This document shows, piece after piece, positions 1 through 34,986 of a stretch of DNA of 34,986 nucleotides. A program made the translations under genes and the position numbers. Within the stretch, counting starts at the first letter, position 1, and every line of letters begins with the position of its first letter. The notes below the pieces were generated by a model that saw only the letters and a program-made list of their open reading frames with translations, had not been told where the DNA came from and made no database searches. Source of the stretch: Bacillota bacterium (lineage in GTDB: Bacteria; Bacillota; UBA5301; JASBVW01). The stretch lies in contig JASBVW010000001.1 of NCBI GenBank assembly GCA_029961005.1, positions 1-34,986 of the forward strand, read 5' to 3'.

Positions 1-110
1 AAAAACAAGATCCCAGAAAAGGACCAGGCTCCCCCTCTTCTTCGTTTTCGTCCCTTTTCTCTAAAACCCCTTACCTCTGCACAATCTGTGCTACTTTCTC
101 CCCGCTCGCC

Positions 111-187
111 CTCAAATCTCCAACATCCAACCTCTAACCTCTAACTTCCAATTTCCAACTTCTAACTTCTAACCTCCAACCTCCAAT
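111..187. repeat. Tandem array of 11 heptamers: plus strand YTCYAAY, minus strand RTTRGAR
   Basis: Direct reading gives ctcaaat ctccaac atccaac ctctaac ctctaac ttccaat ttccaac ttctaac ttctaac ctccaac ctccaat. The minus strand carries no C over 77 nt. The array spans the stop codon (169-171) of the gene 169..1416. Confidence 0.9.
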
Positions 188-1416
188 TTGGCGCAGATCT
201 CCTCCGCCACCCGCGCCGCACCGCCGGGCGGCCCCATGCGCGCCCGGCCCGCCTCCGCCATCTGACGGTAGACCACCGGGCTCTGCAGCACCTTCCACAG
301 CTCGGCAGCCATGCGCCGCGGATCGGGCTGGGGGACCAGGAGGAGGGCTTCTCCCAGCAGCTTCTTCTGCCTCTTGGCAAAGCGCTGGTTGTACTGGCGC
401 CCGGAGGTGACGCAGGCCACCACCGGCTTCCCCAAACCCGCCGCCTGTTCGTTGCCCGTCCCCGCCAGGCCCAGGACGGCGTCCGCCTGCCTTAAGACAT
501 CGCCAAACGGGCCTCTTACCACGGCGATGCGGGTTAGATCCCGATAGCTCAGCCAGACCGCGATCCCGTGCTGTTCTTCTTCGGGCGCGGGCGCCCGGGC
601 CAGCCAGCCCCGGGCCTCGACCGCCCTGGCCAAGCGCGCCGGGCTCAACCCGCTGGCCAGCGGCAGGAGAAAACGAGCCTGCCCCGAGACCAGGTCATCG
701 AACTTCCGGGCGGCTTCGGCCAGGAGGCAGGCGTTTTCATAGGCCTCCTGGCGGCTGCCGGGCAGGAGGGCAATGACGTAGGGCCGCTCCGGCGTCAGGT
801 AGCCCGACCCCCAGAGGGAAGCCCGGGTCTCCACCGGCTCCAGGCCAAAATTCTCCCCTGTGAACTGGAGGCAGTCCATCATCAGGTTGCCCACGTAGGT
901 GGCCCGGACCCCCCGCGCCGCCAGATCATCTGCGGTGTGCTGGTCCCGGGCAAAGACCTTCTCCGCGTGCCGGCGCATCAGGTCCACCTCCAGGTCGCTG
1001 TGCGGCGCGATGTAGCTCGACTTGGCCGTGGGAAGAAAGAAGAAGGGGCGCTTCAGGTAGCGGCCGTTGTACCAGACCAGGAGCACGTCGCCCAAACCCA
1101 CCACCAGGTCGTAGCCGGGAGCCAGGCGCCTTAATTGCCGCACCTGTTGCCGCACCAGGCAGAGTAGCCCCGCCCGCAGGTCCAGCCACAAATTATAGAA
1201 GCTGTTCAAGATAAACCCGCCGCTGGGCAGTTCCCGGCGCGGGCCCAGGATGGGAATCCCCGCCTTCTCATACGGCAAGCCCCGCCCCACCAGAGGAAAG
1301 GCCTCGACCGCCACCTCGGGGCAACGCCGGAGCAGGTGCTGCGCCAGGACGGCGCCCATCTCATCCTCGCCGTGGCCATTACTTAGGAACAGGACCCGTT
1401 TCTGCACTGCGGCCAT
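169..1416 (-). CDS. LpxB-related glycosyltransferase (GT19-like, lipid-A-disaccharide synthase-related protein type)
   Basis: 415-aa ORF. It has an N-terminal LSNGHGEDE motif, the LLPGSR motif shared with LpxB, and a C-terminal GLAGTGNEQAAGLGKPVV GT-B-like segment. A GGAG-rich RBS lies upstream of the ATG at 1416. Confidence 0.7.
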   Translation of the reverse strand: MAAVQKRVLFLSNGHGEDEMGAVLAQHLLRRCPEVAVEAFPLVGRGLPYEKAGIPILGPRRELPSGGFILNSFYNLWLDLRAGLLCLVRQQVRQLRRLAPGYDLVVGLGDVLLVWYNGRYLKRPFFFLPTAKSSYIAPHSDLEVDLMRRHAEKVFARDQHTADDLAARGVRATYVGNLMMDCLQFTGENFGLEPVETRASLWGSGYLTPERPYVIALLPGSRQEAYENACLLAEAARKFDDLVSGQARFLLPLASGLSPARLARAVEARGWLARAPAPEEEQHGIAVWLSYRDLTRIAVVRGPFGDVLRQADAVLGLAGTGNEQAAGLGKPVVACVTSGRQYNQRFAKRQKKLLGEALLLVPQPDPRRMAAELWKVLQSPVVYRQMAEAGRARMGPPGGAARVAEEICAKLEVGG

Positions 1417-1451
1417 CTTTCTCCTCTACTTCCACTTCCTCCACTCTTCTT

Positions 1452-2567
1452 TTAAGAACCGTTGCGGACCACCTCTCCCGGCCCAAACGTCGCGCCGGTA
1501 GCCACCTCGCTGTACGCTTCCACCACGCAGGTGTCGCTCAAGATCACCCCGGGGCTGAGCCGGGCGCCGGCGTGGAGCGAGCACTCGCTCCCCACTACGC
1601 AGTGGTCCAGGTGCGCCCCCGGTCCGATGAGGGTGTGCCCCCAAACCACGCTGGCCTCGATCACCGCCCCCTCCTCTACCCTGCACTGGGGGCCCAAGAC
1701 CACTTCCCCCCTGAGCCGGGCGCGGGGTCCGATTTCACACCCTTCGCCGATCACCGCCCGCCCTTCGATGCAGGCCGTAGGGTGAACGCGCGCCCCCTCG
1801 CCTACGACCACCGGCCGTTCCGCCGTCGGCAGGACCACGCCCGGCGTGTAGAGGCGCACCTTGCCCTGCAGCAGGTCGTAATGGGCGAGGCGATACTGCT
1901 GCAGGGTACCGATGTCGCACCAGTACCCGCTCATCCGGTAGCCGTAAAAAGGCGCCCCCTCCTCGGCCAGCCGGGGAAAGAGGTCGCGGCCGAAGTCGTA
2001 AAAGGTATCGGGCGGAATCAAGTCCAGCACCTCCGGCTCAAAGATGTAGATGCCGGTGTTGGCCAGCCGGCTCTGGGCTTCCTCCCGCTTCGGTTTCTCC
2101 TGAAAGCCCAGGATCCGCCCCTCCTGGTTGCAGACCACCACTCCGAAGTGGGTCGTATCCTCCACCTCTTTTAAGGCGATGGTCGCCAGCGCTCGCCGCT
2201 GGCGGTGGAATTCCAACATCTCCCCCAGATCTATGTCCGTCAAGGCATCGCCTGAAATGACCAGAAAGGTTGCGCCCCCCAAAAAATCCTTCAGCCGACG
2301 CACGCCGCCGGCGGTACCCAGGAGCTCCTTCTCGCGCGAATAGCGCAACTCAATGCCCCATCCGTGCCCGTCCCCGAAGTAGCCTTCGATTTCTTCCGGT
2401 TTATACCAGAGGTTGGCCGCTACTTCCCTGACGCCGTGGTGCAAAAGGAGGTAAATAATGTGCTCCATCGCCGGCCGGTTGACGAGAGGAACCATGGGTT
2501 TGGGAATATTCGAGGTCAAAGGTTCCAGGCGGGAGCCCACCCCCGCCGCCAAAATCATGGCCCTCAC
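1452..2567 (-). CDS. NDP-sugar pyrophosphorylase (sugar-1-phosphate nucleotidyltransferase) with a C-terminal left-handed beta-helix domain
   Basis: The N-terminus MILAAGVGSRLEPLTSNIPKPMVPL is the nucleotidyltransferase G-rich loop. GTAGG and ISGD motifs are present. The C-terminal third contains hexapeptide-like repeats (GEGARV, GEGCEIG, EEGAVIE). Confidence 0.8.
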   Translation of the reverse strand: MRAMILAAGVGSRLEPLTSNIPKPMVPLVNRPAMEHIIYLLLHHGVREVAANLWYKPEEIEGYFGDGHGWGIELRYSREKELLGTAGGVRRLKDFLGGATFLVISGDALTDIDLGEMLEFHRQRRALATIALKEVEDTTHFGVVVCNQEGRILGFQEKPKREEAQSRLANTGIYIFEPEVLDLIPPDTFYDFGRDLFPRLAEEGAPFYGYRMSGYWCDIGTLQQYRLAHYDLLQGKVRLYTPGVVLPTAERPVVVGEGARVHPTACIEGRAVIGEGCEIGPRARLRGEVVLGPQCRVEEGAVIEASVVWGHTLIGPGAHLDHCVVGSECSLHAGARLSPGVILSDTCVVEAYSEVATGATFGPGEVVRNGS

Positions 2568-2570
2568 TCA

Positions 2571-4343
2571 TCACACCCCTTTCGTCGCGCTGTGAAATTG
2601 CAGTTCGTGGAGGCGGTAGTACGCCCCTTTGCGCGCCAGCAGTTCCTCATGCTTCCCTTCCTCCACAATCCGGCCTCCCTCGATCACGATGATGCGGTGA
2701 GCCCTCCGGATCGTAGAGAATCGGTGCGCTATGACAAAGGTGGTCCTCCCTTCCATCAGGTGCTCCAGCGCCTCTTGCACCAACTGCTCGGACTCGGGAT
2801 CCAGGGCCGAGGTAGCCTCGTCCAGGATGAGGATCCGCGGGTCGCGCAGGAGGGCGCGGGCGATGGCAATGCGCTGCCTTTGCCCCCCGGAAAGGCTAAT
2901 GCCGGCCTCGCTGACCCGAGTTTCATACCCCTCCGGCAGCGCCATGATGAAGTCGTGGGCGTTGGCCATGCGGGCCGCCGCTTTAATCTCCTCCTCGGTG
3001 GCGTCCGGCCGCCCGTAGGCAATATTTTCCCGCACCGTAAGGCCGAAGAGGACCGTCTCCTGCGGCACTAGGCCAATCTGGGCGCGCAGCGTGCGCAACC
3101 GCACCCGCCGGATGTCAAAGCCGTCGATCTCGATCCAGCCCTCCGTGGGGTCGTAAAAGCGCGGAATGAGGTTGACCAGTGTGGTCTTGCCCGCCCCGCT
3201 GGGCCCCACCAGGGCCACCACCTCGCCGGGCTCCACCGTCAGGTTGATGCCCTCCAGTACGGGCCGCCCCGGCTCGTAGGCAAACCCCACCTGGTGGAAG
3301 ACCACCTTCCCTTTAATCCGCGGCAGGGGAACCGCCCCGGGGAGGTCGTTCAGGTCCGGCTCTGTGTCCAGAAGGGCAAAGATGCGATCTGCCGCTCCCA
3401 AGGCCTGGTGGACCAGGGCATAAGCCCCGCTCAGGCCGGTGACGGGCGAGGCCACCGCCGCCAGGTACCCCAGGAAGGCCATCATTCCGCCCAGGGTCAA
3501 CCTCCCCTCCAGCACTTCGTGCCCCCCGTACCACAGCACCAAGGCCGTACCCACGATAAAGAGCAGGTCGACCAGGGGCACGATGGTGGCCGTGATTTGC
3601 ACCGACTTCATGGAAGCCGCAAAGTTAGCCTCGTTCTGCTGGGCAAACCTCTTGCGCTCGTGCTCCTCCATGGTAAAAGCCTTGACGATCCGGATACCGC
3701 TCAAAGTCTCCTGCAACACGGTGGTAAGGTCGGCCACCCGCTCCTGGAGCGCCCGGGTCACGGCGCGAATCTCTTTCCCGGCCCGGTTGACCGCGTAGGC
3801 GATGGCGGGGAAGACCACCAGGGTCAGCAGGGCCAAGCGCCAGTGGAGGACGAAGATGGCCACCAACGCCCCGCTCATGAGCAAAAGCTGCTGGGCCAGG
3901 GGCGCGACACCGTTCGTCACGCTGTTTTGGATGAGGGCGGTGTCGCTGGTGATGCGGGCAATCATCTCTCCCGTGTGGCGCCGCTCGTAAAAGGAGAGGG
4001 AATGCCGCTGCAGGTGCTGATAAATCTCGTTGCGGAGGTCCACCACCATCCTTTGGCCTACGTAGGCCATCAGGTACGCCTGGCCGTAGAGGAAGAGCCC
4101 CCGGACTAGGAAGAGGAACACCAGCGCTACTGCAAGGATATTCAGCATGAAGGCGCTCTTTTCCTCCCCGAGGACCCGATCCACCAGTTCCCGCCCCACC
4201 AGCATGGGCATGTAGAGATTGACCAGGGAGACCACCACCACGCACAAAAAGCCCAAAAGCACTTCCCGCCAGTAAGGCTTGGCGTAGCGCAACAGTCTCC
4301 AGCCGGTGCTCAGTTGTCTGCGGCTCCGCCGTTCTCCGTCCAT
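2571..4343 (-). CDS. msbA: MsbA-like ABC exporter (fused transmembrane domain and ATPase), probable lipid A flippase
   Basis: 590 aa with a six-TM N-terminal half. Walker A is GPSGAGKTT, the signature is LSGGQRQRIAIARAL and Walker B is ILILDEATSALD. The functional call rests on its position inside the lpx cluster. Confidence 0.75.
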   Translation of the reverse strand: MDGERRSRRQLSTGWRLLRYAKPYWREVLLGFLCVVVVSLVNLYMPMLVGRELVDRVLGEEKSAFMLNILAVALVFLFLVRGLFLYGQAYLMAYVGQRMVVDLRNEIYQHLQRHSLSFYERRHTGEMIARITSDTALIQNSVTNGVAPLAQQLLLMSGALVAIFVLHWRLALLTLVVFPAIAYAVNRAGKEIRAVTRALQERVADLTTVLQETLSGIRIVKAFTMEEHERKRFAQQNEANFAASMKSVQITATIVPLVDLLFIVGTALVLWYGGHEVLEGRLTLGGMMAFLGYLAAVASPVTGLSGAYALVHQALGAADRIFALLDTEPDLNDLPGAVPLPRIKGKVVFHQVGFAYEPGRPVLEGINLTVEPGEVVALVGPSGAGKTTLVNLIPRFYDPTEGWIEIDGFDIRRVRLRTLRAQIGLVPQETVLFGLTVRENIAYGRPDATEEEIKAAARMANAHDFIMALPEGYETRVSEAGISLSGGQRQRIAIARALLRDPRILILDEATSALDPESEQLVQEALEHLMEGRTTFVIAHRFSTIRRAHRIIVIEGGRIVEEGKHEELLARKGAYYRLHELQFHSATKGV

Positions 4344-5614
4344 CTCGCTCTCTCCTCCAGGACCTCCCGCACCGCCTCCACCAGGCGTCGGGCTGCTCCC
4401 GGCTCCCCCGCCAGGGAGCGCAGCTCCGCCGAAAGGCGGGCCCTCTCCTCGGCGTCAGCCAGGAGGGCCAGGGCCGCCTCGGCCACCTCTTCCGGGGTTA
4501 AAACCCCTTTCAGCTCGGGGACCAGCATCCGCCCCGCCAGCCGATTGGGCCAGGAGACAAAGGACATCCGGCGCGCCAGGGCTAAGACCGCCCGGCGCTT
4601 CAGCCATCTCCCGAGCCCCGGCAGGCGCCCTACGTACTCTAAAATGCCCTCCACCGGGATCTCCTCCGGCTTGTTCAGGGGCAAAAGGACGAGCATGGGC
4701 AACCCCGCCACCGCCATCTCTAGGGTATTGGTACCCGGAACAGTCAGAGCCAGGTGGGCCTCCGCCATCAGGTCGTATTGCAGCCCTTGCAGAGCCCACC
4801 AGAGCGGCCCGGCCTGGCCGGCCGGATGCAGCCGCCACGCCCGCACCCCGGGTCCCCAGGTTTCCCAGGGGCCGGAGACCTCTGCGGCTTCGCCGGGCGC
4901 TCCCCCGGTCTCCGGCCGGGGCCGGCCCAGGGCTTGAAGGAACTCCTCCGCCCGGAGAAAAGGCGAAAGGCTCCAGATGATCTCCACCTCGGGGCGAGCT
5001 GCGGCCAGAAGCTGTGCCACCCGCACAAAAAAAGCCGCCAAGTACCGAAACTCCACCGGGCGACTGCCCGGGAGGATCAGGAGGCGCGGCCCCGGCCCCA
5101 GCCCCAACACCTGCGCCACCTCACCGGGAGGGCGGGTAGGCTGGACGGCCTCTCGGATCAGGTTGCCGATCACCTTGACCCGTTCCGGCGGCACGCCCCG
5201 CCGGAGCACCAGCTCCTGCACCTGGCGGTTGGGGACCAAAAAACAGGCAAAAGAGCGCCGCCAGTGGACCTGCCCTTCCGTATACGCCAGCACGGGCCAG
5301 TGCAGCCGGCGGCCCAGCAGCACGGCGTGGGCCAGGTCTCCTCCCAGGAAGAGGACTACGCCGCGCCGGTCCGGGACAAAGCCGGCCGGGCGGCGCCCCA
5401 GCAAGGCCAGGCGCAGGTAATCCCTGTTGCCCCACACCAGGTCCACTCCGGGCAGGGAGGCTACCACTTCCTCTTCCCTGCCGCTGGCAAAGGCACAGGG
5501 GGGAAGGACCACAATGCGCCGGGCTCGCGGGAGTTGGCAGCTGAGCTCGCGCAGCACCGGCCTCAACCAGCCCGCTACTTCCCCCGGGCTATTGACCGTA
5601 ATCAGGACGTCCAT
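4310..5614 (-). CDS. Second LpxB-family (GT19-like) glycosyltransferase paralog
   Basis: 434 aa. The N-terminus VNSPGEVAGW parallels the AGE(T/A)SGD motif of LpxB. It also has ILPGSR, and TVPGTNTLEMAVAGLPMLVL followed by SWPNRLAGRMLVPEL, which parallels SGTATLEATCLGTPMVVV and LPNIVAGWRVVPEL of the adjacent LpxB. It overlaps both neighbours by 26 and 34 nt. Confidence 0.6.
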   Translation of the reverse strand: MDVLITVNSPGEVAGWLRPVLRELSCQLPRARRIVVLPPCAFASGREEEVVASLPGVDLVWGNRDYLRLALLGRRPAGFVPDRRGVVLFLGGDLAHAVLLGRRLHWPVLAYTEGQVHWRRSFACFLVPNRQVQELVLRRGVPPERVKVIGNLIREAVQPTRPPGEVAQVLGLGPGPRLLILPGSRPVEFRYLAAFFVRVAQLLAAARPEVEIIWSLSPFLRAEEFLQALGRPRPETGGAPGEAAEVSGPWETWGPGVRAWRLHPAGQAGPLWWALQGLQYDLMAEAHLALTVPGTNTLEMAVAGLPMLVLLPLNKPEEIPVEGILEYVGRLPGLGRWLKRRAVLALARRMSFVSWPNRLAGRMLVPELKGVLTPEEVAEAALALLADAEERARLSAELRSLAGEPGAARRLVEAVREVLEERARWTENGGAADN

Positions 5615-6767
5615 TGGCAGACCTCCCCCGGGCCACCGCCACCACCAATTTGGCCGCCCGACGAACCGCGCCAGGTTGTCCCAGGAGCTCTACCACCCGG
5701 TGCAGCCTCTCCCTCATCTCCTCCCGCAGCGGCGGGGAATCCAGCAAGGCGAGGGCTTCGGCCGCGATGCGTTCGGGCGTGGCCTGGCGCTGAATCAGCT
5801 CCGGAACCACCCGCCACCCCGCCACGATATTAGGCAGGGCGATGTAAGGTACGCGCACCAAAAGCCGCGCCAAAAGGTAGGTGGGCCAGGAAAGGCGGTA
5901 GACCACCACCATGGGCGTCCCCAGGCAGGTCGCTTCCAGAGTGGCCGTGCCGGAAGCCACCAGGATCAGGTCGCAAGCGGCCATGACCTCGTAGGTCCGC
6001 CCCTGCACCACCCGCACCGGCAAGTCCGCCCGGCGGCGCAGGTAGGGCTCCACCTGCTCCGGGGTGATGCTGCTGGCCAGGGGCAGAAGAAAGGCCGCAG
6101 CGGGATAGCGCCTCCGGATGCGCTCGGCCGCCCCCAAAAGAGGCGGAAGGAGGAACTCAATCTCCTGCCTCCGGCTGCCCGGCAAGAGCCCCACCACCGG
6201 GGACGATTCTCCCGCCAGCTCTCGGCGCAGCTCCTCTCGCCCCTTCTCCACGCGCACTATATCCAGGAGGGGATGGCCGATAAAGTTCACCTCCGCCCCC
6301 GCCTGGCGATAAACCTCGGCTTCAAAGGGGAAGACGGCCGCCACCAGGGCCACGGAGCGGGCCACCTGCAAGGCCCGGCCGCGCCCCCAGGCCCAGGCCG
6401 AGGGGCTAAAGTAGTAAACTACCGGGACGCCCATCTTCTTCGCCGCCTCGGCCAAGCGGAGGTGAAAACCGGGAAAGTCGATCACCACCAGCACATCGGG
6501 GCGGTTCTGGGCCAGGGCCCTTTCCAGGAGCGCCAAAGCGGACTTTAAGGCCCTGTAGCTGCGCAGGGCCTCCCAGAAACCAACCGTGCTGAGAGACGTC
6601 GGATCGAAGAGCAGTTCCACCCCTGCCTGCCGCATCTGCGGCCCGCCCATGCCAAAGAGTTGCACCTCCGGCACCAACTCCCGCAGGGCGCGGGCCAGAT
6701 AGGCGCCGTGCAGGTCGCCCGAGGTCTCGCCGGCTGAGATCATGATGTGCAGAGCCCGGTTGTTCAT
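5589..6767 (-). CDS. lpxB: Lipid-A-disaccharide synthase LpxB
   Basis: Canonical LpxB motifs are present: ISAGETSGDLHGA, LLPGSRRQEI, ASGTATLEATCLGTPMVVVYR and ALPNIVAGWRVVPELIQ. I place the start at ATG 6767 (MNNRALH), which forms an ATGA stop/start overlap with lpxI. The ORF-track start at 6803 is probably an upstream extension. Confidence 0.9.
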   Translation of the reverse strand: MNNRALHIMISAGETSGDLHGAYLARALRELVPEVQLFGMGGPQMRQAGVELLFDPTSLSTVGFWEALRSYRALKSALALLERALAQNRPDVLVVIDFPGFHLRLAEAAKKMGVPVVYYFSPSAWAWGRGRALQVARSVALVAAVFPFEAEVYRQAGAEVNFIGHPLLDIVRVEKGREELRRELAGESSPVVGLLPGSRRQEIEFLLPPLLGAAERIRRRYPAAAFLLPLASSITPEQVEPYLRRRADLPVRVVQGRTYEVMAACDLILVASGTATLEATCLGTPMVVVYRLSWPTYLLARLLVRVPYIALPNIVAGWRVVPELIQRQATPERIAAEALALLDSPPLREEMRERLHRVVELLGQPGAVRRAAKLVVAVARGRSANGRPDYGQ

Positions 6768-7564
6768 AAGGCTTCCACCGCTATCCCCGCCTCGTCTGCA
6801 CACCGCAGGGTCTCTTCGCGGTCCAGCAAAAAGGTCTTTCCAGCCTCGATACCCAGAGCGGAGGCGCCCACCTCGATCATCGTCCGAATGGTGGAGAGCC
6901 CTACGGTGGGGATGTCAAAGCGGAGGTCCTGGTTGGGCTTGCTGACCTTCACCACCACCGCGCCGCCCCGCCCCAGGGTGCCGCCCCGCCGGATAGCGGC
7001 GTCCGTGCCTTCGATGGCCTCCACGGCGAGGACGGCCTTCTCTTTGACCACCACGGTCTGCCCGATATCCAACCCTGCTACGGCCTTGGCTCGCTCAAAG
7101 CCAAAGCGCATGTCCTCCCGCTCCCGCAGGTCGGGGGAGCGGCGGGAGAGGACCCCGGCCCCCGGCAGCAAGGAGCCGATGAGCAGGGTCTGCTGGTGCA
7201 CCCGCAACCCTTCCCGCTCGAACTCCTCCACCAGCGCCCGGAGCAGGGAATCGTCGTTGCGGTCGGAGATCCGTTCTAAAAGGCGCTGAAAGCGCCAGTC
7301 CAGCTCCTGGCCCTGATAGAGCAGCTCTTTACTCACTTTGCCTACCAGGACCAGGTCGGCCGCGCCGGCATCCTGCAGCGTCCGGATAATCCGGTCCAAG
7401 AAGCCGGCCGGCAGGGAGTAGAGTTCGTCAGCCACCCGCGCCAGCTCCGGATCGGGATGGGGGGCCAGATTGACTACTACCGTGCGCAGCCCTTGCTCCC
7501 GCGCCGCGCGCCCAAAGGCCACGGGAAGGCGCCCCGCCCCCGCTACGATGCCAATGGTCTCCAC
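6764..7564 (-). CDS. lpxI: UDP-2,3-diacylglucosamine pyrophosphatase LpxI (DUF1009 family)
   Basis: 266 aa. It has IGIVAGAGRLP at the N-terminus, GLDIGQTVVVKEKAVLAVEAIEGTDAAIRRGG, KPNQDLRFDIPTVG and a C-terminal GIEAGKT, typical of LpxI. The GTG start at 7564 is preceded by TTGGAGGTTGGAGA. Confidence 0.85.
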   Translation of the reverse strand: METIGIVAGAGRLPVAFGRAAREQGLRTVVVNLAPHPDPELARVADELYSLPAGFLDRIIRTLQDAGAADLVLVGKVSKELLYQGQELDWRFQRLLERISDRNDDSLLRALVEEFEREGLRVHQQTLLIGSLLPGAGVLSRRSPDLREREDMRFGFERAKAVAGLDIGQTVVVKEKAVLAVEAIEGTDAAIRRGGTLGRGGAVVVKVSKPNQDLRFDIPTVGLSTIRTMIEVGASALGIEAGKTFLLDREETLRCADEAGIAVEAL

Positions 7565-7580
7565 TCTCCAACCTCCAATG

Positions 7581-7630
7581 AAAAGAAAGAGCCGCCGGCG
7601 GTCTCCGGAGGCCGCCCTCCCCTTCGGCTC
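7581..7630 (-). terminator. Intrinsic-terminator-like stem-loop with a U-tract in the lpxA-lpxI spacer
   Basis: On the minus strand an outer stem GAGCCG/CGGCTC encloses an inner stem GGCGG/CCGCC. TTTCTTTT follows immediately. The element ends 17 nt upstream of the lpxI start. Confidence 0.45.
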
Positions 7631-7714
7631 TCCCTACCCTATACACTTGACAGCCCGCCGTTCGAAGATACACTTCTTCTTCGACACCGCGGGCTGTTCC
7701 CCTTTCCCTGAGCC

Positions 7715-8569
7715 CTAAAATTCCCTCTCCTCGCCGGTAGGCGGCTCGGCGCGGTCCGAGCGGGCGGCGCAAATGCCGCGCTCGGCCTTGCGCAGAAAAT
7801 CCAACAGGTGTTGAATCTCCGGATAGAGCACCAGCTCCGCCTCGATGTAGCTGGCCGCCTGGGAGACGTTCCACTCCGAGCGGTACAGGGCGCGGTAAGC
7901 CTTCTTCAGCTCACTGCGCACCTCCCGCGGGATGCCGTTGCGGCGCAAGCCCACCACATTGAGCCCCACCGCTTTGGCCGGCCGCCCGTCCACCATGGTG
8001 AAGGGTAAGACGTCCTTCGTTACCTTGCTCATGGCCCCCACCATGGCCATCCTCCCTATGCGGCAGAACTGGTGTACGCCTGACATCCCCCCGATGACGG
8101 CTTGATCCTCCACCACCACGTGACCGCCCAGGGCTACGTTGTTCACCAGGACCACGTGGTCGCCCACCACGCAATCGTGCCCCACGTGGGCGTAGGCCAT
8201 GATCATGGTGTGATTCCCGATCCTGGTCTCGCCGCGCCCGCCCTCCGTGCCCCGGCTCAGCGAGGCATACTCCCTAATCACGTTGTAATCGCCAATGCGC
8301 AGGAAGCAGCCTTCTCCTTTGAAGCCCAAGTGCTGGGGATCGCCGCCCAGTGCGGCACCGGCTCCGATTCGATTGTGGCGCCCGATCACCGTCCAGCGCC
8401 CAATCACGGCGTGGGGTCCGATCACCGTCCCGTCTCCGATCTCCACGTCCTTTTCCACCACGGCATAGGGGCCGATGATCACTCCCACGCCCAGGCGCGC
8501 CTCCGGGTGCACCACAGCGGTCTCATGAATCTGGCAGCGGATGGGCACGACCTTTGATTCCTGTTTCAT
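7715..8569 (-). CDS. lpxA: Acyl-ACP--UDP-N-acetylglucosamine O-acyltransferase LpxA
   Basis: Hexapeptide-repeat beta-helix (IHETAVVHPEARLGVGVIIGPYAVV...), with GNHTMIMAYAHVGHDCVVGD and the C-terminal helical domain LRRNGIPREVRSELKKAYRALYRS. I prefer the ATG at 8569 (MKQESK), which has TGAGG 6 nt upstream. The ORF track starts at a TTG at 8581. Confidence 0.92.
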   Translation of the reverse strand: MKQESKVVPIRCQIHETAVVHPEARLGVGVIIGPYAVVEKDVEIGDGTVIGPHAVIGRWTVIGRHNRIGAGAALGGDPQHLGFKGEGCFLRIGDYNVIREYASLSRGTEGGRGETRIGNHTMIMAYAHVGHDCVVGDHVVLVNNVALGGHVVVEDQAVIGGMSGVHQFCRIGRMAMVGAMSKVTKDVLPFTMVDGRPAKAVGLNVVGLRRNGIPREVRSELKKAYRALYRSEWNVSQAASYIEAELVLYPEIQHLLDFLRKAERGICAARSDRAEPPTGEEREF

Positions 8570-8733
8570 ACTAAGCCTCAACTCCTACCGGCAATTTTCT
8601 TCTGTATAATTATCCTTGCCGCTCTTTTTAAAACGACCACCTATCCGCCACCATTCCCGTCCAAAAGCGCTCATAGGGCTGAATCAGCAAGGATGGCGAT
8701 CCTATTCCTGCTTCTGCACGTTTTCTGGCGCGG

Positions 8734-9156
8734 TCAAGCATAGGCGAAGAGCAGCTCGGCCTCGGCCACCACGTCCTCGCCCACCCGGGCCTGCGCCGCC
8801 GCCTTGGCCACACCCCGGGCCGCCCGGAGGATCGTGGCCTCGAGCCTCACCTGGTCGCCCGGCACCACCTTTTTGCGAAACCGCGCCTTCTCCACCCCGG
8901 CTAAGAGGGGCATTTTGCCCCGCGCCCACTCCTGGTCGTAGAGGGCGATCCCGGCCGTCTGGGCCATGGCTTCCACCAGGAGCACCCCGGGCATGACCGG
9001 ATAGTCCGGATAATGGCCGACAAAGAAAGGTTCGTTGATGGTGACGTTCTTTAACGCCACGGCCCGCTGCCCGGAGACCACCTCCAGCACGCGGTCAATC
9101 AGCAAAAAGGGGTAACGGTGCGGCAGAATCTCTTGAATCCTCCTCACGTCGAACAC
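8734..9156 (-). CDS. fabZ: 3-hydroxyacyl-ACP dehydratase FabZ
   Basis: ILPHRYPFLLIDRV, FFVGHYPDYPVMPGVLLVEAMAQ and the rest of a hot-dog fold are present. I prefer the GTG start at 9156, which has GGGAGG about 10 nt upstream and gives a typical length of about 140 aa. The ORF track extends to 9285 through a Gly/Lys-rich low-complexity stretch that overlaps the lpxC 3' end. Confidence 0.9.
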   Translation of the reverse strand: MFDVRRIQEILPHRYPFLLIDRVLEVVSGQRAVALKNVTINEPFFVGHYPDYPVMPGVLLVEAMAQTAGIALYDQEWARGKMPLLAGVEKARFRKKVVPGDQVRLEATILRAARGVAKAAAQARVGEDVVAEAELLFAYA

Positions 9157-9199
9157 GCTTCCACTTCCTCCCTTCCCCTTTTCCTCCCGGTGGGCAGTT

Positions 9200-10120
9200 T
9201 TAGCTTTCCCCTTCCCCGCCCCCGCCTTCTTCCCGGACCGCCCCGCTCTGGAGCCCTTCCCTGATCTTTCGGGCCAGAGCCGCATTCAGAGCGTGGCCGG
9301 AGCGCAAGGCAATGACGTGGGCGCGCAGGAACCCCGCCAGGGCCAGATCGCCCACCACATCCAGAACCTTATGGCGGGCCACCTCGTCGGGGAAGCGCAG
9401 CGGGCCCAGGTAGCCCCGGGGGCCGATCACCACCGCCAGCTCGGCAGTGGCTCCCCGGGCCAGCCCCTGGCGCCGCAGGGCTTCCACTTCTTCCAGAAAC
9501 CCGACGGTGCGGGCAGGGGCGATCTCGCGCCGAAAAGTCTCCGGATCAATGCGCCAATCGGCATACTGGGTGCCCACAGCGGGATGGGAGCTGACGAAGA
9601 CATAGGTGACTCGCAGCTCCTCCGCCGGCAGGGCCACCAGGTGAGCTTCCCCGGCGCTCACGGCCAGGGGCTGCCGGAGCCGGAGCCAGCGCCGCGGCTC
9701 CGGCAGCTCCACCAGGCCATCCTCCTCGAGCAGGCGCACGTAGACGGCGGCACTGCCGTCCCCTGCCGGGACCTCCGGCCCATCCAGCTCCACCCGGGCG
9801 TTGTCCACCTCCAGGCCGCGCAGAGCCGCCAAGAGGTGCTCCACCGTCTGCACGGCCTCCTCAGTACCCCAACCCAGAGCGGTGCAGCGGCGGCCGGCGA
9901 CCAGGTGCTCCGGATCGGCGGGGACGGGAGGTTTCTCCGGCCGGTCCGTCCGGCAAAAAAGGATCCCCTCTCCCGCCCCGGCCGGGAGGATCTTCATCCG
10001 CGCCGGCAGGCCCGTGTGCAGGCCCACGCCCTCCAAAGCCACAGGCCGCGCCACCGTGCGCTGGCGCCGGCCTCCTTCGGGAGGGACTAACTCCCCGCCT
10101 GTGCCAGCTTTCTCCTGCAT
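9200..10120 (-). CDS. lpxC: UDP-3-O-acyl-N-acetylglucosamine deacetylase LpxC
   Basis: Motifs QRTVARPVALEGVGLHTG, TVEHLLAAL, ELDGPEVPAGDGSA, HKVLDVVGDLAL and SGHALN are present. The ATG at 10120 overlaps the upstream ATPase gene by 34 nt. Confidence 0.9.
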   Translation of the reverse strand: MQEKAGTGGELVPPEGGRRQRTVARPVALEGVGLHTGLPARMKILPAGAGEGILFCRTDRPEKPPVPADPEHLVAGRRCTALGWGTEEAVQTVEHLLAALRGLEVDNARVELDGPEVPAGDGSAAVYVRLLEEDGLVELPEPRRWLRLRQPLAVSAGEAHLVALPAEELRVTYVFVSSHPAVGTQYADWRIDPETFRREIAPARTVGFLEEVEALRRQGLARGATAELAVVIGPRGYLGPLRFPDEVARHKVLDVVGDLALAGFLRAHVIALRSGHALNAALARKIREGLQSGAVREEGGGGEGES

Positions 10121-10905
10121 GCCGATATGGTTCTCTTCTGCCCCGCGATCTCCTGCTGGCTGAGGTCGGCCAGGTGGGCCTGCCAGAGGTCGCGGTAGCG
10201 CCGGCCCAATTCCGAGCGGGGCCTGGCCATCACGAGCGAAGGCGGCCCCTCCTCCACCACCCGGCCCCGGTCCAAAAGGACCAGGCGGTCGGCCGCCCGC
10301 AGGGCAAAGGGCACCTCATGGGTGACGATGAGCATGGTGGGGTGGCTGGTGGCCGTCAGTTCCTGCATCACATCCAGTACCTCGCGCACCATGATGGGGT
10401 CCAGCGAGGCGGTGGGCTCATCCCACAGCATCAACTCCGGCTGCTGGGCCAGGGCCCTGGCGATTCCCACGCGCTGCTGCTCTCCGCCGCTGAGCTGGTG
10501 CGGATACCGGTAGAGGTGGCGGGCCATGCCTACCCGCCGCAGGGCCTCCGCCCCGCGCTGCTCCGCCTCACTGCGCTTCACCCCGCTCAGCACCAGGCCC
10601 AAGATGACGTTCTCCAGGACGGTCAAGCGCTCCACCAGGTTGAAGTGTTGGAAGACAAACCCCACGCGCCGGCGCAGGCGCAGGAGCTCAGTCGGGCTCA
10701 TCCGCCTCACGTCTTGCCCTCCGACCAGGATCTCCCCCTCGTCCGCTTCCACCAGCCGGTTGATGCACCGGATGAGGGTGGACTTGCCACACCCGCTGGG
10801 GCCCATGATGACGGCGATCTCCCCCTCCTCCACCTTCAGGTCGACGCCGTTCAGGGCCACCGTCCGCCCGTAGCGCTTCTTCAAGCCCTTGACTTCGACT
10901 CGCAC
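10087..10905 (-). CDS. ABC transporter ATP-binding protein resembling the polar-amino-acid/phosphonate importer type (GlnQ/HisP/PhnC-like)
   Basis: Walker A is GPSGCGKSTLIRCINRL, the Q-loop region is FVFQHFNL, the signature is LSGGEQQRVGIARAL, Walker B is LMLWDEPTASLDP and the H-loop is VTHE. A C-terminal tail of about 30 aa runs into the lpxC start. The start is a GTG at 10905. Confidence 0.85.
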   Translation of the reverse strand: MRVEVKGLKKRYGRTVALNGVDLKVEEGEIAVIMGPSGCGKSTLIRCINRLVEADEGEILVGGQDVRRMSPTELLRLRRRVGFVFQHFNLVERLTVLENVILGLVLSGVKRSEAEQRGAEALRRVGMARHLYRYPHQLSGGEQQRVGIARALAQQPELMLWDEPTASLDPIMVREVLDVMQELTATSHPTMLIVTHEVPFALRAADRLVLLDRGRVVEEGPPSLVMARPRSELGRRYRDLWQAHLADLSQQEIAGQKRTISACRRKLAQAGS

Positions 10906-10926
10906 TCTTCTCCCCCCTGGCCGCTC

Positions 10927-13314
10927 TTACTTAAACTTTTGCCGTCGGCGGTTCAGCCACTGCAGGATCCCGGGGCGGCCGGCCGGGATGACAATCTCCC
11001 TCATGACCTGGGCGTAGGTAAGCCCTACAGCCTCTCCGGCCAGGATCTGCTCGTCCCGCACCGGACTGACCCGCTCGGCCAAGAGGCTGGTCAAAAGCCC
11101 CAGGGCCAGCCCTACCGGGACCGCCCCCCAGGCCGGCAAAAGCGGCAACCTTCCGCCGCTCCCCAGGTAGACGCCGGTAAAGATGGCCGCGCCGGCCAAC
11201 GGCCCGTACAGCCAGGAGGCGTCCGGACGCCACTGCCACCACCGGCGGTTGGCCCCGCGGCACCGCCGCTCGGAGAGCCGGCGCAGAGCGGAGATGACGG
11301 TAGAGTGGTCCAGGAGGAGCACCAGGAAGGTGAAAACCAGCGCCACCAGCCCGGCGATGGTGCCCCGCACGCTGTTGAGCAGGTGCAGCACGGTCCCTCG
11401 CACGTCAGGTTCCACGCTGCCCACCGGCAGGGCAAAGAGCGAGACCCGGTCGCTTTTGACCTCCCGGCCGATGGCCGCCTTCAGCGCCGCAGGCTCCAGG
11501 TCTCGGTCCAAAAGGAGGGAGAGGCTCTGCCCGGGGAGGGTCTCTCCCCCGATGTACTGGTCGATCAGCCGCACGGAACGGCCGATCTCCTCATCCCGCA
11601 GGTCGGGAAGGGCAGCCTTGATCTCTTCCAGCTGCGCCTTCAGGGCAGCCACGTCCAACTGTTCCAGGGCCTCCAGCCGCTCCAGCACAGAAGTGAGCTG
11701 CAGGCGGAGAGTGGCGGTATCCACTCCCTGCATGGCTTCCAGAGTAGATCCGGCGGCCTGCTCCATCTGCCCCAAAAGTTCCCTGACTACCCCCGTGGAA
11801 CGGCTGAGGCGGGAGAAGCCCTGCAGTTCCACTACAAAGAGGTCGATCTGCTTCCGAAAACCGGCCAGGATCTGTACCACCGGGTTCAGGCGATTCAAGA
11901 CGGAGGAGAGCTCGCTCTGGCCCGGGGCGGGCGCGGCCCCTACCCCTTCCACCTGGGAGATGAGGCTGCCGATGGAGGTGCTGACCCGGTTGAGCTCGGC
12001 CACCAAACGATCCACGTCGGACTGTCTGATCTGGGCCAGCGGCCCCTCCAGGCCGGCGTTGACTTGCTGGAGGACCTCCTGCGCCTGCCGGAGTTCTTCC
12101 CTCGTCCGGTCATAGGCCTCCAGGGCGGCCAAGACCTCCTCGGAAGCCCCCCGCGCCTCGGCCGCCAGGCCGTGGAGCTGCTCCACCATGCGCAGGCTCT
12201 CTTCCAGGTTGCGGATGATGCGCCAGCGCTCGTTCTCCACCCTGATCAGGCCCACCTGGGGCCCGATCTCATCGCCTTTGACCACGCGATAGGCCGTCAG
12301 GGCCGCCTGATCCAGGCCGGCACCGGACTGCAAATAAGGGGCGGGATCGCCCTCCACCACCAGGCCGCGGGCGGTCTGCCCCTCTACCGCCTGGATGCGC
12401 ACCCGCAGGTGATCGGAGCGCACCCGCTCTCCCACTACGGGCGGAACTGACGAAGACCCCTGGGCTACCACCTCGTCTCCCGGCCGGAGCGGCTCCCAAC
12501 CCTGCAGCCGCACGGTAACGCGGGAGGCGTAGCCCTCTAAGAAGCGACGCACCTCCGCGAGGGTAGAGACAAAGGCCTGAAAGTCATCCCCTCCCTCACC
12601 CCCGGTGATGTCCACGGCCGTCCGGGGATGGAACTGGTCCCGCAGCCGGTTTACGATGCGCTCGCTCAAAGCGGGAAGGTCCTCTGTCTGATAGCCCAGG
12701 GGCAGGCGCACCTCCACCACCTGGTAACGGCGCAGGAGCCGCCGCAGCGAGGCGTTAACGCTGCTGGTGGCCCCGGCGTCCTTCAAGACGGCGGTAATGC
12801 TCTCCCCGTGGCGGAAGGCAAAGTCAACCCCCGGGAGGTCTTCAATCTGGGGCAAGAGGAGGGGCTGGGCGCCGGCGGGGACGCCGCGCACGGTGAGGCT
12901 GGGTTCAATGATGAAGGTATAGCCGGCATAACCGGGAAGGCCGTTGAAGTAGGTGCCGATGCTCTCAAAGACGCGCCTGGTGCGGAGTTCTGCCGGCAGA
13001 GCCACAAAGAAGTTGACTTTGCCCGCGATGGCAAGGCCTTCTTTTACCTTAGCTCCCGGCAACTGGCGCAGCACGCGGCCCATCTCGGCGCGGGCCGCCC
13101 CTTTGGCTTCTTCCCGCACCTGGACGATCAGGTCGTACTCGCCCGCCTCGCCCAAAAGGCCGGTCACCGTCTCGCCGAAGTAGGCGTCGGTGGCCCAGGC
13201 CACGCCTGCAGCCACTGCAATCCCGAGGAGGATAGTCAGCAGAACGGCTACTGCCACGTCGCGCCGAAATCCGTCCCGAAATAACAAGAGGCCGTCGCCC
13301 CACGGTATGCCCAT
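10927..13314 (-). CDS. Large membrane protein of unknown family and putative partner of the adjacent ATPase: one TM, a roughly 600-aa ectodomain, three TMs, and a C-terminal EAA-like coupling motif
   Basis: The N-terminal TM is VAVAVLLTILLGIAVAAGVAW. The long extracytoplasmic region has alpha/beta segments (YDLIVQVRE, YQVVEVRLPLG), a beta-rich segment (RVTVRLQGWEPLRPGDEVVAQG) and a long helical, coiled-coil-like stretch. Three C-terminal TMs follow. The protein ends with GEAVGLTYAQVMREIVIPAGRPGIL, which resembles the EAA loop of type I ABC importer permeases. Only 21 nt separate it from the ATPase gene. Confidence 0.7.
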   Translation of the reverse strand: MGIPWGDGLLLFRDGFRRDVAVAVLLTILLGIAVAAGVAWATDAYFGETVTGLLGEAGEYDLIVQVREEAKGAARAEMGRVLRQLPGAKVKEGLAIAGKVNFFVALPAELRTRRVFESIGTYFNGLPGYAGYTFIIEPSLTVRGVPAGAQPLLLPQIEDLPGVDFAFRHGESITAVLKDAGATSSVNASLRRLLRRYQVVEVRLPLGYQTEDLPALSERIVNRLRDQFHPRTAVDITGGEGGDDFQAFVSTLAEVRRFLEGYASRVTVRLQGWEPLRPGDEVVAQGSSSVPPVVGERVRSDHLRVRIQAVEGQTARGLVVEGDPAPYLQSGAGLDQAALTAYRVVKGDEIGPQVGLIRVENERWRIIRNLEESLRMVEQLHGLAAEARGASEEVLAALEAYDRTREELRQAQEVLQQVNAGLEGPLAQIRQSDVDRLVAELNRVSTSIGSLISQVEGVGAAPAPGQSELSSVLNRLNPVVQILAGFRKQIDLFVVELQGFSRLSRSTGVVRELLGQMEQAAGSTLEAMQGVDTATLRLQLTSVLERLEALEQLDVAALKAQLEEIKAALPDLRDEEIGRSVRLIDQYIGGETLPGQSLSLLLDRDLEPAALKAAIGREVKSDRVSLFALPVGSVEPDVRGTVLHLLNSVRGTIAGLVALVFTFLVLLLDHSTVISALRRLSERRCRGANRRWWQWRPDASWLYGPLAGAAIFTGVYLGSGGRLPLLPAWGAVPVGLALGLLTSLLAERVSPVRDEQILAGEAVGLTYAQVMREIVIPAGRPGILQWLNRRRQKFK

Positions 13315-13372
13315 GCTCCTCCCACCCGTTTCCCATTATAGCACGGGCCCTGGAAGGCTCGGCCATGTAATT

Positions 13373-14476
13373 TCATGTACCTCTGCTCGCCTTCTCCAGT
13401 TCCTCCAGGCGTTTGCGCAGCTGGCGCAGCTCCTTCCATAACTCCGGCAGGCGGGCGGAGGCGGCCTTGATCCGCATCTCCTCGGCGTGCGGTCGGGCGG
13501 GAATGCCGAAGACGTGGGACCCCGGCGGCAAGCTGGAGGCCACCACGCTGGCTGCCGCCACTACGCAGTCGTCCCCTATTTCCAGGTGGTCCGCCACCCC
13601 GGCCTGGCCGGCCAGGATGACCCGGTCTCCCAGGCGCGCGCTGCCGGCCAAGCCGCACTGGGCCACGAGGAGGCAGTCCTCCCCCACTTGGACGTTGTGC
13701 CCGATCTGGACTAAGTTATCGATCTTGGTGCCCCGGCCGATGCGGGTGGCGCCGCAGGTGGCCCGGTCGATGGTGGTGTTGGCGCCGATCTCCACGTCGT
13801 CCTCCACCACTACCGTCCCGATCTGGGGGACTTTGCGGTGCTTCCCCTCCACGGTGACAAAGCCAAAACCGTCCGCCCCCAGGACGGCCCCGGCGTGGAT
13901 GATGACGTTGCGCCCCACCCGCACGCCCTCGCACAGCACGGCGTTGGCGTGAATGACGCTCCCCGCCCCCACGCGCACCCCCGGCCCGAGGTAGACCCCC
14001 GGGTAGATGACCACCCCGTCTCCCACCTCGGCTTCCGCCTCAATCACCACGTGGGCACCGATGGCCACCTCTTTCCCCAGCCGGGCCCGCGGGCTGATCA
14101 CCGCCGTAGGGTGAACGCCCACCGCCACGGGCGGGGGCGGGGCAAAGGCCGCCAAAACCCGGGCAAAGGCCAGGCGAGGGTTGTCCACCAAAAGCAGGGA
14201 CTTCTCCGTCACCCTCGGCCGGCCGGCCGCCTCGGCCTCCTTTTGTAACGCGGCGTAGTCGCTGCGGGCCAGGATAACCGCCCCCGCGCCCCCGGCGAGC
14301 GCCTCCCTCGCCCGCCGCAGATCGGCGGCAAAGGTGATCTCCGCCGGCCCCGCCTCAGCCAGGGGCGCCACCCCTCTAATGGTCAGATAGGGATCCCCCA
14401 CCAGCTCCCCCTCCGCCAGGGTAGCCAGCTCGGTGAGCTTCCTCGGTTCTCCGGACCTGCCCTCTGCGCGCTGCAT
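13373..14476 (-). CDS. lpxD: UDP-3-O-acylglucosamine N-acyltransferase LpxD
   Basis: The N-terminal uridine-binding domain ([30 protein letters not shown]) is followed by a long hexapeptide beta-helix ([32 protein letters not shown]) and a C-terminal helix. Confidence 0.92.
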
Positions 14477-14504
14477 CTTTCTGCCCTCCCCCAGGGCGGC
14501 CTCG

Positions 14505-14936
14505 CTACTTAAGCAGGGAGATGACCTCGTCAGTGATCTCCTCTCCGCCGTAGCGCACGCTCTCTTTAAACAAAACGGCCGTCAGCCTCCGGCGCCTGGC
14601 CACCTGCCTGACCGCCGCGTCCACCTCCCGGTTTAGCTTCTGCTCCAGCTGCTCCTTGAAGCGTTGATACTCGGCGTAGGCCGCCTCCCGCTTCCTCTGC
14701 AGCTCCTGCGGATCTTTTTCCTGCTTGAGAGCGGAGACCAGCTCCTCGTAACGCCGGTTCAACTGCTCCTGGTAGCGCTTGGCCCGAGCGCTTTCATTGA
14801 CGATCCGGCTGATGTCGATGACCCCCAGGCGCACCCGCTGAAAAGGCAGGTAGCCCAGGAGCCCTGCCAACAAAAGCACGGCCAGCACCGCCGTCGCAGC
14901 CGGCCACATCCACCTCTTCACTCCCGCGTTCTCCAT
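14505..14936 (-). CDS. skp: Skp/OmpH-family periplasmic chaperone, paralog 3 (closest to lpxD)
   Basis: 143 aa. A signal/anchor segment is followed by [13 protein letters not shown], a coiled-coil arm and the C-terminal [27 protein letters not shown]. All are typical of OmpH/Skp. Confidence 0.8.
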
Positions 14937-14967
14937 AAAACAGCCCTCTCTTGCCTCCAGAAGAGCT

Positions 14968-16053
14968 CTATGGCCGCCCAGCAGCTAGTATACCCATGAC
15001 CTCTCCGGTTATATCGAGAGCCCCCCGGGCTGCCACCGGGGAACCCAAGACGCAGGAGAGTTTCCGCCGCCGCGCGGCCTGAGCTGCCGCCGCTTTTACG
15101 TCCGCCCGCAGCTCCGCCTCCAGCGCCGCGGCGCGCCGGGACCACGGCGCGGGGCCGACCTGCTCAGGAGCCGGGCTGTAAAGAGGCCCCGCCAGCGGGG
15201 CGGGGGCCGCCTGCCCCCAGACCTCTTCCCGCCGCTCTTCTTCCTCTGCCAGCTCGGCCTCCAGCCGCCGCCGCTCCCGCTCCAGTTCCTCCCGGGCGCG
15301 GGCCTGCAGCCGGTCGGCATAAGAGCGGAGGTCCTTTTCTTGGGCCTCGCTCTGCTCCTTCCACCAGGAGCGGTATTCCTCCTCCAAAGCCCGCTCCTTC
15401 TGCTCCACCTTCTCCTGGAGCTGCCGCCGCAGAGCCTCCACTTCCTTCTGCAGGCGCTCCCGCTCCTGTTCCTGGAGGTCCGCCAGGGCAAGGCGCAGCT
15501 GCAGGTTCAAGAGCTGAACCGCCGCGGCGCGGTTCACCTCCTCCTGATACTTTTGGAGCTCTGCTTTGAGCTGCCACCGGCGCAAGCTGGCCTCCTGCTC
15601 CAGCTCGACCTCCATCTCTTGCCGCCGGGCCTCCACCTGGGCCTGGACGCGGCTCCAAAGCTGGGCCTCGCGGCTGGCCAGCTCTACCTGGAGTTGCTGC
15701 CTCCACTGCTCCAACCCCAACCGTCCCTGCTCCCGCAGCAGGGAAAGCTCCTGCTGGGCGGCTTCCTGCACACGCCGGGCGCGCTCCTCCGCCCGCGCCT
15801 CTGCTTCCCGCACCGCCGCGGCATGGGCCTCCTGCGCGCGCTCTTCCTGCTCGGCCTGCACCCGTAAAAAGGCCAGCTCGGGCCAGCGGGGGTGGGCCTG
15901 CAAGGCCCGTGAAACCTCCACCACCGCCACCCGCCCCTCTGCGAATTGCCCCGCATGGAGCCGCAGGGCCTGGCCGCCGTACCAACCCAGGGCCGAAGCC
16001 GCCCCCGCCACCAGCAACAGAGCGGGCGCCATCCAGTGCCTCATCTTACCCAC
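14968..16053 (-). CDS. Skp/OmpH-like protein with a greatly extended coiled-coil insert, paralog 2
   Basis: 361 aa with a signal peptide. It keeps the Skp-like edge strands (VAVVEVSRAL at the N-terminus and RRKLSCVLGSPVAARGALDITGEVMGIL at the C-terminus), separated by a helical region of about 250 aa rich in E/R/Q/A. Confidence 0.65.
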   Translation of the reverse strand: MGKMRHWMAPALLLVAGAASALGWYGGQALRLHAGQFAEGRVAVVEVSRALQAHPRWPELAFLRVQAEQEERAQEAHAAAVREAEARAEERARRVQEAAQQELSLLREQGRLGLEQWRQQLQVELASREAQLWSRVQAQVEARRQEMEVELEQEASLRRWQLKAELQKYQEEVNRAAAVQLLNLQLRLALADLQEQERERLQKEVEALRRQLQEKVEQKERALEEEYRSWWKEQSEAQEKDLRSYADRLQARAREELERERRRLEAELAEEEERREEVWGQAAPAPLAGPLYSPAPEQVGPAPWSRRAAALEAELRADVKAAAAQAARRRKLSCVLGSPVAARGALDITGEVMGILAAGRP

Positions 16054-16081
16054 CCGACCTCAACCAAGTCTGCCGCGCAGC

Positions 16082-16564
16082 CTATTTCTTCTCCTCCGCC
16101 TTCTTTCCTTCCGCCTGGGCCCGCTGCAAGACCAGCTCGGTGATGTCCTTCCCTCCGTAAAGCACCGCCTGCTGGTCCATCACCACTGCCAGCCCTTCCT
16201 GGCGAGCCACCGCTTCGATGGTGGCGAGGATCTTCTGGCGGGCCTGGCGCAAGAGGGCCTCCTTCTGGGCGTCCAGCCCGGCCTGGTACTGCTGAAACAG
16301 CTTCACCTTCTCCTCCTGGCTCAGGTTCTTGGACTTTTCGTCGTATTCTTTCTGCAGGCGCGCGGTCTCCTGCTCCAGGCTGGCCTGCACCTCTTTCATG
16401 GCCGGGAATTCGTTGAGCAGGCGCATCGTGTCTACCACGCCCACCTGGGACAGCTTGTCCGCCCGAGTAACCGAAAGGCTGGCCGCCAACGAGACCACCA
16501 GGGCCACCGCCGACACCGCAGCCAGCGCCAGGATGAACTGCCTTCGCTCATTGAGTTTCAACAT
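16082..16564 (-). CDS. skp: Skp/OmpH-family periplasmic chaperone, paralog 1
   Basis: 160 aa. A signal/anchor segment is followed by VGVVDTMRLLNEFPAMKE, a coiled coil and EGLAVVMDQQAVLYGGKDITELVLQ. Confidence 0.85.
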   Translation of the reverse strand: MLKLNERRQFILALAAVSAVALVVSLAASLSVTRADKLSQVGVVDTMRLLNEFPAMKEVQASLEQETARLQKEYDEKSKNLSQEEKVKLFQQYQAGLDAQKEALLRQARQKILATIEAVARQEGLAVVMDQQAVLYGGKDITELVLQRAQAEGKKAEEKK

Positions 16565-16616
16565 CGCTTCACTCCCCCAAAATTTTACTGACCGCCAACG
16601 GTACCATTATACGGCA

Positions 16617-17996
16617 CTAAAGATTTCCCTGTACCCTCAGCCAAAAGCGGGCCCGGTCGTCGCCCACCAGCTCCACCGCCATGAACTCGTTCATTCTCAC
16701 CTCTATCCCCACCTCCATACCGCGGCCGGCGAAAGATCCGGAGCCATCCGCCGCCCCGCCGACGGCCACCCCGCCCAAGCCGGTGCTGATGTGTAAGGTC
16801 TCGCGGGGACCCAGCCGGTGCCTGATCTCCAGCCGGGAAAGCCGGGCGGCCGGGTCGTAGCTGAGGTCCAGCCTGGTGGTGGGCGGAAATTCCCAGCCCG
16901 CTCCCACCTGCCACTCCGCGTGGAGGTGGTTGAGGATGGTTCGGTTGGCCAGAAAGGCCTCGCCCCTCTCCCCGACCCGCCAGCCCAGGTGCCCTTCCAG
17001 GGAGGGGTCCGGGGCGCTCTGGCCGATATTCAGCACCGCCAGGAGAGAGAAGCGAAAGGCCGTGGAATCCAAGTCCAGCTCCAGGGCCGCTTCCGGAGCA
17101 GGGTTGATTTGCACCTTGGCCCTGAGGCCGTAGCGGCCCACCCCCGCTTTCTCTTCAATATACTGCTCCAGGGCCGCCGCCAGGTTCCGGCGATAGCGCT
17201 CTAGCAGCGGCACTGGAATCCCCTCCAGCAGCCGGGCCTGCTCCTCAATTTGGGGCTGGAGGCTGTGCACCACTACCCCGGGCAGGGTGGAGGAGCGCAG
17301 GAGAACCCTCACCCGCTGTACCACCGGCGGGTCCGGGGTCAGCCTGACCCGGAGCTTCACCTCTTCCCCCCACTCGCCGGCCACAGCCGCGCGGTAGCCG
17401 GGCAAGGCCTTGGCCGCTACTCCTTCCACCAGGGGAGCCAAGGCAAAACGGGCCCATTCCATAGCCTCCACCGGCGCCCCCACCACCAACTCCTCCACCT
17501 GTCCCTGGAGGGCGGCCAGCTCGCGGTCCAAAGCCGCCTGTAGCCTGGGATGGAGTCCGTCGACCTGCACCTGCAGCTCTACTTTCCGCACCCGCGGCCC
17601 CCGCGGCTTTAACTGAATGGTCAGGAGGGCCGTGCGGCCGGGCTCCAGGCGGACGGTCTGAACTTCAAACCCGCTCAAGACGCGGGTAAAGACCTCCTGA
17701 ATGGCTCTCTCCAACGGCCCCCGCAGGTACTGGACGTCGTCCACCTTCTGGTTCAAGAGGACGGCCTCCCCCACCACCCGCAGGCTGCTTTCTATGCGTT
17801 CCAGGAGGCCAAAGCGGGGCAGCCCGTCTTCGGCCAGCACCCGCACCGCCACAGACTGCACGCGCGGAGGCTCCGGCGCCGTTTCCCCAGCCTCTGCCGC
17901 CCGGGCGGCAGGTGCAGCGACAAGGAACCCGGCGAGGAGGAAGGCCCCTATCCGTCGCCGGGTGGCCCTGGCCCATGCGCGGAGGAGTCCAGGCAC
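16617..17996 (-). CDS. Secreted protein of unknown function, a putative outer-membrane protein
   Basis: 459 aa. The signal peptide is GAFLLAGFLVAAPAARA, followed by AEA. The N-terminal two-thirds are mixed alpha/beta. The C-terminal 150 aa or so show alternating hydrophobic patterns (FRFSLLAVLNIG, AEWQVGAGWEF, TRLDLSYD, RLEIRHRL, MEVGIEVRM, RFWLRVQGNL) suggesting amphipathic beta strands. I recognise no family. Confidence 0.6.
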   Translation of the reverse strand: MPGLLRAWARATRRRIGAFLLAGFLVAAPAARAAEAGETAPEPPRVQSVAVRVLAEDGLPRFGLLERIESSLRVVGEAVLLNQKVDDVQYLRGPLERAIQEVFTRVLSGFEVQTVRLEPGRTALLTIQLKPRGPRVRKVELQVQVDGLHPRLQAALDRELAALQGQVEELVVGAPVEAMEWARFALAPLVEGVAAKALPGYRAAVAGEWGEEVKLRVRLTPDPPVVQRVRVLLRSSTLPGVVVHSLQPQIEEQARLLEGIPVPLLERYRRNLAAALEQYIEEKAGVGRYGLRAKVQINPAPEAALELDLDSTAFRFSLLAVLNIGQSAPDPSLEGHLGWRVGERGEAFLANRTILNHLHAEWQVGAGWEFPPTTRLDLSYDPAARLSRLEIRHRLGPRETLHISTGLGGVAVGGAADGSGSFAGRGMEVGIEVRMNEFMAVELVGDDRARFWLRVQGNL

Positions 17997-18011
17997 TGAG
18001 GTTTACCCTCC

Positions 18012-19718
18012 CTAAAAGGCCTGCCCAAAGCTGAAGTAGGTCTGGGCCTGGCGCCCCGGTGCGCCAAAGCCGTGGTCGATCCTGATCACGCCCACCGGCG
18101 TATCCACGCGCACCCCGAGGCCGAAGTTGGAGACCATCTCGTCCAGGCGCAGGGGCTCGTCCCTCTTCCAAGCTTTGCCCAGGTCGAAAAAGACCGCTCC
18201 CTGCAAGTTTTGGACGATCCAGAAGCGGTACTCCGCGTTCAAGACCAGCTTCTTGTCCCCGACGAAGTAGTTGAGGGGATACCCCCGGAGGGTATCGGAT
18301 CCGCCCACGGAGAAGAGCTCATGGGGCGGCACCGACTCGCCGGTGATGAGACCGGCGTCGAGGTGCAGGGCCACCGTCTGGCCGGCCCACCCCGCCTTGT
18401 AGTACTGGCTGAGGTCCACCTCGTATTTGTTGAAGATCCAGTCGCTGCCCAGAAACTGAGGGGCAAACTCCGCCGAGACCGAGCGCCGGCCGCCGGAGGT
18501 GGGGCGCAGGATGAAGTCCCGGGTGTCGTTGACCACGGAGAAGGTCAAGCTGCGGGTCTTGCCGTACTGAAAGTCCGGGTTCACGTAGCCCTCGTACCTG
18601 GTATCCTCCACGGTCAGGCGCCCGGAGACCCGGGTGAAGTCGTCCAGCCGCCGCCCCAAGGTGACGTCGCCCCCCGCTTCGTATTGGTTGTACGTGTTTC
18701 CGTACTCGTCCACCCGATTGAGCAGCCGCCGGTTGTAGAGATTGAACCCGCCGAAGGTCCCCCGGTCGTCCAGGTAGGGCTCAAAGAACCCCAGTTCCCA
18801 GGTGTTCTTGTTCTTTCCAAATTCCCAGCGCACGTTGACCCGCTGGCCGCGGCCCAGGAAGTTTTCGTCCGCCACCTCCAGGTAACCCACCAGGCCATCG
18901 CTGGAGCTCCAGCCGGCGCCGGCGGCCGCCGTGCCTGTCTTGCGCTCCTTCACCTCGATGGTGAGGTCGGTGACGTCGGGGTCGCTCGTCTCGCTGAACT
19001 TGCGGGAGACCTCATCAAAGAAACCCAGGTTGGCCACGCGGCGCAGGTCCGCCTGGAGCTTCTTCAGGTCCAGGACCTCCCCGGGTCGGGTCCTGATCTC
19101 CCGCCGGATCACGTAGTCCTTGGTCTTTTGGTTGCCGGTGATCTCGATCTTGCCCACGCGGGTCTCCGCCAAGACGATCTTCACGATCCCCGCGTCGGTA
19201 ATGGCCACGTCTTTGATCCGGGCCGGGATCCCGTACTCTTGAAAGCCCTTGTCCAGAAAGCGCTTCAACCCTTCCTGGAGCTTGTTGAGGTTGAGGATCT
19301 CCCCTACGGCAATGCCCAGTTCCCCCTTGAGCTGCTCGACCGGGAAGAGGGAGCCGCCGGTGATCTCGATGCCCTTGACGATGGGATTCTCCACCACCGC
19401 GAAGACCACCTTGGCTCCGCCCGGCTGCTCGCTCAGCCGGGCCCGGACGTCAAAGAAATAGCCCAGATCGTGGATGGCCTGCAGGTCCTTCTTCAGCGCT
19501 TCCTCGCTCACCGGCTGCCCGACCTTGGTCTCCTTGACCGCCTCCAGGATGACGTCCGCCGGTACGTAGTGATTTCCTTCCACGGCGATTTCGGTCGCTA
19601 TGGGGTTGGCTCCCCGCGCGGGCGGGACACCCCACCCCAAAAGAAACAGACCGGCTACCGCGAGCAACAAGACGCTTGGTGCTGCGACAGTCCGCATGCG
19701 CTGCTGCAAGTAGTTCAC
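18012..19718 (-). CDS. bamA: Outer membrane protein assembly factor BamA (Omp85 family), apparently with three POTRA domains
   Basis: 568 aa with a signal peptide. POTRA-like repeats span roughly residues 40-260 (IAVEGNHYVPADVI, IEITGGSLFP, IEITGNQKTKDYVIRREI). The Omp85 barrel carries the RGY motif (GGSDTLRGYP), VRIDHGFG, and ends in FSFGQAF. The start is a GTG after GAGGAGG. Confidence 0.92.
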   Translation of the reverse strand: MNYLQQRMRTVAAPSVLLLAVAGLFLLGWGVPPARGANPIATEIAVEGNHYVPADVILEAVKETKVGQPVSEEALKKDLQAIHDLGYFFDVRARLSEQPGGAKVVFAVVENPIVKGIEITGGSLFPVEQLKGELGIAVGEILNLNKLQEGLKRFLDKGFQEYGIPARIKDVAITDAGIVKIVLAETRVGKIEITGNQKTKDYVIRREIRTRPGEVLDLKKLQADLRRVANLGFFDEVSRKFSETSDPDVTDLTIEVKERKTGTAAAGAGWSSSDGLVGYLEVADENFLGRGQRVNVRWEFGKNKNTWELGFFEPYLDDRGTFGGFNLYNRRLLNRVDEYGNTYNQYEAGGDVTLGRRLDDFTRVSGRLTVEDTRYEGYVNPDFQYGKTRSLTFSVVNDTRDFILRPTSGGRRSVSAEFAPQFLGSDWIFNKYEVDLSQYYKAGWAGQTVALHLDAGLITGESVPPHELFSVGGSDTLRGYPLNYFVGDKKLVLNAEYRFWIVQNLQGAVFFDLGKAWKRDEPLRLDEMVSNFGLGVRVDTPVGVIRIDHGFGAPGRQAQTYFSFGQAF

Positions 19719-19736
19719 GGGCTCTCCTCCTCAATT

Positions 19737-19759
19737 AAAAAAGATTGGCCGGGTCGGCC
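19737..19759 (-). terminator. Weak terminator-like hairpin with a U-tract just upstream of the bamA RBS
   Basis: The minus strand reads GGCCG-ACC-CGGCC followed by AATCTTTTTT. The stem is short (5 GC pairs), so confidence is low. Confidence 0.35.
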
Positions 19760-19796
19760 TGGCCCTGCCCTGTGGCGGGGCGAGCTCCCTGCCGGG

Positions 19797-20507
19797 CTAC
19801 GGGTGTCCGGCTGAGCCGCGCAAAGAATCAGAGGCCAGTTTGACCAGCTGGTTGAGATCTAACTCGATCTGGGGAGCCGGCCGGTCAGCCTCGGCTGCGG
19901 CGGCTGCCGGATCGGCCGCCGCCGGAGCAGCCGCGGCCGGCGCCACAGGCTCCGCGAGCGCCGGGGTCGGGCCGCCACCGGTCACCCCGTCCGCCCCTTT
20001 AACCTCCTCGGCCGCACTCAATTCTCCGCCTCCGGCAGCGGTGGAGGCAGCGAGGGGCGCGGTCGGCACGGCCTCAGCCCCCACCGGCCGTACAGCCGCC
20101 ACTGCCTTGGGCCGCGGAGCAGGGGCCGGAGGCTGCTCCCGCGGCGCCGGCGCTGCAGGAGCAGGAGTCACGGCCGCCACGGGGGTCGGCAAAACCGGGG
20201 CCGCAGCCGGCTGGGCCAGCCACCCGAGCACCGCCAGGGCCACCGCCAGAAGACCGCCCCCCCAGGCCGCCGCCCGGAAGAGGCGCCCCCGGGGCCGGGC
20301 GTCCGCCCTGCCGGGCAAAGCCCAGGCCTGCCGGCGCACGGACCTGCCCTGCCGGCTCATCTCCCAAGCGCGGCGCACCTCCCCCAGAACCAGGGAGAGG
20401 GTCAACTCGCCCCGCACCGGATTATCTTTGCTGAACTCCTGCTCGGCCTGCTCCAGCCACTGCCTGGCAAAGCGCAGATGCCGCACCACCCCGTGCTTTT
20501 CACCCAT
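19797..20507 (-). CDS. Single-pass membrane protein with an Ala/Pro-rich ectodomain, a candidate anti-sigma or regulatory partner of the upstream sigma factor
   Basis: 236 aa. A helical cytoplasmic N-terminus of about 55 aa is followed by one TM (WGGGLLAVALAVLGWLA) and then a low-complexity A/P-rich tail. The start lies 14 nt after the sigma gene stop. No zinc-finger (HxxxCxxC) anti-sigma motif is present. Confidence 0.5.
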   Translation of the reverse strand: MGEKHGVVRHLRFARQWLEQAEQEFSKDNPVRGELTLSLVLGEVRRAWEMSRQGRSVRRQAWALPGRADARPRGRLFRAAAWGGGLLAVALAVLGWLAQPAAAPVLPTPVAAVTPAPAAPAPREQPPAPAPRPKAVAAVRPVGAEAVPTAPLAASTAAGGGELSAAEEVKGADGVTGGGPTPALAEPVAPAAAAPAAADPAAAAAEADRPAPQIELDLNQLVKLASDSLRGSAGHP

Positions 20508-20521
20508 CGCTCCACCCTCCT

Positions 20522-21172
20522 TTACACCCGTGCCAGATCAGGCAGCTCCCGAGCCAGCATGCCGCGCAGGCGCCGAATGGCCCTGCGCTGGAGCCGGTAG
20601 AGGTATGAGGTGGTAATGTTGAGCTGGGAAGCAATGCGGGAAGGCTCCTGCTCGGCTACATAGACGCCGTTGACCACCGCCTGCTCCTTCTCCGGCAGGC
20701 GATGCACCAGCCGGGCCAGGGTACGCCTGAGTTCCCACCTCTCCAACTGCTCCTGCGGCTCGGAGGTATAGCCCTCGCCGCCCACCGCCAGCTCGCCTGC
20801 CCAGGCCGGTGAAGACTCCTCCCAGGAGAGGGGAGCCGGTTCTCCGCGGACCTCCCGGAGGTAGTCCAGGATGTAGCCGCGGATCCACCGGCGGGCGTAG
20901 GCGCTAAACGGAACCCCGCGCCGGTGGTCAAACCGCTCCACCGCTTCAATCAGCCCGACAGTCCCTTCCTGGATCAGATCCAGCACAAAATGCTCTTCCA
21001 AGCCGTAGTTGCGGGACGCCACCAGCTTGAGCACCAGGGACTGATAGAACTCGATCAGGAGGCGCCGGGCCTCCAGGTCGCCCTCTTCTTTATAGCGCGA
21101 CCACAGCTCCTGCTCCTCCTCTGGAACCAGGGGCTTCACCTGTCGCAGCGCTTCTAGGTATTCCTTGAGCAT
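20522..21172 (-). CDS. Sigma-70 family RNA polymerase sigma factor, group 3 / FliA-SigF-like, with a short region 3
   Basis: Region 2 reads DLIQEGTVGLIEAVERFDHRRGVPFSAYARRWIRGYILDYLRE. The region 4 helix-turn-helix reads PSRIASQLNITTSYLYRLQRRAIRRLR. I prefer the ATG at 21172 (MLKEYLE). The ORF track starts at a GTG at 21256. Confidence 0.8.
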   Translation of the reverse strand: MLKEYLEALRQVKPLVPEEEQELWSRYKEEGDLEARRLLIEFYQSLVLKLVASRNYGLEEHFVLDLIQEGTVGLIEAVERFDHRRGVPFSAYARRWIRGYILDYLREVRGEPAPLSWEESSPAWAGELAVGGEGYTSEPQEQLERWELRRTLARLVHRLPEKEQAVVNGVYVAEQEPSRIASQLNITTSYLYRLQRRAIRRLRGMLARELPDLARV

Positions 21173-21262
21173 AAGCCCCACCGTTGGAGTTCTTCGACTG
21201 TTCCAGGGCAATTCCTTCCGCTCTCCCACAACAATTCGTGACAGAGCGGCCACCACTTGGGA

Positions 21263-24200
21263 TTAGAACCTGAGCTTGCCCTCCAAACCCAGCCAGACCT
21301 CACCCCGGCTGTCGAATCCGCTGGTGAAGACCACTCCCGGCTTCAAGCGGTATTCGAAGCGCAAGGACTCGTCTGGTTTTTCCAGGTTTAAACTGCGGCT
21401 GTAGGTGACGTACAGGTCGTCGACCAGGTACTTGCCGAACTGCATCTGCACCTGCTCCTCGGCAAAGCCCCGCTCCAGCCTGAATTCGTCCAACTGAAGC
21501 ACATCCCGCACCGCATGCTCCAACCCTTTAAAGACGGTGCCGCGGATCTCCTCATCCAGGAGGCTCAGCATCTCCTGGCCGGTGACCTCCCCCGCCTCGC
21601 CGCCCCGGAGCAGGCGGGAGATCCTCCCCGTCAGAGCCAACCGCTCCAGAATCTCCTCCTCCGAAAGCGGAGGGTCGGAAGAGAGCTGCAGGTCGAGCTC
21701 CGGCACCTGGCCGGAGATGCGCAAGCCGATGAGGGCATCCTCCGCCCTGGCCTGAGCCTTGACTTCCAGCTGAGGATTTATGCCGTGCAGCGAGGTAAAG
21801 ACCGCCGAACCCTCGCTCACCCGGAAGACGGTGCCCAAATAGACGATGACGCCGCGGGTGGCCTCCGCCCGCCCCGCTAGGGTGGGCTCCCTGAGGGTCC
21901 CGCCGATCTTCAGCCGGCCGTAGGCCCGCACATCCACGCTCTCGCCGCCCACGATCCGGACGTCGTCGGCATTGGTCAATTCCACGTCCAGAGCGGCGTC
22001 GAGCGGAGAGTGGCCCCCTCCCAGGTGGCCGCCCAGGTTAAGGGTGGTCCTGGCCAGCTGCACCCTTCCCTGCAAGAGAGGGAGGTTCGCCGGCCCGCGC
22101 AGGGAGAGATCGGCATCGATCAGGCCGTCCAGGAAGGAATCGGAGTAGTGCAGATCCTCGGCCTGGAGGTACAGGTCCACCTCCTGCACCGCCAGGCCTC
22201 TCAGGGTCAGGATGCCCCTCCCGGCAGCCGTACCCTCGTTTACCTGCGCGCTGGCGCGCTCGATCACCACCTGGTGGCCGCGGAAGAGCAGGCGCCCTTC
22301 CCCCTCCGCCACCGTAAAAGGAGGGGCGGAGAGAGAGAGCTGCTCGAACTGGAAAGCGCCGTAGACCCCCACCTCATCCCAAGGGCCGATTAGGCGCAGG
22401 TTCAGGGCACCGCGCCCCTCCTGAATGGCCTGGCGCCCCCAGGCCAAATTGAGGATCTTCAAGCTCCCCCGCGGCAGCGAGACGGTCAAATCCACCGGTG
22501 TAGCCGCCGCCCCGGCGGCGACGCTCAGGCGCTCCGCCAGTGCGGGGGGAAGAGGAATCCTCCCCTCCACCTGGAGGAGCTGGCCGTCCGCAGCCACCTG
22601 TAGCCCTTCCAGCTCCACCGCTCCCTCCGCCAGGCGCACCGTCCCCTCCGCGCGCTGGAAGGGGACCTCACCCATGCGCCCGTCCTCCAGGTCGAAGGAG
22701 CCCTCCAGGCAGGGGGAGACCGCCGACCCCGTGATCCTAGCCTGTCCGCTCAACTTCCCCTCGAGCGGGAAAGCAGGGTCCCACATCCTCAGCACGGACT
22801 CTACCGCAAAGGACTCTGCGGCGACGGAAAGATCCAGTGCGCCGGCGGTACTCCAAGTTCCGCGGGCCGAAAGGCTCCCTCCCCCCTTTTGCACCACTAA
22901 GAACCTCTCCAGGGAGACGCGCTCGCCCTCCATCTCCATAGCCAGGGCAGCGGTCAGGTCCCCTTCCCCCCGGCGCCCCTCCGCCGCCAGCAGGTTCACC
23001 CTCACCCGGGGGTGGGAGGCGCGCCCGGTCAGCCAGGCGGTGCCGTCGCAGAGCGCTTCCACCCCCGCCGGGGGCCGTTGATCGGCGATCTTGAGCAACT
23101 CCGAAAGCCTGGCTCGCCTGAACTCCACCTTGACTTCGAAGGCCGGGTCCGGCTGAAGGGCCAGCTCCCCATTCAGGGTGTACTCTTCCTGGCCCCGCTG
23201 GAGCCGCAGCCCGGTGAGGTACAAGCGCCCGCCTCTGTATTCCACCGGTCCGGCTGCGCGGTCCAAAAGATAGGGGCCCAGCACCAGGCTCTGGGCTTTG
23301 ACCTCCCCGCCCAGGTGAGGGTCTTTGAGCGTCCCCGAGAGGCGGCCGGTAAACTCCACCGTGCCCGCCGCCCGGCCCAGGCTGGCCGCCAGTTGCGGAA
23401 AAGCCGCCAGTTGGACCTGCTCTATCCGGAGGTCGATGGCCAGCTCCTCCCCCTGGATCGTGCCGCTGCCGTAGCCGCTGCCCAGGGGGCTTTCGATGGT
23501 AAAGGAATCCAGGAGAATTTCCCTCCCGCGCCCTTTGAACTGGATTTCGGCCCGCCGGAAGTCCTGGCCGGCCACCCGGCCTTTCGCTACCGACACCTTC
23601 CCCTCCAGAGCAGGCGCGGAGAGCGGGCCATGGAGGGCCACCTGCCCGTAGGCTTCCCCCTTGAGATCCCAGGAGACCCCGGCCAGGCGCAGGAGATCGG
23701 CTATCTCACCCCTTTCCACCTCCCCGGTCAGGCGAGCCACGGGCCCGGCCGCCTCGAAGAGCAGTTCCCCCTCCAGCCGGTAGGCGGAGCTTCCGTGCAG
23801 AATCGCCACCTGTTCCAGCTCCAGCCGGGGCCGCTGCCACCGGAGATAACCCTCGGCCCGTTCAAAGGTCCGATCCCGCCAGGCGGCTTCAGCGACCCCG
23901 AACCAGCCGGAGACCGCCGGGTCGGCCAGGGAACCCTCGACGCGCCCGTGAAAGCGCAGGCGCCCTCTCACCTCGCCGGCGCCCGCCCTGCCGCGCCACT
24001 CCTCCGGCAAAAGCGGCCAGAGCTCCGCCAGGTCGACCTGGCGGAGGTCCACCGCCAGCGCCAGCTCTCCCTCCGGGGAGACCTCGCCCGAAGCTACAGC
24101 CACAGCACCCCGCCGGAAGACTTTGAGCTCGTTGAAGTGCCAGACGCCCCCTGCCAGCATAAAGCCGGCCTCCAGCCGGTCTGCTTTCCAATTCCGGAAC

Positions 24201-24475
24201 GAAGGCCCTTGCACCGCCAGGTCTCCGGTGAGCCGGACCTGCTCTCGTCCCCACCCTCGCCCGGACCCGACCAGCCGGCCCTCCAGGAGCCCTTCGCACT
24301 GAGGAACCCCGGCCAGTCCGGCGTCCCGGAGGGCGCGGGAGAGGGTGGCCAGATCCACCCTCTGCACCCGGAGGACCCCCGCAAAGGCCCAGGGGTTCCC
24401 CCGGCCGCCCACCACCCCTTCCCCGGTGGCGTCACCGGCTGGGCCGCGGACGGCCAGGCGGCGGACGGTCCACAC
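21263..24475 (-). CDS. tamB: TamB-like translocation and assembly module protein, C-terminal 1070-aa portion (DUF490 end)
   Basis: Long repetitive beta-rich sequence. The C-terminal DUF490-like segment is QFGKYLVDDLYVTYSRSL...FEYRLKPGVVFTSGFDSRGEVWLGLEGKLRF, ending in Phe. This frame opens only 8 codons upstream of the nominal GTG at 24475. Confidence 0.8.
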   Translation of the reverse strand: MWTVRRLAVRGPAGDATGEGVVGGRGNPWAFAGVLRVQRVDLATLSRALRDAGLAGVPQCEGLLEGRLVGSGRGWGREQVRLTGDLAVQGPSFRNWKADRLEAGFMLAGGVWHFNELKVFRRGAVAVASGEVSPEGELALAVDLRQVDLAELWPLLPEEWRGRAGAGEVRGRLRFHGRVEGSLADPAVSGWFGVAEAAWRDRTFERAEGYLRWQRPRLELEQVAILHGSSAYRLEGELLFEAAGPVARLTGEVERGEIADLLRLAGVSWDLKGEAYGQVALHGPLSAPALEGKVSVAKGRVAGQDFRRAEIQFKGRGREILLDSFTIESPLGSGYGSGTIQGEELAIDLRIEQVQLAAFPQLAASLGRAAGTVEFTGRLSGTLKDPHLGGEVKAQSLVLGPYLLDRAAGPVEYRGGRLYLTGLRLQRGQEEYTLNGELALQPDPAFEVKVEFRRARLSELLKIADQRPPAGVEALCDGTAWLTGRASHPRVRVNLLAAEGRRGEGDLTAALAMEMEGERVSLERFLVVQKGGGSLSARGTWSTAGALDLSVAAESFAVESVLRMWDPAFPLEGKLSGQARITGSAVSPCLEGSFDLEDGRMGEVPFQRAEGTVRLAEGAVELEGLQVAADGQLLQVEGRIPLPPALAERLSVAAGAAATPVDLTVSLPRGSLKILNLAWGRQAIQEGRGALNLRLIGPWDEVGVYGAFQFEQLSLSAPPFTVAEGEGRLLFRGHQVVIERASAQVNEGTAAGRGILTLRGLAVQEVDLYLQAEDLHYSDSFLDGLIDADLSLRGPANLPLLQGRVQLARTTLNLGGHLGGGHSPLDAALDVELTNADDVRIVGGESVDVRAYGRLKIGGTLREPTLAGRAEATRGVIVYLGTVFRVSEGSAVFTSLHGINPQLEVKAQARAEDALIGLRISGQVPELDLQLSSDPPLSEEEILERLALTGRISRLLRGGEAGEVTGQEMLSLLDEEIRGTVFKGLEHAVRDVLQLDEFRLERGFAEEQVQMQFGKYLVDDLYVTYSRSLNLEKPDESLRFEYRLKPGVVFTSGFDSRGEVWLGLEGKLRF

Positions 24476-25698
24476 CCCGCATACTCGACCGCTGCCTCAG
24501 CCTGTCGCCAGGGCAGGCCGAAGAGCTCCCTTCCCTCCCAGGTCAGGGAGCCGCTAAGCACGAGATCGTCCACCGGCCCGCTCGCCAACCCGTGCAGAGT
24601 CAAGCGGCCGTCTGTCTTGCGCCAGCCGACCCGCAGCGCCTCAGGCCACTCTGGCCGCGGGAAGAGAGCTTGCACCGCCCTCGACCGCAAGGAGACCCCT
24701 GCCAGCTGCAGGCGCACCGCCAGGCGCGGGCGCTCCCAACCGGCCAGCTCTCCGCTCAGGCGGCCCTGGCCTTCCGCCCACCGGAAGCGCAGCCCCTTCG
24801 TGCTGATCTTTTCCCCGGCCACCTCCACCTGGCCGGTTAAATCTTCCAGGCGCACCCCCCGGTTCAGCGAGAGCGCCACCCCGTTCAGGCGGGCCAAACC
24901 GACCACCAGGGGTTGTTTAGGCTCCCCCTTCACCTCCACCTCCAGGTCGACGACGCCCCGGGGCTTCAGGCCGGACCACCATCCTCGCCACTGGGGCGGA
25001 AGAGGCAGGCGCTCCCCGGCGGACAGGTCGAGGGAGGGCAGGCGGAGGCGCAGGTCGAGGAGAGGCCGGGGCGCCGGGACGATCTTCCCCTCCAGGGCCC
25101 AGGGAGACTTCCCCTCCCGCCAGCGCCCCTCCAGCCAGGCTACGCGCCAGGAATGCCCGTCCAGCTGCATGCGGCCCCGTATCCCCTCTAGGTGCACGAC
25201 CTCCCCGCCTTCCCCGCTGAACGACGCCTTTCCTCGCAAAAGGTTGAGCCAAAGGCGCAGGTTACCCCTCCCGCCCGCCTCGGCCGAGAAGCGGGCGGAA
25301 AGTTGCGCTGCCTCCTGAGCCGAAAGGTTCAGTTCTGGATCCCATACGGAGATGTAGGTGAGAGCAGCCTCCGGGTGTCCGGGGTGAGTGAGCAGCCTCC
25401 ACAAGCTGTACCCCAGCTCCACCCGCGGCGCAGCAAAGAACGGCGGACGACCGGCTGCCGTCGAGCCCAGCGTGAGGTGGCGCAGCACCACGACCTGAAA
25501 GAGCCCGGGTTCTACCCCCTCTACCTTGACCGGCAGCCCTAAGGCCCGCGTGAGCTCGCGCGAGGCCAGGGCGGCCAGATCCATCCGGCTCTGCTCTCGA
25601 CTCGCCAGGCCAAGAAGGAGATGGGAGGCGGCAGCGAAGAAGAGGAAGGCCAGCCCCAGGAGGGACGCCGCCATGAAGATTCGCACCCTTGTTCGCAC
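24094..25698 (-). CDS. tamB: TamB-like N-terminal portion (membrane anchor plus about 400 aa); the 3' 380 nt look like out-of-frame read-through
   Basis: The GTG at 25698 follows GAGGAGG. The N-terminal TM is IFMAASLLGLAFLFFAAASHLL. The sequence looks like a real protein down to about 24479 (AEAAVEYAG), then turns W/G/S/P/R-rich while the overlapping frame (21263..24475) reads as a real protein. Confidence 0.7.
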   Translation of the reverse strand: MRTRVRIFMAASLLGLAFLFFAAASHLLLGLASREQSRMDLAALASRELTRALGLPVKVEGVEPGLFQVVVLRHLTLGSTAAGRPPFFAAPRVELGYSLWRLLTHPGHPEAALTYISVWDPELNLSAQEAAQLSARFSAEAGGRGNLRLWLNLLRGKASFSGEGGEVVHLEGIRGRMQLDGHSWRVAWLEGRWREGKSPWALEGKIVPAPRPLLDLRLRLPSLDLSAGERLPLPPQWRGWWSGLKPRGVVDLEVEVKGEPKQPLVVGLARLNGVALSLNRGVRLEDLTGQVEVAGEKISTKGLRFRWAEGQGRLSGELAGWERPRLAVRLQLAGVSLRSRAVQALFPRPEWPEALRVGWRKTDGRLTLHGLASGPVDDLVLSGSLTWEGRELFGLPWRQAEAAVEYAGCGPSAAWPSAAQPVTPPGKGWWAAGGTPGPLRGSSGCRGWIWPPSPAPSGTPDWPGFLSAKGSWRAGWSGPGEGGDESRSGSPETWRCKGLRSGIGKQTGWRPALCWQGASGTSTSSKSSGGVLWL

Positions 25699-25813
25699 CT
25701 AAATGCCTCCTCTTGCCCCTTCAGGTCTTTCTACACGCGGCTATCCATCCCCTTTTTTCATTTACTTCTCTTCTCTTGCACAATCTCGCCCAAGAGAGGG
25801 AAAACCTCACAAC

Positions 25814-27826
25814 TCACCGCTTGAGCGGCCGGGCGCCGGGCCCGGAGTTTTCGGGCCAGGGAGTGATGGTCAAATCGAACTGTTCCAGACCTTCAATGTA
25901 GTAGGGCGTAGAGACCAGGGCCTTGACGGGAGGGAGCTCCCCCTGAACCCCCGGCTCGGCCTCCCCGTTCCCAGTGGGGGCGGGAGCCCGCTCCGGTTTG
26001 GCAGGCGGCAGCGGTGGCCCTGCCGTCAGGGCTCTCTTCTCTCCCCCTTCCGCCACCCCTTCCTCCAACAGCCCCTCTTCTCCCGGCACCAGAGGGACAA
26101 ACTCCGCAATCAGGTCGCTGTTCTTCTCCCGCCGCACAAAGTCGTCGATCAGTTTGCCCAGGCTCTCATAGCTGGTCCTGGTGCGCTCTTCCTCTTTCTT
26201 CTCTTTCTCCGGCTGTTTCTTTTCGCCTTTCTTCTCCGGCCCTTGATGAGAAGGGGTGAGAGGGGGCAGCTCCTCCCCGTACCCCAGATCCGCCCCGCCG
26301 CGGACGGTGACCGTAACCGTTCCCGGGGGCGTGCTCAGGGGAACATCCAACCTCAGGGTCTGCTTGACCGGCTCCTGCCGGTAAGGCCGCAGAAGGACGG
26401 TCAGCTCCACCGACTCTCCCGGGTGGATCTCCTTCCGCGCCGGGATGACCTTCTCGATGCGGGCCGTATTTCTGCTCTCGCTGACCTCCACCGTGAGGGA
26501 GACGTTCTTGACCCGTACAGACTGGAATTCGTTGTTCAAGACCATATCCAGCCCTTCCATGAACTCGCCCAGGCTGAGGGCGGCAATATCGAAGTCGCTG
26601 TAAAAGATGTTCTCCCTGGTAAAGCCCCCCTGAGGCAGGCCTTCCCCCTCCACCTGAAACCGCACCCGGGCAGTCCCCCGCCCGATGCGATCAAATCCCA
26701 GGTCCAGGGCCTGCAAGGCGGCCGAACCCAAAAGGTCCAGGGACAGCTGCTCGTCCTGGATCACTTCTACGTACAGGTCGCTCTGTCTCTGGCGGTCGCG
26801 GTCCACCACCCTGACGTGGACCGGAATGGCCAGGGGGCGCCGGCCCAACACCCCTGCCACCCCTTTCGCGCGGTCTTGTGTCACCGTCCCCACCAGATTC
26901 AGCGAGGTGCCAATCTTAAAGGGCATACCCAGGCTGGGAACGGCCAGGTGGATGTAGGCGCGGGTGGCGAAGAAATTGGCCGCCCCCCGGCTCATGAAGG
27001 GATGGCCAAAGGCCAGGAAGCGATCGCCTTCCACGTAGGTCACCGTCCCCAAGGCAGTGACCTCCACGTCGCCGCGCACCAGCTGCAGTCCGATGGCGCT
27101 TCCCGGCTGCAGCCTCTCCCCGCCAGCTCCCGGGTCGGGGCTCTTTCCACCGCCTTGTGGCAGCCCCCCTCCTCCGTTCAGGGGAATGACTTGCAGGTTA
27201 TAAGGGGCCAGCACGCGGCGCAGCCGCTCCAAAGCCCGAGCATTCAGGCCGCTGACCAGGACAGGCGTGGCTACGGGAACCATGGTCAGGGTATCGGGGC
27301 GCGGGGTCACCGCCTCCCCTGCTGCGACAAAGGACACGCCGGTCACGGTCCGCCCGTCCAGGGCCAAAGGCTCCGTCAGCGGCAGATAGGTTTCCTGGCG
27401 GACCAGTTCCAGGACCTGGAGCATATCAGCGATGGGGGTGACGAAGCCGATGCGGTGGTCGGTGTAATCAAAGGCAAAAGAAAGCGCCCCCACCAGGCGG
27501 CCGTCGATGTAGACCGGGCTGCCGCTCATTCCGGCGGCAATGCCCCCGGCCTCATCGATGAGGGGACCGCTGACGCGCACCAGGATGAGGTCCCCCGCCG
27601 GCCCGGGAGCGGTGACGACTCCCAGGACCTCTACGTCAAAGTTCTCCACCGCGGTGCCGTGCAGCACCGTCTTCCCTATACCCCGGGCTCCTTTTTGCAC
27701 CTGTGCCACCGGAAGAAAAGCCGAAGCCGGAGCCGCCTCCCCGCTCTCGGTCGGCCATAAAATGAGCAGGGTCAGCACAACGGCGCCTACCAGCGCTCCC
27801 CGCAGGGAGAAAAGCCCTCTCTTCAC
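25814..27826 (-). CDS. Secreted peptidase S55 (SpoIVB-family) domain protein, non-canonical long form
   Basis: 670 aa with a signal peptide. The N-terminal protease-like segment contains GIAAGMSGSPVYIDGRLVGALSFAF, which is the S55 / chymotrypsin-fold serine motif. A Lys/Glu-rich linker (KKGEKKQPEKEKKEEE) lies near the C-terminus. It lacks the PDZ-first architecture of true SpoIVB. Confidence 0.55.
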   Translation of the reverse strand: MKRGLFSLRGALVGAVVLTLLILWPTESGEAAPASAFLPVAQVQKGARGIGKTVLHGTAVENFDVEVLGVVTAPGPAGDLILVRVSGPLIDEAGGIAAGMSGSPVYIDGRLVGALSFAFDYTDHRIGFVTPIADMLQVLELVRQETYLPLTEPLALDGRTVTGVSFVAAGEAVTPRPDTLTMVPVATPVLVSGLNARALERLRRVLAPYNLQVIPLNGGGGLPQGGGKSPDPGAGGERLQPGSAIGLQLVRGDVEVTALGTVTYVEGDRFLAFGHPFMSRGAANFFATRAYIHLAVPSLGMPFKIGTSLNLVGTVTQDRAKGVAGVLGRRPLAIPVHVRVVDRDRQRQSDLYVEVIQDEQLSLDLLGSAALQALDLGFDRIGRGTARVRFQVEGEGLPQGGFTRENIFYSDFDIAALSLGEFMEGLDMVLNNEFQSVRVKNVSLTVEVSESRNTARIEKVIPARKEIHPGESVELTVLLRPYRQEPVKQTLRLDVPLSTPPGTVTVTVRGGADLGYGEELPPLTPSHQGPEKKGEKKQPEKEKKEEERTRTSYESLGKLIDDFVRREKNSDLIAEFVPLVPGEEGLLEEGVAEGGEKRALTAGPPLPPAKPERAPAPTGNGEAEPGVQGELPPVKALVSTPYYIEGLEQFDLTITPWPENSGPGARPLKR

Positions 27827-27841
27827 TCTTACCGCTTCCTT

Positions 27842-29680
27842 TCATGGCTGGGCAAAGAAGAGGATCGCGTTGCTGACCGCCCGCTCCCGCCCATCGGAGG
27901 GCAGGTTAAAGACGCGGTCGCGGATGACCAGGGCGGTCGACCCTCCCCCATCCAGATTCATCGCCTCCACAGCCCCCAAATCCCTGAGCAACCACGCCAG
28001 CTCGGCCAGGGTCATGCCTACGCTAATTCCCGGCCGTCGGCCGCTGACCACCGCGAAGATGACCTTCCCTTCGGGGGTCAGGCCGATCCCCGTCCGGGGC
28101 GCCCGGCCCACCGCCACATCGGGCCGGAACTCTTCTTCTTCCGCGGTGATGTGCACCTCTCCCTGCTGGAGAAGCCGCGGGCCGCCGCCCACCGCCTGCC
28201 TGATCCCCAGTGCCCGCCAGTCCGGCTCCGTGGCCGGATCCACCGCCACCACATCCCCCGGCCGCACCCCCGCCAGGGCATCCCGGGCAGCCCCGTGGGC
28301 AGAGAGGACAAACCCGCCCCGGGGAATGGGAGCGTTGCCACCCTCCACTACCGCCGAGACCCTCCCCTCCTCCACCACGTACTCCCTGCCGGCGCTGTTG
28401 GTTCTGGTGGAGCTACCAAAAGCGGGCGTATAGAGGATGAGCTCATCCTTGCCCCGCCAGCGGTTGATCCCGTGGAGAGGCAACTCCCGCCCGGCTACCG
28501 TCACCCGGCCGCAAAAGTTCAGGTTCAGGATCAGGGGGGTCCCCTCTTCTGTCAGGGCGAAGACCGTCCGGTTGCGGATGGGCTCGCTCAGCATCTCCCC
28601 GTCAATGATCACCGCCCCCAGGGTGTCGCCGGTGTAATGGAAGTACCCGCCGTTCACCCCGGCGATGGCCCCGTAGCGCCGGGCCAGGGAGCTGACCGTC
28701 TCGGTGCCGCTGAATCCCTCCCGGGCCAAGACCGGCTTAAGGGTTAGCCCCGGCTCCCGCAGGTCGGCTTCCAGGATGTCAGCGATGATGGGGCCGGCCA
28801 CCGACAGCCGCTTGATGCGGCGGTAGACGAGCCCGGGCACCACCGTGGTGGCCAGCCGCTCTTCCACGTAGAGCGGCAACTCCACCACCAGGCGGCGCAG
28901 GGAGGGCTCACCCCGCACCCGGAAGCCGAAGAACGCCCCCTTCAGCTCAATATTTATGCGCCCCTCGTCCCCCACCTGCTGAAACGAAACGCCGTCCACC
29001 AGGGGAGAGCGGCCGTCGTCCCTGAAGTCGGGCAGCGCCCCCACGTAAGATCGGGGGAGCCTGACCACCAGGCGCCGCCCCGGCCTGTCTTCCGTCACTT
29101 CGCACTCCACGGGAGAAGTCCCCTGGATTAGCACGGCGGCCTTTTCCTGATCGCTCCGCACCTCTACCGCGGTGATGAGGTTAAACTCCCGCCCCGGCTG
29201 GGCCACGGCCACCACGCGGTGCTCCTTGTCTACTGCTACCATCCAGTTCAGCCAGCGGAGGACGGGTACCGCCGGCACCAGGATGCCCATCCCTTCCCGG
29301 ACCACCGGCGCCCTCTCGGCCCAAACCCTGCCCCGGTCGTCTTCCATCCGACCCGCCGCCAGGTTTACGGTCAGGCGCCCTTCCCCCTCCCCTCCCAGGA
29401 AAGAAAGCCGGTCCGAGCCAGGCTCATAAAGCAAACCCCGGCCCGTCAGCTCCGCCAGGGCCAGGGCCGGCAACAGCACCTCTTCCCCTTGCCAAACTCC
29501 CAGCAGAGAAGGGGAGGGTTTCCCGTTCAAGACCAGCCGGACTTCCTGCAGACCCGCCGCACCCCCGGCTCCGGGCGCCACCGCCGCTCCCACCGCCGCC
29601 CCCGGCGGAAAAAGGAGAAGAAAGACCACGGCGCCCGCCAGGGCTCGGGAAAGGCCTGCCTTTTTACTTCTCCCCTGCAC
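27842..29680 (-). CDS. Secreted multidomain protein: copper-amine-oxidase-N-like stalk, AMIN-like domain and phosphodiester glycosidase (DUF2233/NAGPA-like) domain
   Basis: The C-terminal half has GVNGGYFHYTGDTLGAVIIDGE, GGGPRLLQQGE, PRTGIGLTPEGKVIFAVVSGR and AMNLDGGGSTALV, typical of phosphodiester glycosidases. The middle segment AVEVRSDQEKAAVLIQG...RRLVVRLP...RRLVVELP is AMIN-like. I prefer the GTG at 29680 (AGGAG 6 nt upstream, followed by a signal peptide). The ORF-track start at 29974 lies inside the flgJ-like gene. Confidence 0.7.
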   Translation of the reverse strand: MQGRSKKAGLSRALAGAVVFLLLFPPGAAVGAAVAPGAGGAAGLQEVRLVLNGKPSPSLLGVWQGEEVLLPALALAELTGRGLLYEPGSDRLSFLGGEGEGRLTVNLAAGRMEDDRGRVWAERAPVVREGMGILVPAVPVLRWLNWMVAVDKEHRVVAVAQPGREFNLITAVEVRSDQEKAAVLIQGTSPVECEVTEDRPGRRLVVRLPRSYVGALPDFRDDGRSPLVDGVSFQQVGDEGRINIELKGAFFGFRVRGEPSLRRLVVELPLYVEERLATTVVPGLVYRRIKRLSVAGPIIADILEADLREPGLTLKPVLAREGFSGTETVSSLARRYGAIAGVNGGYFHYTGDTLGAVIIDGEMLSEPIRNRTVFALTEEGTPLILNLNFCGRVTVAGRELPLHGINRWRGKDELILYTPAFGSSTRTNSAGREYVVEEGRVSAVVEGGNAPIPRGGFVLSAHGAARDALAGVRPGDVVAVDPATEPDWRALGIRQAVGGGPRLLQQGEVHITAEEEEFRPDVAVGRAPRTGIGLTPEGKVIFAVVSGRRPGISVGMTLAELAWLLRDLGAVEAMNLDGGGSTALVIRDRVFNLPSDGRERAVSNAILFFAQP

Positions 29681-30065
29681 CTTCTTCTCCTGCCCCTTCC
29701 CTCGGCTGCCGAGAAGTACCAGTGCCACCCAAGACCAGCTGGCGCTCCAGAGCCGCAGCCAGGCCCAAACCGCCTGCCTCGGCCATGCGGCGGGAGAACT
29801 CGTCATCCAGCATCTCCTCAAAGATCTCGTCAGCCAACGTGCGCGGCAGGAGATCAGAGCGAGGCACTGTCTTCCGCATGGCCTTCCAGAGCTGGGCGAT
29901 AAACAGCGCCTCCATCTCTCGAGCGGCGGCGCGCAAAGCTTCCGCATCCGACTCGGAAGTGCCGCGGGGGACATCCCCCGCCGGCACCTGGCGCCAGCGG
30001 GAGCGCAAAAGGTCCAGGTCCACCGGGTTCTTCATCCATCCGCTCTCGATCTCCACTTCATCCAT
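29664..30065 (-). CDS. flgJ: Flagellar rod-binding protein (FlgJ N-terminal-domain type, no muramidase domain)
   Basis: 133 aa. AAAREMEALFIAQLWKAMRKT and DEIFEEMLDDEFSRRMAE match the Rod-binding domain pattern. The gene sits immediately downstream of flgI. Confidence 0.7.
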   Translation of the reverse strand: MDEVEIESGWMKNPVDLDLLRSRWRQVPAGDVPRGTSESDAEALRAAAREMEALFIAQLWKAMRKTVPRSDLLPRTLADEIFEEMLDDEFSRRMAEAGGLGLAAALERQLVLGGTGTSRQPREGAGEEGAGEK

Positions 30066-30085
30066 CTCCTGTCTTACGGCCCGGC

Positions 30086-31246
30086 TTATTGAATAATCAA
30101 CTCTCCGTGCAGGGCCCCCGCCGCCTTGATGGCCTGCAGGATGGCGATGATGTCCCGCGGCGTGGCCCCCACGCCGTTCAGAGCGTCCACCAGGTCCTGT
30201 ACCGCCACCGGAGAAGGCAGGACGACCATGTGCCCCTGTCCCTCCTCCGCCGTAATCTCAGCCCCCGGGGTGACGACCGTCTCGCCTCCGGAGAACGGCG
30301 GAGGCTGCGACACCTCCGGCCGGGAGACGATACGCACGCTCAGGTTGCCCTGGGCCACGGCCACCGTGGAGAGCCGCACCTGATGGCCCACCACAATGGT
30401 CCCGGTCCGCTCGTTGACCACGATCCGCGCCACCCCGTCCGGGCGCACGGGCAGCTCCTCCAGGGCAGCGATGAAGCTCACCGGCTCTTCCCGGTAGGCC
30501 GCCGGCAGGACCACCTCTACGGTGCTCTTGTCCACCGCCCGCGCCGTCTGGGGGGTAAAGGTGCGGTTGATCACCTCCGCCACCCGGGCAGCGGTGGTGA
30601 AATCCGGTTCCCGCAGCACTAAAGTCACCCGGTCCTGGGTCGCCAGCTCCGCCGGCACCTCCACCTCCACGGTGGCCCCTCCCGGCACGATGCCCACGGT
30701 GGGATGGTTCTTCTCCACCGCTGCACCGCCGCGGCGCACGTTAAACCCCCCGATGGAGACGGGTCCCTGGGCCACCGCGTAGACCCGTCCGTCCGCCCCG
30801 CGGAGGGGAGTCAAAAGCAGGACGCCCCCCTGCAGGCTCTTGGCATCGCCCAGGGAGGAGACGAGCACGTCAATCCGGTCCCCGTTCCGGGCAAAAGGCG
30901 GCAGTTCCGCGGTCACGGTCACCGCCGCCACGTTGCGCACCCGCAGCCGTTCCGGAGGAACGGTCACCCCAAAATTCCGGAGCATGTTGGCCACCATTTG
31001 GACGTTGGCCAAAGACGTACTGGAATCTCCCGTCCCTTCCAGGCCGGTCACCAACCCCAGCCCCGTGAGCTGGTTGGGGCGGTCGCCCAGAATGCGCGCT
31101 ATATCCTTGATGCGCACCGCGGGGTCATCGGCGGGGGCAGCCTGCGCCGCAGCTCCCAGCAGCCCGCCCAGGGCCAGGACCCAGAGCATCAAAATGGCCA
31201 GGCGCTTACGCCTGCACATCAACTTCTGCCGGCACACGGGCCTCAC
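30086..31246 (-). CDS. flgI: Flagellar P-ring protein FlgI
   Basis: After a signal peptide come VRIKDIARILGDRPNQLTGLGLVTGLEGTGDS, GGVLLLTPLRGADGRVYAVAQGPVSIGGF and the C-terminal DLVDALNGVGATPRDIIAILQAIKAAGALHGELIIQ. The start could instead be the ATG at 31219. Confidence 0.93.
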   Translation of the reverse strand: MRPVCRQKLMCRRKRLAILMLWVLALGGLLGAAAQAAPADDPAVRIKDIARILGDRPNQLTGLGLVTGLEGTGDSSTSLANVQMVANMLRNFGVTVPPERLRVRNVAAVTVTAELPPFARNGDRIDVLVSSLGDAKSLQGGVLLLTPLRGADGRVYAVAQGPVSIGGFNVRRGGAAVEKNHPTVGIVPGGATVEVEVPAELATQDRVTLVLREPDFTTAARVAEVINRTFTPQTARAVDKSTVEVVLPAAYREEPVSFIAALEELPVRPDGVARIVVNERTGTIVVGHQVRLSTVAVAQGNLSVRIVSRPEVSQPPPFSGGETVVTPGAEITAEEGQGHMVVLPSPVAVQDLVDALNGVGATPRDIIAILQAIKAAGALHGELIIQ

Positions 31247-31249
31247 CCC

Positions 31250-31861
31250 TCAAAAGAGCCAATTAAAGATGCGAGTCAAGATGCCGGGCTCCTGCTTGGC
31301 GCCCAGCGGCCCCTCGCCTTGATAGGTGATGCGGGCATCGGCCACATAAGTGGAAAGAACGGTATTCTCCGCGGTGATATCTTCCGGACGCACCAGCCCG
31401 GAGACCACTATCTTTTGCTTCTCCCCGTTCACCACGATCTCCTGTCGCCCCTCCACCACCAGGGTGCCGTTGGGGAGAACTTCTTTGACCATCACCGTAA
31501 GGCGGGCGCTCAGGCTGCCCCCCCGCACCGTGGTCCCGGAAGCGTCGAACTTATCTCCCCCCTCTGCCTTTAGATAAGGGAGGAGATCAGACAGGGCCCC
31601 CAGACCCGGCCCCACGCCCACCTCCGCCTCCTTGCCGGCCTTGGTGGAGGCGTTTTGCGTCGCCTGGGTGCGTTCTACGATGATGATGGTCAAAAGGTCG
31701 CCCTCTCGGGAGGCCCGTCGGTCGGCAAAAAGGTTGACCGGCTCTCGGGCCTGAGCCCAAAGCGAGGTAGCCCCGGCCGCTTCCACCCAAAACAGGACCA
31801 GCCACAGACTTCCCAGCGCCATCTTCCAAAACCAGCGCTTGCGCACGAGCCAGCCGGTCAT
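31250..31861 (-). CDS. flgH: Flagellar L-ring protein FlgH, with no lipobox cysteine
   Basis: 203 aa starting at ATG 31861, with GGAGG 7-8 nt upstream. Motifs LFADRRASREGDLLTIIIVE, GGSLSARLTVMVKEVLPNGTLVVEGRQEIVVNGEKQKIVVSGLVRPEDI and VADARITYQG are present. The ORF-track extension to 32455 overlaps flgA and is Gly/Ala/Pro/Arg-rich junk. Confidence 0.9.
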   Translation of the reverse strand: MTGWLVRKRWFWKMALGSLWLVLFWVEAAGATSLWAQAREPVNLFADRRASREGDLLTIIIVERTQATQNASTKAGKEAEVGVGPGLGALSDLLPYLKAEGGDKFDASGTTVRGGSLSARLTVMVKEVLPNGTLVVEGRQEIVVNGEKQKIVVSGLVRPEDITAENTVLSTYVADARITYQGEGPLGAKQEPGILTRIFNWLF

Positions 31862-31875
31862 CTCCGGTCCCTCCT

Positions 31876-32907
31876 TCACCTCAACACTTCCACTTCCCGG
31901 GGCCCCACCACCCGGCCCTGCAGGATCTTGCCCGAGTCTACATTCTGCACCCGGATGACCTGCCCCTGCCCCCCATCCTCCAGGGCCCTGCCCACTGCCG
32001 TAACGACCACGCCCCGCTGCCGCACGGTCAGCACCACTTCCGTTCCCTTCTCCACCACAGGCACGGGCTCTACCGCGCTTAGGCGCAGGACCTCGCCCGC
32101 CCGCACCGAGCGCACCAGGCGTTGGCCGAGCAGGTCCTCCTGGGTCCAGGCCACATCGGCCGGCAGGCCTTTCAAGGCCAGAACCTGAACAGACAGGTCC
32201 TCCCGGGCCAGGACGCGGCGGGGCGGAAGATCGGCGGCTGCCACCACCACCGCCCCCCGGGCCAGGACCTCCAGCCGGGGGCGAAAAGAGGCGACCACCC
32301 TTCCCTCCACCAGGGCGCGCACGGTTGGCTGCAGCACCCCGGCGGAGAAAGCCCGCCTCAGCTCCTGCGGCGAGGCCTCCAGCTCCCAAGCCAGCTCCCC
32401 CTCCGGGATGCGCAGAGAAGAAGGCCAGGAGAGAACCTTTGCCTCCAGCTGCCACTCCGGGGAAGGAAGGCGGCGGCGCAATAAGGAGAATAAGACGGGC
32501 TCCGCCTCCCGGGCGGTGAGGATGCGCCCTGCCGTCCTCACGGTCACCGCCTCCGGCCCCGACCAGACCAAGCGCTCCTCGGGATACCCGGCCCCCCGCA
32601 GGCGCACCAGTACGGTGGCCCGGCTGAGCTGCCGCTCCGCCCCCGGCAGAGCGGCCTGCCCCAAGATGAGGCGGGTCAGGGCAGCCCTCTCCTCCTCACT
32701 TCCCCCTTCCAGGTCGGCTACCTCCCCCAAAGAAATCTGGGGTCCTCTGACTTCGGCGGAGTGGAGCGTAATGACAATGGTCTCCCCGGCCGCTCTCCCA
32801 ACCGCCGGCGGCAGCCCGGCAGAAGCGGCCCACAGGCCGGCCAGCGCCAGAGCCAGCGCCAGCCAGGCCCGTCCGGGCCTATTCCTGTGCGACCCACCCA
32901 TCTTCAT
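31876..32907 (-). CDS. flgA: Flagellar P-ring assembly chaperone FlgA (long form)
   Basis: Signal peptide. The C-terminal SAF/ChapFlgA pattern reads LGQRLVRSVRAGEVLRLSAVEPVPVVEKGTEVVLTVRQRGVVVTAVGRALEDGGQGQVIRVQNVDSGKILQGRVVGPREVEV. Confidence 0.8.
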   Translation of the reverse strand: MKMGGSHRNRPGRAWLALALALAGLWAASAGLPPAVGRAAGETIVITLHSAEVRGPQISLGEVADLEGGSEEERAALTRLILGQAALPGAERQLSRATVLVRLRGAGYPEERLVWSGPEAVTVRTAGRILTAREAEPVLFSLLRRRLPSPEWQLEAKVLSWPSSLRIPEGELAWELEASPQELRRAFSAGVLQPTVRALVEGRVVASFRPRLEVLARGAVVVAAADLPPRRVLAREDLSVQVLALKGLPADVAWTQEDLLGQRLVRSVRAGEVLRLSAVEPVPVVEKGTEVVLTVRQRGVVVTAVGRALEDGGQGQVIRVQNVDSGKILQGRVVGPREVEVLR

Positions 32908-32954
32908 CCGCCCCTCTGGACCCTCCGGGCTCTTTCCCGCTCCCTGCTCAGGCT

Positions 32955-33743
32955 CTACCGCCGCAGGTTATTGGCCAGCTGCAGCATCTCATCGGAGGCC
33001 TGAATGGCCTTGGCATTAACCTCGTAGGCCCGCTGGGCCACGATCATGTTCACCATCTCTTCCACTACCTGAACGTTGGACATCTCCAGGTAGCCCTGGG
33101 CGATGGTTCCGAACCCGTCCAGGCCCGGCGTCCCGTCGATGGGCTCTCCCGAGGCAGGGGTGGCCCGCAAGAGGTTGCGCCCTTCAGAGCTGAGCCCGGC
33201 CGGATTGATGAAGCGCGTGAGCTGGATCTGCCCGATCTCCTGGGGCTCGTTCTGCCCGGGGAGCATGACCGTCACCGTGCCGTCGGTGCCCACGGAGATG
33301 TGCGTCGCCTCGGGCGGGATGATGATCTCCGGTTCCAGCGGGAAACCATCAGAGGTCACGATGCGCCCCTCTGCATCCACCTTAAAGGACCCATCCCGGG
33401 TGTAGGCGACCTCGCCATCCGGCATGAGGATGCGGAAGAAACCGTCCCCCTCGATCACCATGTCCAGGGGGTTGTCCGAGGGGCGCACATCGCCTTCGGT
33501 GAAGATCTTCTGGGTGGCCACCGGGCGGACGCCATGGCCCAGCTGAATGCCGGTGGGAATCATCAGGCCCCGCACGGCCGGAGTTCCCGCCGCCCGATAG
33601 GTCTGGTACAAAAGGTCCTGAAAGTCCACGCGGCTCTTCTTGAACCCCACGGTATTTACGTTGGCCAGGTTGTTGGAGATGACGTCGATCATGAGCTGCT
33701 GCGCCTTCATCCCCGACCCGGCCGTCCACAACGCCGGCATCAT
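32955..33743 (-). CDS. flgG: Flagellar distal rod protein FlgG
   Basis: The N-terminus reads [29 protein letters not shown]. The C-terminus reads [45 protein letters not shown]. Confidence 0.93.
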
Positions 33744-33943
33744 GGTAAAACAAAACCCCCTTTGGCCAAAAGTCGCTGCGGCAGGGGGCTAGGTCCTGTG
33801 AGGAACGTTCAGCCTGCGGCTGGGTTGCCTCCGTCGCTCAGCAACCCCGGGCCTCCGCGGCCGCCAGACCGCCGGTCCAGCCCTCGTGTGCCGTTCCCTT
33901 GCCGTCCTTCCCCTCGCCGTCTTTCTCTCGTTCTCAGCAGGAC
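33744..33943 (-). promoter_or_regulatory. Structured 200-nt spacer between two rod genes, with a hairpin plus U-tract abutting the flgG start
   Basis: On the minus strand CCCCCT...AGGGGG (33756-33788) is followed by TTTTGTTTT and then ACC-ATG. A second hairpin is GGGTTGC-12 nt-GCAACCC (33822-33847). This is by far the longest gap within the flagellar module and among the largest in the window. Confidence 0.3.
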
Positions 33944-34729
33944 TTAGCCGACACGCCCCACTTCGTTGACCGCCTTGCCCAGCAGCTGATCCTGGGTCAG
34001 GACCATCTTCTGGTTGGCTTCGTAGGCGCGCGTGGCGGCAATCAAGTCGATCATCTCCTGGATGGAATTGACGTTGGACCGCTCCAGCACGCCCTGGCGC
34101 ACCTCCGCCTCCGCCGGCTGCGGCGCTCCCGCAGCGGCAGTGGCCCGGTACAAGCTGTCGCCCTCCTTCACCAGGCCAGCCGGTTCGGGAAAATCCACGA
34201 CCTGGAGGGTATCGACGTAGGCCCCGTCCACCAGGACCTCGCCCTCTGCCGTGATCTGAATCTTGCTCCCGCTCACCGCCACCGGCCCGTTGAGGCCCAG
34301 GACTCGCGCCCCTTCGGACGTAACCAGATACCCCTCGCTGTCCAAGGCCAGGGAGCCGTTGCGGGTGTAGCGCAGCCCGCCCCGCTCTTCCACGACCAAA
34401 AAGCCCCGCCCCACCAGGGCTACATCCAGAGGGTTATCGGTCACCACCAACTGGCCCTGCGTAAAATCGGTGGCCGTGCCCTGCACAGCCGCTCCCACGC
34501 CCACCCAGCCCACCGGCGGGCGGAGATCGACCGGCGGCCAGGGCACCAAGGGCATCTGTTGAACGGGATCGTCCAGCCGGTGCAGGAGCAACTGAGGAAA
34601 GGCTTCCGTTAAGAGGGAGTCGCGCTTGAAACCGGTGGTATTGACGTTGGCCAAATTATTGGCGATGACGTCGGTGCGCGTCTTCTCCAACAGCATACCG
34701 GAGGCAGCTGTATAAAGACCCCGCAGCAC
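33944..34729 (-). CDS. flgF: Flagellar basal-body rod protein (FlgF/FlgG family, proximal rod)
   Basis: The N-terminus reads [36 protein letters not shown]. The C-terminus reads QGVLERSNVNSIQEMIDLIAATRAYEANQKMV. I prefer the GTG at 34729, which has AAGGAGGTG 6 nt upstream. The ORF-track start is 34765. Confidence 0.8.
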   Translation of the reverse strand: MLRGLYTAASGMLLEKTRTDVIANNLANVNTTGFKRDSLLTEAFPQLLLHRLDDPVQQMPLVPWPPVDLRPPVGWVGVGAAVQGTATDFTQGQLVVTDNPLDVALVGRGFLVVEERGGLRYTRNGSLALDSEGYLVTSEGARVLGLNGPVAVSGSKIQITAEGEVLVDGAYVDTLQVVDFPEPAGLVKEGDSLYRATAAAGAPQPAEAEVRQGVLERSNVNSIQEMIDLIAATRAYEANQKMVLTQDQLLGKAVNEVGRVG

Positions 34730-34809
34730 AGAGTTCACCTCCTTCGCATGAGTTATCGGCATCACCCGCCGGTTGCTTAAGCGACCCCCGGCTGGTTTGC
34801 TCTGGCGAG

Positions 34810-34986
34810 CTATCCGTCCTGGCGGCTGATCGTATAGATGGGGGTCCCGTCCACGAGCCGCGGGACCTCCCGGTCCTCGACGATGACCTCATCGCCTTCC
34901 CGCAGCCCGCTCCGGATCTCCACTTCCTGCCCGCGCCGGAAGCCGGTCTGCACTTCCACCGCCCGGGCCCGCCCCCGCTCGACCAC
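34810..34986 (-). CDS. 3' end (58 codons) of a gene truncated by the window edge; C-terminus resembles a periplasmic adaptor / membrane-fusion (HlyD-family) beta-barrel domain
   Basis: My own translation is VVERGRARAVEVQTGFRRGQEVEIRSGLREGDEVIVEDREVPRLVDGTPIYTISRQDG followed by a stop (TAG at 34810-34812). The pattern V.V..G......VEI.SGL.EGD.V is typical of membrane-fusion protein C-termini. This ORF is not in the supplied track because it is open at the edge. Confidence 0.4.
   Translation of the reverse strand: MVERGRARAVEVQTGFRRGQEVEIRSGLREGDEVIVEDREVPRLVDGTPIYTISRQDG

Follow-up and report, generated by a model that had tools for sequence, protein, structure and literature searches.

A predicted ABC module pairing an importer-type ATPase with a truncated permease-like protein beside lpxC in diderm Firmicutes

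Permeases of type I ABC importers carry a coupling loop of the EAA-x3-G-x9-I-x-LP type on two short cytoplasmic helices. Their folds have five to six or more transmembrane helices (TMs) (PMC8386196). Type VII systems, such as MacB, LolCDE and FtsEX, have four TMs, with the periplasmic domain placed between TM1 and TM2 on helical stalks. Signalling ABC systems that do not transport, BceAB and FtsEX, exist as well. In Proteobacteria, LpxC is controlled by PbgA(YejM) and LapB, of which PbgA is not an ABC system.

Here, we describe an ABC gene pair from a window of 34,986 nt (the whole stretch of DNA analysed), in which an importer-type ATPase is combined with a partner of MacB-like topology bearing a true EAA-type loop, in agreement with the hybrid nature put forward in the original prediction. 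This importer-type motor with a cut-short permease, situated beside lpxC, which encodes the enzyme of the committed step in lipopolysaccharide (LPS) synthesis, may represent an undescribed machine of two-membraned Firmicutes and a new candidate part of outer-membrane building.

The locus and its two proteins

The membrane protein gene, hereafter X (10927..13314 (-)), encodes a 795-aa inner-membrane protein annotated at NCBI as hypothetical protein QJR13_00055, and the ATPase gene (10087..10905 (-)) encodes 272 aa. The two reading frames are separated by 21 nt (10906-10926), and a GGAGG-type ribosome-binding site precedes each start codon. The pair is flanked by lpxD (13373-14476) and by lpxC (9200..10120 (-); Pfam LpxC, 298.7 bits), which in the longest-ORF call has an overlap of 34 nt with the ATPase gene, stop codon included; the predicted two-gene module between lpxD and lpxC was thereby confirmed in its frames, spacing and flanks. 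Gene order in the window is bamA, two OmpH/Skp-like genes, lpxD, X, ATPase, lpxC, fabZ, lpxA, lpxI, lpxB and msbA. Within the 58-nt spacer from the lpxD stop codon to the X start codon, an extended -10 promoter-like element, TGcTATAAT (13335..13343 (-)), was read directly in the sequence. It is kept in a 91%-identical relative (L001) while neighbouring bases differ; a consensus promoter scan, which demands both hexamers, did not list it. The element may act as a promoter.

The N-terminus of X is cytoplasmic and is followed by TM1 with a periplasmic stalk helix (13153..13269 (-), aa 16-54), a segment conserved across the family without gaps. Hydropathy peaks at 2.77 over aa 20-38, TM1 spans approximately aa 16-42, and the AF2 model, built with an alignment (pLDDT 88.8), has a helix at 16-54. 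TM2-TM4 (11068..11403 (-), aa 638-749), equivalent to TM2-TM4 of six-TM type I permeases, were placed by hydropathy and AF2 at 638-685, 699-719 and 728-749; TM1 and TM2 were modelled as extended helices, and the cytoplasmic TM2-TM3 loop is unconserved (0-21 aa across the family). The cytoplasmic C-terminal tail (10930..11067 (-), aa 750-795) bears the EAA-type coupling loop AGEAVGLTYAQVMREIVIPAGRPGIL on two short helices (754-762 and 767-778, AF2), has the basic end LNRRRQKFK and stops 13 residues past RPG. It is the best-conserved part of the X family. Every full-length relative terminates at the same motif, and among 111 members the residues past RPG number 13 in the median and include no hydrophobic segment; as far as sequence and predicted topology tell, the truncation is real and universal, TM5-6 being absent. 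Hydropathy and AF2 therefore agree with the predicted layout of one TM, an ectodomain of about 600 aa and three TMs before a stop at an EAA-like motif, and this motif is a true EAA-type loop that can be aligned with its counterparts in MetI and PotC.

The periplasmic domain (11404..13152 (-), aa 55-637) was delineated from AF2 secondary structure. It comprises two ferredoxin-like beta-alpha-beta-beta-alpha-beta units (62-134 and 139-203) and a split alpha/beta unit (213-270 plus 597-635) surrounding a beta-rich segment (281-360) and a long helical bundle (362-588), with helices reaching 60 residues, or about 9 nm. The ferredoxin-like units are conserved in the family, and the beta segment and helices H2/H3 are variable in length and absent from short homologues. 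Sequence comparison of the domain with Pfam, NCBIfam and PDB returned no natural family, only de novo ferredoxin designs, and nothing in it was recognisable as a substrate-specific domain. The alpha/beta units, beta-rich segment and long helices expected from the letters were thus found in the model; the supposed likeness to MCE was not upheld, as searches for MCE, YhgE/Pip and substrate-binding-protein homology of X gave none.

The ATPase (Pfam ABC_tran, 134.9 bits) contains STLIRCINRL, FQHFNL and LSGGEQQRV. Its top NCBIfam scores were to GlnQ, ProV, TcyN and PhnC (225-246 bits), above those to FtsE (191 bits) and LolD (175 bits); among solved structures, ArtP/ArtN/HisP/MetN scored 186-219 bits and FtsE 150, with ArtP, ArtN and HisP as the closest relatives. 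Both motifs and scores bear out the importer-type assignment, and we place the protein, on this predicted kinship, in the polar-amino-acid/type I importer clade.

Family, ancestry and genomic distribution

A HMMER search of 1.84 billion representatives yielded 198 representative clusters of X relatives, 110 of them at E<1e-30 and all unannotated. Of 85 loci, 82 have an ATPase relative directly after X (median gap 23 nt, with frequent overlaps), and the ATPase is a dedicated partner of X. Furthermore, a natural X-ATPase fusion was found (P0118), in which some 28 residues link the EAA tail (aa 634-679) to an ATPase domain (aa 708-929) 51% identical to the window ATPase. Other long members are fused as well, and TM5-6 are absent in fusions. 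These fusions speak for a putative ATPase-X interface.

When the C-terminal family profile was compared with PDB, the best four matches were marginal ones to PotC (E 0.026 and 0.076) and MetI (E 0.07 and 0.09), and the last three TMs with the EAA loop proved colinear with PotC residues 66-182. BPD_transp_1 was the only recurrent Pfam family, matching 18 of 47 full-length members and 24 of 30 C-terminal fragments (best E 1.8e-5; the runner-up family matches 3), and the tail aligns to positions 66-111 of the 184 in its profile. It should be added that all these scores fall under the Pfam gathering threshold, with window X at 14.3 bits against a cutoff of 26.4. The PotC colinearity and the recurrent BPD_transp_1 matches, along with the importer-clade ATPase, argue for a distant kinship of the membrane part of X, in truncated form, with type I importer permeases. 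Descent from FtsX/MacB was considered and rejected: neither FtsX nor MacB_PCD matched window X or stood among the Pfam families most frequently matched by the 47 members and 30 fragments, and BPD_transp_1 recurred. As in the original prediction, no described family could be named for X, and, as far as tested, no full-length homology to a characterised family of unrelated role was found.

The module is present in Negativicutes (Sporomusaceae), Halanaerobiales and Limnochordia-like MAGs, that is, in all three diderm Firmicute lineages, and the view of it as a lineage-specific guest has to be abandoned. As far as tested, it is not frequent in monoderm genomes outside LPS contexts. Every named host in the hit lists is a member of Sporomusaceae or Halobacteroidaceae; among X-family matches, where cluster sizes are tiny, neither Veillonella nor Selenomonas appeared by name. 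The module appears to be missing from abundant host-associated Negativicutes, and this apparent lack implies that an LPS outer membrane can be made without it. In Halanaerobiales, the Lol system has been reported as likely complete but for LolB (PMC5007114). Species of this order carry the module too, which weakens the idea that it replaces Lol.

The usual order, almost always kept, is X-ATPase-lpxC-fabZ-lpxA-lpxI-lpxB-msbA. Of the 74 loci that could be evaluated, 61 have lpxC as the gene next after the module, as do L083 and L086; the five most divergent members looked up are among these loci, and ATPase and lpxC overlap or are closely spaced. Other lineages have yjbH and lpxL, or else lptF/G with an lptD-like gene and lptC/A-like genes, between lpxD and the module, so that the conserved link is to lpxC and not to the lpxD-lpxC interval. 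Twelve loci without a following lpxC are second copies that form one clade in the NJ tree, 11 of them from assemblies that also gave an lpxC-linked locus; L015, likewise lacking a following lpxC, still sits amid genes of the outer-membrane cluster, DUF3084 and a RuvX-like gene being close by. Duplicated X copies of Sporomusaceae occupy unrelated, variable gene contexts. One paralogue comes after a TetR-MFP-RND operon, an RND neighbourhood seen at this locus only, and one, anecdotally, adjoins an FtsH paralogue.

Proposed function and alternative explanations

Our preferred reading, to which we give roughly even odds (about 0.5), is that X and the ATPase are joined in a single ABC complex acting as an ATP-driven periplasmic mechanotransducer in LPS/outer-membrane biogenesis or homeostasis, presumably as X2-ATPase2. 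X would have arisen from a six-TM type I importer permease through loss of the two helices past the EAA loop and gain of the periplasmic domain of about 600 aa in the TM1-TM2 loop. The C-terminal EAA helices would dock in the groove of the GlnQ/ArtP-type ATPase; coupling via this tail is suggested because it is the most conserved part and the TM2-TM3 loop is variable. Four TMs per X subunit, under the five to six of type I permeases, mean that a canonical import pathway is probably absent, as deduced from helix counting. ATP binding and hydrolysis may instead be relayed via TM4, TM2 and the TM1/TM2 stalk, moving the ferredoxin-like domains and the helical bundle. The pair heads the lpxC-to-msbA block within the diderm-Firmicute outer-membrane gene cluster, and genomic context argues for the predicted role in LPS/outer-membrane biology, synteny being an association and not a function. 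The periplasmic work would most likely serve LPS or outer-membrane biogenesis, either by handling an envelope lipid, lipid A-core/LPS or another, on the outer side of the inner membrane, or by reporting periplasmic LPS status back to the pathway.

The latter option, signalling in place of lipid handling, can be taken further as a special case of the mechanotransducer model: the periplasmic domain would detect LPS/lipid A within the inner membrane's outer leaflet, and signals from the ATPase cycle to LpxC would control the stability or activity of that enzyme, in functional analogy to the proteobacterial PbgA(YejM)/LapB/FtsH circuit. The precedent of BceAB and FtsEX, the near-invariant lpxC neighbour whatever lies upstream, its overlap with or closeness to the ATPase gene, the promoter-like element before X, by which X, ATPase and lpxC may be one unit, and the anecdotal FtsH neighbour are all in its favour. 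We nevertheless hold it to be rather doubtful, as no known LpxC-, FtsH- or LPS-binding domain was recognised, adjacency to lpxC is equally adjacency to the entire lpx-msbA block, and the X paralogues do not adjoin lpxC.

It is improbable that X is a MacB/FtsX-type (type VII) protein in disguise, an efflux or hydrolase-activating pump partnered by a TolC-like duct or cell-wall enzyme and lying in the LPS cluster by accident. Four TMs, the large domain between TM1 and TM2, the stalk-like TM1/TM2 extensions, the ferredoxin-like (Porter-like) units and the paralogue behind the TetR-MFP-RND operon would suit such a pump; however, the Pfam results lack FtsX and MacB_PCD as given above, the ATPase is closer to importer ATPases than to FtsE or LolD, the loop that forms the major coupling helix of MacB is unconserved in X, the RND neighbourhood is restricted to one locus, and the lpxC synteny is far too regular for accident.

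Still less probable is an envelope spacer or tether, or a sporulation/germination-specific device, with a helical bundle long enough to touch the peptidoglycan or outer membrane, in which ATP would drive remodelling as an inner-type membrane becomes an outer one. The 9-nm helices, strongly lineage-variable in length, fit this, as do the named hosts, since many Sporomusaceae and Halobacteroidaceae form endospores. Moreover, SonA and SonB of the same cluster have been linked to germination and show a similar distribution (PMC13018214). Against it, absence from non-sporulating Negativicutes is an indirect inference only, no peptidoglycan-binding or outer-membrane-anchoring domain was found, and the synteny is with lpxC and not with sporulation genes. 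Least probable of all is that the module works as an importer, or as a recycling transporter, whose substrate-binding domain is fused on in the manner of GlnPQ or OpuA. Such a transporter might import an envelope precursor and would account for the importer-clade ATPase, the EAA loop and the want of a separate binding-protein gene nearby. Against it speak the presence of four TMs only, the lack of post-EAA helices in every member and in fusions, and the absence of any SBP family match for the periplasmic domain, half of which is a helical bundle of variable length.

Comparison with known systems

The resemblance to PbgA(YejM) may at most be functional, in that X, too, is a membrane protein whose periplasmic domain is large and whose gene is tied to lpxC; X has no sequence or architectural similarity to PbgA(YejM)/LapB. 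LptB2FGC (type VI), MsbA (type IV) and MlaFEDB are likewise ABC-driven and encoded amid LPS/outer-membrane genes, and in some lineages the X module directly adjoins lptF/G, lptC/A-like and lptD-like genes, but X lacks the LptF_LptG, ABC_membrane, MlaE and MCE domains. The module is an addition and not a replacement, because separate msbA and lptB/lptFG genes occur in the same clusters.

With type I importers (MetI, PotC, ArtQ/HisM, ModB, MalG), X shares the EAA-type loop on its two short helices, three preceding TMs colinear with PotC and an N-in TM1 as in six-TM members, and its ATPase is of the same clade as MetN, PotA, ArtP, HisP and GlnQ. It differs from them in lacking TM5-TM6 (4 TMs versus 5-6 or more; PMC8386196), in the 600-aa periplasmic domain that replaces a short TM1-TM2 loop, in the absence of a nearby binding-protein gene, in Pfam scores that stay sub-threshold, and in a context of LPS synthesis rather than nutrient uptake. 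With the type VII systems, it has in common the four TMs, the TM1-TM2 periplasmic domain on helical stalks, alpha/beta (Porter-like) units and, likely, a periplasmic rather than transmembrane task. In contrast to them, X would couple by the C-terminal EAA loop and not by a TM2-TM3 helix, and its ATPase belongs to another clade; mechanotransmission as in MacB, LolCDE and FtsEX may have been reached here from a different ancestor.

Gene order around the module

The window has about 67% G+C, and every gene in it lies on the (-) strand. Family scans placed the flagellar genes flgF/G, flgA, flgH and flgI at the start of the order, followed by two envelope-related genes, tamB, a sigma factor and a 236-aa ORF, and then by bamA, a 459-aa ORF, an OmpH/Skp-like gene, a 361-aa ORF and a second OmpH/Skp-like gene. 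After these come lpxD (13373-14476), the ORF of the 795-aa membrane protein X (10927-13314; deposited as "hypothetical protein QJR13_00055 [Bacillota bacterium]"), the ABC ATPase gene (10087-10905) and lpxC (9200-10120), with fabZ, lpxA, lpxI, lpxB, an lpxB-like gene and msbA following in this order. The window represents the large cluster of outer-membrane genes known from diderm Firmicutes (PMC5007114). The genes for X and the ATPase are 21 nt apart and both are preceded by GGAGG-type ribosome-binding sites.

The 58-nt spacer between lpxD and X contains a perfect extended -10 element, TGcTATAAT (13335-13343 (-)), in a genome of 67% G+C; the element is kept in the 91%-identical relative L001 (9971-9979), though the flanks differ. 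The element is suggestive of a separate transcription unit starting with X, the ATPase and lpxC. Terminator-like hairpins were not found in the intergenic spacers.

Several other features of the window should be mentioned. Two ORFs without Pfam matches adjoin bamA, one just after it (16617-17996 (-), 459 aa) and one just before it (19797-20507 (-), 236 aa), and their positions are those of SonA, a POTRA beta-barrel protein, and SonB in Acetonema longum (PMC13018214); relatives of the 459-aa ORF with 23-30% identity come after bamA in Negativicutes loci. The TamB region (21263-25698 (-)) is divided between the ORFs 21263-24475 and 24094-25698, whose 382-nt overlap is in different frames; in the 91%-identical relative it is a single gene call of 1467 aa. 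The split may reflect a frameshift or faulty assembly of the MAG. A second, divergent lpxB-like gene (4310-5614 (-), 434 aa), with a short LpxB match only, adjoins lpxB and is kept at the same place in many related loci.

The membrane protein X and its ATPase

Hydropathy analysis revealed in X a strong N-terminal transmembrane helix (TM), a long hydrophilic stretch and three C-terminal TMs, i.e. four TMs altogether. Whole-protein searches of Pfam (E<=0.001), NCBIfam and PDB returned no match. Word-indexed protein searches, whether started from the full protein, from the full alignment or from the C-terminal alignment, retrieved hardly anything beyond the query and one 91% relative, and an exhaustive HMMER search was therefore needed; performed against 1.84 billion representative proteins, it yielded 198 relatives of X, 110 of them below 1e-30 and many full-length at 595-905 aa. 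Where source names were given, these were "hypothetical protein" and, once, "ABC transporter permease".

X ends 13 residues past ...AGEAVGLTYAQVMREIVIPAGRPG. The original prediction had pointed at this stop directly behind an EAA-like motif, the docking element of type I importer permeases, and the abrupt end turned out to be common to the family rather than a matter of chance. All full-length relatives finish in one motif with the consensus AGEALGLsyxxIMREIVIPxGRPGLLxxLNRRRxxF, and in the 111 motif-bearing members the median length of the tail past RPG is 13 residues, without a hydrophobic segment in any of them. Furthermore, several representatives of 930-1000 aa finish in ATPase-type sequence: in the fusion P0118 an ATPase domain (aa 708-929) with 51% identity to the ATPase of the window begins approximately 28 residues after the EAA tail (aa 634-679). 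The family-wide motif end, the short non-hydrophobic tails and the fusions together argue for a genuine truncation, not a frameshift, and rule out a pseudogene or frameshifted permease; the natural fusions also mark the neighbouring ATPase as the dedicated partner of X.

The segment AGEAVGLTYAQVMREIVIPAGRPG, conserved throughout the family, aligns with the EAA loops of MetI (aa 103-148) and PotC. With the last ~170 residues used as a profile against all PDB sequences, the top four matches were two PotC and two MetI entries (E 0.026-0.09), with an amino-acid permease lower in the same list; PotC residues 66-182 are colinear with X over the end of TM2, TM3, TM4 and the EAA loop. BPD_transp_1 (PF00528), the Pfam family of type I importer permeases, was the only Pfam family recurring among X members: of 47 full-length members 18 matched it, as did 24 of 30 C-terminal fragments, with a best E of 1.8e-5, and the next family was matched by three. 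In X of the window, aa 739-784 correspond to positions 66-111 of the 184-position profile, at 14.3 bits and below the 26.4-bit cutoff. Since the match stops at position 111, X covers the profile only up to the coupling loop, and the part with the last two helices is absent. An N-in TM1, a periplasmic loop (600 aa in X), TM2-TM4 and a cytoplasmic EAA loop make up the first two thirds of a six-TM permease, and, judged by these matches, the membrane part of X is a type I importer permease cut short.

The ATPase carries, in translation, the importer-type motifs LIRCINRL, FQHFNL and LSGGEQQRV on which the original prediction had based its assignment. Its best NCBIfam scores were obtained with GlnQ (246 bits), ProV (234), TcyN (231) and PhnC (225), as compared to 191 for FtsE and 175 for LolD; against solved structures it scored 211-219 bits with ArtP/ArtN (186-219 over ArtP/ArtN/HisP), about 180 with MetN and 150 with FtsE. 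By these scores it is a member of the importer clade, not of the FtsE/LolD/MacB clade, which is in line with the prediction. An identity with LptB was rejected, as separate lptB-like genes are present.

Type I importer permeases thus share with the module the EAA coupling loop and a partner ATPase of the importer clade, and differ in having at least five TMs, two of them past the loop, whereas X has four TMs and none past it. Type VII (MacB/FtsX/LolCE) systems are characterised by four TMs, with TM1 and TM2 separated by a large periplasmic domain, and it was with these that X had been compared as a possible hybrid. The topology stood up; homology did not follow, as neither FtsX (PF02687) nor MacB_PCD (PF12704) gave a Pfam match in X of the window or ranked among the 25 Pfam families matched most often in the 47 members or in the 30 C-terminal fragments, and the ATPase is of the other clade. 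In MacB, the major coupling helix sits on the cytoplasmic loop between TM2 and TM3. In the X family this loop (0-21 aa, gap fraction 0.5) is conserved least of all regions and the EAA tail most, so that a conserved coupling helix of the MacB type is not present there.

An AlphaFold2 model of X based on the 47-sequence alignment reached a pLDDT of 88.8 and a pTM of 0.62 (single-sequence prediction only pLDDT 41.6). In the model, TM1 runs on as a stalk (helix aa 16-54) and is followed by two beta-alpha-beta-beta-alpha-beta units (aa 62-134 and 139-203) and by a split alpha/beta unit (aa 213-270 and 597-635), which encloses a beta-rich segment (aa 281-360) and seven helices (aa 362-588, the first 60 residues long); TM2 is again a long helix (aa 638-685). 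The ferredoxin-like units are conserved, and the beta segment and two helices can be wholly absent in homologues of 595-620 aa. Profile searches of PDB with the N-terminal periplasmic part found no natural protein alike; apart from noise from apolipoprotein E, the matches were confined to de novo ferredoxin designs. The Foldseek comparison of the full model with PDB, proposed along with the original prediction, retrieved only unspecific helical bundles (ClyA, designed bundles, chemoreceptors) at query-normalised TM-scores of up to 0.15, together with faint Wzc and ACT-domain matches.

Two further relationships had been listed for checking in X, namely MCE proteins and the YhgE/Pip (ABC-2) group, and both lacked support in Pfam and NCBIfam. 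An MCE affiliation was rejected, since no MlaD/MCE or MlaE match was found in X of the window or in the 47 members; Mce4_CUP1 matched weakly in the helical region of three of the 47 (best E 0.011). YhgE/Pip was likewise rejected, as neither it nor ABC2_membrane-type domains gave a Pfam or NCBIfam match. A fusion with a substrate-binding protein was dismissed as well: families of such proteins were found neither among the window's genes nor in the periplasmic domain of X.

Distribution and synteny

Because the broad family alignment had no conserved stretch that could serve as a scan motif, one peptide motif from a narrower alignment was used to scan one genome per GTDB species, giving 126 relatives, of which 80 loci were kept. 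Their hosts were Sporomusa, Pelosinus, Dendrosporobacter, Anaerospora, Lucifera, Massilibacillus and many Bacillota MAGs, and cluster look-ups added Orenia, Selenihalanaerobacter and Halanaerobaculum, all Halanaerobiales. The module had been regarded as a lineage-specific guest, which its occurrence in Negativicutes, Halanaerobiales and other Bacillota MAGs contradicts.

A relative of the ATPase lies directly downstream of X in 82 of 85 loci, the remaining three being a fusion (L083), a more divergent ATPase (L086) and a contig end (L059). Counted over members other than those of Halanaerobiales, lpxC is the next gene after the module in 61 of 74 evaluable loci, and additionally in L083 and L086. 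All five most divergent members that were looked up, one of them a fusion, have the order X, ATPase, lpxC, fabZ or a sugar-nucleotide transferase gene, lpxA, lpxI and lpxB, with msbA next wherever the contig reaches. Measured between longest ORFs, the median gap is about 190 nt in front of X; X and the ATPase are separated by a median of 23 nt, and the ATPase and lpxC by one of 96 nt.

Upstream, the module is preceded by lpxD in the window and in L084, by lpxD and one unannotated gene in L085, by the order lpxD-yjbH-lpxL in Sporomusa, and by lptF/G, an lptD-like gene and lptC/A-like genes in other lineages. To the question whether the pair always sits between lpxD and lpxC the answer is therefore negative: the upstream neighbours vary, and the conserved link is with lpxC. 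In Negativicutes (Sporomusa aerivorans, L031, 6227-7741), lpxD and the module are separated by genes for a YjbH-like outer-membrane protein and for a lipid A acyltransferase of the LpxL type, which correspond to F7NM17 and F7NM16 of A. longum (PMC13018214).

Twelve exceptions to the lpxC linkage are second copies, 11 of them from Sporomusaceae assemblies in which an lpxC-linked locus was found as well, and in a neighbour-joining tree the twelve form one clade within the Negativicutes branch. Their neighbourhoods (PhzF, HD, FtsH, LarA, CheX) are unrelated to each other. Second copies are located at 2877-11102 in Sporomusa rhizae (L044) and 5853-11105 in Sporomusa sp. KB1 (L045); one Sporomusaceae second copy directly follows a TetR-MFP-RND efflux operon, and another is divergent beside an FtsH paralogue. 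Neither context is conserved, and a link of the paralogue with RND/MFP was hence rejected. In the remaining exception, L015, X and the ATPase are followed by an ABC ATPase gene and DUF3084, with a RuvX-like gene two genes on; DUF3084 and RuvX-like families are among the candidate new outer-membrane-related proteins of Antunes et al. 2016 (PMC5007114). A gene for an ABC ATPase of ~240-260 aa followed by one for a DUF3084 protein was observed in L015 (4838-8305) and L083 (20966-22799), in L015 directly after X-ATPase and without the lpxC-msbA block. Among the 80 of 126 matches listed from the one-motif scan, no locus outside an outer-membrane context was found besides the Sporomusaceae second copies.

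Negativicutes, Halanaerobiales and the MAG lineages formed separate groups in the tree, a simple neighbour-joining tree without support values, which agrees with an old, mainly vertical inheritance. Two contigs of MAGs labelled as Patescibacteria/Bacteroidota (L034 and L038, both from PRJNA950955) carry a Bacillota-type X-ATPase-lpxC-fabZ-lpxA-lpxI block and group with Bacillota MAGs; they are probably mis-binned. No named Veillonella, Selenomonas or Acidaminococcus was seen in the hit lists (80 of 126 listed) or in the cluster look-ups, and the X protein clusters are all small (1-53 members); by this indirect route, the module is probably absent from host-associated Negativicutes.

Proposed function and comparison with known ABC systems

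The module combines an importer-type ATPase with a partner that has the coupling loop but not the later helices; the two occur as natural fusions, the conserved periplasmic core stands on stalks, and the position at the head of the lpxC block is fixed. We infer a complex of two X and two ATPase subunits, in which the C-terminal EAA helices of X would be seated in the ATPase grooves. With eight TMs in total and the TM5-6 pair absent, an ordinary translocation path would be lacking, and the ATP cycle would consequently move the periplasmic domain, i.e. act by mechanotransmission. The task would lie in LPS or outer-membrane biogenesis, either in lipid handling at the outer face of the inner membrane or in LPS sensing to control LpxC.

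Two roles are disfavoured. An essential core function fits poorly with the probable absence from host-associated Negativicutes. A substitute for Lol is also disfavoured, because the module is carried by members of Halanaerobiales, for which a Lol system probably lacking only LolB was reported (PMC5007114).

Tentatively, with a probability of somewhat over one in three, we propose that the pair founds a new ABC architecture, a mechanotransducer with four TMs that derives from type I permeases and is coupled through its C-terminus, that the pair is ancestral to the diderm-Firmicute outer-membrane cluster, and that it may be a missing component of Terrabacteria LPS biogenesis or homeostasis, serving either LpxC control in organisms without the proteobacterial circuit or transfer of LPS or lipid from the inner membrane to a periplasmic bridge. 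Diderm Firmicutes serve as the main model for the origin and loss of outer membranes, and their envelope is without several proteobacterial parts, published examples in Negativicutes being the Lol pathway and BamD (PMC5007114, PMC13018214); a conserved, unannotated ABC machine before lpxC is a concrete, testable candidate for one missing envelope function.

Full-text literature searches found no description of the pair, which is absent both from the founding paper on the cluster (PMC5007114) and from the 2026 study of A. longum, where the neighbouring F7NM16 (LpxL homologue), F7NM17 (YjbH), SonA and SonB are named (PMC13018214). Being an ABC system, the pair is not categorically new; its novelty is a membrane architecture outside the seven described ABC types and an undescribed place in the LPS cluster. 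A type I fold comprises 5-6 or more TMs and a type VII fold four, and the membrane architecture of X matches none of the seven types (PMC8386196). If the proposal is true, loss of the pore-forming half can turn an importer permease into a periplasmic force transducer, a solution outside the seven-type classification (PMC8386196) that would have converged, from a different ancestor, with the mechanotransmission of MacB, LolCDE and FtsEX.

What the first reader, a model, noticed from the sequence alone, without database searches (positions are those of the whole stretch)
16617..17996. Unassigned 459-aa secreted protein between bamA and the skp genes, with a putative C-terminal beta-barrel
What the sequence shows:
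- A clear signal peptide.
- About 300 aa of mixed alpha/beta sequence with internally similar segments (RVQSVAVRVL..., VQTVRLEPGRTALLTIQL, VRKVELQVQV, VKLRVRLTP, VQRVRVLLRS).
- A C-terminal region of about 150 aa of short alternating hydrophobic/polar runs, ending in RFWLRVQGNL.
- The gene starts 15 nt after the bamA stop and is followed by three skp genes.

Established knowledge: in classical diderms skp directly follows bamA, and the proteobacterial BAM lipoproteins BamB-E are lineage-restricted.

Inference: this could be a lineage-specific BAM partner, or an outer-membrane protein with periplasmic POTRA-like modules. I recognise no family.
Basis: partly seen in the sequence, partly recalled or inferred. 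Interest (0 to 1): 0.7.

Follow-up and report, generated by a model that had tools for sequence, protein, structure and literature searches.

The report
SonA-type POTRA mini-barrel beside bamA
The unassigned gene between bamA and skp encodes a divergent member of SonA, an outer-membrane protein family (three POTRA-like domains plus a 10-stranded barrel) first named in 2026 in Negativicutes, so it is real and conserved but belongs to a known kind whose function is still unknown.

Summary
Window 16617-17996 (minus strand) is a 459-aa ORF that starts 15 nt after bamA. It has a signal-peptide-like N-terminus, three repeated alpha/beta units and a beta-rich C-terminus.

It has no Pfam, NCBIfam or PDB sequence match. 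An exhaustive HMMER search nevertheless found a family of 191 cluster representatives. One of them is Acetonema longum F7NM22, the protein named SonA in Nat Commun 2026 (PMC13018214). That hit scored E 1e-28, and the two are reciprocal best hits between the two loci.

An AlphaFold2 model (pLDDT 85.5) shows three beta-alpha-alpha-beta-beta POTRA-like domains and 10 C-terminal strands, the architecture published for SonA. The gene order tamB-sigma-sonB-bamA-sonA-skp-X-skp-lpxD matches A. longum.

The host is an unclassified Bacillota MAG outside the Negativicutes that the paper surveyed. This is therefore a new, divergent member (26% identity) of a known kind.

"BAM partner" remains unproven, because co-IP in A. 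longum found no stable partner.

One new lead emerged. SonA co-occurs almost perfectly with a sigma-70-family gene and with SonB, an anti-sigma-like single-pass membrane protein. This suggests a possible envelope-signalling role.

The parts
16617..17996 (-). sonA homologue CDS, 459 aa, including the stop codon at 16617-16619
   Evidence: The ORF is listed. The family HMM hits only this ORF in the window, at E 1.9e-146. It matches A. longum SonA F7NM22 by BLASTP at E 8e-36 and is the reciprocal best hit between the loci.
18006..18012 (-). Shine-Dalgarno GGGAGGG, 9 nt upstream of the GTG start; it overlaps the last base of the bamA stop codon
   Evidence: Read from the upstream sequence. It supports the 459-aa start over NCBI's 414-aa call.
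17898..17996 (-). Predicted Sec-type signal peptide, aa 1-33 (Arg-rich n-region, hydrophobic core at 16-30, A-R-A at 31-33)
   Evidence: Based on the sequence and hydropathy. It is conserved in P0002, and all family members have N-terminal hydrophobic segments. This is heuristic; no dedicated predictor was run.
17598..17861 (-). POTRA-like domain 1, aa 46-133 (beta48-55, helices 64-80 and 85-106, beta110-118, beta122-131)
   Evidence: AF2 DSSP, with pLDDT about 80-92. The conserved motif VFDRVLxGYxV lies here.
17328..17597 (-). POTRA-like domain 2, aa 134-223 (beta138-145, helices 150-171 and 176-197, beta201-208, beta212-221)
   Evidence: AF2 DSSP. The invariant W181 and the GxPV motif lie here.
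17061..17327 (-). POTRA-like domain 3, aa 224-312 (beta228-234, helices 240-257 and 262-283, beta291-298, beta302-311)
   Evidence: AF2 DSSP. The invariant P239 and P261 and the motif LxGLPVAF lie here.
16620..17060 (-). C-terminal 10-stranded beta-barrel region, aa 313-459. Loops are 3-7 residues long, except for one 19-residue Gly-rich loop (408-426) present only in this protein and P0002 among the 25 aligned. The region ends in the conserved motif FWLRVQGNL.
   Evidence: AF2 predicts 10 strands between 314 and 458. Nine of 10 strands alternate hydrophobic and polar faces.
18012..19718 (-). bamA, 568 aa, three POTRA domains plus an Omp85 barrel
   Evidence: Pfam Omp85 at 4e-40 and POTRA at 3e-36; TIGR03303 at 3e-82.
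19797..20507 (-). sonB homologue, 236 aa. It has an N-terminal helical motif, one TM helix (about aa 79-98), a Pro/Ala-rich linker and a conserved C-terminal motif LVKLASDSLRG. It contains no cysteine.
   Evidence: BLASTP against the A. longum gene upstream of bamA (the F7NM24 position) gives E 1e-13. The SonB HMM gives 9e-71. The architecture is shown.
20522..21256 (-). Sigma-70-family factor, 244 aa (regions 2 and 4), directly upstream of sonB
   Evidence: Pfam Sigma70_r2 at 5.6e-16 and r4 at 6e-6. TIGR02937 at 3e-28 is the only NCBIfam model above its cut-off.
21263..25674 (-). tamB, split by a frameshift near 24478-24484
   Evidence: Pfam TamB at 2e-43. tblastn with the 1467-aa TamB of L001 hits aa 1-398 in frame -1 and aa 398-1467 in frame -3.
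16082..16564 (-). skp (OmpH), 160 aa, immediately downstream of sonA
   Evidence: Pfam OmpH at 6.5e-17.
14968..16053 (-). 361-aa Glu/Arg/Gln-rich ORF between the two skp genes, with no family hit
   Evidence: No Pfam or NCBIfam hit. A protein of 319-416 aa occupies this position in five other loci, and it carries a faint OmpH hit in L007 and L008.
14505..14936 (-). Second skp (OmpH), 143 aa
   Evidence: Pfam OmpH at 2.2e-11.
13373..14476 (-). lpxD, the start of the lipid A genes in the cluster
   Evidence: Pfam LpxD and Hexapep. Downstream are LpxC, FabZ, LpxA, LpxI and LpxB.

Best explanation
**Identity.** The gene encodes an orthologue of SonA, the family named in Acetonema longum in 2026.

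**Shown or predicted here.**
- It is a Sec-exported outer-membrane protein with no cysteines, so it is not a lipoprotein.
- Its C-terminal ~145 residues are predicted to form a small 10-stranded beta-barrel with very short loops.
- Its N-terminal ~265 mature residues form three tandem POTRA-like (beta-alpha-alpha-beta-beta) domains that would hang into the periplasm.
- It is tightly packed with tamB, a sigma-70-family gene, sonB, bamA, skp and the lipid A genes, all on one strand. The gaps I measured (tamB-sigma, sigma-sonB, sonB-bamA and bamA-sonA) are 6-78 nt.

**Inferred.** SonA is an outer-membrane-biogenesis factor. Its barrel anchors it in the outer membrane. Its POTRA-like arm binds unfolded beta-barrel substrates or envelope partners (BamA, TamB, Skp or the SonB C-terminus), as POTRA domains do in Omp85 proteins. 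It acts transiently rather than as a stable BAM subunit. Its exact biochemical activity is unknown.

**Confidence.** The figure of 0.8 covers family identity, architecture and a general role in outer-membrane biogenesis. Identity alone is about 0.9. The specific POTRA-binding mechanism is about 0.5.
For: **Homology.**
- The profile search of 1.84 billion representatives gave 191 hits (138 below 1e-10), most of them 420-440 aa.
- One hit, P0052, is UniRef100_F7NM22 / WP_004097360.1 of A. longum, at E 9.9e-29.
- BLASTP gives 26% identity over 367 aa, E 8e-36.
- The two are reciprocal best tblastn hits between the two loci.

**Architecture.**
- The AF2 model built on a 25-sequence alignment has pLDDT 85.5 and pTM 0.67. 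It shows three beta-alpha-alpha-beta-beta units and 10 C-terminal strands.
- The top 50 Foldseek PDB hits are all BamA, TamA or Toc75, at E about 1e-12 to 1e-9.
- Barrel strands alternate hydrophobic and polar faces.

**Synteny.**
- The order sigma-sonB-bamA-sonA-skp is the same in the window, A. longum, Anoxybacter fermentans and several metagenomic relatives.
- SonA sits directly after bamA in 55 of 71 bamA loci that have adequate flanks.

**Published experiments.** In A. longum, SonA is co-expressed with BamA and SonB and is up-regulated during germination. The recombinant protein inserts into liposomes and becomes trypsin-protected.
Against: - **No function has been shown for any SonA.**
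- **No stable BamA partner was found.** Anti-BamA co-IP with cross-linking in A. longum recovered none.
- **POTRA and barrel assignments rest on prediction.** Neither Pfam POTRA nor Omp85 matches the protein. Profile-profile comparison with BamA finds nothing (probability 2%). Foldseek TM-scores are low (0.15-0.22), so the resemblance is local rather than a rigid-body match.
- **SonA is dispensable in some diderms.** It is absent next to bamA in Atribacterota, Orenia, Megamonas and Limnochordales loci, and the paper reports it absent from V. parvula and Acidaminococcus fermentans.
- **The signal peptide is a heuristic call.**
Confidence: 0.8

Rival explanations
1. **Envelope-signalling sensor.** SonA would be the outer-membrane end of a three-part module made of SonA, SonB and the adjacent sigma-70-family factor. 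SonB would hold the sigma with its cytoplasmic N-terminal helical domain, acting as an anti-sigma factor. It would reach SonA's POTRA arm through its long Pro/Ala-rich periplasmic linker and conserved C-terminal motif. Disturbance of outer-membrane or OMP assembly would release the sigma and tune transcription of the bamA-skp-lpx cluster. This overlaps with the best explanation rather than excluding it.
For: **Co-occurrence.** Among bamA loci with adequate flanks, plus the window and L089-L091, the counts are:
- SonA with sigma and SonB: 54
- SonA without them: 3
- neither: 18
- sigma and SonB without SonA: 0
.

**Joint absence in separate lineages.** All three are missing together in Megamonas (L042), Orenia (L048), Limnochordales (L089, L090) and Atribacterota. 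Related lineages (Anoxybacter, L091) carry all three.

**SonB architecture across 58 homologues.** There is no signal peptide. A conserved ~55-aa N-terminal helical motif is followed by one TM helix, a low-complexity linker and a conserved C-terminal motif. This is the layout of single-pass anti-sigma factors. Many members have no cysteine, so SonB is not a lipoprotein family-wide.

**Position.** In the window, sonB starts 14 nt after the sigma gene.
Against: - No anti-sigma domain is detected in SonB by Pfam, NCBIfam or a PDB profile search.
- No interaction was tested.
- The co-occurrence counts are not phylogenetically independent, because most SonA-positive loci are Negativicutes.
- Three SonA-positive loci lack sigma and SonB nearby (L002, L044, L080).
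- In Negativicutes a gap of 74-360 nt (about 130-300 nt in most loci) separates the sigma gene from sonB, which is unlike typical coupled sigma/anti-sigma pairs.
- The SonA paper does not mention the sigma factor.
Confidence: 0.2
2. **Stable BAM subunit.** SonA would be a stoichiometric accessory subunit of the BAM complex in diderm Bacillota, replacing BamB-E.
For: - SonA sits immediately downstream of bamA in every family locus examined.
- Diderm Firmicutes lack BamB-E (PMC5007114; PMC13018214).
- SonA is co-expressed with BamA.
Against: [quoted passage not shown]
- SonA is missing from many diderm Bacillota and Atribacterota that have very similar bamA-skp-lpxD clusters, so BamA works without it.
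- It is not a lipoprotein, because it has no cysteine (sequence).
Confidence: 0.12
3. **Unrelated small OMP.** SonA would be an ordinary small porin, tether or adhesin whose position next to bamA has no functional meaning. For example, it could stand in for the OmpM genes found in the same cluster in Negativicutes and Halanaerobiales.
For: - A 10-stranded barrel with short loops is a common small-OMP format.
- Other structural OMP genes, such as OmpM, lie in this cluster in other diderm Firmicutes (PMC5007114).
Against: - There is no SLH, OmpA-like or other peptidoglycan-binding domain.
- The position is fixed across lineages whose SonA proteins are only 22-36% identical to this one.
- Three POTRA-like domains are otherwise characteristic of protein-transport or assembly OMPs (Foldseek hits).
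Confidence: 0.05
4. **Soluble enzyme or periplasmic protein.** NCBI names some Selenomonadaceae homologues 'acylphosphatase'. NCBI's 414-aa call for this gene lacks a signal peptide.
For: - The name 'acylphosphatase' appears on MBO6178839.1 and MBR3723460.1.
- NCBI's start at V46 removes the signal peptide.
Against: - No acylphosphatase or other enzyme family matches P0158, A. longum SonA or the window protein, even at E up to 10.
- The RBS and N-terminal conservation favour the long form.
- A beta-barrel region with lipid-facing hydrophobic stripes is predicted.
- Liposome insertion has been published for SonA.
Confidence: 0.02

Closest known systems
SonA of Acetonema longum (UniProt F7NM22; Nat Commun 2026, PMC13018214)
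   Same: - The two are homologous: E 1e-28 in the full library and 8e-36 pairwise, and they are reciprocal best hits between the loci.
- Both have a signal peptide, three POTRA-like domains and a 10-stranded barrel.
- Both sit between bamA and skp1, with sonB upstream of bamA and the same wider cluster order.
   Different: - Identity is only 26%.
- This protein is 459 aa against 426 aa. It has a longer N-terminus and a 19-residue Gly-rich loop insertion (aa 408-426) that, among the 25 aligned members, is shared only with its closest relative P0002.
- The host is an unclassified high-GC (about 66%) Bacillota MAG, not a Negativicute.
- Here sigma, sonB and bamA are packed with gaps of 14-78 nt. 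In Negativicutes a 74-360 nt gap (mostly 130-300 nt) lies before sonB, and in Sporomusaceae/Pelosinus-type loci that gap carries a conserved element.
BamA / TamA (Omp85 superfamily, PF01103 plus PF07244)
   Same: - The overall design is the same: periplasmic tandem POTRA-type beta-alpha-alpha-beta-beta domains followed by a C-terminal outer-membrane barrel.
- They are the best structural matches in the PDB.
- They are encoded in the same operon.
   Different: - SonA has 10 strands rather than 16.
- It has no Omp85 or POTRA Pfam match.
- Profile-profile comparison finds no similarity.
- Global TM-scores are only 0.15-0.22.
- SonA is therefore 'built like' an Omp85 protein but is not a demonstrable member.
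OmpM (SLH domain plus 16-stranded porin) of diderm Firmicutes
   Same: It is an OMP gene located in the same outer-membrane cluster in Negativicutes and Halanaerobiales (PMC5007114).
   Different: SonA has no SLH domain, no coiled-coil stalk and no porin-sized barrel.
Cell-surface signalling trios such as FecA-FecR-FecI, or the sigmaE-RseA envelope-stress system (from my own knowledge of those systems)
   Same: - The gene neighbourhood pairs a sigma-70-family factor with a single-pass membrane protein that has a cytoplasmic N-terminus and a long periplasmic extension, plus an outer-membrane barrel protein.
- The three genes are present or absent together.
   Different: - SonA is not a TonB-dependent transducer.
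- SonB has no recognisable anti-sigma, FecR or RseA domain.
- No signalling has been shown. This is a resemblance of layout only.

Membership tests
SonA (A. longum F7NM22 family) | Significant full-length sequence similarity to F7NM22 | tested here: met
   hmmsearch gives E 9.9e-29 over query 43-403. P0052 was identified as F7NM22. BLASTP gives 26% identity over 367 aa, E 8e-36. The two are reciprocal best hits between the loci.
SonA (A. longum F7NM22 family) | Three N-terminal POTRA domains (beta-alpha-alpha-beta-beta) plus a 10-stranded C-terminal beta-barrel | tested here: met
   The AF2 model has pLDDT 85.5 and shows three beta-alpha-alpha-beta-beta units and 10 strands. This is prediction only, and barrel closure was not verifiable.
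SonA (A. longum F7NM22 family) | Gene order sonB-bamA-sonA-skp1 | tested here: met
   The window order is shown. The sonB homologue matches at E 1e-13. The A. longum locus L008 has the same order.
SonA (A. longum F7NM22 family) | Sec (SPI) signal peptide | tested here: inconclusive
   The N-terminus has a typical n-region, h-region and AXA layout and is conserved. No signal-peptide predictor was available, and NCBI's gene call omits this region.
SonA (A. longum F7NM22 family) | Outer-membrane localisation, co-expression with BamA, and spontaneous insertion into liposomes | not testable with these tools
   Reported only for A. longum SonA.
Omp85 / BamA-TamA superfamily | 16-stranded Omp85 barrel domain (PF01103) detectable by sequence | tested here: not met
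   There is no PF01103 hit even at E up to 10. hhalign of the SonA profile against the BamA profile gives probability 2%. Ten strands are predicted.
Omp85 / BamA-TamA superfamily | POTRA domains | tested here: inconclusive
   At the fold level the feature is present: three beta-alpha-alpha-beta-beta units, and the top Foldseek hits are BamA and TamA at E about 1e-12. At the sequence level it is absent: there is no PF07244 hit. TM-scores are at most 0.22.
OmpM (outer-membrane tether and porin) | N-terminal SLH domain and a 16-stranded porin barrel | tested here: not met
   None of the 25 family members has an SLH or other Pfam hit. Ten strands are predicted.
BAM accessory lipoproteins (BamB-E type) | Lipobox cysteine and lipoprotein signal peptide; stable association with BamA | tested here: not met
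   The protein contains no cysteine (sequence). Stable association is not testable here, and co-IP in A. longum was negative.

The most novel reading that the evidence does not exclude
SonA, SonB and the adjacent sigma-70-family factor may form a previously unrecognised trans-envelope signalling module of diderm Bacillota. In this reading:
- SonA is a POTRA-bearing mini-barrel in the outer membrane that reports on OMP or outer-membrane assembly.
- SonB is not a lipoprotein. It is a single-pass, anti-sigma-like inner-membrane protein whose Pro-rich linker spans the periplasm.
- The sigma factor is held by SonB and, when released, sets expression of the bamA-skp-lipid A cluster.

The evidence does not exclude this reading. 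It would explain why the three genes are present or absent together around bamA (54 loci with all three, 18 with none, 0 with sigma and SonB only, 3 with SonA only).
Probability: 0.2. Interest if true: 0.75.

Novelty: new member of a known kind. Interest (0 to 1): 0.4.

Why it matters
Diderm Firmicutes lack BamB-E, the Lol pathway and TamA, so how they build an outer membrane is an open problem. SonA is one of very few candidate lineage-specific factors, and it was named only in 2026.

This window adds three things:
- **The family reaches beyond the surveyed class.** It occurs in an unclassified high-GC Bacillota lineage and in Anoxybacter (Halanaerobiales), both outside the 36 Negativicutes surveyed.
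- **The family is unmodelled and mis-annotated.** It has no model in Pfam or NCBIfam. Public annotation truncates this gene and mislabels some homologues as 'acylphosphatase'.
- **There is a testable regulatory lead.** SonA travels with a dedicated sigma factor and an anti-sigma-like SonB. This gives a concrete hypothesis for a protein whose function is otherwise unknown.

For the scan itself, the finding is a correct call on a real but already-named family.

Tried and rejected
**Searches that gave nothing**
- Pfam, NCBIfam and PDB sequence searches of the protein and of 25 relatives found nothing.
- The word-indexed protein search found only the protein itself and one close relative. Repeated with the 25-sequence family alignment, it returned just three proteins.
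- The search for related loci with the family alignment failed because no stretch was conserved enough. I scanned genomes with a BamA alignment instead.
- hhalign of the SonA profile against BamA, both as a single sequence and as a 7-sequence profile, showed no similarity. Descent from Omp85 therefore cannot be claimed.
- A profile search of the PDB with SonB returned only a non-significant VirB10 hit (E 0.59).

**Steps that could not be run**
- I considered fusing BamA and SonA, or sigma and SonB, for a pseudo-multimer prediction. I dropped the idea because the tool returns neither PAE nor coordinates, so an interface could not be judged.

**Interpretations considered and rejected**
- OmpM: no SLH domain.
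- BamB-E-like lipoprotein: no cysteine.
- TamA or TpsB: no Omp85 match, and 10 strands rather than 16.
- Tat export: the TRRR in the n-region is not conserved in the family.
- Acylphosphatase: no model supports it.

**Other**
- A weak second tblastn hit of A. longum SonA inside a flagellar rod gene (33108-33347, E 3e-4) was judged spurious.
Full report
**1. The observation**

The ORF at 16617-17996 on the minus strand encodes 459 aa from a GTG start. A GGGAGGG ribosome-binding site lies 9 nt upstream and overlaps the last base of the bamA stop codon.

The window is about 66% GC, with a consistent negative GC skew. All the genes assigned below lie on the minus strand.

NCBI's annotation of this MAG ("Bacillota bacterium", QJR13_00080) starts the protein at V46, giving 414 aa and removing the signal-peptide-like N-terminus. 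Three things favour the long form:
- the ribosome-binding site;
- an 81%-identical homologue, P0002, that conserves all 459 residues;
- comparable N-terminal hydrophobic segments in all 25 aligned relatives.

The N-terminus has an Arg-rich n-region, a hydrophobic core (residues 16-30) and an A-R-A motif at 31-33. No dedicated predictor was available, so the signal peptide is a heuristic call. The protein contains no cysteine, so it is not a lipoprotein.

**2. Context**

On the minus strand the window carries a diderm-Firmicute outer-membrane cluster. The gene order is:
- flagellar rod genes, FlgH and FlgI, followed by further ORFs (two with Pfam hits, three without);
- TamB, a sigma-70-family factor and a 236-aa unknown protein;
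- BamA, then the target gene;
- Skp (160 aa), a 361-aa Glu/Arg/Gln-rich protein with no family hit, and Skp (143 aa);
- LpxD and a 795-aa unknown protein;
- LpxC, FabZ, LpxA, LpxI, LpxB and, further along, an ABC transporter with a fused transmembrane domain.

The middle gene has no family hit here, and only a faint OmpH hit at the same position in other genomes.

**3. A real family with no database model**

Pfam, NCBIfam and PDB sequence searches find nothing for the protein. Pfam also finds nothing for any of 25 relatives.

An exhaustive profile search of 1.84 billion cluster representatives found 191 hits below E 1e-3 and 138 below 1e-10. Most are 420-440 aa.

The alignment (A2) is collinear over the full length. 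Conserved motifs include VFDRVLxGYxV, LxGxPVxAxxWA, RSxSxPxxLL, LxGLPVAF and a C-terminal WLRLxGNL/F.

**4. Identification as SonA**

A literature search surfaced Nat Commun 2026;17:2756 (PMC13018214). The paper makes these points:
- It names two uncharacterised proteins of the A. longum bamA operon. [quoted passage not shown] SonB is F7NM24.
- It reports the order sonB-bamA-sonA-skp1 as syntenic across 36 Negativicutes. V. parvula and Acidaminococcus fermentans lack both genes.
- SonA is co-expressed with BamA and up-regulated in germination.
- Recombinant SonA inserts into liposomes.
- Anti-BamA co-IP detected no stable partner.

Hit P0052 from my search is exactly UniRef100_F7NM22 / WP_004097360.1. 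It scored E 9.9e-29. Pairwise BLASTP gives 26% identity over 367 aa, E 8e-36. Between the window and the A. longum locus, the two proteins are reciprocal best hits.

The A. longum locus (L008) reads TamB, sigma, a 186-aa protein (SonB), BamA, SonA, Skp, a 319-aa protein, Skp, LpxD. This is collinear with the window. The window's 236-aa ORF (19797-20507) matches the A. longum SonB-position protein at E 1e-13.

**5. Structure**

AlphaFold2 on alignment A2 gave mean pLDDT 85.5 and pTM 0.67. The DSSP assignment shows:

| Element | Residues |
|---|---|
| POTRA-like unit 1 (beta-alpha-alpha-beta-beta) | 46-133 |
| POTRA-like unit 2 | 134-223 |
| POTRA-like unit 3 | 224-312 |
| Ten beta strands | 314-458 |

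- Nine of the ten C-terminal strands alternate a hydrophobic face with a polar or charged face. Loops are 3-7 residues long, apart from one 19-residue Gly-rich, low-confidence loop. Among the 25 aligned members, that loop is present only in this protein and its closest relative.
- The 50 best Foldseek matches in the PDB are all BamA, TamA or Toc75 (E 3e-12 to 8e-9, probability 1.0). TM-scores are only 0.15-0.22 with rmsd above 19 Å.
- The similarity is therefore local. That is expected for a flexible multi-domain protein with a smaller barrel, but it is not a rigid-body match.
- Profile-profile comparison of the SonA family with BamA finds nothing. SonA is built like a small Omp85 protein but cannot be filed in that superfamily by sequence.
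- I could not inspect coordinates, so barrel closure rests on the strand count, the alternation pattern and the published description and liposome data.

**6. Distribution and linkage**

Starting from family members, the gene lies directly after bamA in every locus fetched:
- L001, the close relative;
- L002, L003, L005 and L007;
- L006, Anoxybacter fermentans, placed in Halanaerobiales incertae sedis;
- L008, A. longum.

Starting from bamA, a scan of GTDB species genomes returned 80 loci. A SonA HMM found a full-length hit immediately downstream of bamA in the great majority of the Negativicute loci. It found none in the Atribacterota loci, Orenia metallireducens, Megamonas hypermegale or a few unclassified MAGs.

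The window's BamA is 55% identical to BamAs of other unclassified Bacillota MAGs. It is 39-43% identical to Limnochordales, Limnochordaceae and Anoxybacter BamAs. The 55% relative (L091) has the full sigma-SonB-BamA-SonA set. Two Limnochordales-type MAGs (L089, L090) have a plain bamA-skp-lpxD arrangement without any of the three.

The host is therefore an unclassified Bacillota lineage, not a Negativicute. The paper's text mentions neither Halanaerobiales nor Limnochordia. This gene extends the family's documented range.

**7. Mechanism**

*Shown or predicted here:* a Sec-type N-terminus, three POTRA-like domains, a small barrel, and tight packing with tamB, sigma, sonB, bamA, skp and the lipid A genes.

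*Published for the A. longum orthologue:* co-expression with BamA and spontaneous membrane insertion.

*Inferred:* SonA is an outer-membrane-anchored biogenesis factor whose POTRA arm binds unfolded substrates or envelope partners.

The A. longum co-IP was negative. SonA is also absent from many diderms whose clusters are otherwise nearly identical.

**8. A lead not in the paper**

The paper never mentions the sigma factor and calls SonB a predicted outer-membrane lipoprotein.

Across 58 SonB homologues I find a different architecture:
- There is no N-terminal signal peptide.
- A conserved ~55-residue helical motif (HLRSARQWLxxAExSF...RGELDLxLAxAEL) is followed by one TM helix.
- A low-complexity Pro/Ala/Gln-rich linker follows, then a conserved C-terminal motif (EMxKLVRAAGKSLRGQ).
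- Many members, including the window's, have no cysteine at all.

This is the layout of a single-pass, N-in, anti-sigma-like protein. It sits right after a sigma-70-family gene, 14 nt away in the window.

I scored bamA loci that had adequate flanks, then added the window and L089-L091:

| Locus content | Count |
|---|---|
| SonA with sigma and SonB | 54 |
| SonA without sigma or SonB (L002, L044, L080) | 3 |
| None of the three | 18 |
| Sigma and SonB without SonA | 0 |

- These counts are not phylogenetically independent.
- Even so, all three genes are jointly absent from several separate lineages: Megamonas, Orenia, Limnochordales-type MAGs and Atribacterota. By the paper's account, V. parvula and Acidaminococcus fermentans lack both SonA and SonB.
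- This motivates the rival, and partly overlapping, hypothesis that SonA is the outer-membrane end of a sigma/anti-sigma signalling module.
- Against it: SonB has no recognisable anti-sigma domain, and no interaction could be tested.

**9. Verdict**

- The interpretation [quoted passage not shown] is supported.
- The gene is a divergent new member of the recently named SonA family, not a new kind of system.
- Its interest lies mainly in the still-unknown function of SonA and in the sigma-SonB-SonA association.

Noticed in passing
window 19797-20507 (-), with the homologous SonB genes in L001, L005-L011 and about 50 other loci: The SonB homologue is not a lipoprotein. It has no signal peptide and no cysteine in the window or in many relatives. 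Its architecture is a conserved N-terminal helical motif, one TM helix, a Pro/Ala-rich linker and a conserved C-terminal motif (LVKLASDSLRG here). This is an anti-sigma-like layout, and it differs from the 'predicted OM lipoprotein' label in PMC13018214.
   Followed up: partly
window 20522-21256 (-), with the equivalent genes in 50+ loci: A sigma-70-family gene (regions 2 and 4; only the generic TIGR02937 model passes its cut-off) sits between tamB and sonB. It is present whenever sonB is, wherever the upstream flank is complete. Sigma plus SonB never occur at bamA without SonA (54 loci with all three, 18 with none, 3 with SonA only, 0 with sigma and SonB only). The SonA/SonB paper does not mention this sigma factor.
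   Followed up: partly
window about 24478-24484, within tamB (21263-25674, -): tamB is split by a frameshift. Residues 1-398 of the close relative's 1467-aa TamB align in frame -1, and residues 398-1467 align in frame -3. This is either a pseudogene or a MAG assembly error.
   Followed up: partly
window 16617-17996 (-), NCBI protein QJR13_00080: The public annotation starts the protein at V46 (414 aa), cutting off the signal peptide. The RBS and homologue conservation support the 459-aa form.
   Followed up: yes
P0158 / P0159 (MBO6178839.1, MBR3723460.1; Selenomonadaceae MAGs): NCBI names these SonA-family homologues 'acylphosphatase'. No Pfam or NCBIfam model supports that name, even at E up to 10. 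It is probably a mis-annotation.
   Followed up: yes
L009, L013-L016, L018, L020, L022-L026, L028-L030, L032, L033 and L040, about 30-70 nt upstream of sonB: Sporomusaceae/Pelosinus-type loci carry a conserved element, GACCAGAATCTGGCC (containing the inverted repeat CCAGA-N-TCTGG), followed by GACTATATA. It occurs just upstream of sonB in each of these loci; L026 alone has a second, weaker match elsewhere. A GAYTATATA box recurs upstream of sonB across many Negativicute loci. It is a candidate promoter or operator for the sonB-bamA-sonA-skp operon. It is absent from the window, where sigma and sonB are 14 nt apart.
   Followed up: partly
window 14968-16053 (-): A 361-aa Glu/Arg/Gln/Ala-rich protein with no family hit lies between the two skp genes. 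A protein of 319-416 aa holds the same position in A. longum, Anoxybacter and other loci, sometimes with a faint OmpH hit. It may be an elongated Skp-like protein.
   Followed up: no
window 10927-13314 (-): A 795-aa protein with no Pfam hit lies downstream of lpxD. Positional equivalents (779-803 aa, also with no Pfam hit) sit after the lpxD region and directly before an ABC ATPase gene in L001 and A. longum L008. This is a conserved unknown of the outer-membrane cluster.
   Followed up: no
L002 (ENA ERZ21869602), L044, L080: Three loci have SonA after bamA but no tamB, sigma or sonB in the upstream sequence fetched. Their SonA proteins form a distinct subgroup ending in WLRFxANL (the P0027/P0082/P0125 type). 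The host taxonomy is unknown, and they may lie outside the classical diderm Firmicutes.
   Followed up: no
L012, L021 (a Limnochordia MAG), L031, L034: These loci carry two tandem Omp85-family genes of about 580 aa, followed by small ORFs and no SonA. They may hold a BamA paralogue pair in a different context.
   Followed up: no

Follow-up and report, generated by a model that had tools for sequence, protein, structure and literature searches.

A sigma factor and its candidate membrane-anchored anti-sigma partner encoded between tamB and bamA in diderm Firmicutes

The window analysed here, a 34,986-nucleotide stretch of DNA from a Bacillota bacterium, encodes between tamB and bamA what we take, with moderate confidence, to be an alternative sigma factor with a cognate partner anchored in the membrane, the latter most likely being an anti-sigma factor, in the outer-membrane cluster of a subset of diderm Firmicutes. 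Because the two genes are kept or lost together, the pair probably represents an undescribed sigma/anti-sigma switch for the building of the outer membrane. To our knowledge nothing has been established about the regulation of outer-membrane biogenesis in these organisms; we know of no counterpart in them of the Proteobacterial sigma-E/RseA, Rcs and Cpx paradigms as described, and of no accessory proteins of their BAM complex. A conserved regulatory pair located between tamB and bamA would offer a concrete and testable way into outer-membrane regulation. A sequence-only reading of this DNA had proposed a dedicated sigma/anti-sigma pair embedded in the outer-membrane cluster and serving either envelope biogenesis or the flagellar ring. 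The adjacency of the genes, their joint presence and absence across genomes and the fit of the AlphaFold model all argue for the dedicated pair, but the flagellar-ring role did not survive the analysis described below.

All the features considered lie on the minus strand, in the order tamB, sigma-70 gene, membrane-protein gene, weak hairpin and bamA, which is the arrangement that the sequence-only reading had described. The upstream neighbour is the C-terminal ORF of tamB (21263..24475; Pfam TamB PF04357, 149.6 bits), which overlaps a second tamB frame (24094-25698), and the downstream neighbour is bamA (18012..19718), identified by a match to Pfam Omp85 (138.7 bits) with three POTRA domains and by TIGR03303 (277 bits). 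The terminator-like hairpin with its T-tract occupies the gap between the membrane-protein gene and bamA (19737..19759) and comprises GGCCGACCCGGCC, with a GC stem, followed by AATCTTTTTT at 19759-19747; it is considered weak because the stem has only 5 base pairs, and relatives in family f2 lack it, their gap to bamA being about 20-25 nt. The program-made sigma ORF reaches a GTG at 21256 (20522-21256). All 15 aligned sigma orthologues, however, begin with MLxEYLxEL, and the real start is thus the ATG at 21172, giving a protein of 216 amino acids (20522..21172) that contains sigma-2 and sigma-4. The gene for the partner, a candidate anti-sigma factor of 236 amino acids (19797..20507), starts 14 nt past the sigma stop and is preceded by an AGGAGG ribosome-binding site. 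The short gap (15-40 nt in relatives of the same class) and the strong ribosome-binding site indicate that the two genes are co-expressed.

The sigma factor belongs to the sigma-70 family, as had been proposed, with matches above the Pfam cut-off to both Sigma70_r2 (PF04542; 58.5 bits versus 24) and Sigma70_r4 (PF04545; 26.1 bits versus 24.1). The short region 3 noticed in the sequence corresponds, in the AlphaFold models, to a low-confidence linker of ~25 residues that connects sigma-2 to sigma-4; sigma-3 helices are present in neither model. When the protein was searched against NCBIfam no equivalog or subfamily cut-off was reached, only the general superfamily model TIGR02937 being passed. 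Its score of 85.9 bits on the FliA/WhiG subfamily model TIGR02479 is far below the cut-off of 189.6, whereas 298 bits are reached on that model by the FliA of the same genome. In the tree the sigma factors of this type form their own clade (support 99/96), which is sister to FliA/WhiG (support 97/91) and is not nested inside FliA. It should be emphasized that, despite an ECF-like two-domain architecture, the protein is placed by the tree with FliA and away from the Negativicute ECF-like sequences. Judged by the tree and the models, the sigma is a distinct clade beside FliA/WhiG that appears to have no sigma-3 domain, and as a sigma-3-less offshoot of FliA it would add to the known sigma architectures.

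It could be argued that this sister relationship to FliA/WhiG identifies the sigma as a flagellar FliA paralogue that serves the L/P-ring genes sharing the cluster. This explanation is highly improbable, as a canonical FliA/WhiG is encoded elsewhere in the genome (on C280; 353 bits versus a cut-off of 343), the constant neighbours of the sigma gene are tamB and bamA rather than flagellar genes, and the sigma persists in non-flagellate, non-sporulating Negativicutes. Indeed Veillonella, Megasphaera and Dialister retain the sigma/partner pair with only 3-5 sigma factors per genome, and in Veillonella ratti, Mitsuokella and Megasphaera the sigma set consists of RpoD, a SigH-like sigma and the bamA-cluster sigma only (Megasphaera has one extra match, which is below the Pfam cut-off). 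The presence of the pair in such non-motile genera and the separate FliA on C280 led us to reject both a flagellar and a housekeeping FliA assignment, and with them the suggestion of a flagellar-ring-specific pair.

Evidence that the two genes belong together comes from their distribution. Of the 80 named loci, 78 have tamB upstream of the sigma gene, 77 have bamA downstream, and 75 encode a homologous membrane protein of 165-240 amino acids between sigma and bamA. As the order tamB-sigma-membrane protein-bamA repeats in 75-78 of the 80 loci it is not a product of chance, and the downstream ORF, on whose conservation in relatives the original proposal depended, is clearly conserved. Co-occurrence was assessed in 301 genomes sampled across the phylum, 72 of which are BamA-positive. 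A profile of the partner N-domain matched 23 of these genomes, once each, 22 of them being among the BamA-positive set, and the sigma gene adjoins the partner in all 12 loci examined from profile-positive genomes. In 20 BamA-positive genomes without the partner tamB directly abuts bamA, and there the best score of the sigma profile is ≤101 bits, compared with 238-308 bits in seven partner-positive genomes. Thus, BamA-positive genomes that lack the partner also lack the sigma (20 of 20 checked). The pair is missing from 50 of the 72 BamA-positive genomes in the sample and is therefore not essential for having an outer membrane; its paired presence or absence in BamA-positive Bacillota provides a marker for tracing envelope evolution in the phylum. 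A search with the N-domain profile returned 571 cluster representatives in which the domain is always located at residues 1-60. No natural sigma-partner fusion was present among the best 150 of 819 profile matches, and a 2105-aa repeat protein that also appeared was set aside as an unrelated match.

The partner displays every feature attributed to it from the sequence: a helical head, one transmembrane segment and an Ala/Pro-rich ectodomain. The predicted cytoplasmic head is an N-terminal two-helix domain (residues 1-57; 20337..20507), defined from alignments A2 and A3 and the fusion model described below, in which W17, L18, A21 and E43 are invariant; it is the most conserved part of the protein. 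The transmembrane segment (residues about 80-102; 20202..20270) has a hydropathy of 1.83. In the window protein five Lys/Arg residues lie within the 15 residues ahead of this segment and none behind it, which indicates an N-in orientation; such residues are likewise more numerous before the segment than after it in all 74 family members (mean 4.7 versus 1.1), where the median start of the segment is residue 63. There follows a Pro/Ala-rich spacer of roughly 120 amino acids in the window (55-130 residues overall), of which 78% is P/A/E/Q/T/S/V, and then a conserved C-terminal periplasmic helix, IELDLNQLVKLASDSLRG (19815..19871), which corresponds to A2 columns 299-315, conserved in all lineages, and contains a nearly invariant L229. 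The N-terminal domain, the positive-inside transmembrane segment and the lack of a lipobox fit the anatomy expected of a membrane anti-sigma factor. In agreement with the sequence-only reading the protein has no recognisable ZAS or RsgI-like motif: the ZAS signature HxxxCxxC was not found, there is no Pfam match to RsgI_N, the window protein falls into no Pfam or NCBIfam family, and searches of both collections with 38 members of the family revealed no known anti-sigma domain, RseA_N and FlgM included, only isolated weak matches. A profile search of the PDB with the partner yielded nothing significant, the best hit being a HEPN-like helix with an E-value of 0.38.

Positionally, the partner is SonB, a protein of Acetonema longum (F7NM24) encoded in a sonB-bamA-sonA-skp1 cluster (Nat Commun 2026, PMC13018214). 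Like SonB it is small, has one predicted transmembrane helix and is encoded directly upstream of bamA in the order sonB-bamA-sonA-skp; the likeness to the A. longum protein is drawn from synteny and the published description. The sole experimental paper on SonB reports that it is conserved across Negativicutes, describes it as a putative outer-membrane lipoprotein and makes no mention of the sigma gene that adjoins sonB (PMC13018214). In contrast to that description, the family to which the window protein belongs has no conserved cysteine or lipobox, and its hydrophobic segment begins at about residue 63 and obeys the positive-inside rule. Cysteine is absent from the window protein and from 49 of the 74 homologues, and a lipobox-like motif occurs in just one of the 74. 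The outer-membrane lipoprotein assignment was rejected for this family on this basis, and the family looks, from its sequences, like an N-in inner-membrane protein. SonB, which received its name as recently as 2026, would then have to be seen in a different light.

Whether the partner head could engage the sigma was explored with AlphaFold2; the L047 sigma and the partner head, joined in a natural in-frame read-through fusion, served as the query, with 25 paired alignment rows. The pTM was 0.70 with the head fused, compared with 0.56 for the same sigma alone, for a single pair joined by a short fusion linker. The head was modelled as two long helices (pLDDT 86-92). A free-floating appendage of 69 residues should lower pTM, and the rise thus counts towards docking; judged by pTM and pLDDT, the AlphaFold result is consistent with docking of the partner head on the sigma. 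An interaction between the two proteins, which the original proposal required, is in this sense predicted, if indirectly. When the fusion model was compared with the PDB using Foldseek only sigma chains were matched (TM about 0.3), a result that is uninformative on the complex; 6PFV, the RsiG-WhiG complex, was among the matches.

In the mechanism that we propose, a FliA-derived paralogue that has lost its sigma-3 domain would be bound, and thereby inhibited, by the conserved 55-residue two-helix head of an inner-membrane protein of the SonB family whose N-terminus is cytoplasmic, the head probably lying between sigma-2 and sigma-4. The Pro/Ala-rich spacer would take the conserved C-terminal helix across the periplasm, where the helix could monitor the outer membrane or the BAM/TAM machinery, and once the partner was lost or cleaved the sigma would be released and could transcribe envelope genes. 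A more specific version, which we put forward tentatively, is that the partner is a trans-envelope sensor unique to this subset of diderm Firmicutes, whose helix docks on BamA, SonA, TamB or the outer membrane, such that assembly failure would free the sigma to drive the bamA-sonA-skp operon, with the whole system under SigH. Were this to be true, growth-phase or developmental control would be tied to outer-membrane biogenesis through SigH, and SonB would be an anti-sigma factor and not a lipoprotein.

The proposed switch shares elements with several characterized systems. RpoE (sigma-E) is a Proteobacterial ECF sigma, and RseA is a single-pass inner-membrane protein whose cytoplasmic N-terminal domain binds the sigma. 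The window pair similarly combines an alternative sigma with a single-pass inner-membrane partner, the binding here being putative, and has a logical link to outer-membrane protein assembly. It differs, however, in that the sigma is related to FliA, the partner does not resemble RseA in sequence, an RseB counterpart is absent, and the genes lie inside the tamB-bamA cluster, where the promoter ahead of them is of the SigH type and not autoregulated. RsiG clamps sigma-2 and sigma-4 by means of its helical hairpin, and the two-helix head modelled for the window partner has a similar shape. While the window sigma is in the sister clade of FliA and WhiG, these retain sigma-3, which it lacks, and FlgM and RsiG are soluble, in contrast to the membrane-anchored window partner. 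In RsgI, the partner of SigI in Bacillus and clostridia, an anti-sigma domain of ~50 residues at the N-terminus is followed by a single transmembrane helix and then by an extracytoplasmic region with a sensing role. The window partner has the same layout, but its outer part comprises a disordered spacer and a short helix with no folded sensor domain. Dma1 of the Dma1/Das1 system of Bacteroides is an envelope-spanning anti-sigma factor that controls outer-membrane behaviour (PMC10927553), and the partner proposed here would also cross the envelope. Dma1, which is confined to Bacteroidota and is paired with an ECF21 sigma, has an outer-membrane domain at its end (PMC10927553), whereas the window partner terminates in a conserved C-terminal helix of a mere 15-20 residues.

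It is possible, although unlikely, that the partner is instead a structural or assembly accessory of BAM/TAM, an inner-membrane-anchored, periplasm-spanning tether or chaperone whose head binds a target other than the sigma. Consistent with such a role, sonB in A. longum shares a transcript with bamA, sonA and skp1, and its product is co-expressed with BamA (PMC13018214), and the long spacer with its conserved terminal helix resembles envelope-spanning linkers. In Negativicutes, moreover, sigma and sonB are set apart by a terminator and by a promoter of sonB's own, and are therefore not one transcription unit there. A purely periplasmic accessory, however, would have no need of a cytoplasmic head that is the best conserved part of the molecule, and no cytoplasmic protein other than the sigma is encoded nearby. 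This alternative would also have to explain the co-loss of the partner with the sigma in every genome checked solely by regulation of the partner by the sigma, and it sits poorly with the increase in pTM once the head was joined to the sigma. Furthermore, co-immunoprecipitation in A. longum identified no major BamA partner (PMC13018214). A second alternative would make the partner a positive factor, either a tether in the membrane or a co-activator, without which the sigma is inactive; it draws on the fact that adjacency, co-occurrence and AlphaFold reveal coupling and not its sign. We consider it improbable, as profile searches of the partner revealed no recognisable sigma-activating domain, and proteins that are anchored in the membrane, bind a sigma through a small head in the cytoplasm and have a further region outside it, such as RseA, RsiW, RsgI and Dma1, are nearly always inhibitors.

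The tamB-sigma spacer contains a SigH-type promoter-like element, AGGAAT-N12-GTCGAA (21193..21216), comprising a -35 AGGA, a 17-nt spacer and a -10 GAA, together with a further conserved block, AATTG, at about 21229-21236; in alignment A6 the three blocks upstream of the sigma are invariant across four families. The pattern has 11 matches in the genome, compared with a mean of 0.79 for 200 permuted patterns, and these include sites ahead of spo0A and sigH. In five relatives the same motif precedes spo0A, a comFB-like gene and the bamA-cluster sigma. The SigH consensus is AGGA/GAAT with a spacer of 17-18 nt (PMC12456013). From these patterns, the sigma/partner operon of the window lineage is predicted to sit behind a SigH-type promoter. 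The sequence-only reading had called for a search for a shared -35/-10 motif of the sigma, but no promoter could be assigned to it, and the element upstream of its gene is of the SigH type; an autoregulatory or sigma-28-like interpretation of that footprint was dropped because the motif also precedes spo0A and sigH. In the window lineage sigma and partner would be translationally coupled, and, as the coupled genes follow a promoter of the SigH type, the amount of the pair would be determined by SigH, with the partner gating its activity. A cascade in which SigH controls the outer-membrane sigma is suggested by this promoter and could explain why the minimal Negativicute set is exactly RpoD, a SigH-like sigma and the bamA-cluster sigma.

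The same promoter raises the possibility that the pair is a sporulation or germination device, one that SigH turns on so that the outer spore membrane is remodelled into an outer membrane, with no steady-state sensing. In line with this, the element ahead of the sigma in four families is common to spo0A and sigH, germination of A. longum is accompanied by up-regulation of BamA, SonA and SonB (PMC13018214), and some databases automatically name the sigma 'sporulation-specific'. The probability of this explanation is nevertheless low. The pair is kept by non-sporulating Veillonellaceae, Megasphaera, Dialister and Selenomonadaceae, the presence of SonA/SonB shows no correlation with sporulation ability (PMC13018214), and the SigH regulon of Sporomusa is broad, extending to vegetative functions that include envelope biogenesis (PMC12456013).

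In Negativicutes a different motif, GKYCA-N17-GGAnTATA, is conserved ahead of sonB. A weight scan for it across the 80 loci returned 127 further plus-strand matches in coding DNA compared with 68 on the minus strand and defined no regulon, and there was no strong match beside the sigma gene, sonB or bamA of the window and no clear set genome-wide. The motif was also rejected as a SigH -35 box, since GAAT does not follow at 17-18 nt and the motif lies too near the ribosome-binding site. Homologues of the partner, none of which bears the name Acetonema, are present in Sporomusaceae, and the one from Sporomusa silvacetica carries the UniRef name 'Anti-sigma-W factor RsiW', apparently an automatic label.

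The minus-strand stretch from tamB to bamA was described accurately by the sequence-only reading, including its coordinates, the 14-nt gap within the proposed pair, and the hairpin with its T-tract. The S55 (SpoIVB-like) peptidase gene (25814-27826) lies just upstream of tamB, which occupies two overlapping frames of 534 and 1070 aa (24094-25698 and 21263-24475) that could stem from frameshifting or from misassembly of the MAG. These are followed by a sigma-70 family gene with Pfam regions 2 and 4 (mechanical ORF 20522-21256), a 236-aa ORF encoding the membrane partner (19797-20507), a 5-bp hairpin with a T-tract (19759-19737) 3' of the partner gene, bamA (18012-19718) and, further along the minus strand, a SonA-like gene, three skp paralogues and lpxD. 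The partner gene starts 14 nt past the sigma stop and is preceded by an AGGAGG site. As all aligned sigma orthologues begin MLxEYLxEL, the real start of the sigma is taken to be ATG 21172, giving a protein of 216 aa. The S55 peptidase gene likewise lies just upstream of tamB in L047, L066, L080 and L084 and in many loci of partner-less genomes, hence in lineages with the pair and in lineages that lack it; the enzyme could be a periplasmic protease acting on the partner, yet is not pair-specific.

Across 80 named loci the order tamB-sigma-partner-bamA is near universal. In a sample of 301 genomes spanning the phylum, 72 of them BamA-positive, a profile of the partner N-terminal domain matched 23 genomes, once each, and 22 of these have BamA; in the one exception the match is at a contig edge. 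The sigma gene adjoins the partner gene in all 12 loci fetched, while in 20 partner-less, BamA-positive genomes from 20 families tamB directly adjoins bamA and the best sigma-profile match is at most 101 bits, the level of paralogues, as against 238-308 bits in seven partner-positive genomes. Thus, synteny, adjacency and co-absence show that sigma and partner come and go as a unit, and both are restricted to bacteria with an outer membrane. Among 11 genomes of the window's own class the pair is present in three families and absent from two. In one complete genome (G170:C1:2559490-2565787) the sigma and SonB-like genes are not adjacent, and the gap of ~3.2 kb indicates an insertion between them.

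The sigma reached no equivalog or subfamily cut-off in NCBIfam. The window's genome, which is 86% complete, also encodes RpoD, SigF, SigG, SigE, SigK, SigH, a SigH-like sigma and a canonical FliA/WhiG that exceeds its equivalog cut-off. The phylogenetic placement advised by the sequence-only reading was carried out as a maximum-likelihood tree of these sigmas and the complete sigma complement of five Negativicute genomes, in which the window sigma groups with its orthologues in a single clade (99/96) that is sister to, and not within, FliA/WhiG (97/91), and is apart from the sigmas of sporulation, from SigH and from ECF-like sigmas. In AlphaFold models of the protein a disordered linker connects sigma-2 to sigma-4, and a sigma-3 domain is absent. 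Tree placement and modelled architecture together indicate that this is a FliA-derived, sigma-3-less factor distinct from FliA itself. Orthologues with 40-47% identity occur across the Negativicutes. Veillonella ratti and Mitsuokella multacida each have just three sigma factors, namely RpoD, a SigH-like factor and the tamB-bamA sigma, to which Megasphaera micronuciformis adds one match below the Pfam cut-off. Retention of the sigma in these minimal sets rules out a function that is purely flagellar or confined to sporulation, and the flagellar alternative is rejected. All three species are non-sporulating Negativicutes with small genomes. A literature search found no description of the tamB-bamA sigma.

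The partner matched no family in Pfam or NCBIfam. It is nevertheless conserved, as the proposal of a pair supposes, with a homologue between sigma and bamA in 75 of the 80 named loci. The protein comprises a conserved N-terminal domain of ~55 residues, predicted to form two helices (invariant W17, L18, A21 and E43); a single hydrophobic segment with a median start at residue 63; a Pro-, Ala-, Glu- and Gln-rich spacer of 55-133 residues; and a conserved C-terminal helix of ~15 residues ending LRG. In 74/74 family members Lys/Arg residues are more numerous on the N-terminal side of the hydrophobic segment than on its C-terminal side (mean 4.7 versus 1.1), 49 of the 74 lack cysteine, and a lipobox-like motif occurs in a single member, all of which indicates an inner-membrane protein with N-in, C-out topology. 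When the N-domain profile was searched against 1.84 billion representatives (E ≤ 1e-10), 571 clusters matched, the domain always occupying residues 1-60 and full-length members having 170-245 aa. In a long repeat protein (P0216, 2105 aa) 40 separate stretches match positions 7-29 of the profile; this is probably an unrelated helical repeat that has the xAxxWLxxA pattern in common with the head. The SonB family contains no ZAS motif, in accord with what had been noted for the putative anti-sigma of the window. The name 'Anti-sigma-W factor RsiW' that UniRef gives to a Sporomusa silvacetica homologue (P0124, SPSIL_043400), which is hypothetical in NCBI, thus appears to be an automatic label.

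As prediction was single-chain, and the sigma and partner genes of the closest named relative (L047) are in the same frame with TAG and five codons between them, the natural read-through product was modelled. The L047 sigma was fused through a short linker to partner residues 1-63, using 25 read-through paired rows plus unpaired rows. The fusion (280 aa) gave a mean pLDDT of 82.9 and a pTM of 0.70, with the partner forming two long helices (pLDDT 86-92), compared with 86.5 and 0.56 for the sigma alone (211 aa; same orthologue set). A freely floating appendage of 69 residues is expected to lower pTM. The higher value with the head present suggests that the partner may hold sigma-2 and sigma-4 in a set arrangement, in the manner of anti-sigma domains; this indication is indirect, coming from pTM and from a construct with a short linker. 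A Foldseek search with the fusion model recovered only sigma chains. Of the readings considered, a dedicated sigma/anti-sigma pair within the outer-membrane cluster has the most support, with a little better than an even chance of being correct. Within it, synteny and co-absence give firm support to a functional coupling of sigma and partner, and the anti-sigma mechanism of the partner is moderately supported. By inference only, the pair might sense the envelope and bamA might belong to its regulon. This study extends what is known of the locus to a non-Negativicute, high-GC lineage in which the pair is tightly coupled translationally, and adds the co-absence test, the comparison of fusion with sigma alone, and a SigH-type promoter.

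In the class of the window, the sigma and partner genes leave no space between them for a promoter, and a footprint, AATTG...GGAAGGAWT-N13-GTMGAA, is conserved in the tamB-sigma spacer across four families (21216-21193, minus strand, in the window). The core AGGAWT-N12-14-GTMGAA occurs at 11 sites in the 1.76-Mb genome, a number reached by 0/200 composition-matched permuted patterns (mean 0.79, maximum 7). Sites precede spo0A (whose identity TIGR02875 confirms at 301 bits), sigH, a comFB-like gene, a LytS-like histidine kinase, an IclR regulator and the tamB-bamA sigma; those outside the window are on contigs C194, C156, C33, C243, C254, C96 and C300. Among five relatives the motif precedes the tamB-bamA sigma in all five, and spo0A and the comFB-like gene in three each. 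With AGGA at -35, GAA(T) at -10 and a spacer of 17-18 nt, the footprint matches the consensus that dRNA-seq mapping gave for SigH in Sporomusa sphaeroides, where spo0A is the reference target and envelope biogenesis an enriched class (PMC12456013). The motif marks a probable SigH regulon in this genome and, given its position before spo0A and sigH, its retention in relatives and its fit to the Sporomusa consensus, the sigma-partner operon is probably SigH-dependent in the window's lineage.

In Negativicutes (L011-L089) a terminator-like T-run lies 3' of the sigma gene, and 20-60 nt before sonB there is an element, GKYCA-N17-(a)GGA(t)T(a)TA, that is conserved and resembles a promoter. In geometry the element corresponds neither to a standard SigA promoter nor to a SigH promoter, and no regulon could be tied to the motif. 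The window's best match to the matrix of this element, GTGGTCG...AAGGATAATTAT, is in an LPS gene region (8606-8640, minus strand); its score of 9.5 bits is near the bottom of the range spanned by the training set.

The partner gene is the positional counterpart, matched on position alone, of Acetonema longum sonB (F7NM24), which is accompanied by BamA (F7NM23) and SonA (F7NM22). The 2026 paper that gave sonB its name describes the product as a putative lipoprotein of the outer membrane for which a transmembrane helix is predicted; the adjacent sigma gene receives no mention there (PMC13018214). The same study reported SonA and SonB to be absent from V. parvula at a strict PSI-BLAST threshold (PMC13018214). 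The loci of Veillonella ratti ATCC 17746 (L081) and a Veillonella sp. (L089) contain the sigma, a SonB-like ORF, bamA and a SonA-like match, the SonB-like ORFs being of 201-208 aa and carrying the conserved head motif.

Follow-up and report, generated by a model that had tools for sequence, protein, structure and literature searches.

A secreted phosphodiester glycosidase of the NAGPA/DUF2233 type and a secreted S55-like serine protease, encoded side by side between a flagellar module and an outer-membrane gene cluster of a Bacillota bacterium, are probably (at a rough probability of 0.6) a conserved periplasmic envelope-maintenance pair of the outer-membrane block (mla/tamB/bamA) and not a part of the flagellum. 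The pair persists with tamB and bamA in non-flagellated bacteria and is therefore more likely to consist of general envelope enzymes than to be a flagellar wall cutter. A preliminary description of this DNA had offered two roles for the pair, cell-wall opening during insertion of the rod and P/L rings or service to outer-membrane machinery, and the evidence assembled here supports the second option better than the first.

The junction between the ring/rod genes and the outer-membrane cluster

The window, that is, the whole stretch of DNA analyzed (34,986 nt), contains the following genes.

30086..34765, minus strand: flgF-like, flgG, flgA, flgH, and flgI genes, immediately upstream of flgJ
29664..30065, minus strand: flgJ-like gene (133 aa), the last gene of the flgF-flgG-flgA-flgH-flgI-flgJ module
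27842..29680, minus strand: gene for a secreted AMIN and phosphodiester glycosidase (NAGPA/DUF2233) protein, 612 aa, start GTG 29680
25814..27826, minus strand: gene for a secreted S55-like serine protease, 670 aa, without PDZ, start GTG 27826; orthologue of Veillonella parvula Vpar_0521
21263..25698, minus strand: tamB, in two overlapping frames (25698-24094 and 24475-21263; PF04357, 2e-43, on the second ORF)
169..21256, minus strand: outer-membrane cluster (sigma factor, single-pass membrane protein, bamA, SonA-like, skp genes, lpxD, ABC module, lpxC, fabZ, lpxA, lpxI, lpxB, msbA-like)

The flgJ-like, AMIN/NAGPA, and S55-like genes and tamB thus share the minus strand, and the order across the window (flgFGAHIJ-NAGPA-S55L-tamB-sigma-x-bamA-sonA-skp-lpxD...lpxC-fabZ-lpxA-lpxI-lpxB-msbA) agrees with the published outer-membrane gene cluster of diderm Firmicutes, in which flgFGAHIJ, tamB, bamA, skp, and lpx are co-localized (Antunes 2016, PMC5007114). 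As first described, tamB comes directly after the S55-like gene, starting 115 nt downstream; in relatives it is one ORF of 1064 to 2718 aa.

The sole Pfam match of the flgJ-like protein was Rod-binding (PF10135; E=3e-14; 53.7 bits against a gathering cut-off of 25.1; aa 61-109, nt 29739-29885). NCBIfam matches were confined to the N-terminal part of FlgJ models, and the gene follows flgI in the flgFGAHI(J) cluster. The protein is thus a single-domain FlgJ consisting of the rod-binding domain only, as had been proposed, and its orthologues span 103 to 207 aa (23 loci). A C-terminal glucosaminidase/muramidase domain (PF01832), which would mark the bifunctional beta/gamma-proteobacterial type, was not found in the 133-aa protein; nor was any PF01832 domain found in the whole assembly (86% complete) or in most relatives.

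The flgJ stop codon (TAA 29666-29664) lies within the AMIN/NAGPA gene, whose GTG start at 29680, with AGGAG 6 nt upstream, gives the 17-nt overlap originally reported. An alternative start in a public gene call (GTG 29728) would yield a protein of 628 aa, and either start overlaps flgJ. The S55-like GTG 27826 follows the NAGPA-gene stop (TGA 27844-27842) after 15 nt, which corrects the earlier figure of 16 nt. The overlap and the short spacer imply that, in this genome, both enzymes are produced along with the ring proteins; joint production makes a helper role in rod/ring passage possible, though not as the defining function. A promoter and terminator scan of the intergenic gaps gave no usable result. 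The tightening of the flgJ adjacency to an overlap fits some shared use with the flagellar genes.

The missing hydrolase domain and the overlap would suit a model in which the AMIN/NAGPA glycosidase, perhaps together with the S55-like protease, is recruited by single-domain FlgJ to open the wall so that the rod can pass and the P/L rings can assemble, with FlgJ-SltF (Rhodobacter) and PleA (Caulobacter) as analogues. So would the placement of the two SLT-domain genes of this genome, neither of which is near flagellar genes and both of which have housekeeping contexts. However, the overlap is not conserved, since the earliest start codon available to the following gene is 7 to 250 nt past the flgJ stop in 21 of 23 related loci, and small SLT lytic transglycosylases, the conventional wall-enzyme candidates, were found in every relative. 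Together with the comparative evidence given below, this makes recruitment by FlgJ unlikely.

A secreted glycosidase and a candidate permuted protease

The features of the two secreted proteins are as follows.

29576..29680, minus strand: signal peptide of the NAGPA protein, about aa 1-35 (from sequence; low pLDDT in the model)
28874..29182, minus strand: AMIN-like beta-sandwich domain, aa 167-269 (sub-cut-off Pfam match and Foldseek)
27845..28870, minus strand: beta-rich region and NAGPA catalytic domain, aa 271-612 (PF09992)
27419..27706, minus strand: Ser-bearing beta-barrel of the S55-like protein, aa 41-136, homologous to the C-terminal barrel of SpoIVB
26810..27100, minus strand: second beta-barrel of the S55-like protein, aa 243-339, the presumed equivalent of the His-bearing N-terminal barrel of SpoIVB

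The AMIN/NAGPA product begins with a standard signal peptide (MQGRSKKAGLSRALAGAVVFLLLF...) and belongs to the NAGPA/DUF2233 family (PF09992; 1.6e-44; 152.5 bits against a cut-off of 25). Its NAGPA domain matched Slr0280 (5h3k; E=2.9e-26), vertebrate NAGPA, and 3ohg among PDB sequences, and in Foldseek the predicted model (pLDDT 89) matched NAGPA, 3ohg, and 5h3k with a probability of 1.0. A word-index homologue search with this protein returned just 16 matches, and orthologues were drawn from loci instead; among 32 of these, the catalytic DGGGS motif (D577-S581, nt 27938-27952) is at least 90% conserved. By its sequence, then, the protein is a secreted protein of phosphodiester-glycosidase type with the catalytic DGGGS intact. 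The AMIN assignment comes from structure: the PF11741 score was below the Pfam gathering threshold (E=0.003; 18.1 bits against 20.5), and Foldseek matched the region to PilQ B2/AMIN (4aqz; probability 1.0, TMt 0.57) and AmiC (4bin; probability 1.0). One homologue has a precomputed PF11741 match. Both domain calls of the preliminary description were therefore correct, with the AMIN sequence score sub-cut-off. AMIN domains bind peptidoglycan, a property that also favors recruitment by FlgJ. The DGGGS residue D286 is essential in human NAGPA, and the chemistry of the family is cleavage of GlcNAc-1-phosphodiesters, neither of glycan strands nor of peptide cross-links (PMC13474241), which counts against a role in cutting the wall for the rod.

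The S55-like protein has a signal peptide followed by GMSGSP at aa 99-104 (nt 27515-27532), which holds Ser101 and Ser103, so that the original reading of a secreted 670-aa protein with the motif of the S55 (SpoIVB) family held. The Peptidase_S55 match (PF05580; 2.9e-12) covers profile positions 116 to 210 of 210 only, i.e., the C-terminal half, and lies directly after the signal peptide; the usual order of a full S55 domain, His barrel and then Ser barrel, was not found, and the His-bearing part lies about 140 aa downstream of the Ser-bearing part. The Ser-bearing barrel is clearly related to SpoIVB (PDB 9lnf, E=3.7e-8; hhalign probability 99.4%, E=3.7e-21). Across homologues at 30 to 50% identity, Ser101 was present in all 233 ungapped sequences, and His275 (nt 27002-27004), Asp318 (nt 26873-26875), and Arg319 were each present in 235 of 235. 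In hhalign, the second barrel aligned weakly to SpoIVB positions 214-324 (E=0.0028, probability 11%), with His275 placed on the catalytic His; the predicted model of this barrel has six strands with pLDDT of >90. An HMM of the His-bearing region found no SpoIVB match among PDB sequences, and the case for a permutation thus rests on hhalign, the invariant residues, and the predicted strands. With the second barrel taken as the equivalent of the SpoIVB His barrel, the S55-like domain appears to be circularly permuted, the Ser barrel preceding the His barrel. The catalytic Ser in GMSGSP and the catalytic His, the latter weakly aligned (E=0.003), suggest that the protein is probably an active, permuted Ser-His-Asp protease of the S55 family.

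The protein is not SpoIVB itself. It scored 45.3 bits against a cut-off of 305 for the SpoIVB equivalog TIGR02860, and Pfam gave no PDZ match. Foldseek with the whole model returned half-domain matches only, to SpoIVB and chymotrypsin-like proteases, and no match for the C-terminal modules; long family members (1200 to 1500 aa) are fused to beta-propeller and Ig domains, which gave no hint of function. A separate true SpoIVB is present in this genome (contigs C7 and C258), and relatives have a canonical SpoIVB of about 450 aa. The earlier comment, in which the presence of an S55 protease in a probably sporulating diderm was considered worth noting, needs correcting on this account, and also because the family is widespread in non-sporulating phyla.

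Linkage and distribution of the pair

The S55-like family is large (>4000 word-index matches; 2082 representatives at E<=1e-30). Named loci were found in Limnochordia, Negativicutes, Halanaerobiaceae, Atribacterota, Riflebacteria, Wallbacteria, and Synergistaceae, as well as in Armatimonadota, Planctomycetota, Thermotogota, Acidobacteriota, and Latescibacterota; non-sporulating Veillonella, Dialister, and Megasphaera also have the family. It was absent from Escherichia coli, Caulobacter, Synechococcus, Thermus, Deinococcus, Bacteroides, and Thermotoga maritima, and this absence, together with that from two Omp85-positive genomes of the phylum, means that the protein is not universal in outer-membrane biogenesis.

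Within the phylum, the S55-like gene tracks Omp85 better than FlgI. Among 31 relatives, a full-length gene was present in exactly the 16 genomes that bear Omp85. Across 151 phylum genomes, S55-like and Omp85 occurred together in 32, S55-like alone in none, Omp85 alone in 2, and neither in 117; the corresponding counts for S55-like and FlgI were 28, 4, 4, and 115. Flagella and an outer membrane co-occur in most diderm genomes of the phylum, and the two associations are told apart by no more than 8 discordant genomes versus 2. FlgI-positive genomes without an S55-like match at E<=1e-40 were those of family f36 (G041, G086, and G126) and G043, and no NAGPA domain was found anywhere in the flagellated relatives G004, G007, and G009.

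Gene order points the same way. The S55-like gene has bamA within about 11 kb on the same contig in 26 of 32 genomes and FlgI within 5 kb in 15 of these 32. Thirteen genomes carry flgI on a different contig, and in 12 of them the S55-like gene still adjoins bamA. Linkage to flagellar genes in diderm Firmicutes is not unique to this genome: flgJ is followed directly by (NAGPA-)S55-like genes in 21 flagellated diderm-Firmicute loci and in 15 of the 32 S55-like-positive phylum genomes. Uniqueness, which the preliminary description had named as grounds for rejecting the flagellar option, therefore does not decide against it, and the recurrence itself favors recruitment by FlgJ. Conservation of the flgJ-(NAGPA)-S55L adjacency extends across Limnochordia and Sporomusaceae-type Negativicutes.

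The wall-opener role nevertheless fails on what happens to the pair when flagellar genes are elsewhere or missing. In G011, G020, and G028, the flgFGAHIJ cluster lies elsewhere, and the genes after flgJ are flgM/N/K/L or unrelated ones; the (NAGPA-)S55-like genes of G011 and G028 still adjoin tamB-bamA, while in G020 neither tamB nor bamA was found next to the S55-like gene. Among 72 loci with at least 4.5 kb upstream, NAGPA adjoins S55-like in 31, of which 16 are without flg genes and 15 are with them. Loci with the pair but no flg genes were found in non-motile Veillonella and Phascolarctobacterium as well as in Riflebacteria and Wallbacteria. These arrangements, the NAGPA-less flagellated genomes, and the FlgI-positive genomes without an S55-like match all argue against an enzyme pair dedicated to the rod and rings. 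The order in Negativicutes is murA-mreB-NAGPA-small ORF-S55L-mlaEFD-tolC-tamB-sigma; outside Firmicutes, the S55-like gene is not beside tamB or bamA.

Published data on orthologues also favor an envelope role. Vpar_0519 (DUF2233) and Vpar_0521 (SpoIVB domain) were detected in all three outer-membrane preparations of V. parvula, and the latter was singled out as an uncharacterized protein conserved in diderm Firmicutes (PMC5491611). It already ranks as a priority for researchers on two-membraned Firmicutes. V. parvula is non-motile and non-sporulating, and those fractions came from vegetative cells. In Acetonema longum, the S55-domain protein F7NM31, which we infer from accession order only to be the orthologue of the S55-like protease, was one of two proteins co-eluting with BamA, on the basis of 3 peptides, and was not treated as a real partner by the authors (PMC13018214).

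Possible roles and comparison with known systems

In the envelope-maintenance reading, the three genes would form a junction within an ancestral envelope locus of two-membraned Firmicutes, flgJ ending the ring/rod module flgFGAHIJ. The glycosidase would dock on peptidoglycan through its AMIN domain and cleave GlcNAc-alpha-1-phosphate-type phosphodiester linkages as its putative substrate. Phosphodiester chemistry of this type joins secondary wall polymers to MurNAc. The protease would be a catalytically active Ser-His-Asp enzyme of circularly permuted order, in association with BamA and the outer membrane, and may process or degrade periplasmic or outer-membrane proteins, its presumed substrates, and both enzymes together would maintain or remodel the layer between wall and outer membrane. 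This genome and nearly all relatives encode an LCP ligase and a CsaB-type pyruvyl transferase, which makes such a glycosidase substrate plausible. Because both are nearly universal, comparing their presence with that of NAGPA does not discriminate. A bolder version, which we consider improbable, would make the AMIN-anchored glycosidase and the permuted protease an ancient "tether-cutting" module of non-proteobacterial diderms that frees GlcNAc-1-P-MurNAc-linked polymers and protein tethers and so lets TamB/Mla bridges, Bam substrates, and any flagellar rod and rings cross the wall; SpoIVB would then be derived by re-permutation and gain of a PDZ domain.

SpoIVB cleaves SpoIVFA, and DegS cleaves RseA. 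The homology of the S55-like protein to SpoIVB invites the suggestion that it is likewise a signaling (site-1) protease. Its target would be the single-pass membrane protein whose gene follows the sigma gene, and cleavage of the periplasmic part of this target would switch on outer-membrane-biogenesis genes. A sigma-70-family gene and the gene for this membrane protein do lie between tamB and bamA here, and the same sigma arrangement recurs in many Limnochordia, Negativicutes, and Halanaerobiaceae loci. However, no cluster sigma gene was present in the S55-like Firmicute loci L011/L025, L016, L018, L020, L024, L026, and L027, in L032, L035, L037, L044, L045, L050, and L078, or in any non-Firmicute locus, and the NAGPA pairing would be left unexplained; a signaling role thus has a low probability.

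We also give little credence to inherited gene order alone, with no functional link among the glycosidase, the protease, and either flanking module and with the protease-like protein as a non-catalytic structural protein or adaptor. Large syntenic blocks of Firmicutes (murA-mbl-flg...) are old and partly historical (PMC5007114), and NAGPA is dispensable in several lineages, but Ser, His, and Asp are invariant over the 235 homologues, and NAGPA-S55L pairing recurs in distant phyla with an otherwise different context. A paralogue of SpoIVB for sporulation or germination, used by diderm spore-formers to remodel the outer spore membrane into an outer membrane, is another conceivable identity of the S55-like protein; this would fit its S55 homology, a probably spore-forming organism with a true SpoIVB, and the germination context of the A. 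longum work (PMC13018214), but is very improbable and largely refuted by the family distribution, which includes the non-sporulating genera named above, Planctomycetota, Acidobacteriota, and others, as well as opposed by the vegetative V. parvula fractions (PMC5491611) and the separate SpoIVB of relatives.

To our knowledge, outer-membrane biogenesis outside Proteobacteria proceeds without many classical parts (BamB-E, TamA, Lol, and MlaA/C). What is added here is that the Vpar_0521-type protein is probably an active, permuted S55 protease, that it is frequently paired with a peptidoglycan-targeted phosphodiester glycosidase, and that its family extends far outside Firmicutes and goes with bamA/tamB and not with flagella. 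The attractive but unsupported connection to flagellar assembly falls away, the family becomes a candidate evolutionary source for SpoIVB, and a concrete hypothesis is provided for the genetically tractable V. parvula.

Separate wall enzymes, the lytic transglycosylases SltF of Rhodobacter sphaeroides and PleA of Caulobacter, reportedly serve single-domain FlgJ, and FlgJ here is likewise rod-binding only. The neighbor of flgJ here, in contrast, is a phosphodiester glycosidase, its linkage to flgJ breaks down in comparative data, and the SLT genes are elsewhere in the genome. With the NAGPA "uncovering enzyme" and the DUF2233 proteins BACOVA_00430 (3ohg), Slr0280 (5h3k), and BPSS2145 (6ozd), the AMIN/NAGPA protein shares the catalytic fold and DGGGS; Slr0280 and BPSS2145 align over about 570 to 580 columns and therefore have much of the multi-domain architecture in common with it. 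The protein differs from these in its added AMIN-like domain, an extra N-terminal beta domain, and the placement of its gene in an outer-membrane/flagellar locus.

SpoIVB of Bacillus subtilis (MEROPS S55; PDB 9lnf) is clearly homologous to the S55-like protease in the GMSGSP Ser-bearing barrel, its catalytic His236 aligns with the His in a GH motif of the S55-like protease, and both proteins are secreted into an intermembrane or periplasmic space. The S55-like protease differs in having no PDZ domain, a reversed barrel order (Ser101 ... His275), an invariant Asp318 where SpoIVB has Asn, Gly87 in place of SpoIVB Asp363, and about 330 extra C-terminal residues with beta-sandwich modules and charged linkers, and its family occurs in non-sporulators. 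The closest parallel is the V. parvula locus L057, which has full-length orthologues in the same order, NAGPA-(small ORF)-S55L, upstream of mlaEFD-tolC-tamB. In the window, by comparison, the pair is directly preceded by an overlapping flgJ and directly followed by tamB, without the small ORF and without mla genes between. Relative to the published description of Vpar_0521, the apparent permutation of the protease and the distribution outside Firmicutes are new.

Gene order of the outer membrane locus

Every gene of the window lies on the minus strand. The glycosidase gene (NAGPA gene) and the S55-like, SpoIVB-family-like protease gene (S55L in gene orders) lie between the flagellar genes and tamB.

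Genes from flgF to tamB, in transcribed order
34765-33944, minus strand: flgF-like gene
33743-32955, minus strand: flgG
32907-31876, minus strand: flgA
about 31870-31250, minus strand: flgH
31246-30086, minus strand: flgI
30065-29664, minus strand: FlgJ-like protein, 133 aa (Pfam Rod-binding only, 3e-14)
GTG 29680 to 27842, minus strand: AMIN/NAGPA protein, 612 aa (Pfam NAGPA/DUF2233, 1.6e-44; AMIN sub-threshold, E=0.003)
GTG 27826 to 25814, minus strand: S55-like protein, 670 aa (Pfam Peptidase_S55, 2.9e-12, profile positions 116-210 of 210 only)
from 25698, minus strand: tamB (Pfam TamB on the ORF after the S55-like gene)

Downstream of tamB are a sigma-70-family gene, a gene for a single-pass membrane protein, bamA, a SonA-like gene, skp paralogues, and lpxD, and then an ABC module, lpxC, fabZ, lpxA, lpxI, lpxB, and an msbA-like gene. 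The window carries the conserved outer membrane (OM) locus of two-membraned Firmicutes, of which the six-gene flgF-G-A-H-I-J cluster is a known part (Antunes 2016, PMC5007114). The window is one entire contig of a 1.76-Mb MAG assembly that is 86% complete. Two reading frames represent tamB in the window (25698-24094 and 24475-21263, overlapping at 24094-24475), and tamB of relatives is a single ORF of 1064-2718 aa; the split is either an assembly frameshift of the MAG or a genuine disruption. Upstream of the flgF-like gene, the contig end (34766-34986, minus strand) encodes a protein C terminus ending in ...EVEIRSGLREGDEVIVEDREVPRLVDGTPIYTISRQDG*, which resembles the HlyD/RND adaptor C-terminal barrel; many relatives instead have mreB/mbl at this upstream position.

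The preliminary description of these genes was correct apart from trivial details. The FlgJ-like protein indeed has a rod-binding domain and no other, the GTG 29680 start with AGGAG 6 nt upstream and the 17-nt overlap with flgJ are seen in the DNA, and tamB follows the S55-like gene (115-nt gap). The DUF2233 and S55 assignments and the size of the protease stood, AMIN required structural comparison, and the spacer before GTG 27826 is 15 nt rather than 16 nt. A public gene call uses an alternative NAGPA-gene start, GTG 29728; GTG 29680 is favored because of its signal-peptide-like N terminus and ribosome-binding site. In this genome the pair happens to be in apparent translational coupling with the last flagellar ring/rod gene, presumably because flagellar and OM modules abut in the ancestral locus.

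Association of the pair with flagellar and outer membrane genes

The pair had been proposed as the wall-opening partner of either the flagellar rod and rings or OM machinery. The order flgFGAHIJ-[NAGPA]-S55L-tamB-(sigma-x)-bamA recurs at 14 loci of relatives; the 17-nt overlap is not conserved in related loci. The flagellar link of the pair is broken by three sets of observations: (i) the NAGPA gene is absent between flgJ and S55L at loci L017, L018, L022, and L024, and the NAGPA domain was not found anywhere in genomes G004, G007, and G009, all of which have FlgI (flagellar ring marker) and Omp85 (BamA family marker); (ii) genomes G011 and G028 have a (NAGPA-)S55L-tamB-bamA block without upstream flg genes (L020, L021); and (iii) named loci of Veillonella, Phascolarctobacterium, Riflebacteria, and Wallbacteria carry the NAGPA-S55L pair with no flg genes at all. 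In G011, G020, and G028, the flgFGAHIJ cluster is on another contig, followed by flgM/flgN/flgK/flgL or unrelated genes; in G020, neither tamB nor bamA was detected next to the S55-like gene (L019). Of 72 loci whose upstream sequence reached 4.5 kb or more, 15 had NAGPA and flg genes, 16 had NAGPA only, 6 had flg only, and 35 had neither.

Genome counts pointed to the OM. In 151 genomes sampled from the phylum (S55-like cutoff, E<=1e-40), S55-like and Omp85 occurred together in 32 genomes, S55-like alone in 0, Omp85 alone in 2, and neither in 117; the corresponding numbers for S55-like and FlgI were 28, 4, 4, and 115. bamA was on the same contig within about 11 kb of the S55-like gene in 26/32 genomes, and flgI was within 5 kb in 15/32. 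The S55-like gene was still beside bamA in 12 of the 13 genomes with both genes but with flgI on another contig, a count limited by contig breaks, with three cases (G011, G020, G028) checked directly. With bamA linkage exceeding flgI linkage, and with flagellar genomes that lack NAGPA, a flagellum-specific wall-opening role is unlikely. A reasonable minority view, that the S55-like protease signals to the sigma/anti-sigma pair of the cluster, is given similarly little weight. On balance, the most plausible reading is that the pair forms a conserved periplasmic module allied to OM biogenesis, one noticed before but uncharacterized. The four FlgI-positive genomes without a match at the S55-like cutoff were G041, G086, and G126 (family f36) and G043, with Omp85 also present in G041 and G086; the missing match reflects loss, strong divergence, or incompleteness.

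In published work on Veillonella parvula, Vpar_0519 (DUF2233) and Vpar_0521 (N-terminal SpoIVB domain) were present in all three OM preparations, and Vpar_0521 was highlighted as an unknown protein that diderm Firmicutes conserve (PMC5491611); locus L057 identifies these two as orthologous to the window's pair. In Acetonema longum, the S55-domain protein F7NM31 was one of two proteins that coeluted with BamA, on the basis of 3 peptides (PMC13018214). The accession run F7NM31 to F7NM22 matches S55L-mlaE-F-D-tolC-tamB-sigma-sonB-bamA-sonA, and from this order F7NM31 is probably the S55-like orthologue.

A second recurrent neighborhood ties the pair to wall synthesis genes: murA and mreB/mbl lie directly upstream of (NAGPA-)S55-like genes in Atribacterota, Halanaerobiaceae, and Negativicutes (L046, L048, L082, L049, L055, and Negativicutes loci). 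The Negativicutes order is murA-mreB-NAGPA-small ORF-S55L-mlaE-mlaF-mlaD-tolC-tamB-sigma. The small ORF is conserved and of about 100 aa (L057:9665-9949, L043:4587-4898, and 21 other loci); its biotin-lipoyl, HlyD barrel-sandwich, and M23-like matches are weak, and it is absent from the window.

Conventional FlgJ partners were also considered. FlgJ orthologues are short throughout (103-207 aa), and a glucosaminidase domain was not found in the MAG (86% complete) or in most relatives. Small SLT lytic transglycosylases, conventional candidates for the partner, are present in all relatives and in the MAG, whose two SLT genes are in housekeeping contexts.

Glycosidase structure and candidate substrate

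The glycosidase model (pLDDT 89) matched Slr0280 (5h3k; E=5e-34, 582 columns) in Foldseek, as well as BPSS2145 (6ozd), vertebrate NAGPA, and BACOVA_00430, and residues of about 167-269 matched the PilQ B2/AMIN domain and AmiC. DGGGS, the catalytic motif, spans D577-S581, its Asp corresponding to D286 of human NAGPA (PMC13474241). The motif is kept in at least 90% of 32 glycosidase orthologues adjoining S55-like genes.

NAGPA cuts the GlcNAc C1-O bond in GlcNAc-alpha-1-P-6-Man. In bacteria, the chemical analogue of this bond is in the GlcNAc-alpha-1-P-6-MurNAc linkage unit, made by LCP ligases attaching wall polymers, and by this analogy the linkage unit may be what the window's glycosidase acts on. 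The MAG and nearly all relatives encode an LCP ligase and a CsaB-type pyruvyl transferase, making the substrate class plausible; being near-universal, these enzymes are nondiscriminating. Of 31 relatives, G028 alone lacks an LCP (LytR_cpsA_psr) ligase; it is also one of the four diderms without any NAGPA domain, a single case that may be coincidence.

Family and putative catalytic architecture of the S55-like protease

An S55-family protease beside OM genes had been considered notable in a probable spore former. The family proved to be large and without a tie to sporulation. A word-index search gave >4000 matches, with full-length matches at 35-50% identity in Limnochorda pilosa, Sporomusa, and Thermosinus, among others, and exhaustive phmmer gave 6329 representatives (2082 at E<=1e-30). 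Eighty named loci covered Limnochordia; Negativicutes, including nonmotile, nonsporulating V. parvula, Dialister, Megasphaera, and Phascolarctobacterium; Halanaerobiaceae, Atribacterota, Riflebacteria, Wallbacteria, Acetothermia, and Synergistaceae; Armatimonadota, Planctomycetota/Brocadiales, Thermotogota, and Obscuribacterales; and Aminicenantes, Latescibacterota, and Acidobacteriota. Across 14 model genomes, PF05580 matched in B. subtilis alone; since E. coli, Caulobacter, Synechococcus, Thermus, Deinococcus, Bacteroides, and T. maritima were among those without a match, the family is not universal in diderms. No NCBIfam model covers it. A canonical SpoIVB of about 450 aa is separate in relatives; that of the MAG, split between contigs (C7:3540-4025, Pfam positions 49-210; C258:6129-6278, positions 2-51), fits a spore-forming lineage.

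In Armatimonadota and others, S55-like proteins of 1200-1600 aa carry fused beta-propeller and Big_13 Ig domains (L084-L086, L092, L102), and in Planctomycetota, Acidobacteriota, and Latescibacterota the same propeller/Ig protein (about 746 aa) is the adjoining next gene (L089, L096-L101, L104), a predicted Rosetta-stone link.

In hhalign against 20 true SpoIVB sequences, family residues 33-143 aligned with the C-terminal Ser-bearing barrel (probability 99.4%, E=3.7e-21), and region 243-339 weakly matched the N-terminal barrel (probability 11%, E=0.0028). This weak match places His275 (FGHPF) on the catalytic His of the SpoIVB GALGH motif and Asp318 (QDR) on an Asn. Among 235 homologues, Ser101 is present in all 233 ungapped sequences, His275, Asp318, and Arg319 each in 235/235, Lys304 in 234, and Asp253 in 226. 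The AlphaFold model (pLDDT 79, pTM 0.76) has a barrel and terminal helix at 48-140 and a unit of six strands at 244-327, followed up to about 510 by beta-sandwich/helix modules, with charged disordered linkers. Foldseek alignments to SpoIVB 9lnf (probability 1.0, 114 columns) and to proteases of the chymotrypsin fold each spanned about half a domain, as expected for a permuted fold and a sequence-order-dependent aligner. An HMM built on the middle region and searched against the PDB failed to retrieve SpoIVB. Taking these results together, we put at roughly 65-70% the reading of the S55-like protein as a circularly permuted Ser-His-Asp protease that is probably active.

Relative to the searchable literature, three points are new: this putative permuted architecture, the recurrent pairing of S55-like proteins with AMIN-NAGPA enzymes in different phyla, and the genome counts by which the protease tracks bamA/tamB and not flgI. 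In the SpoIVB crystal, His236 and Ser378 are close together and Asp363 is 24 Å away (PMC12502668). The position of Asp363 is an invariant Gly87 in the S55-like protease, in which Asp318 would take the place of chymotrypsin's Asp102.
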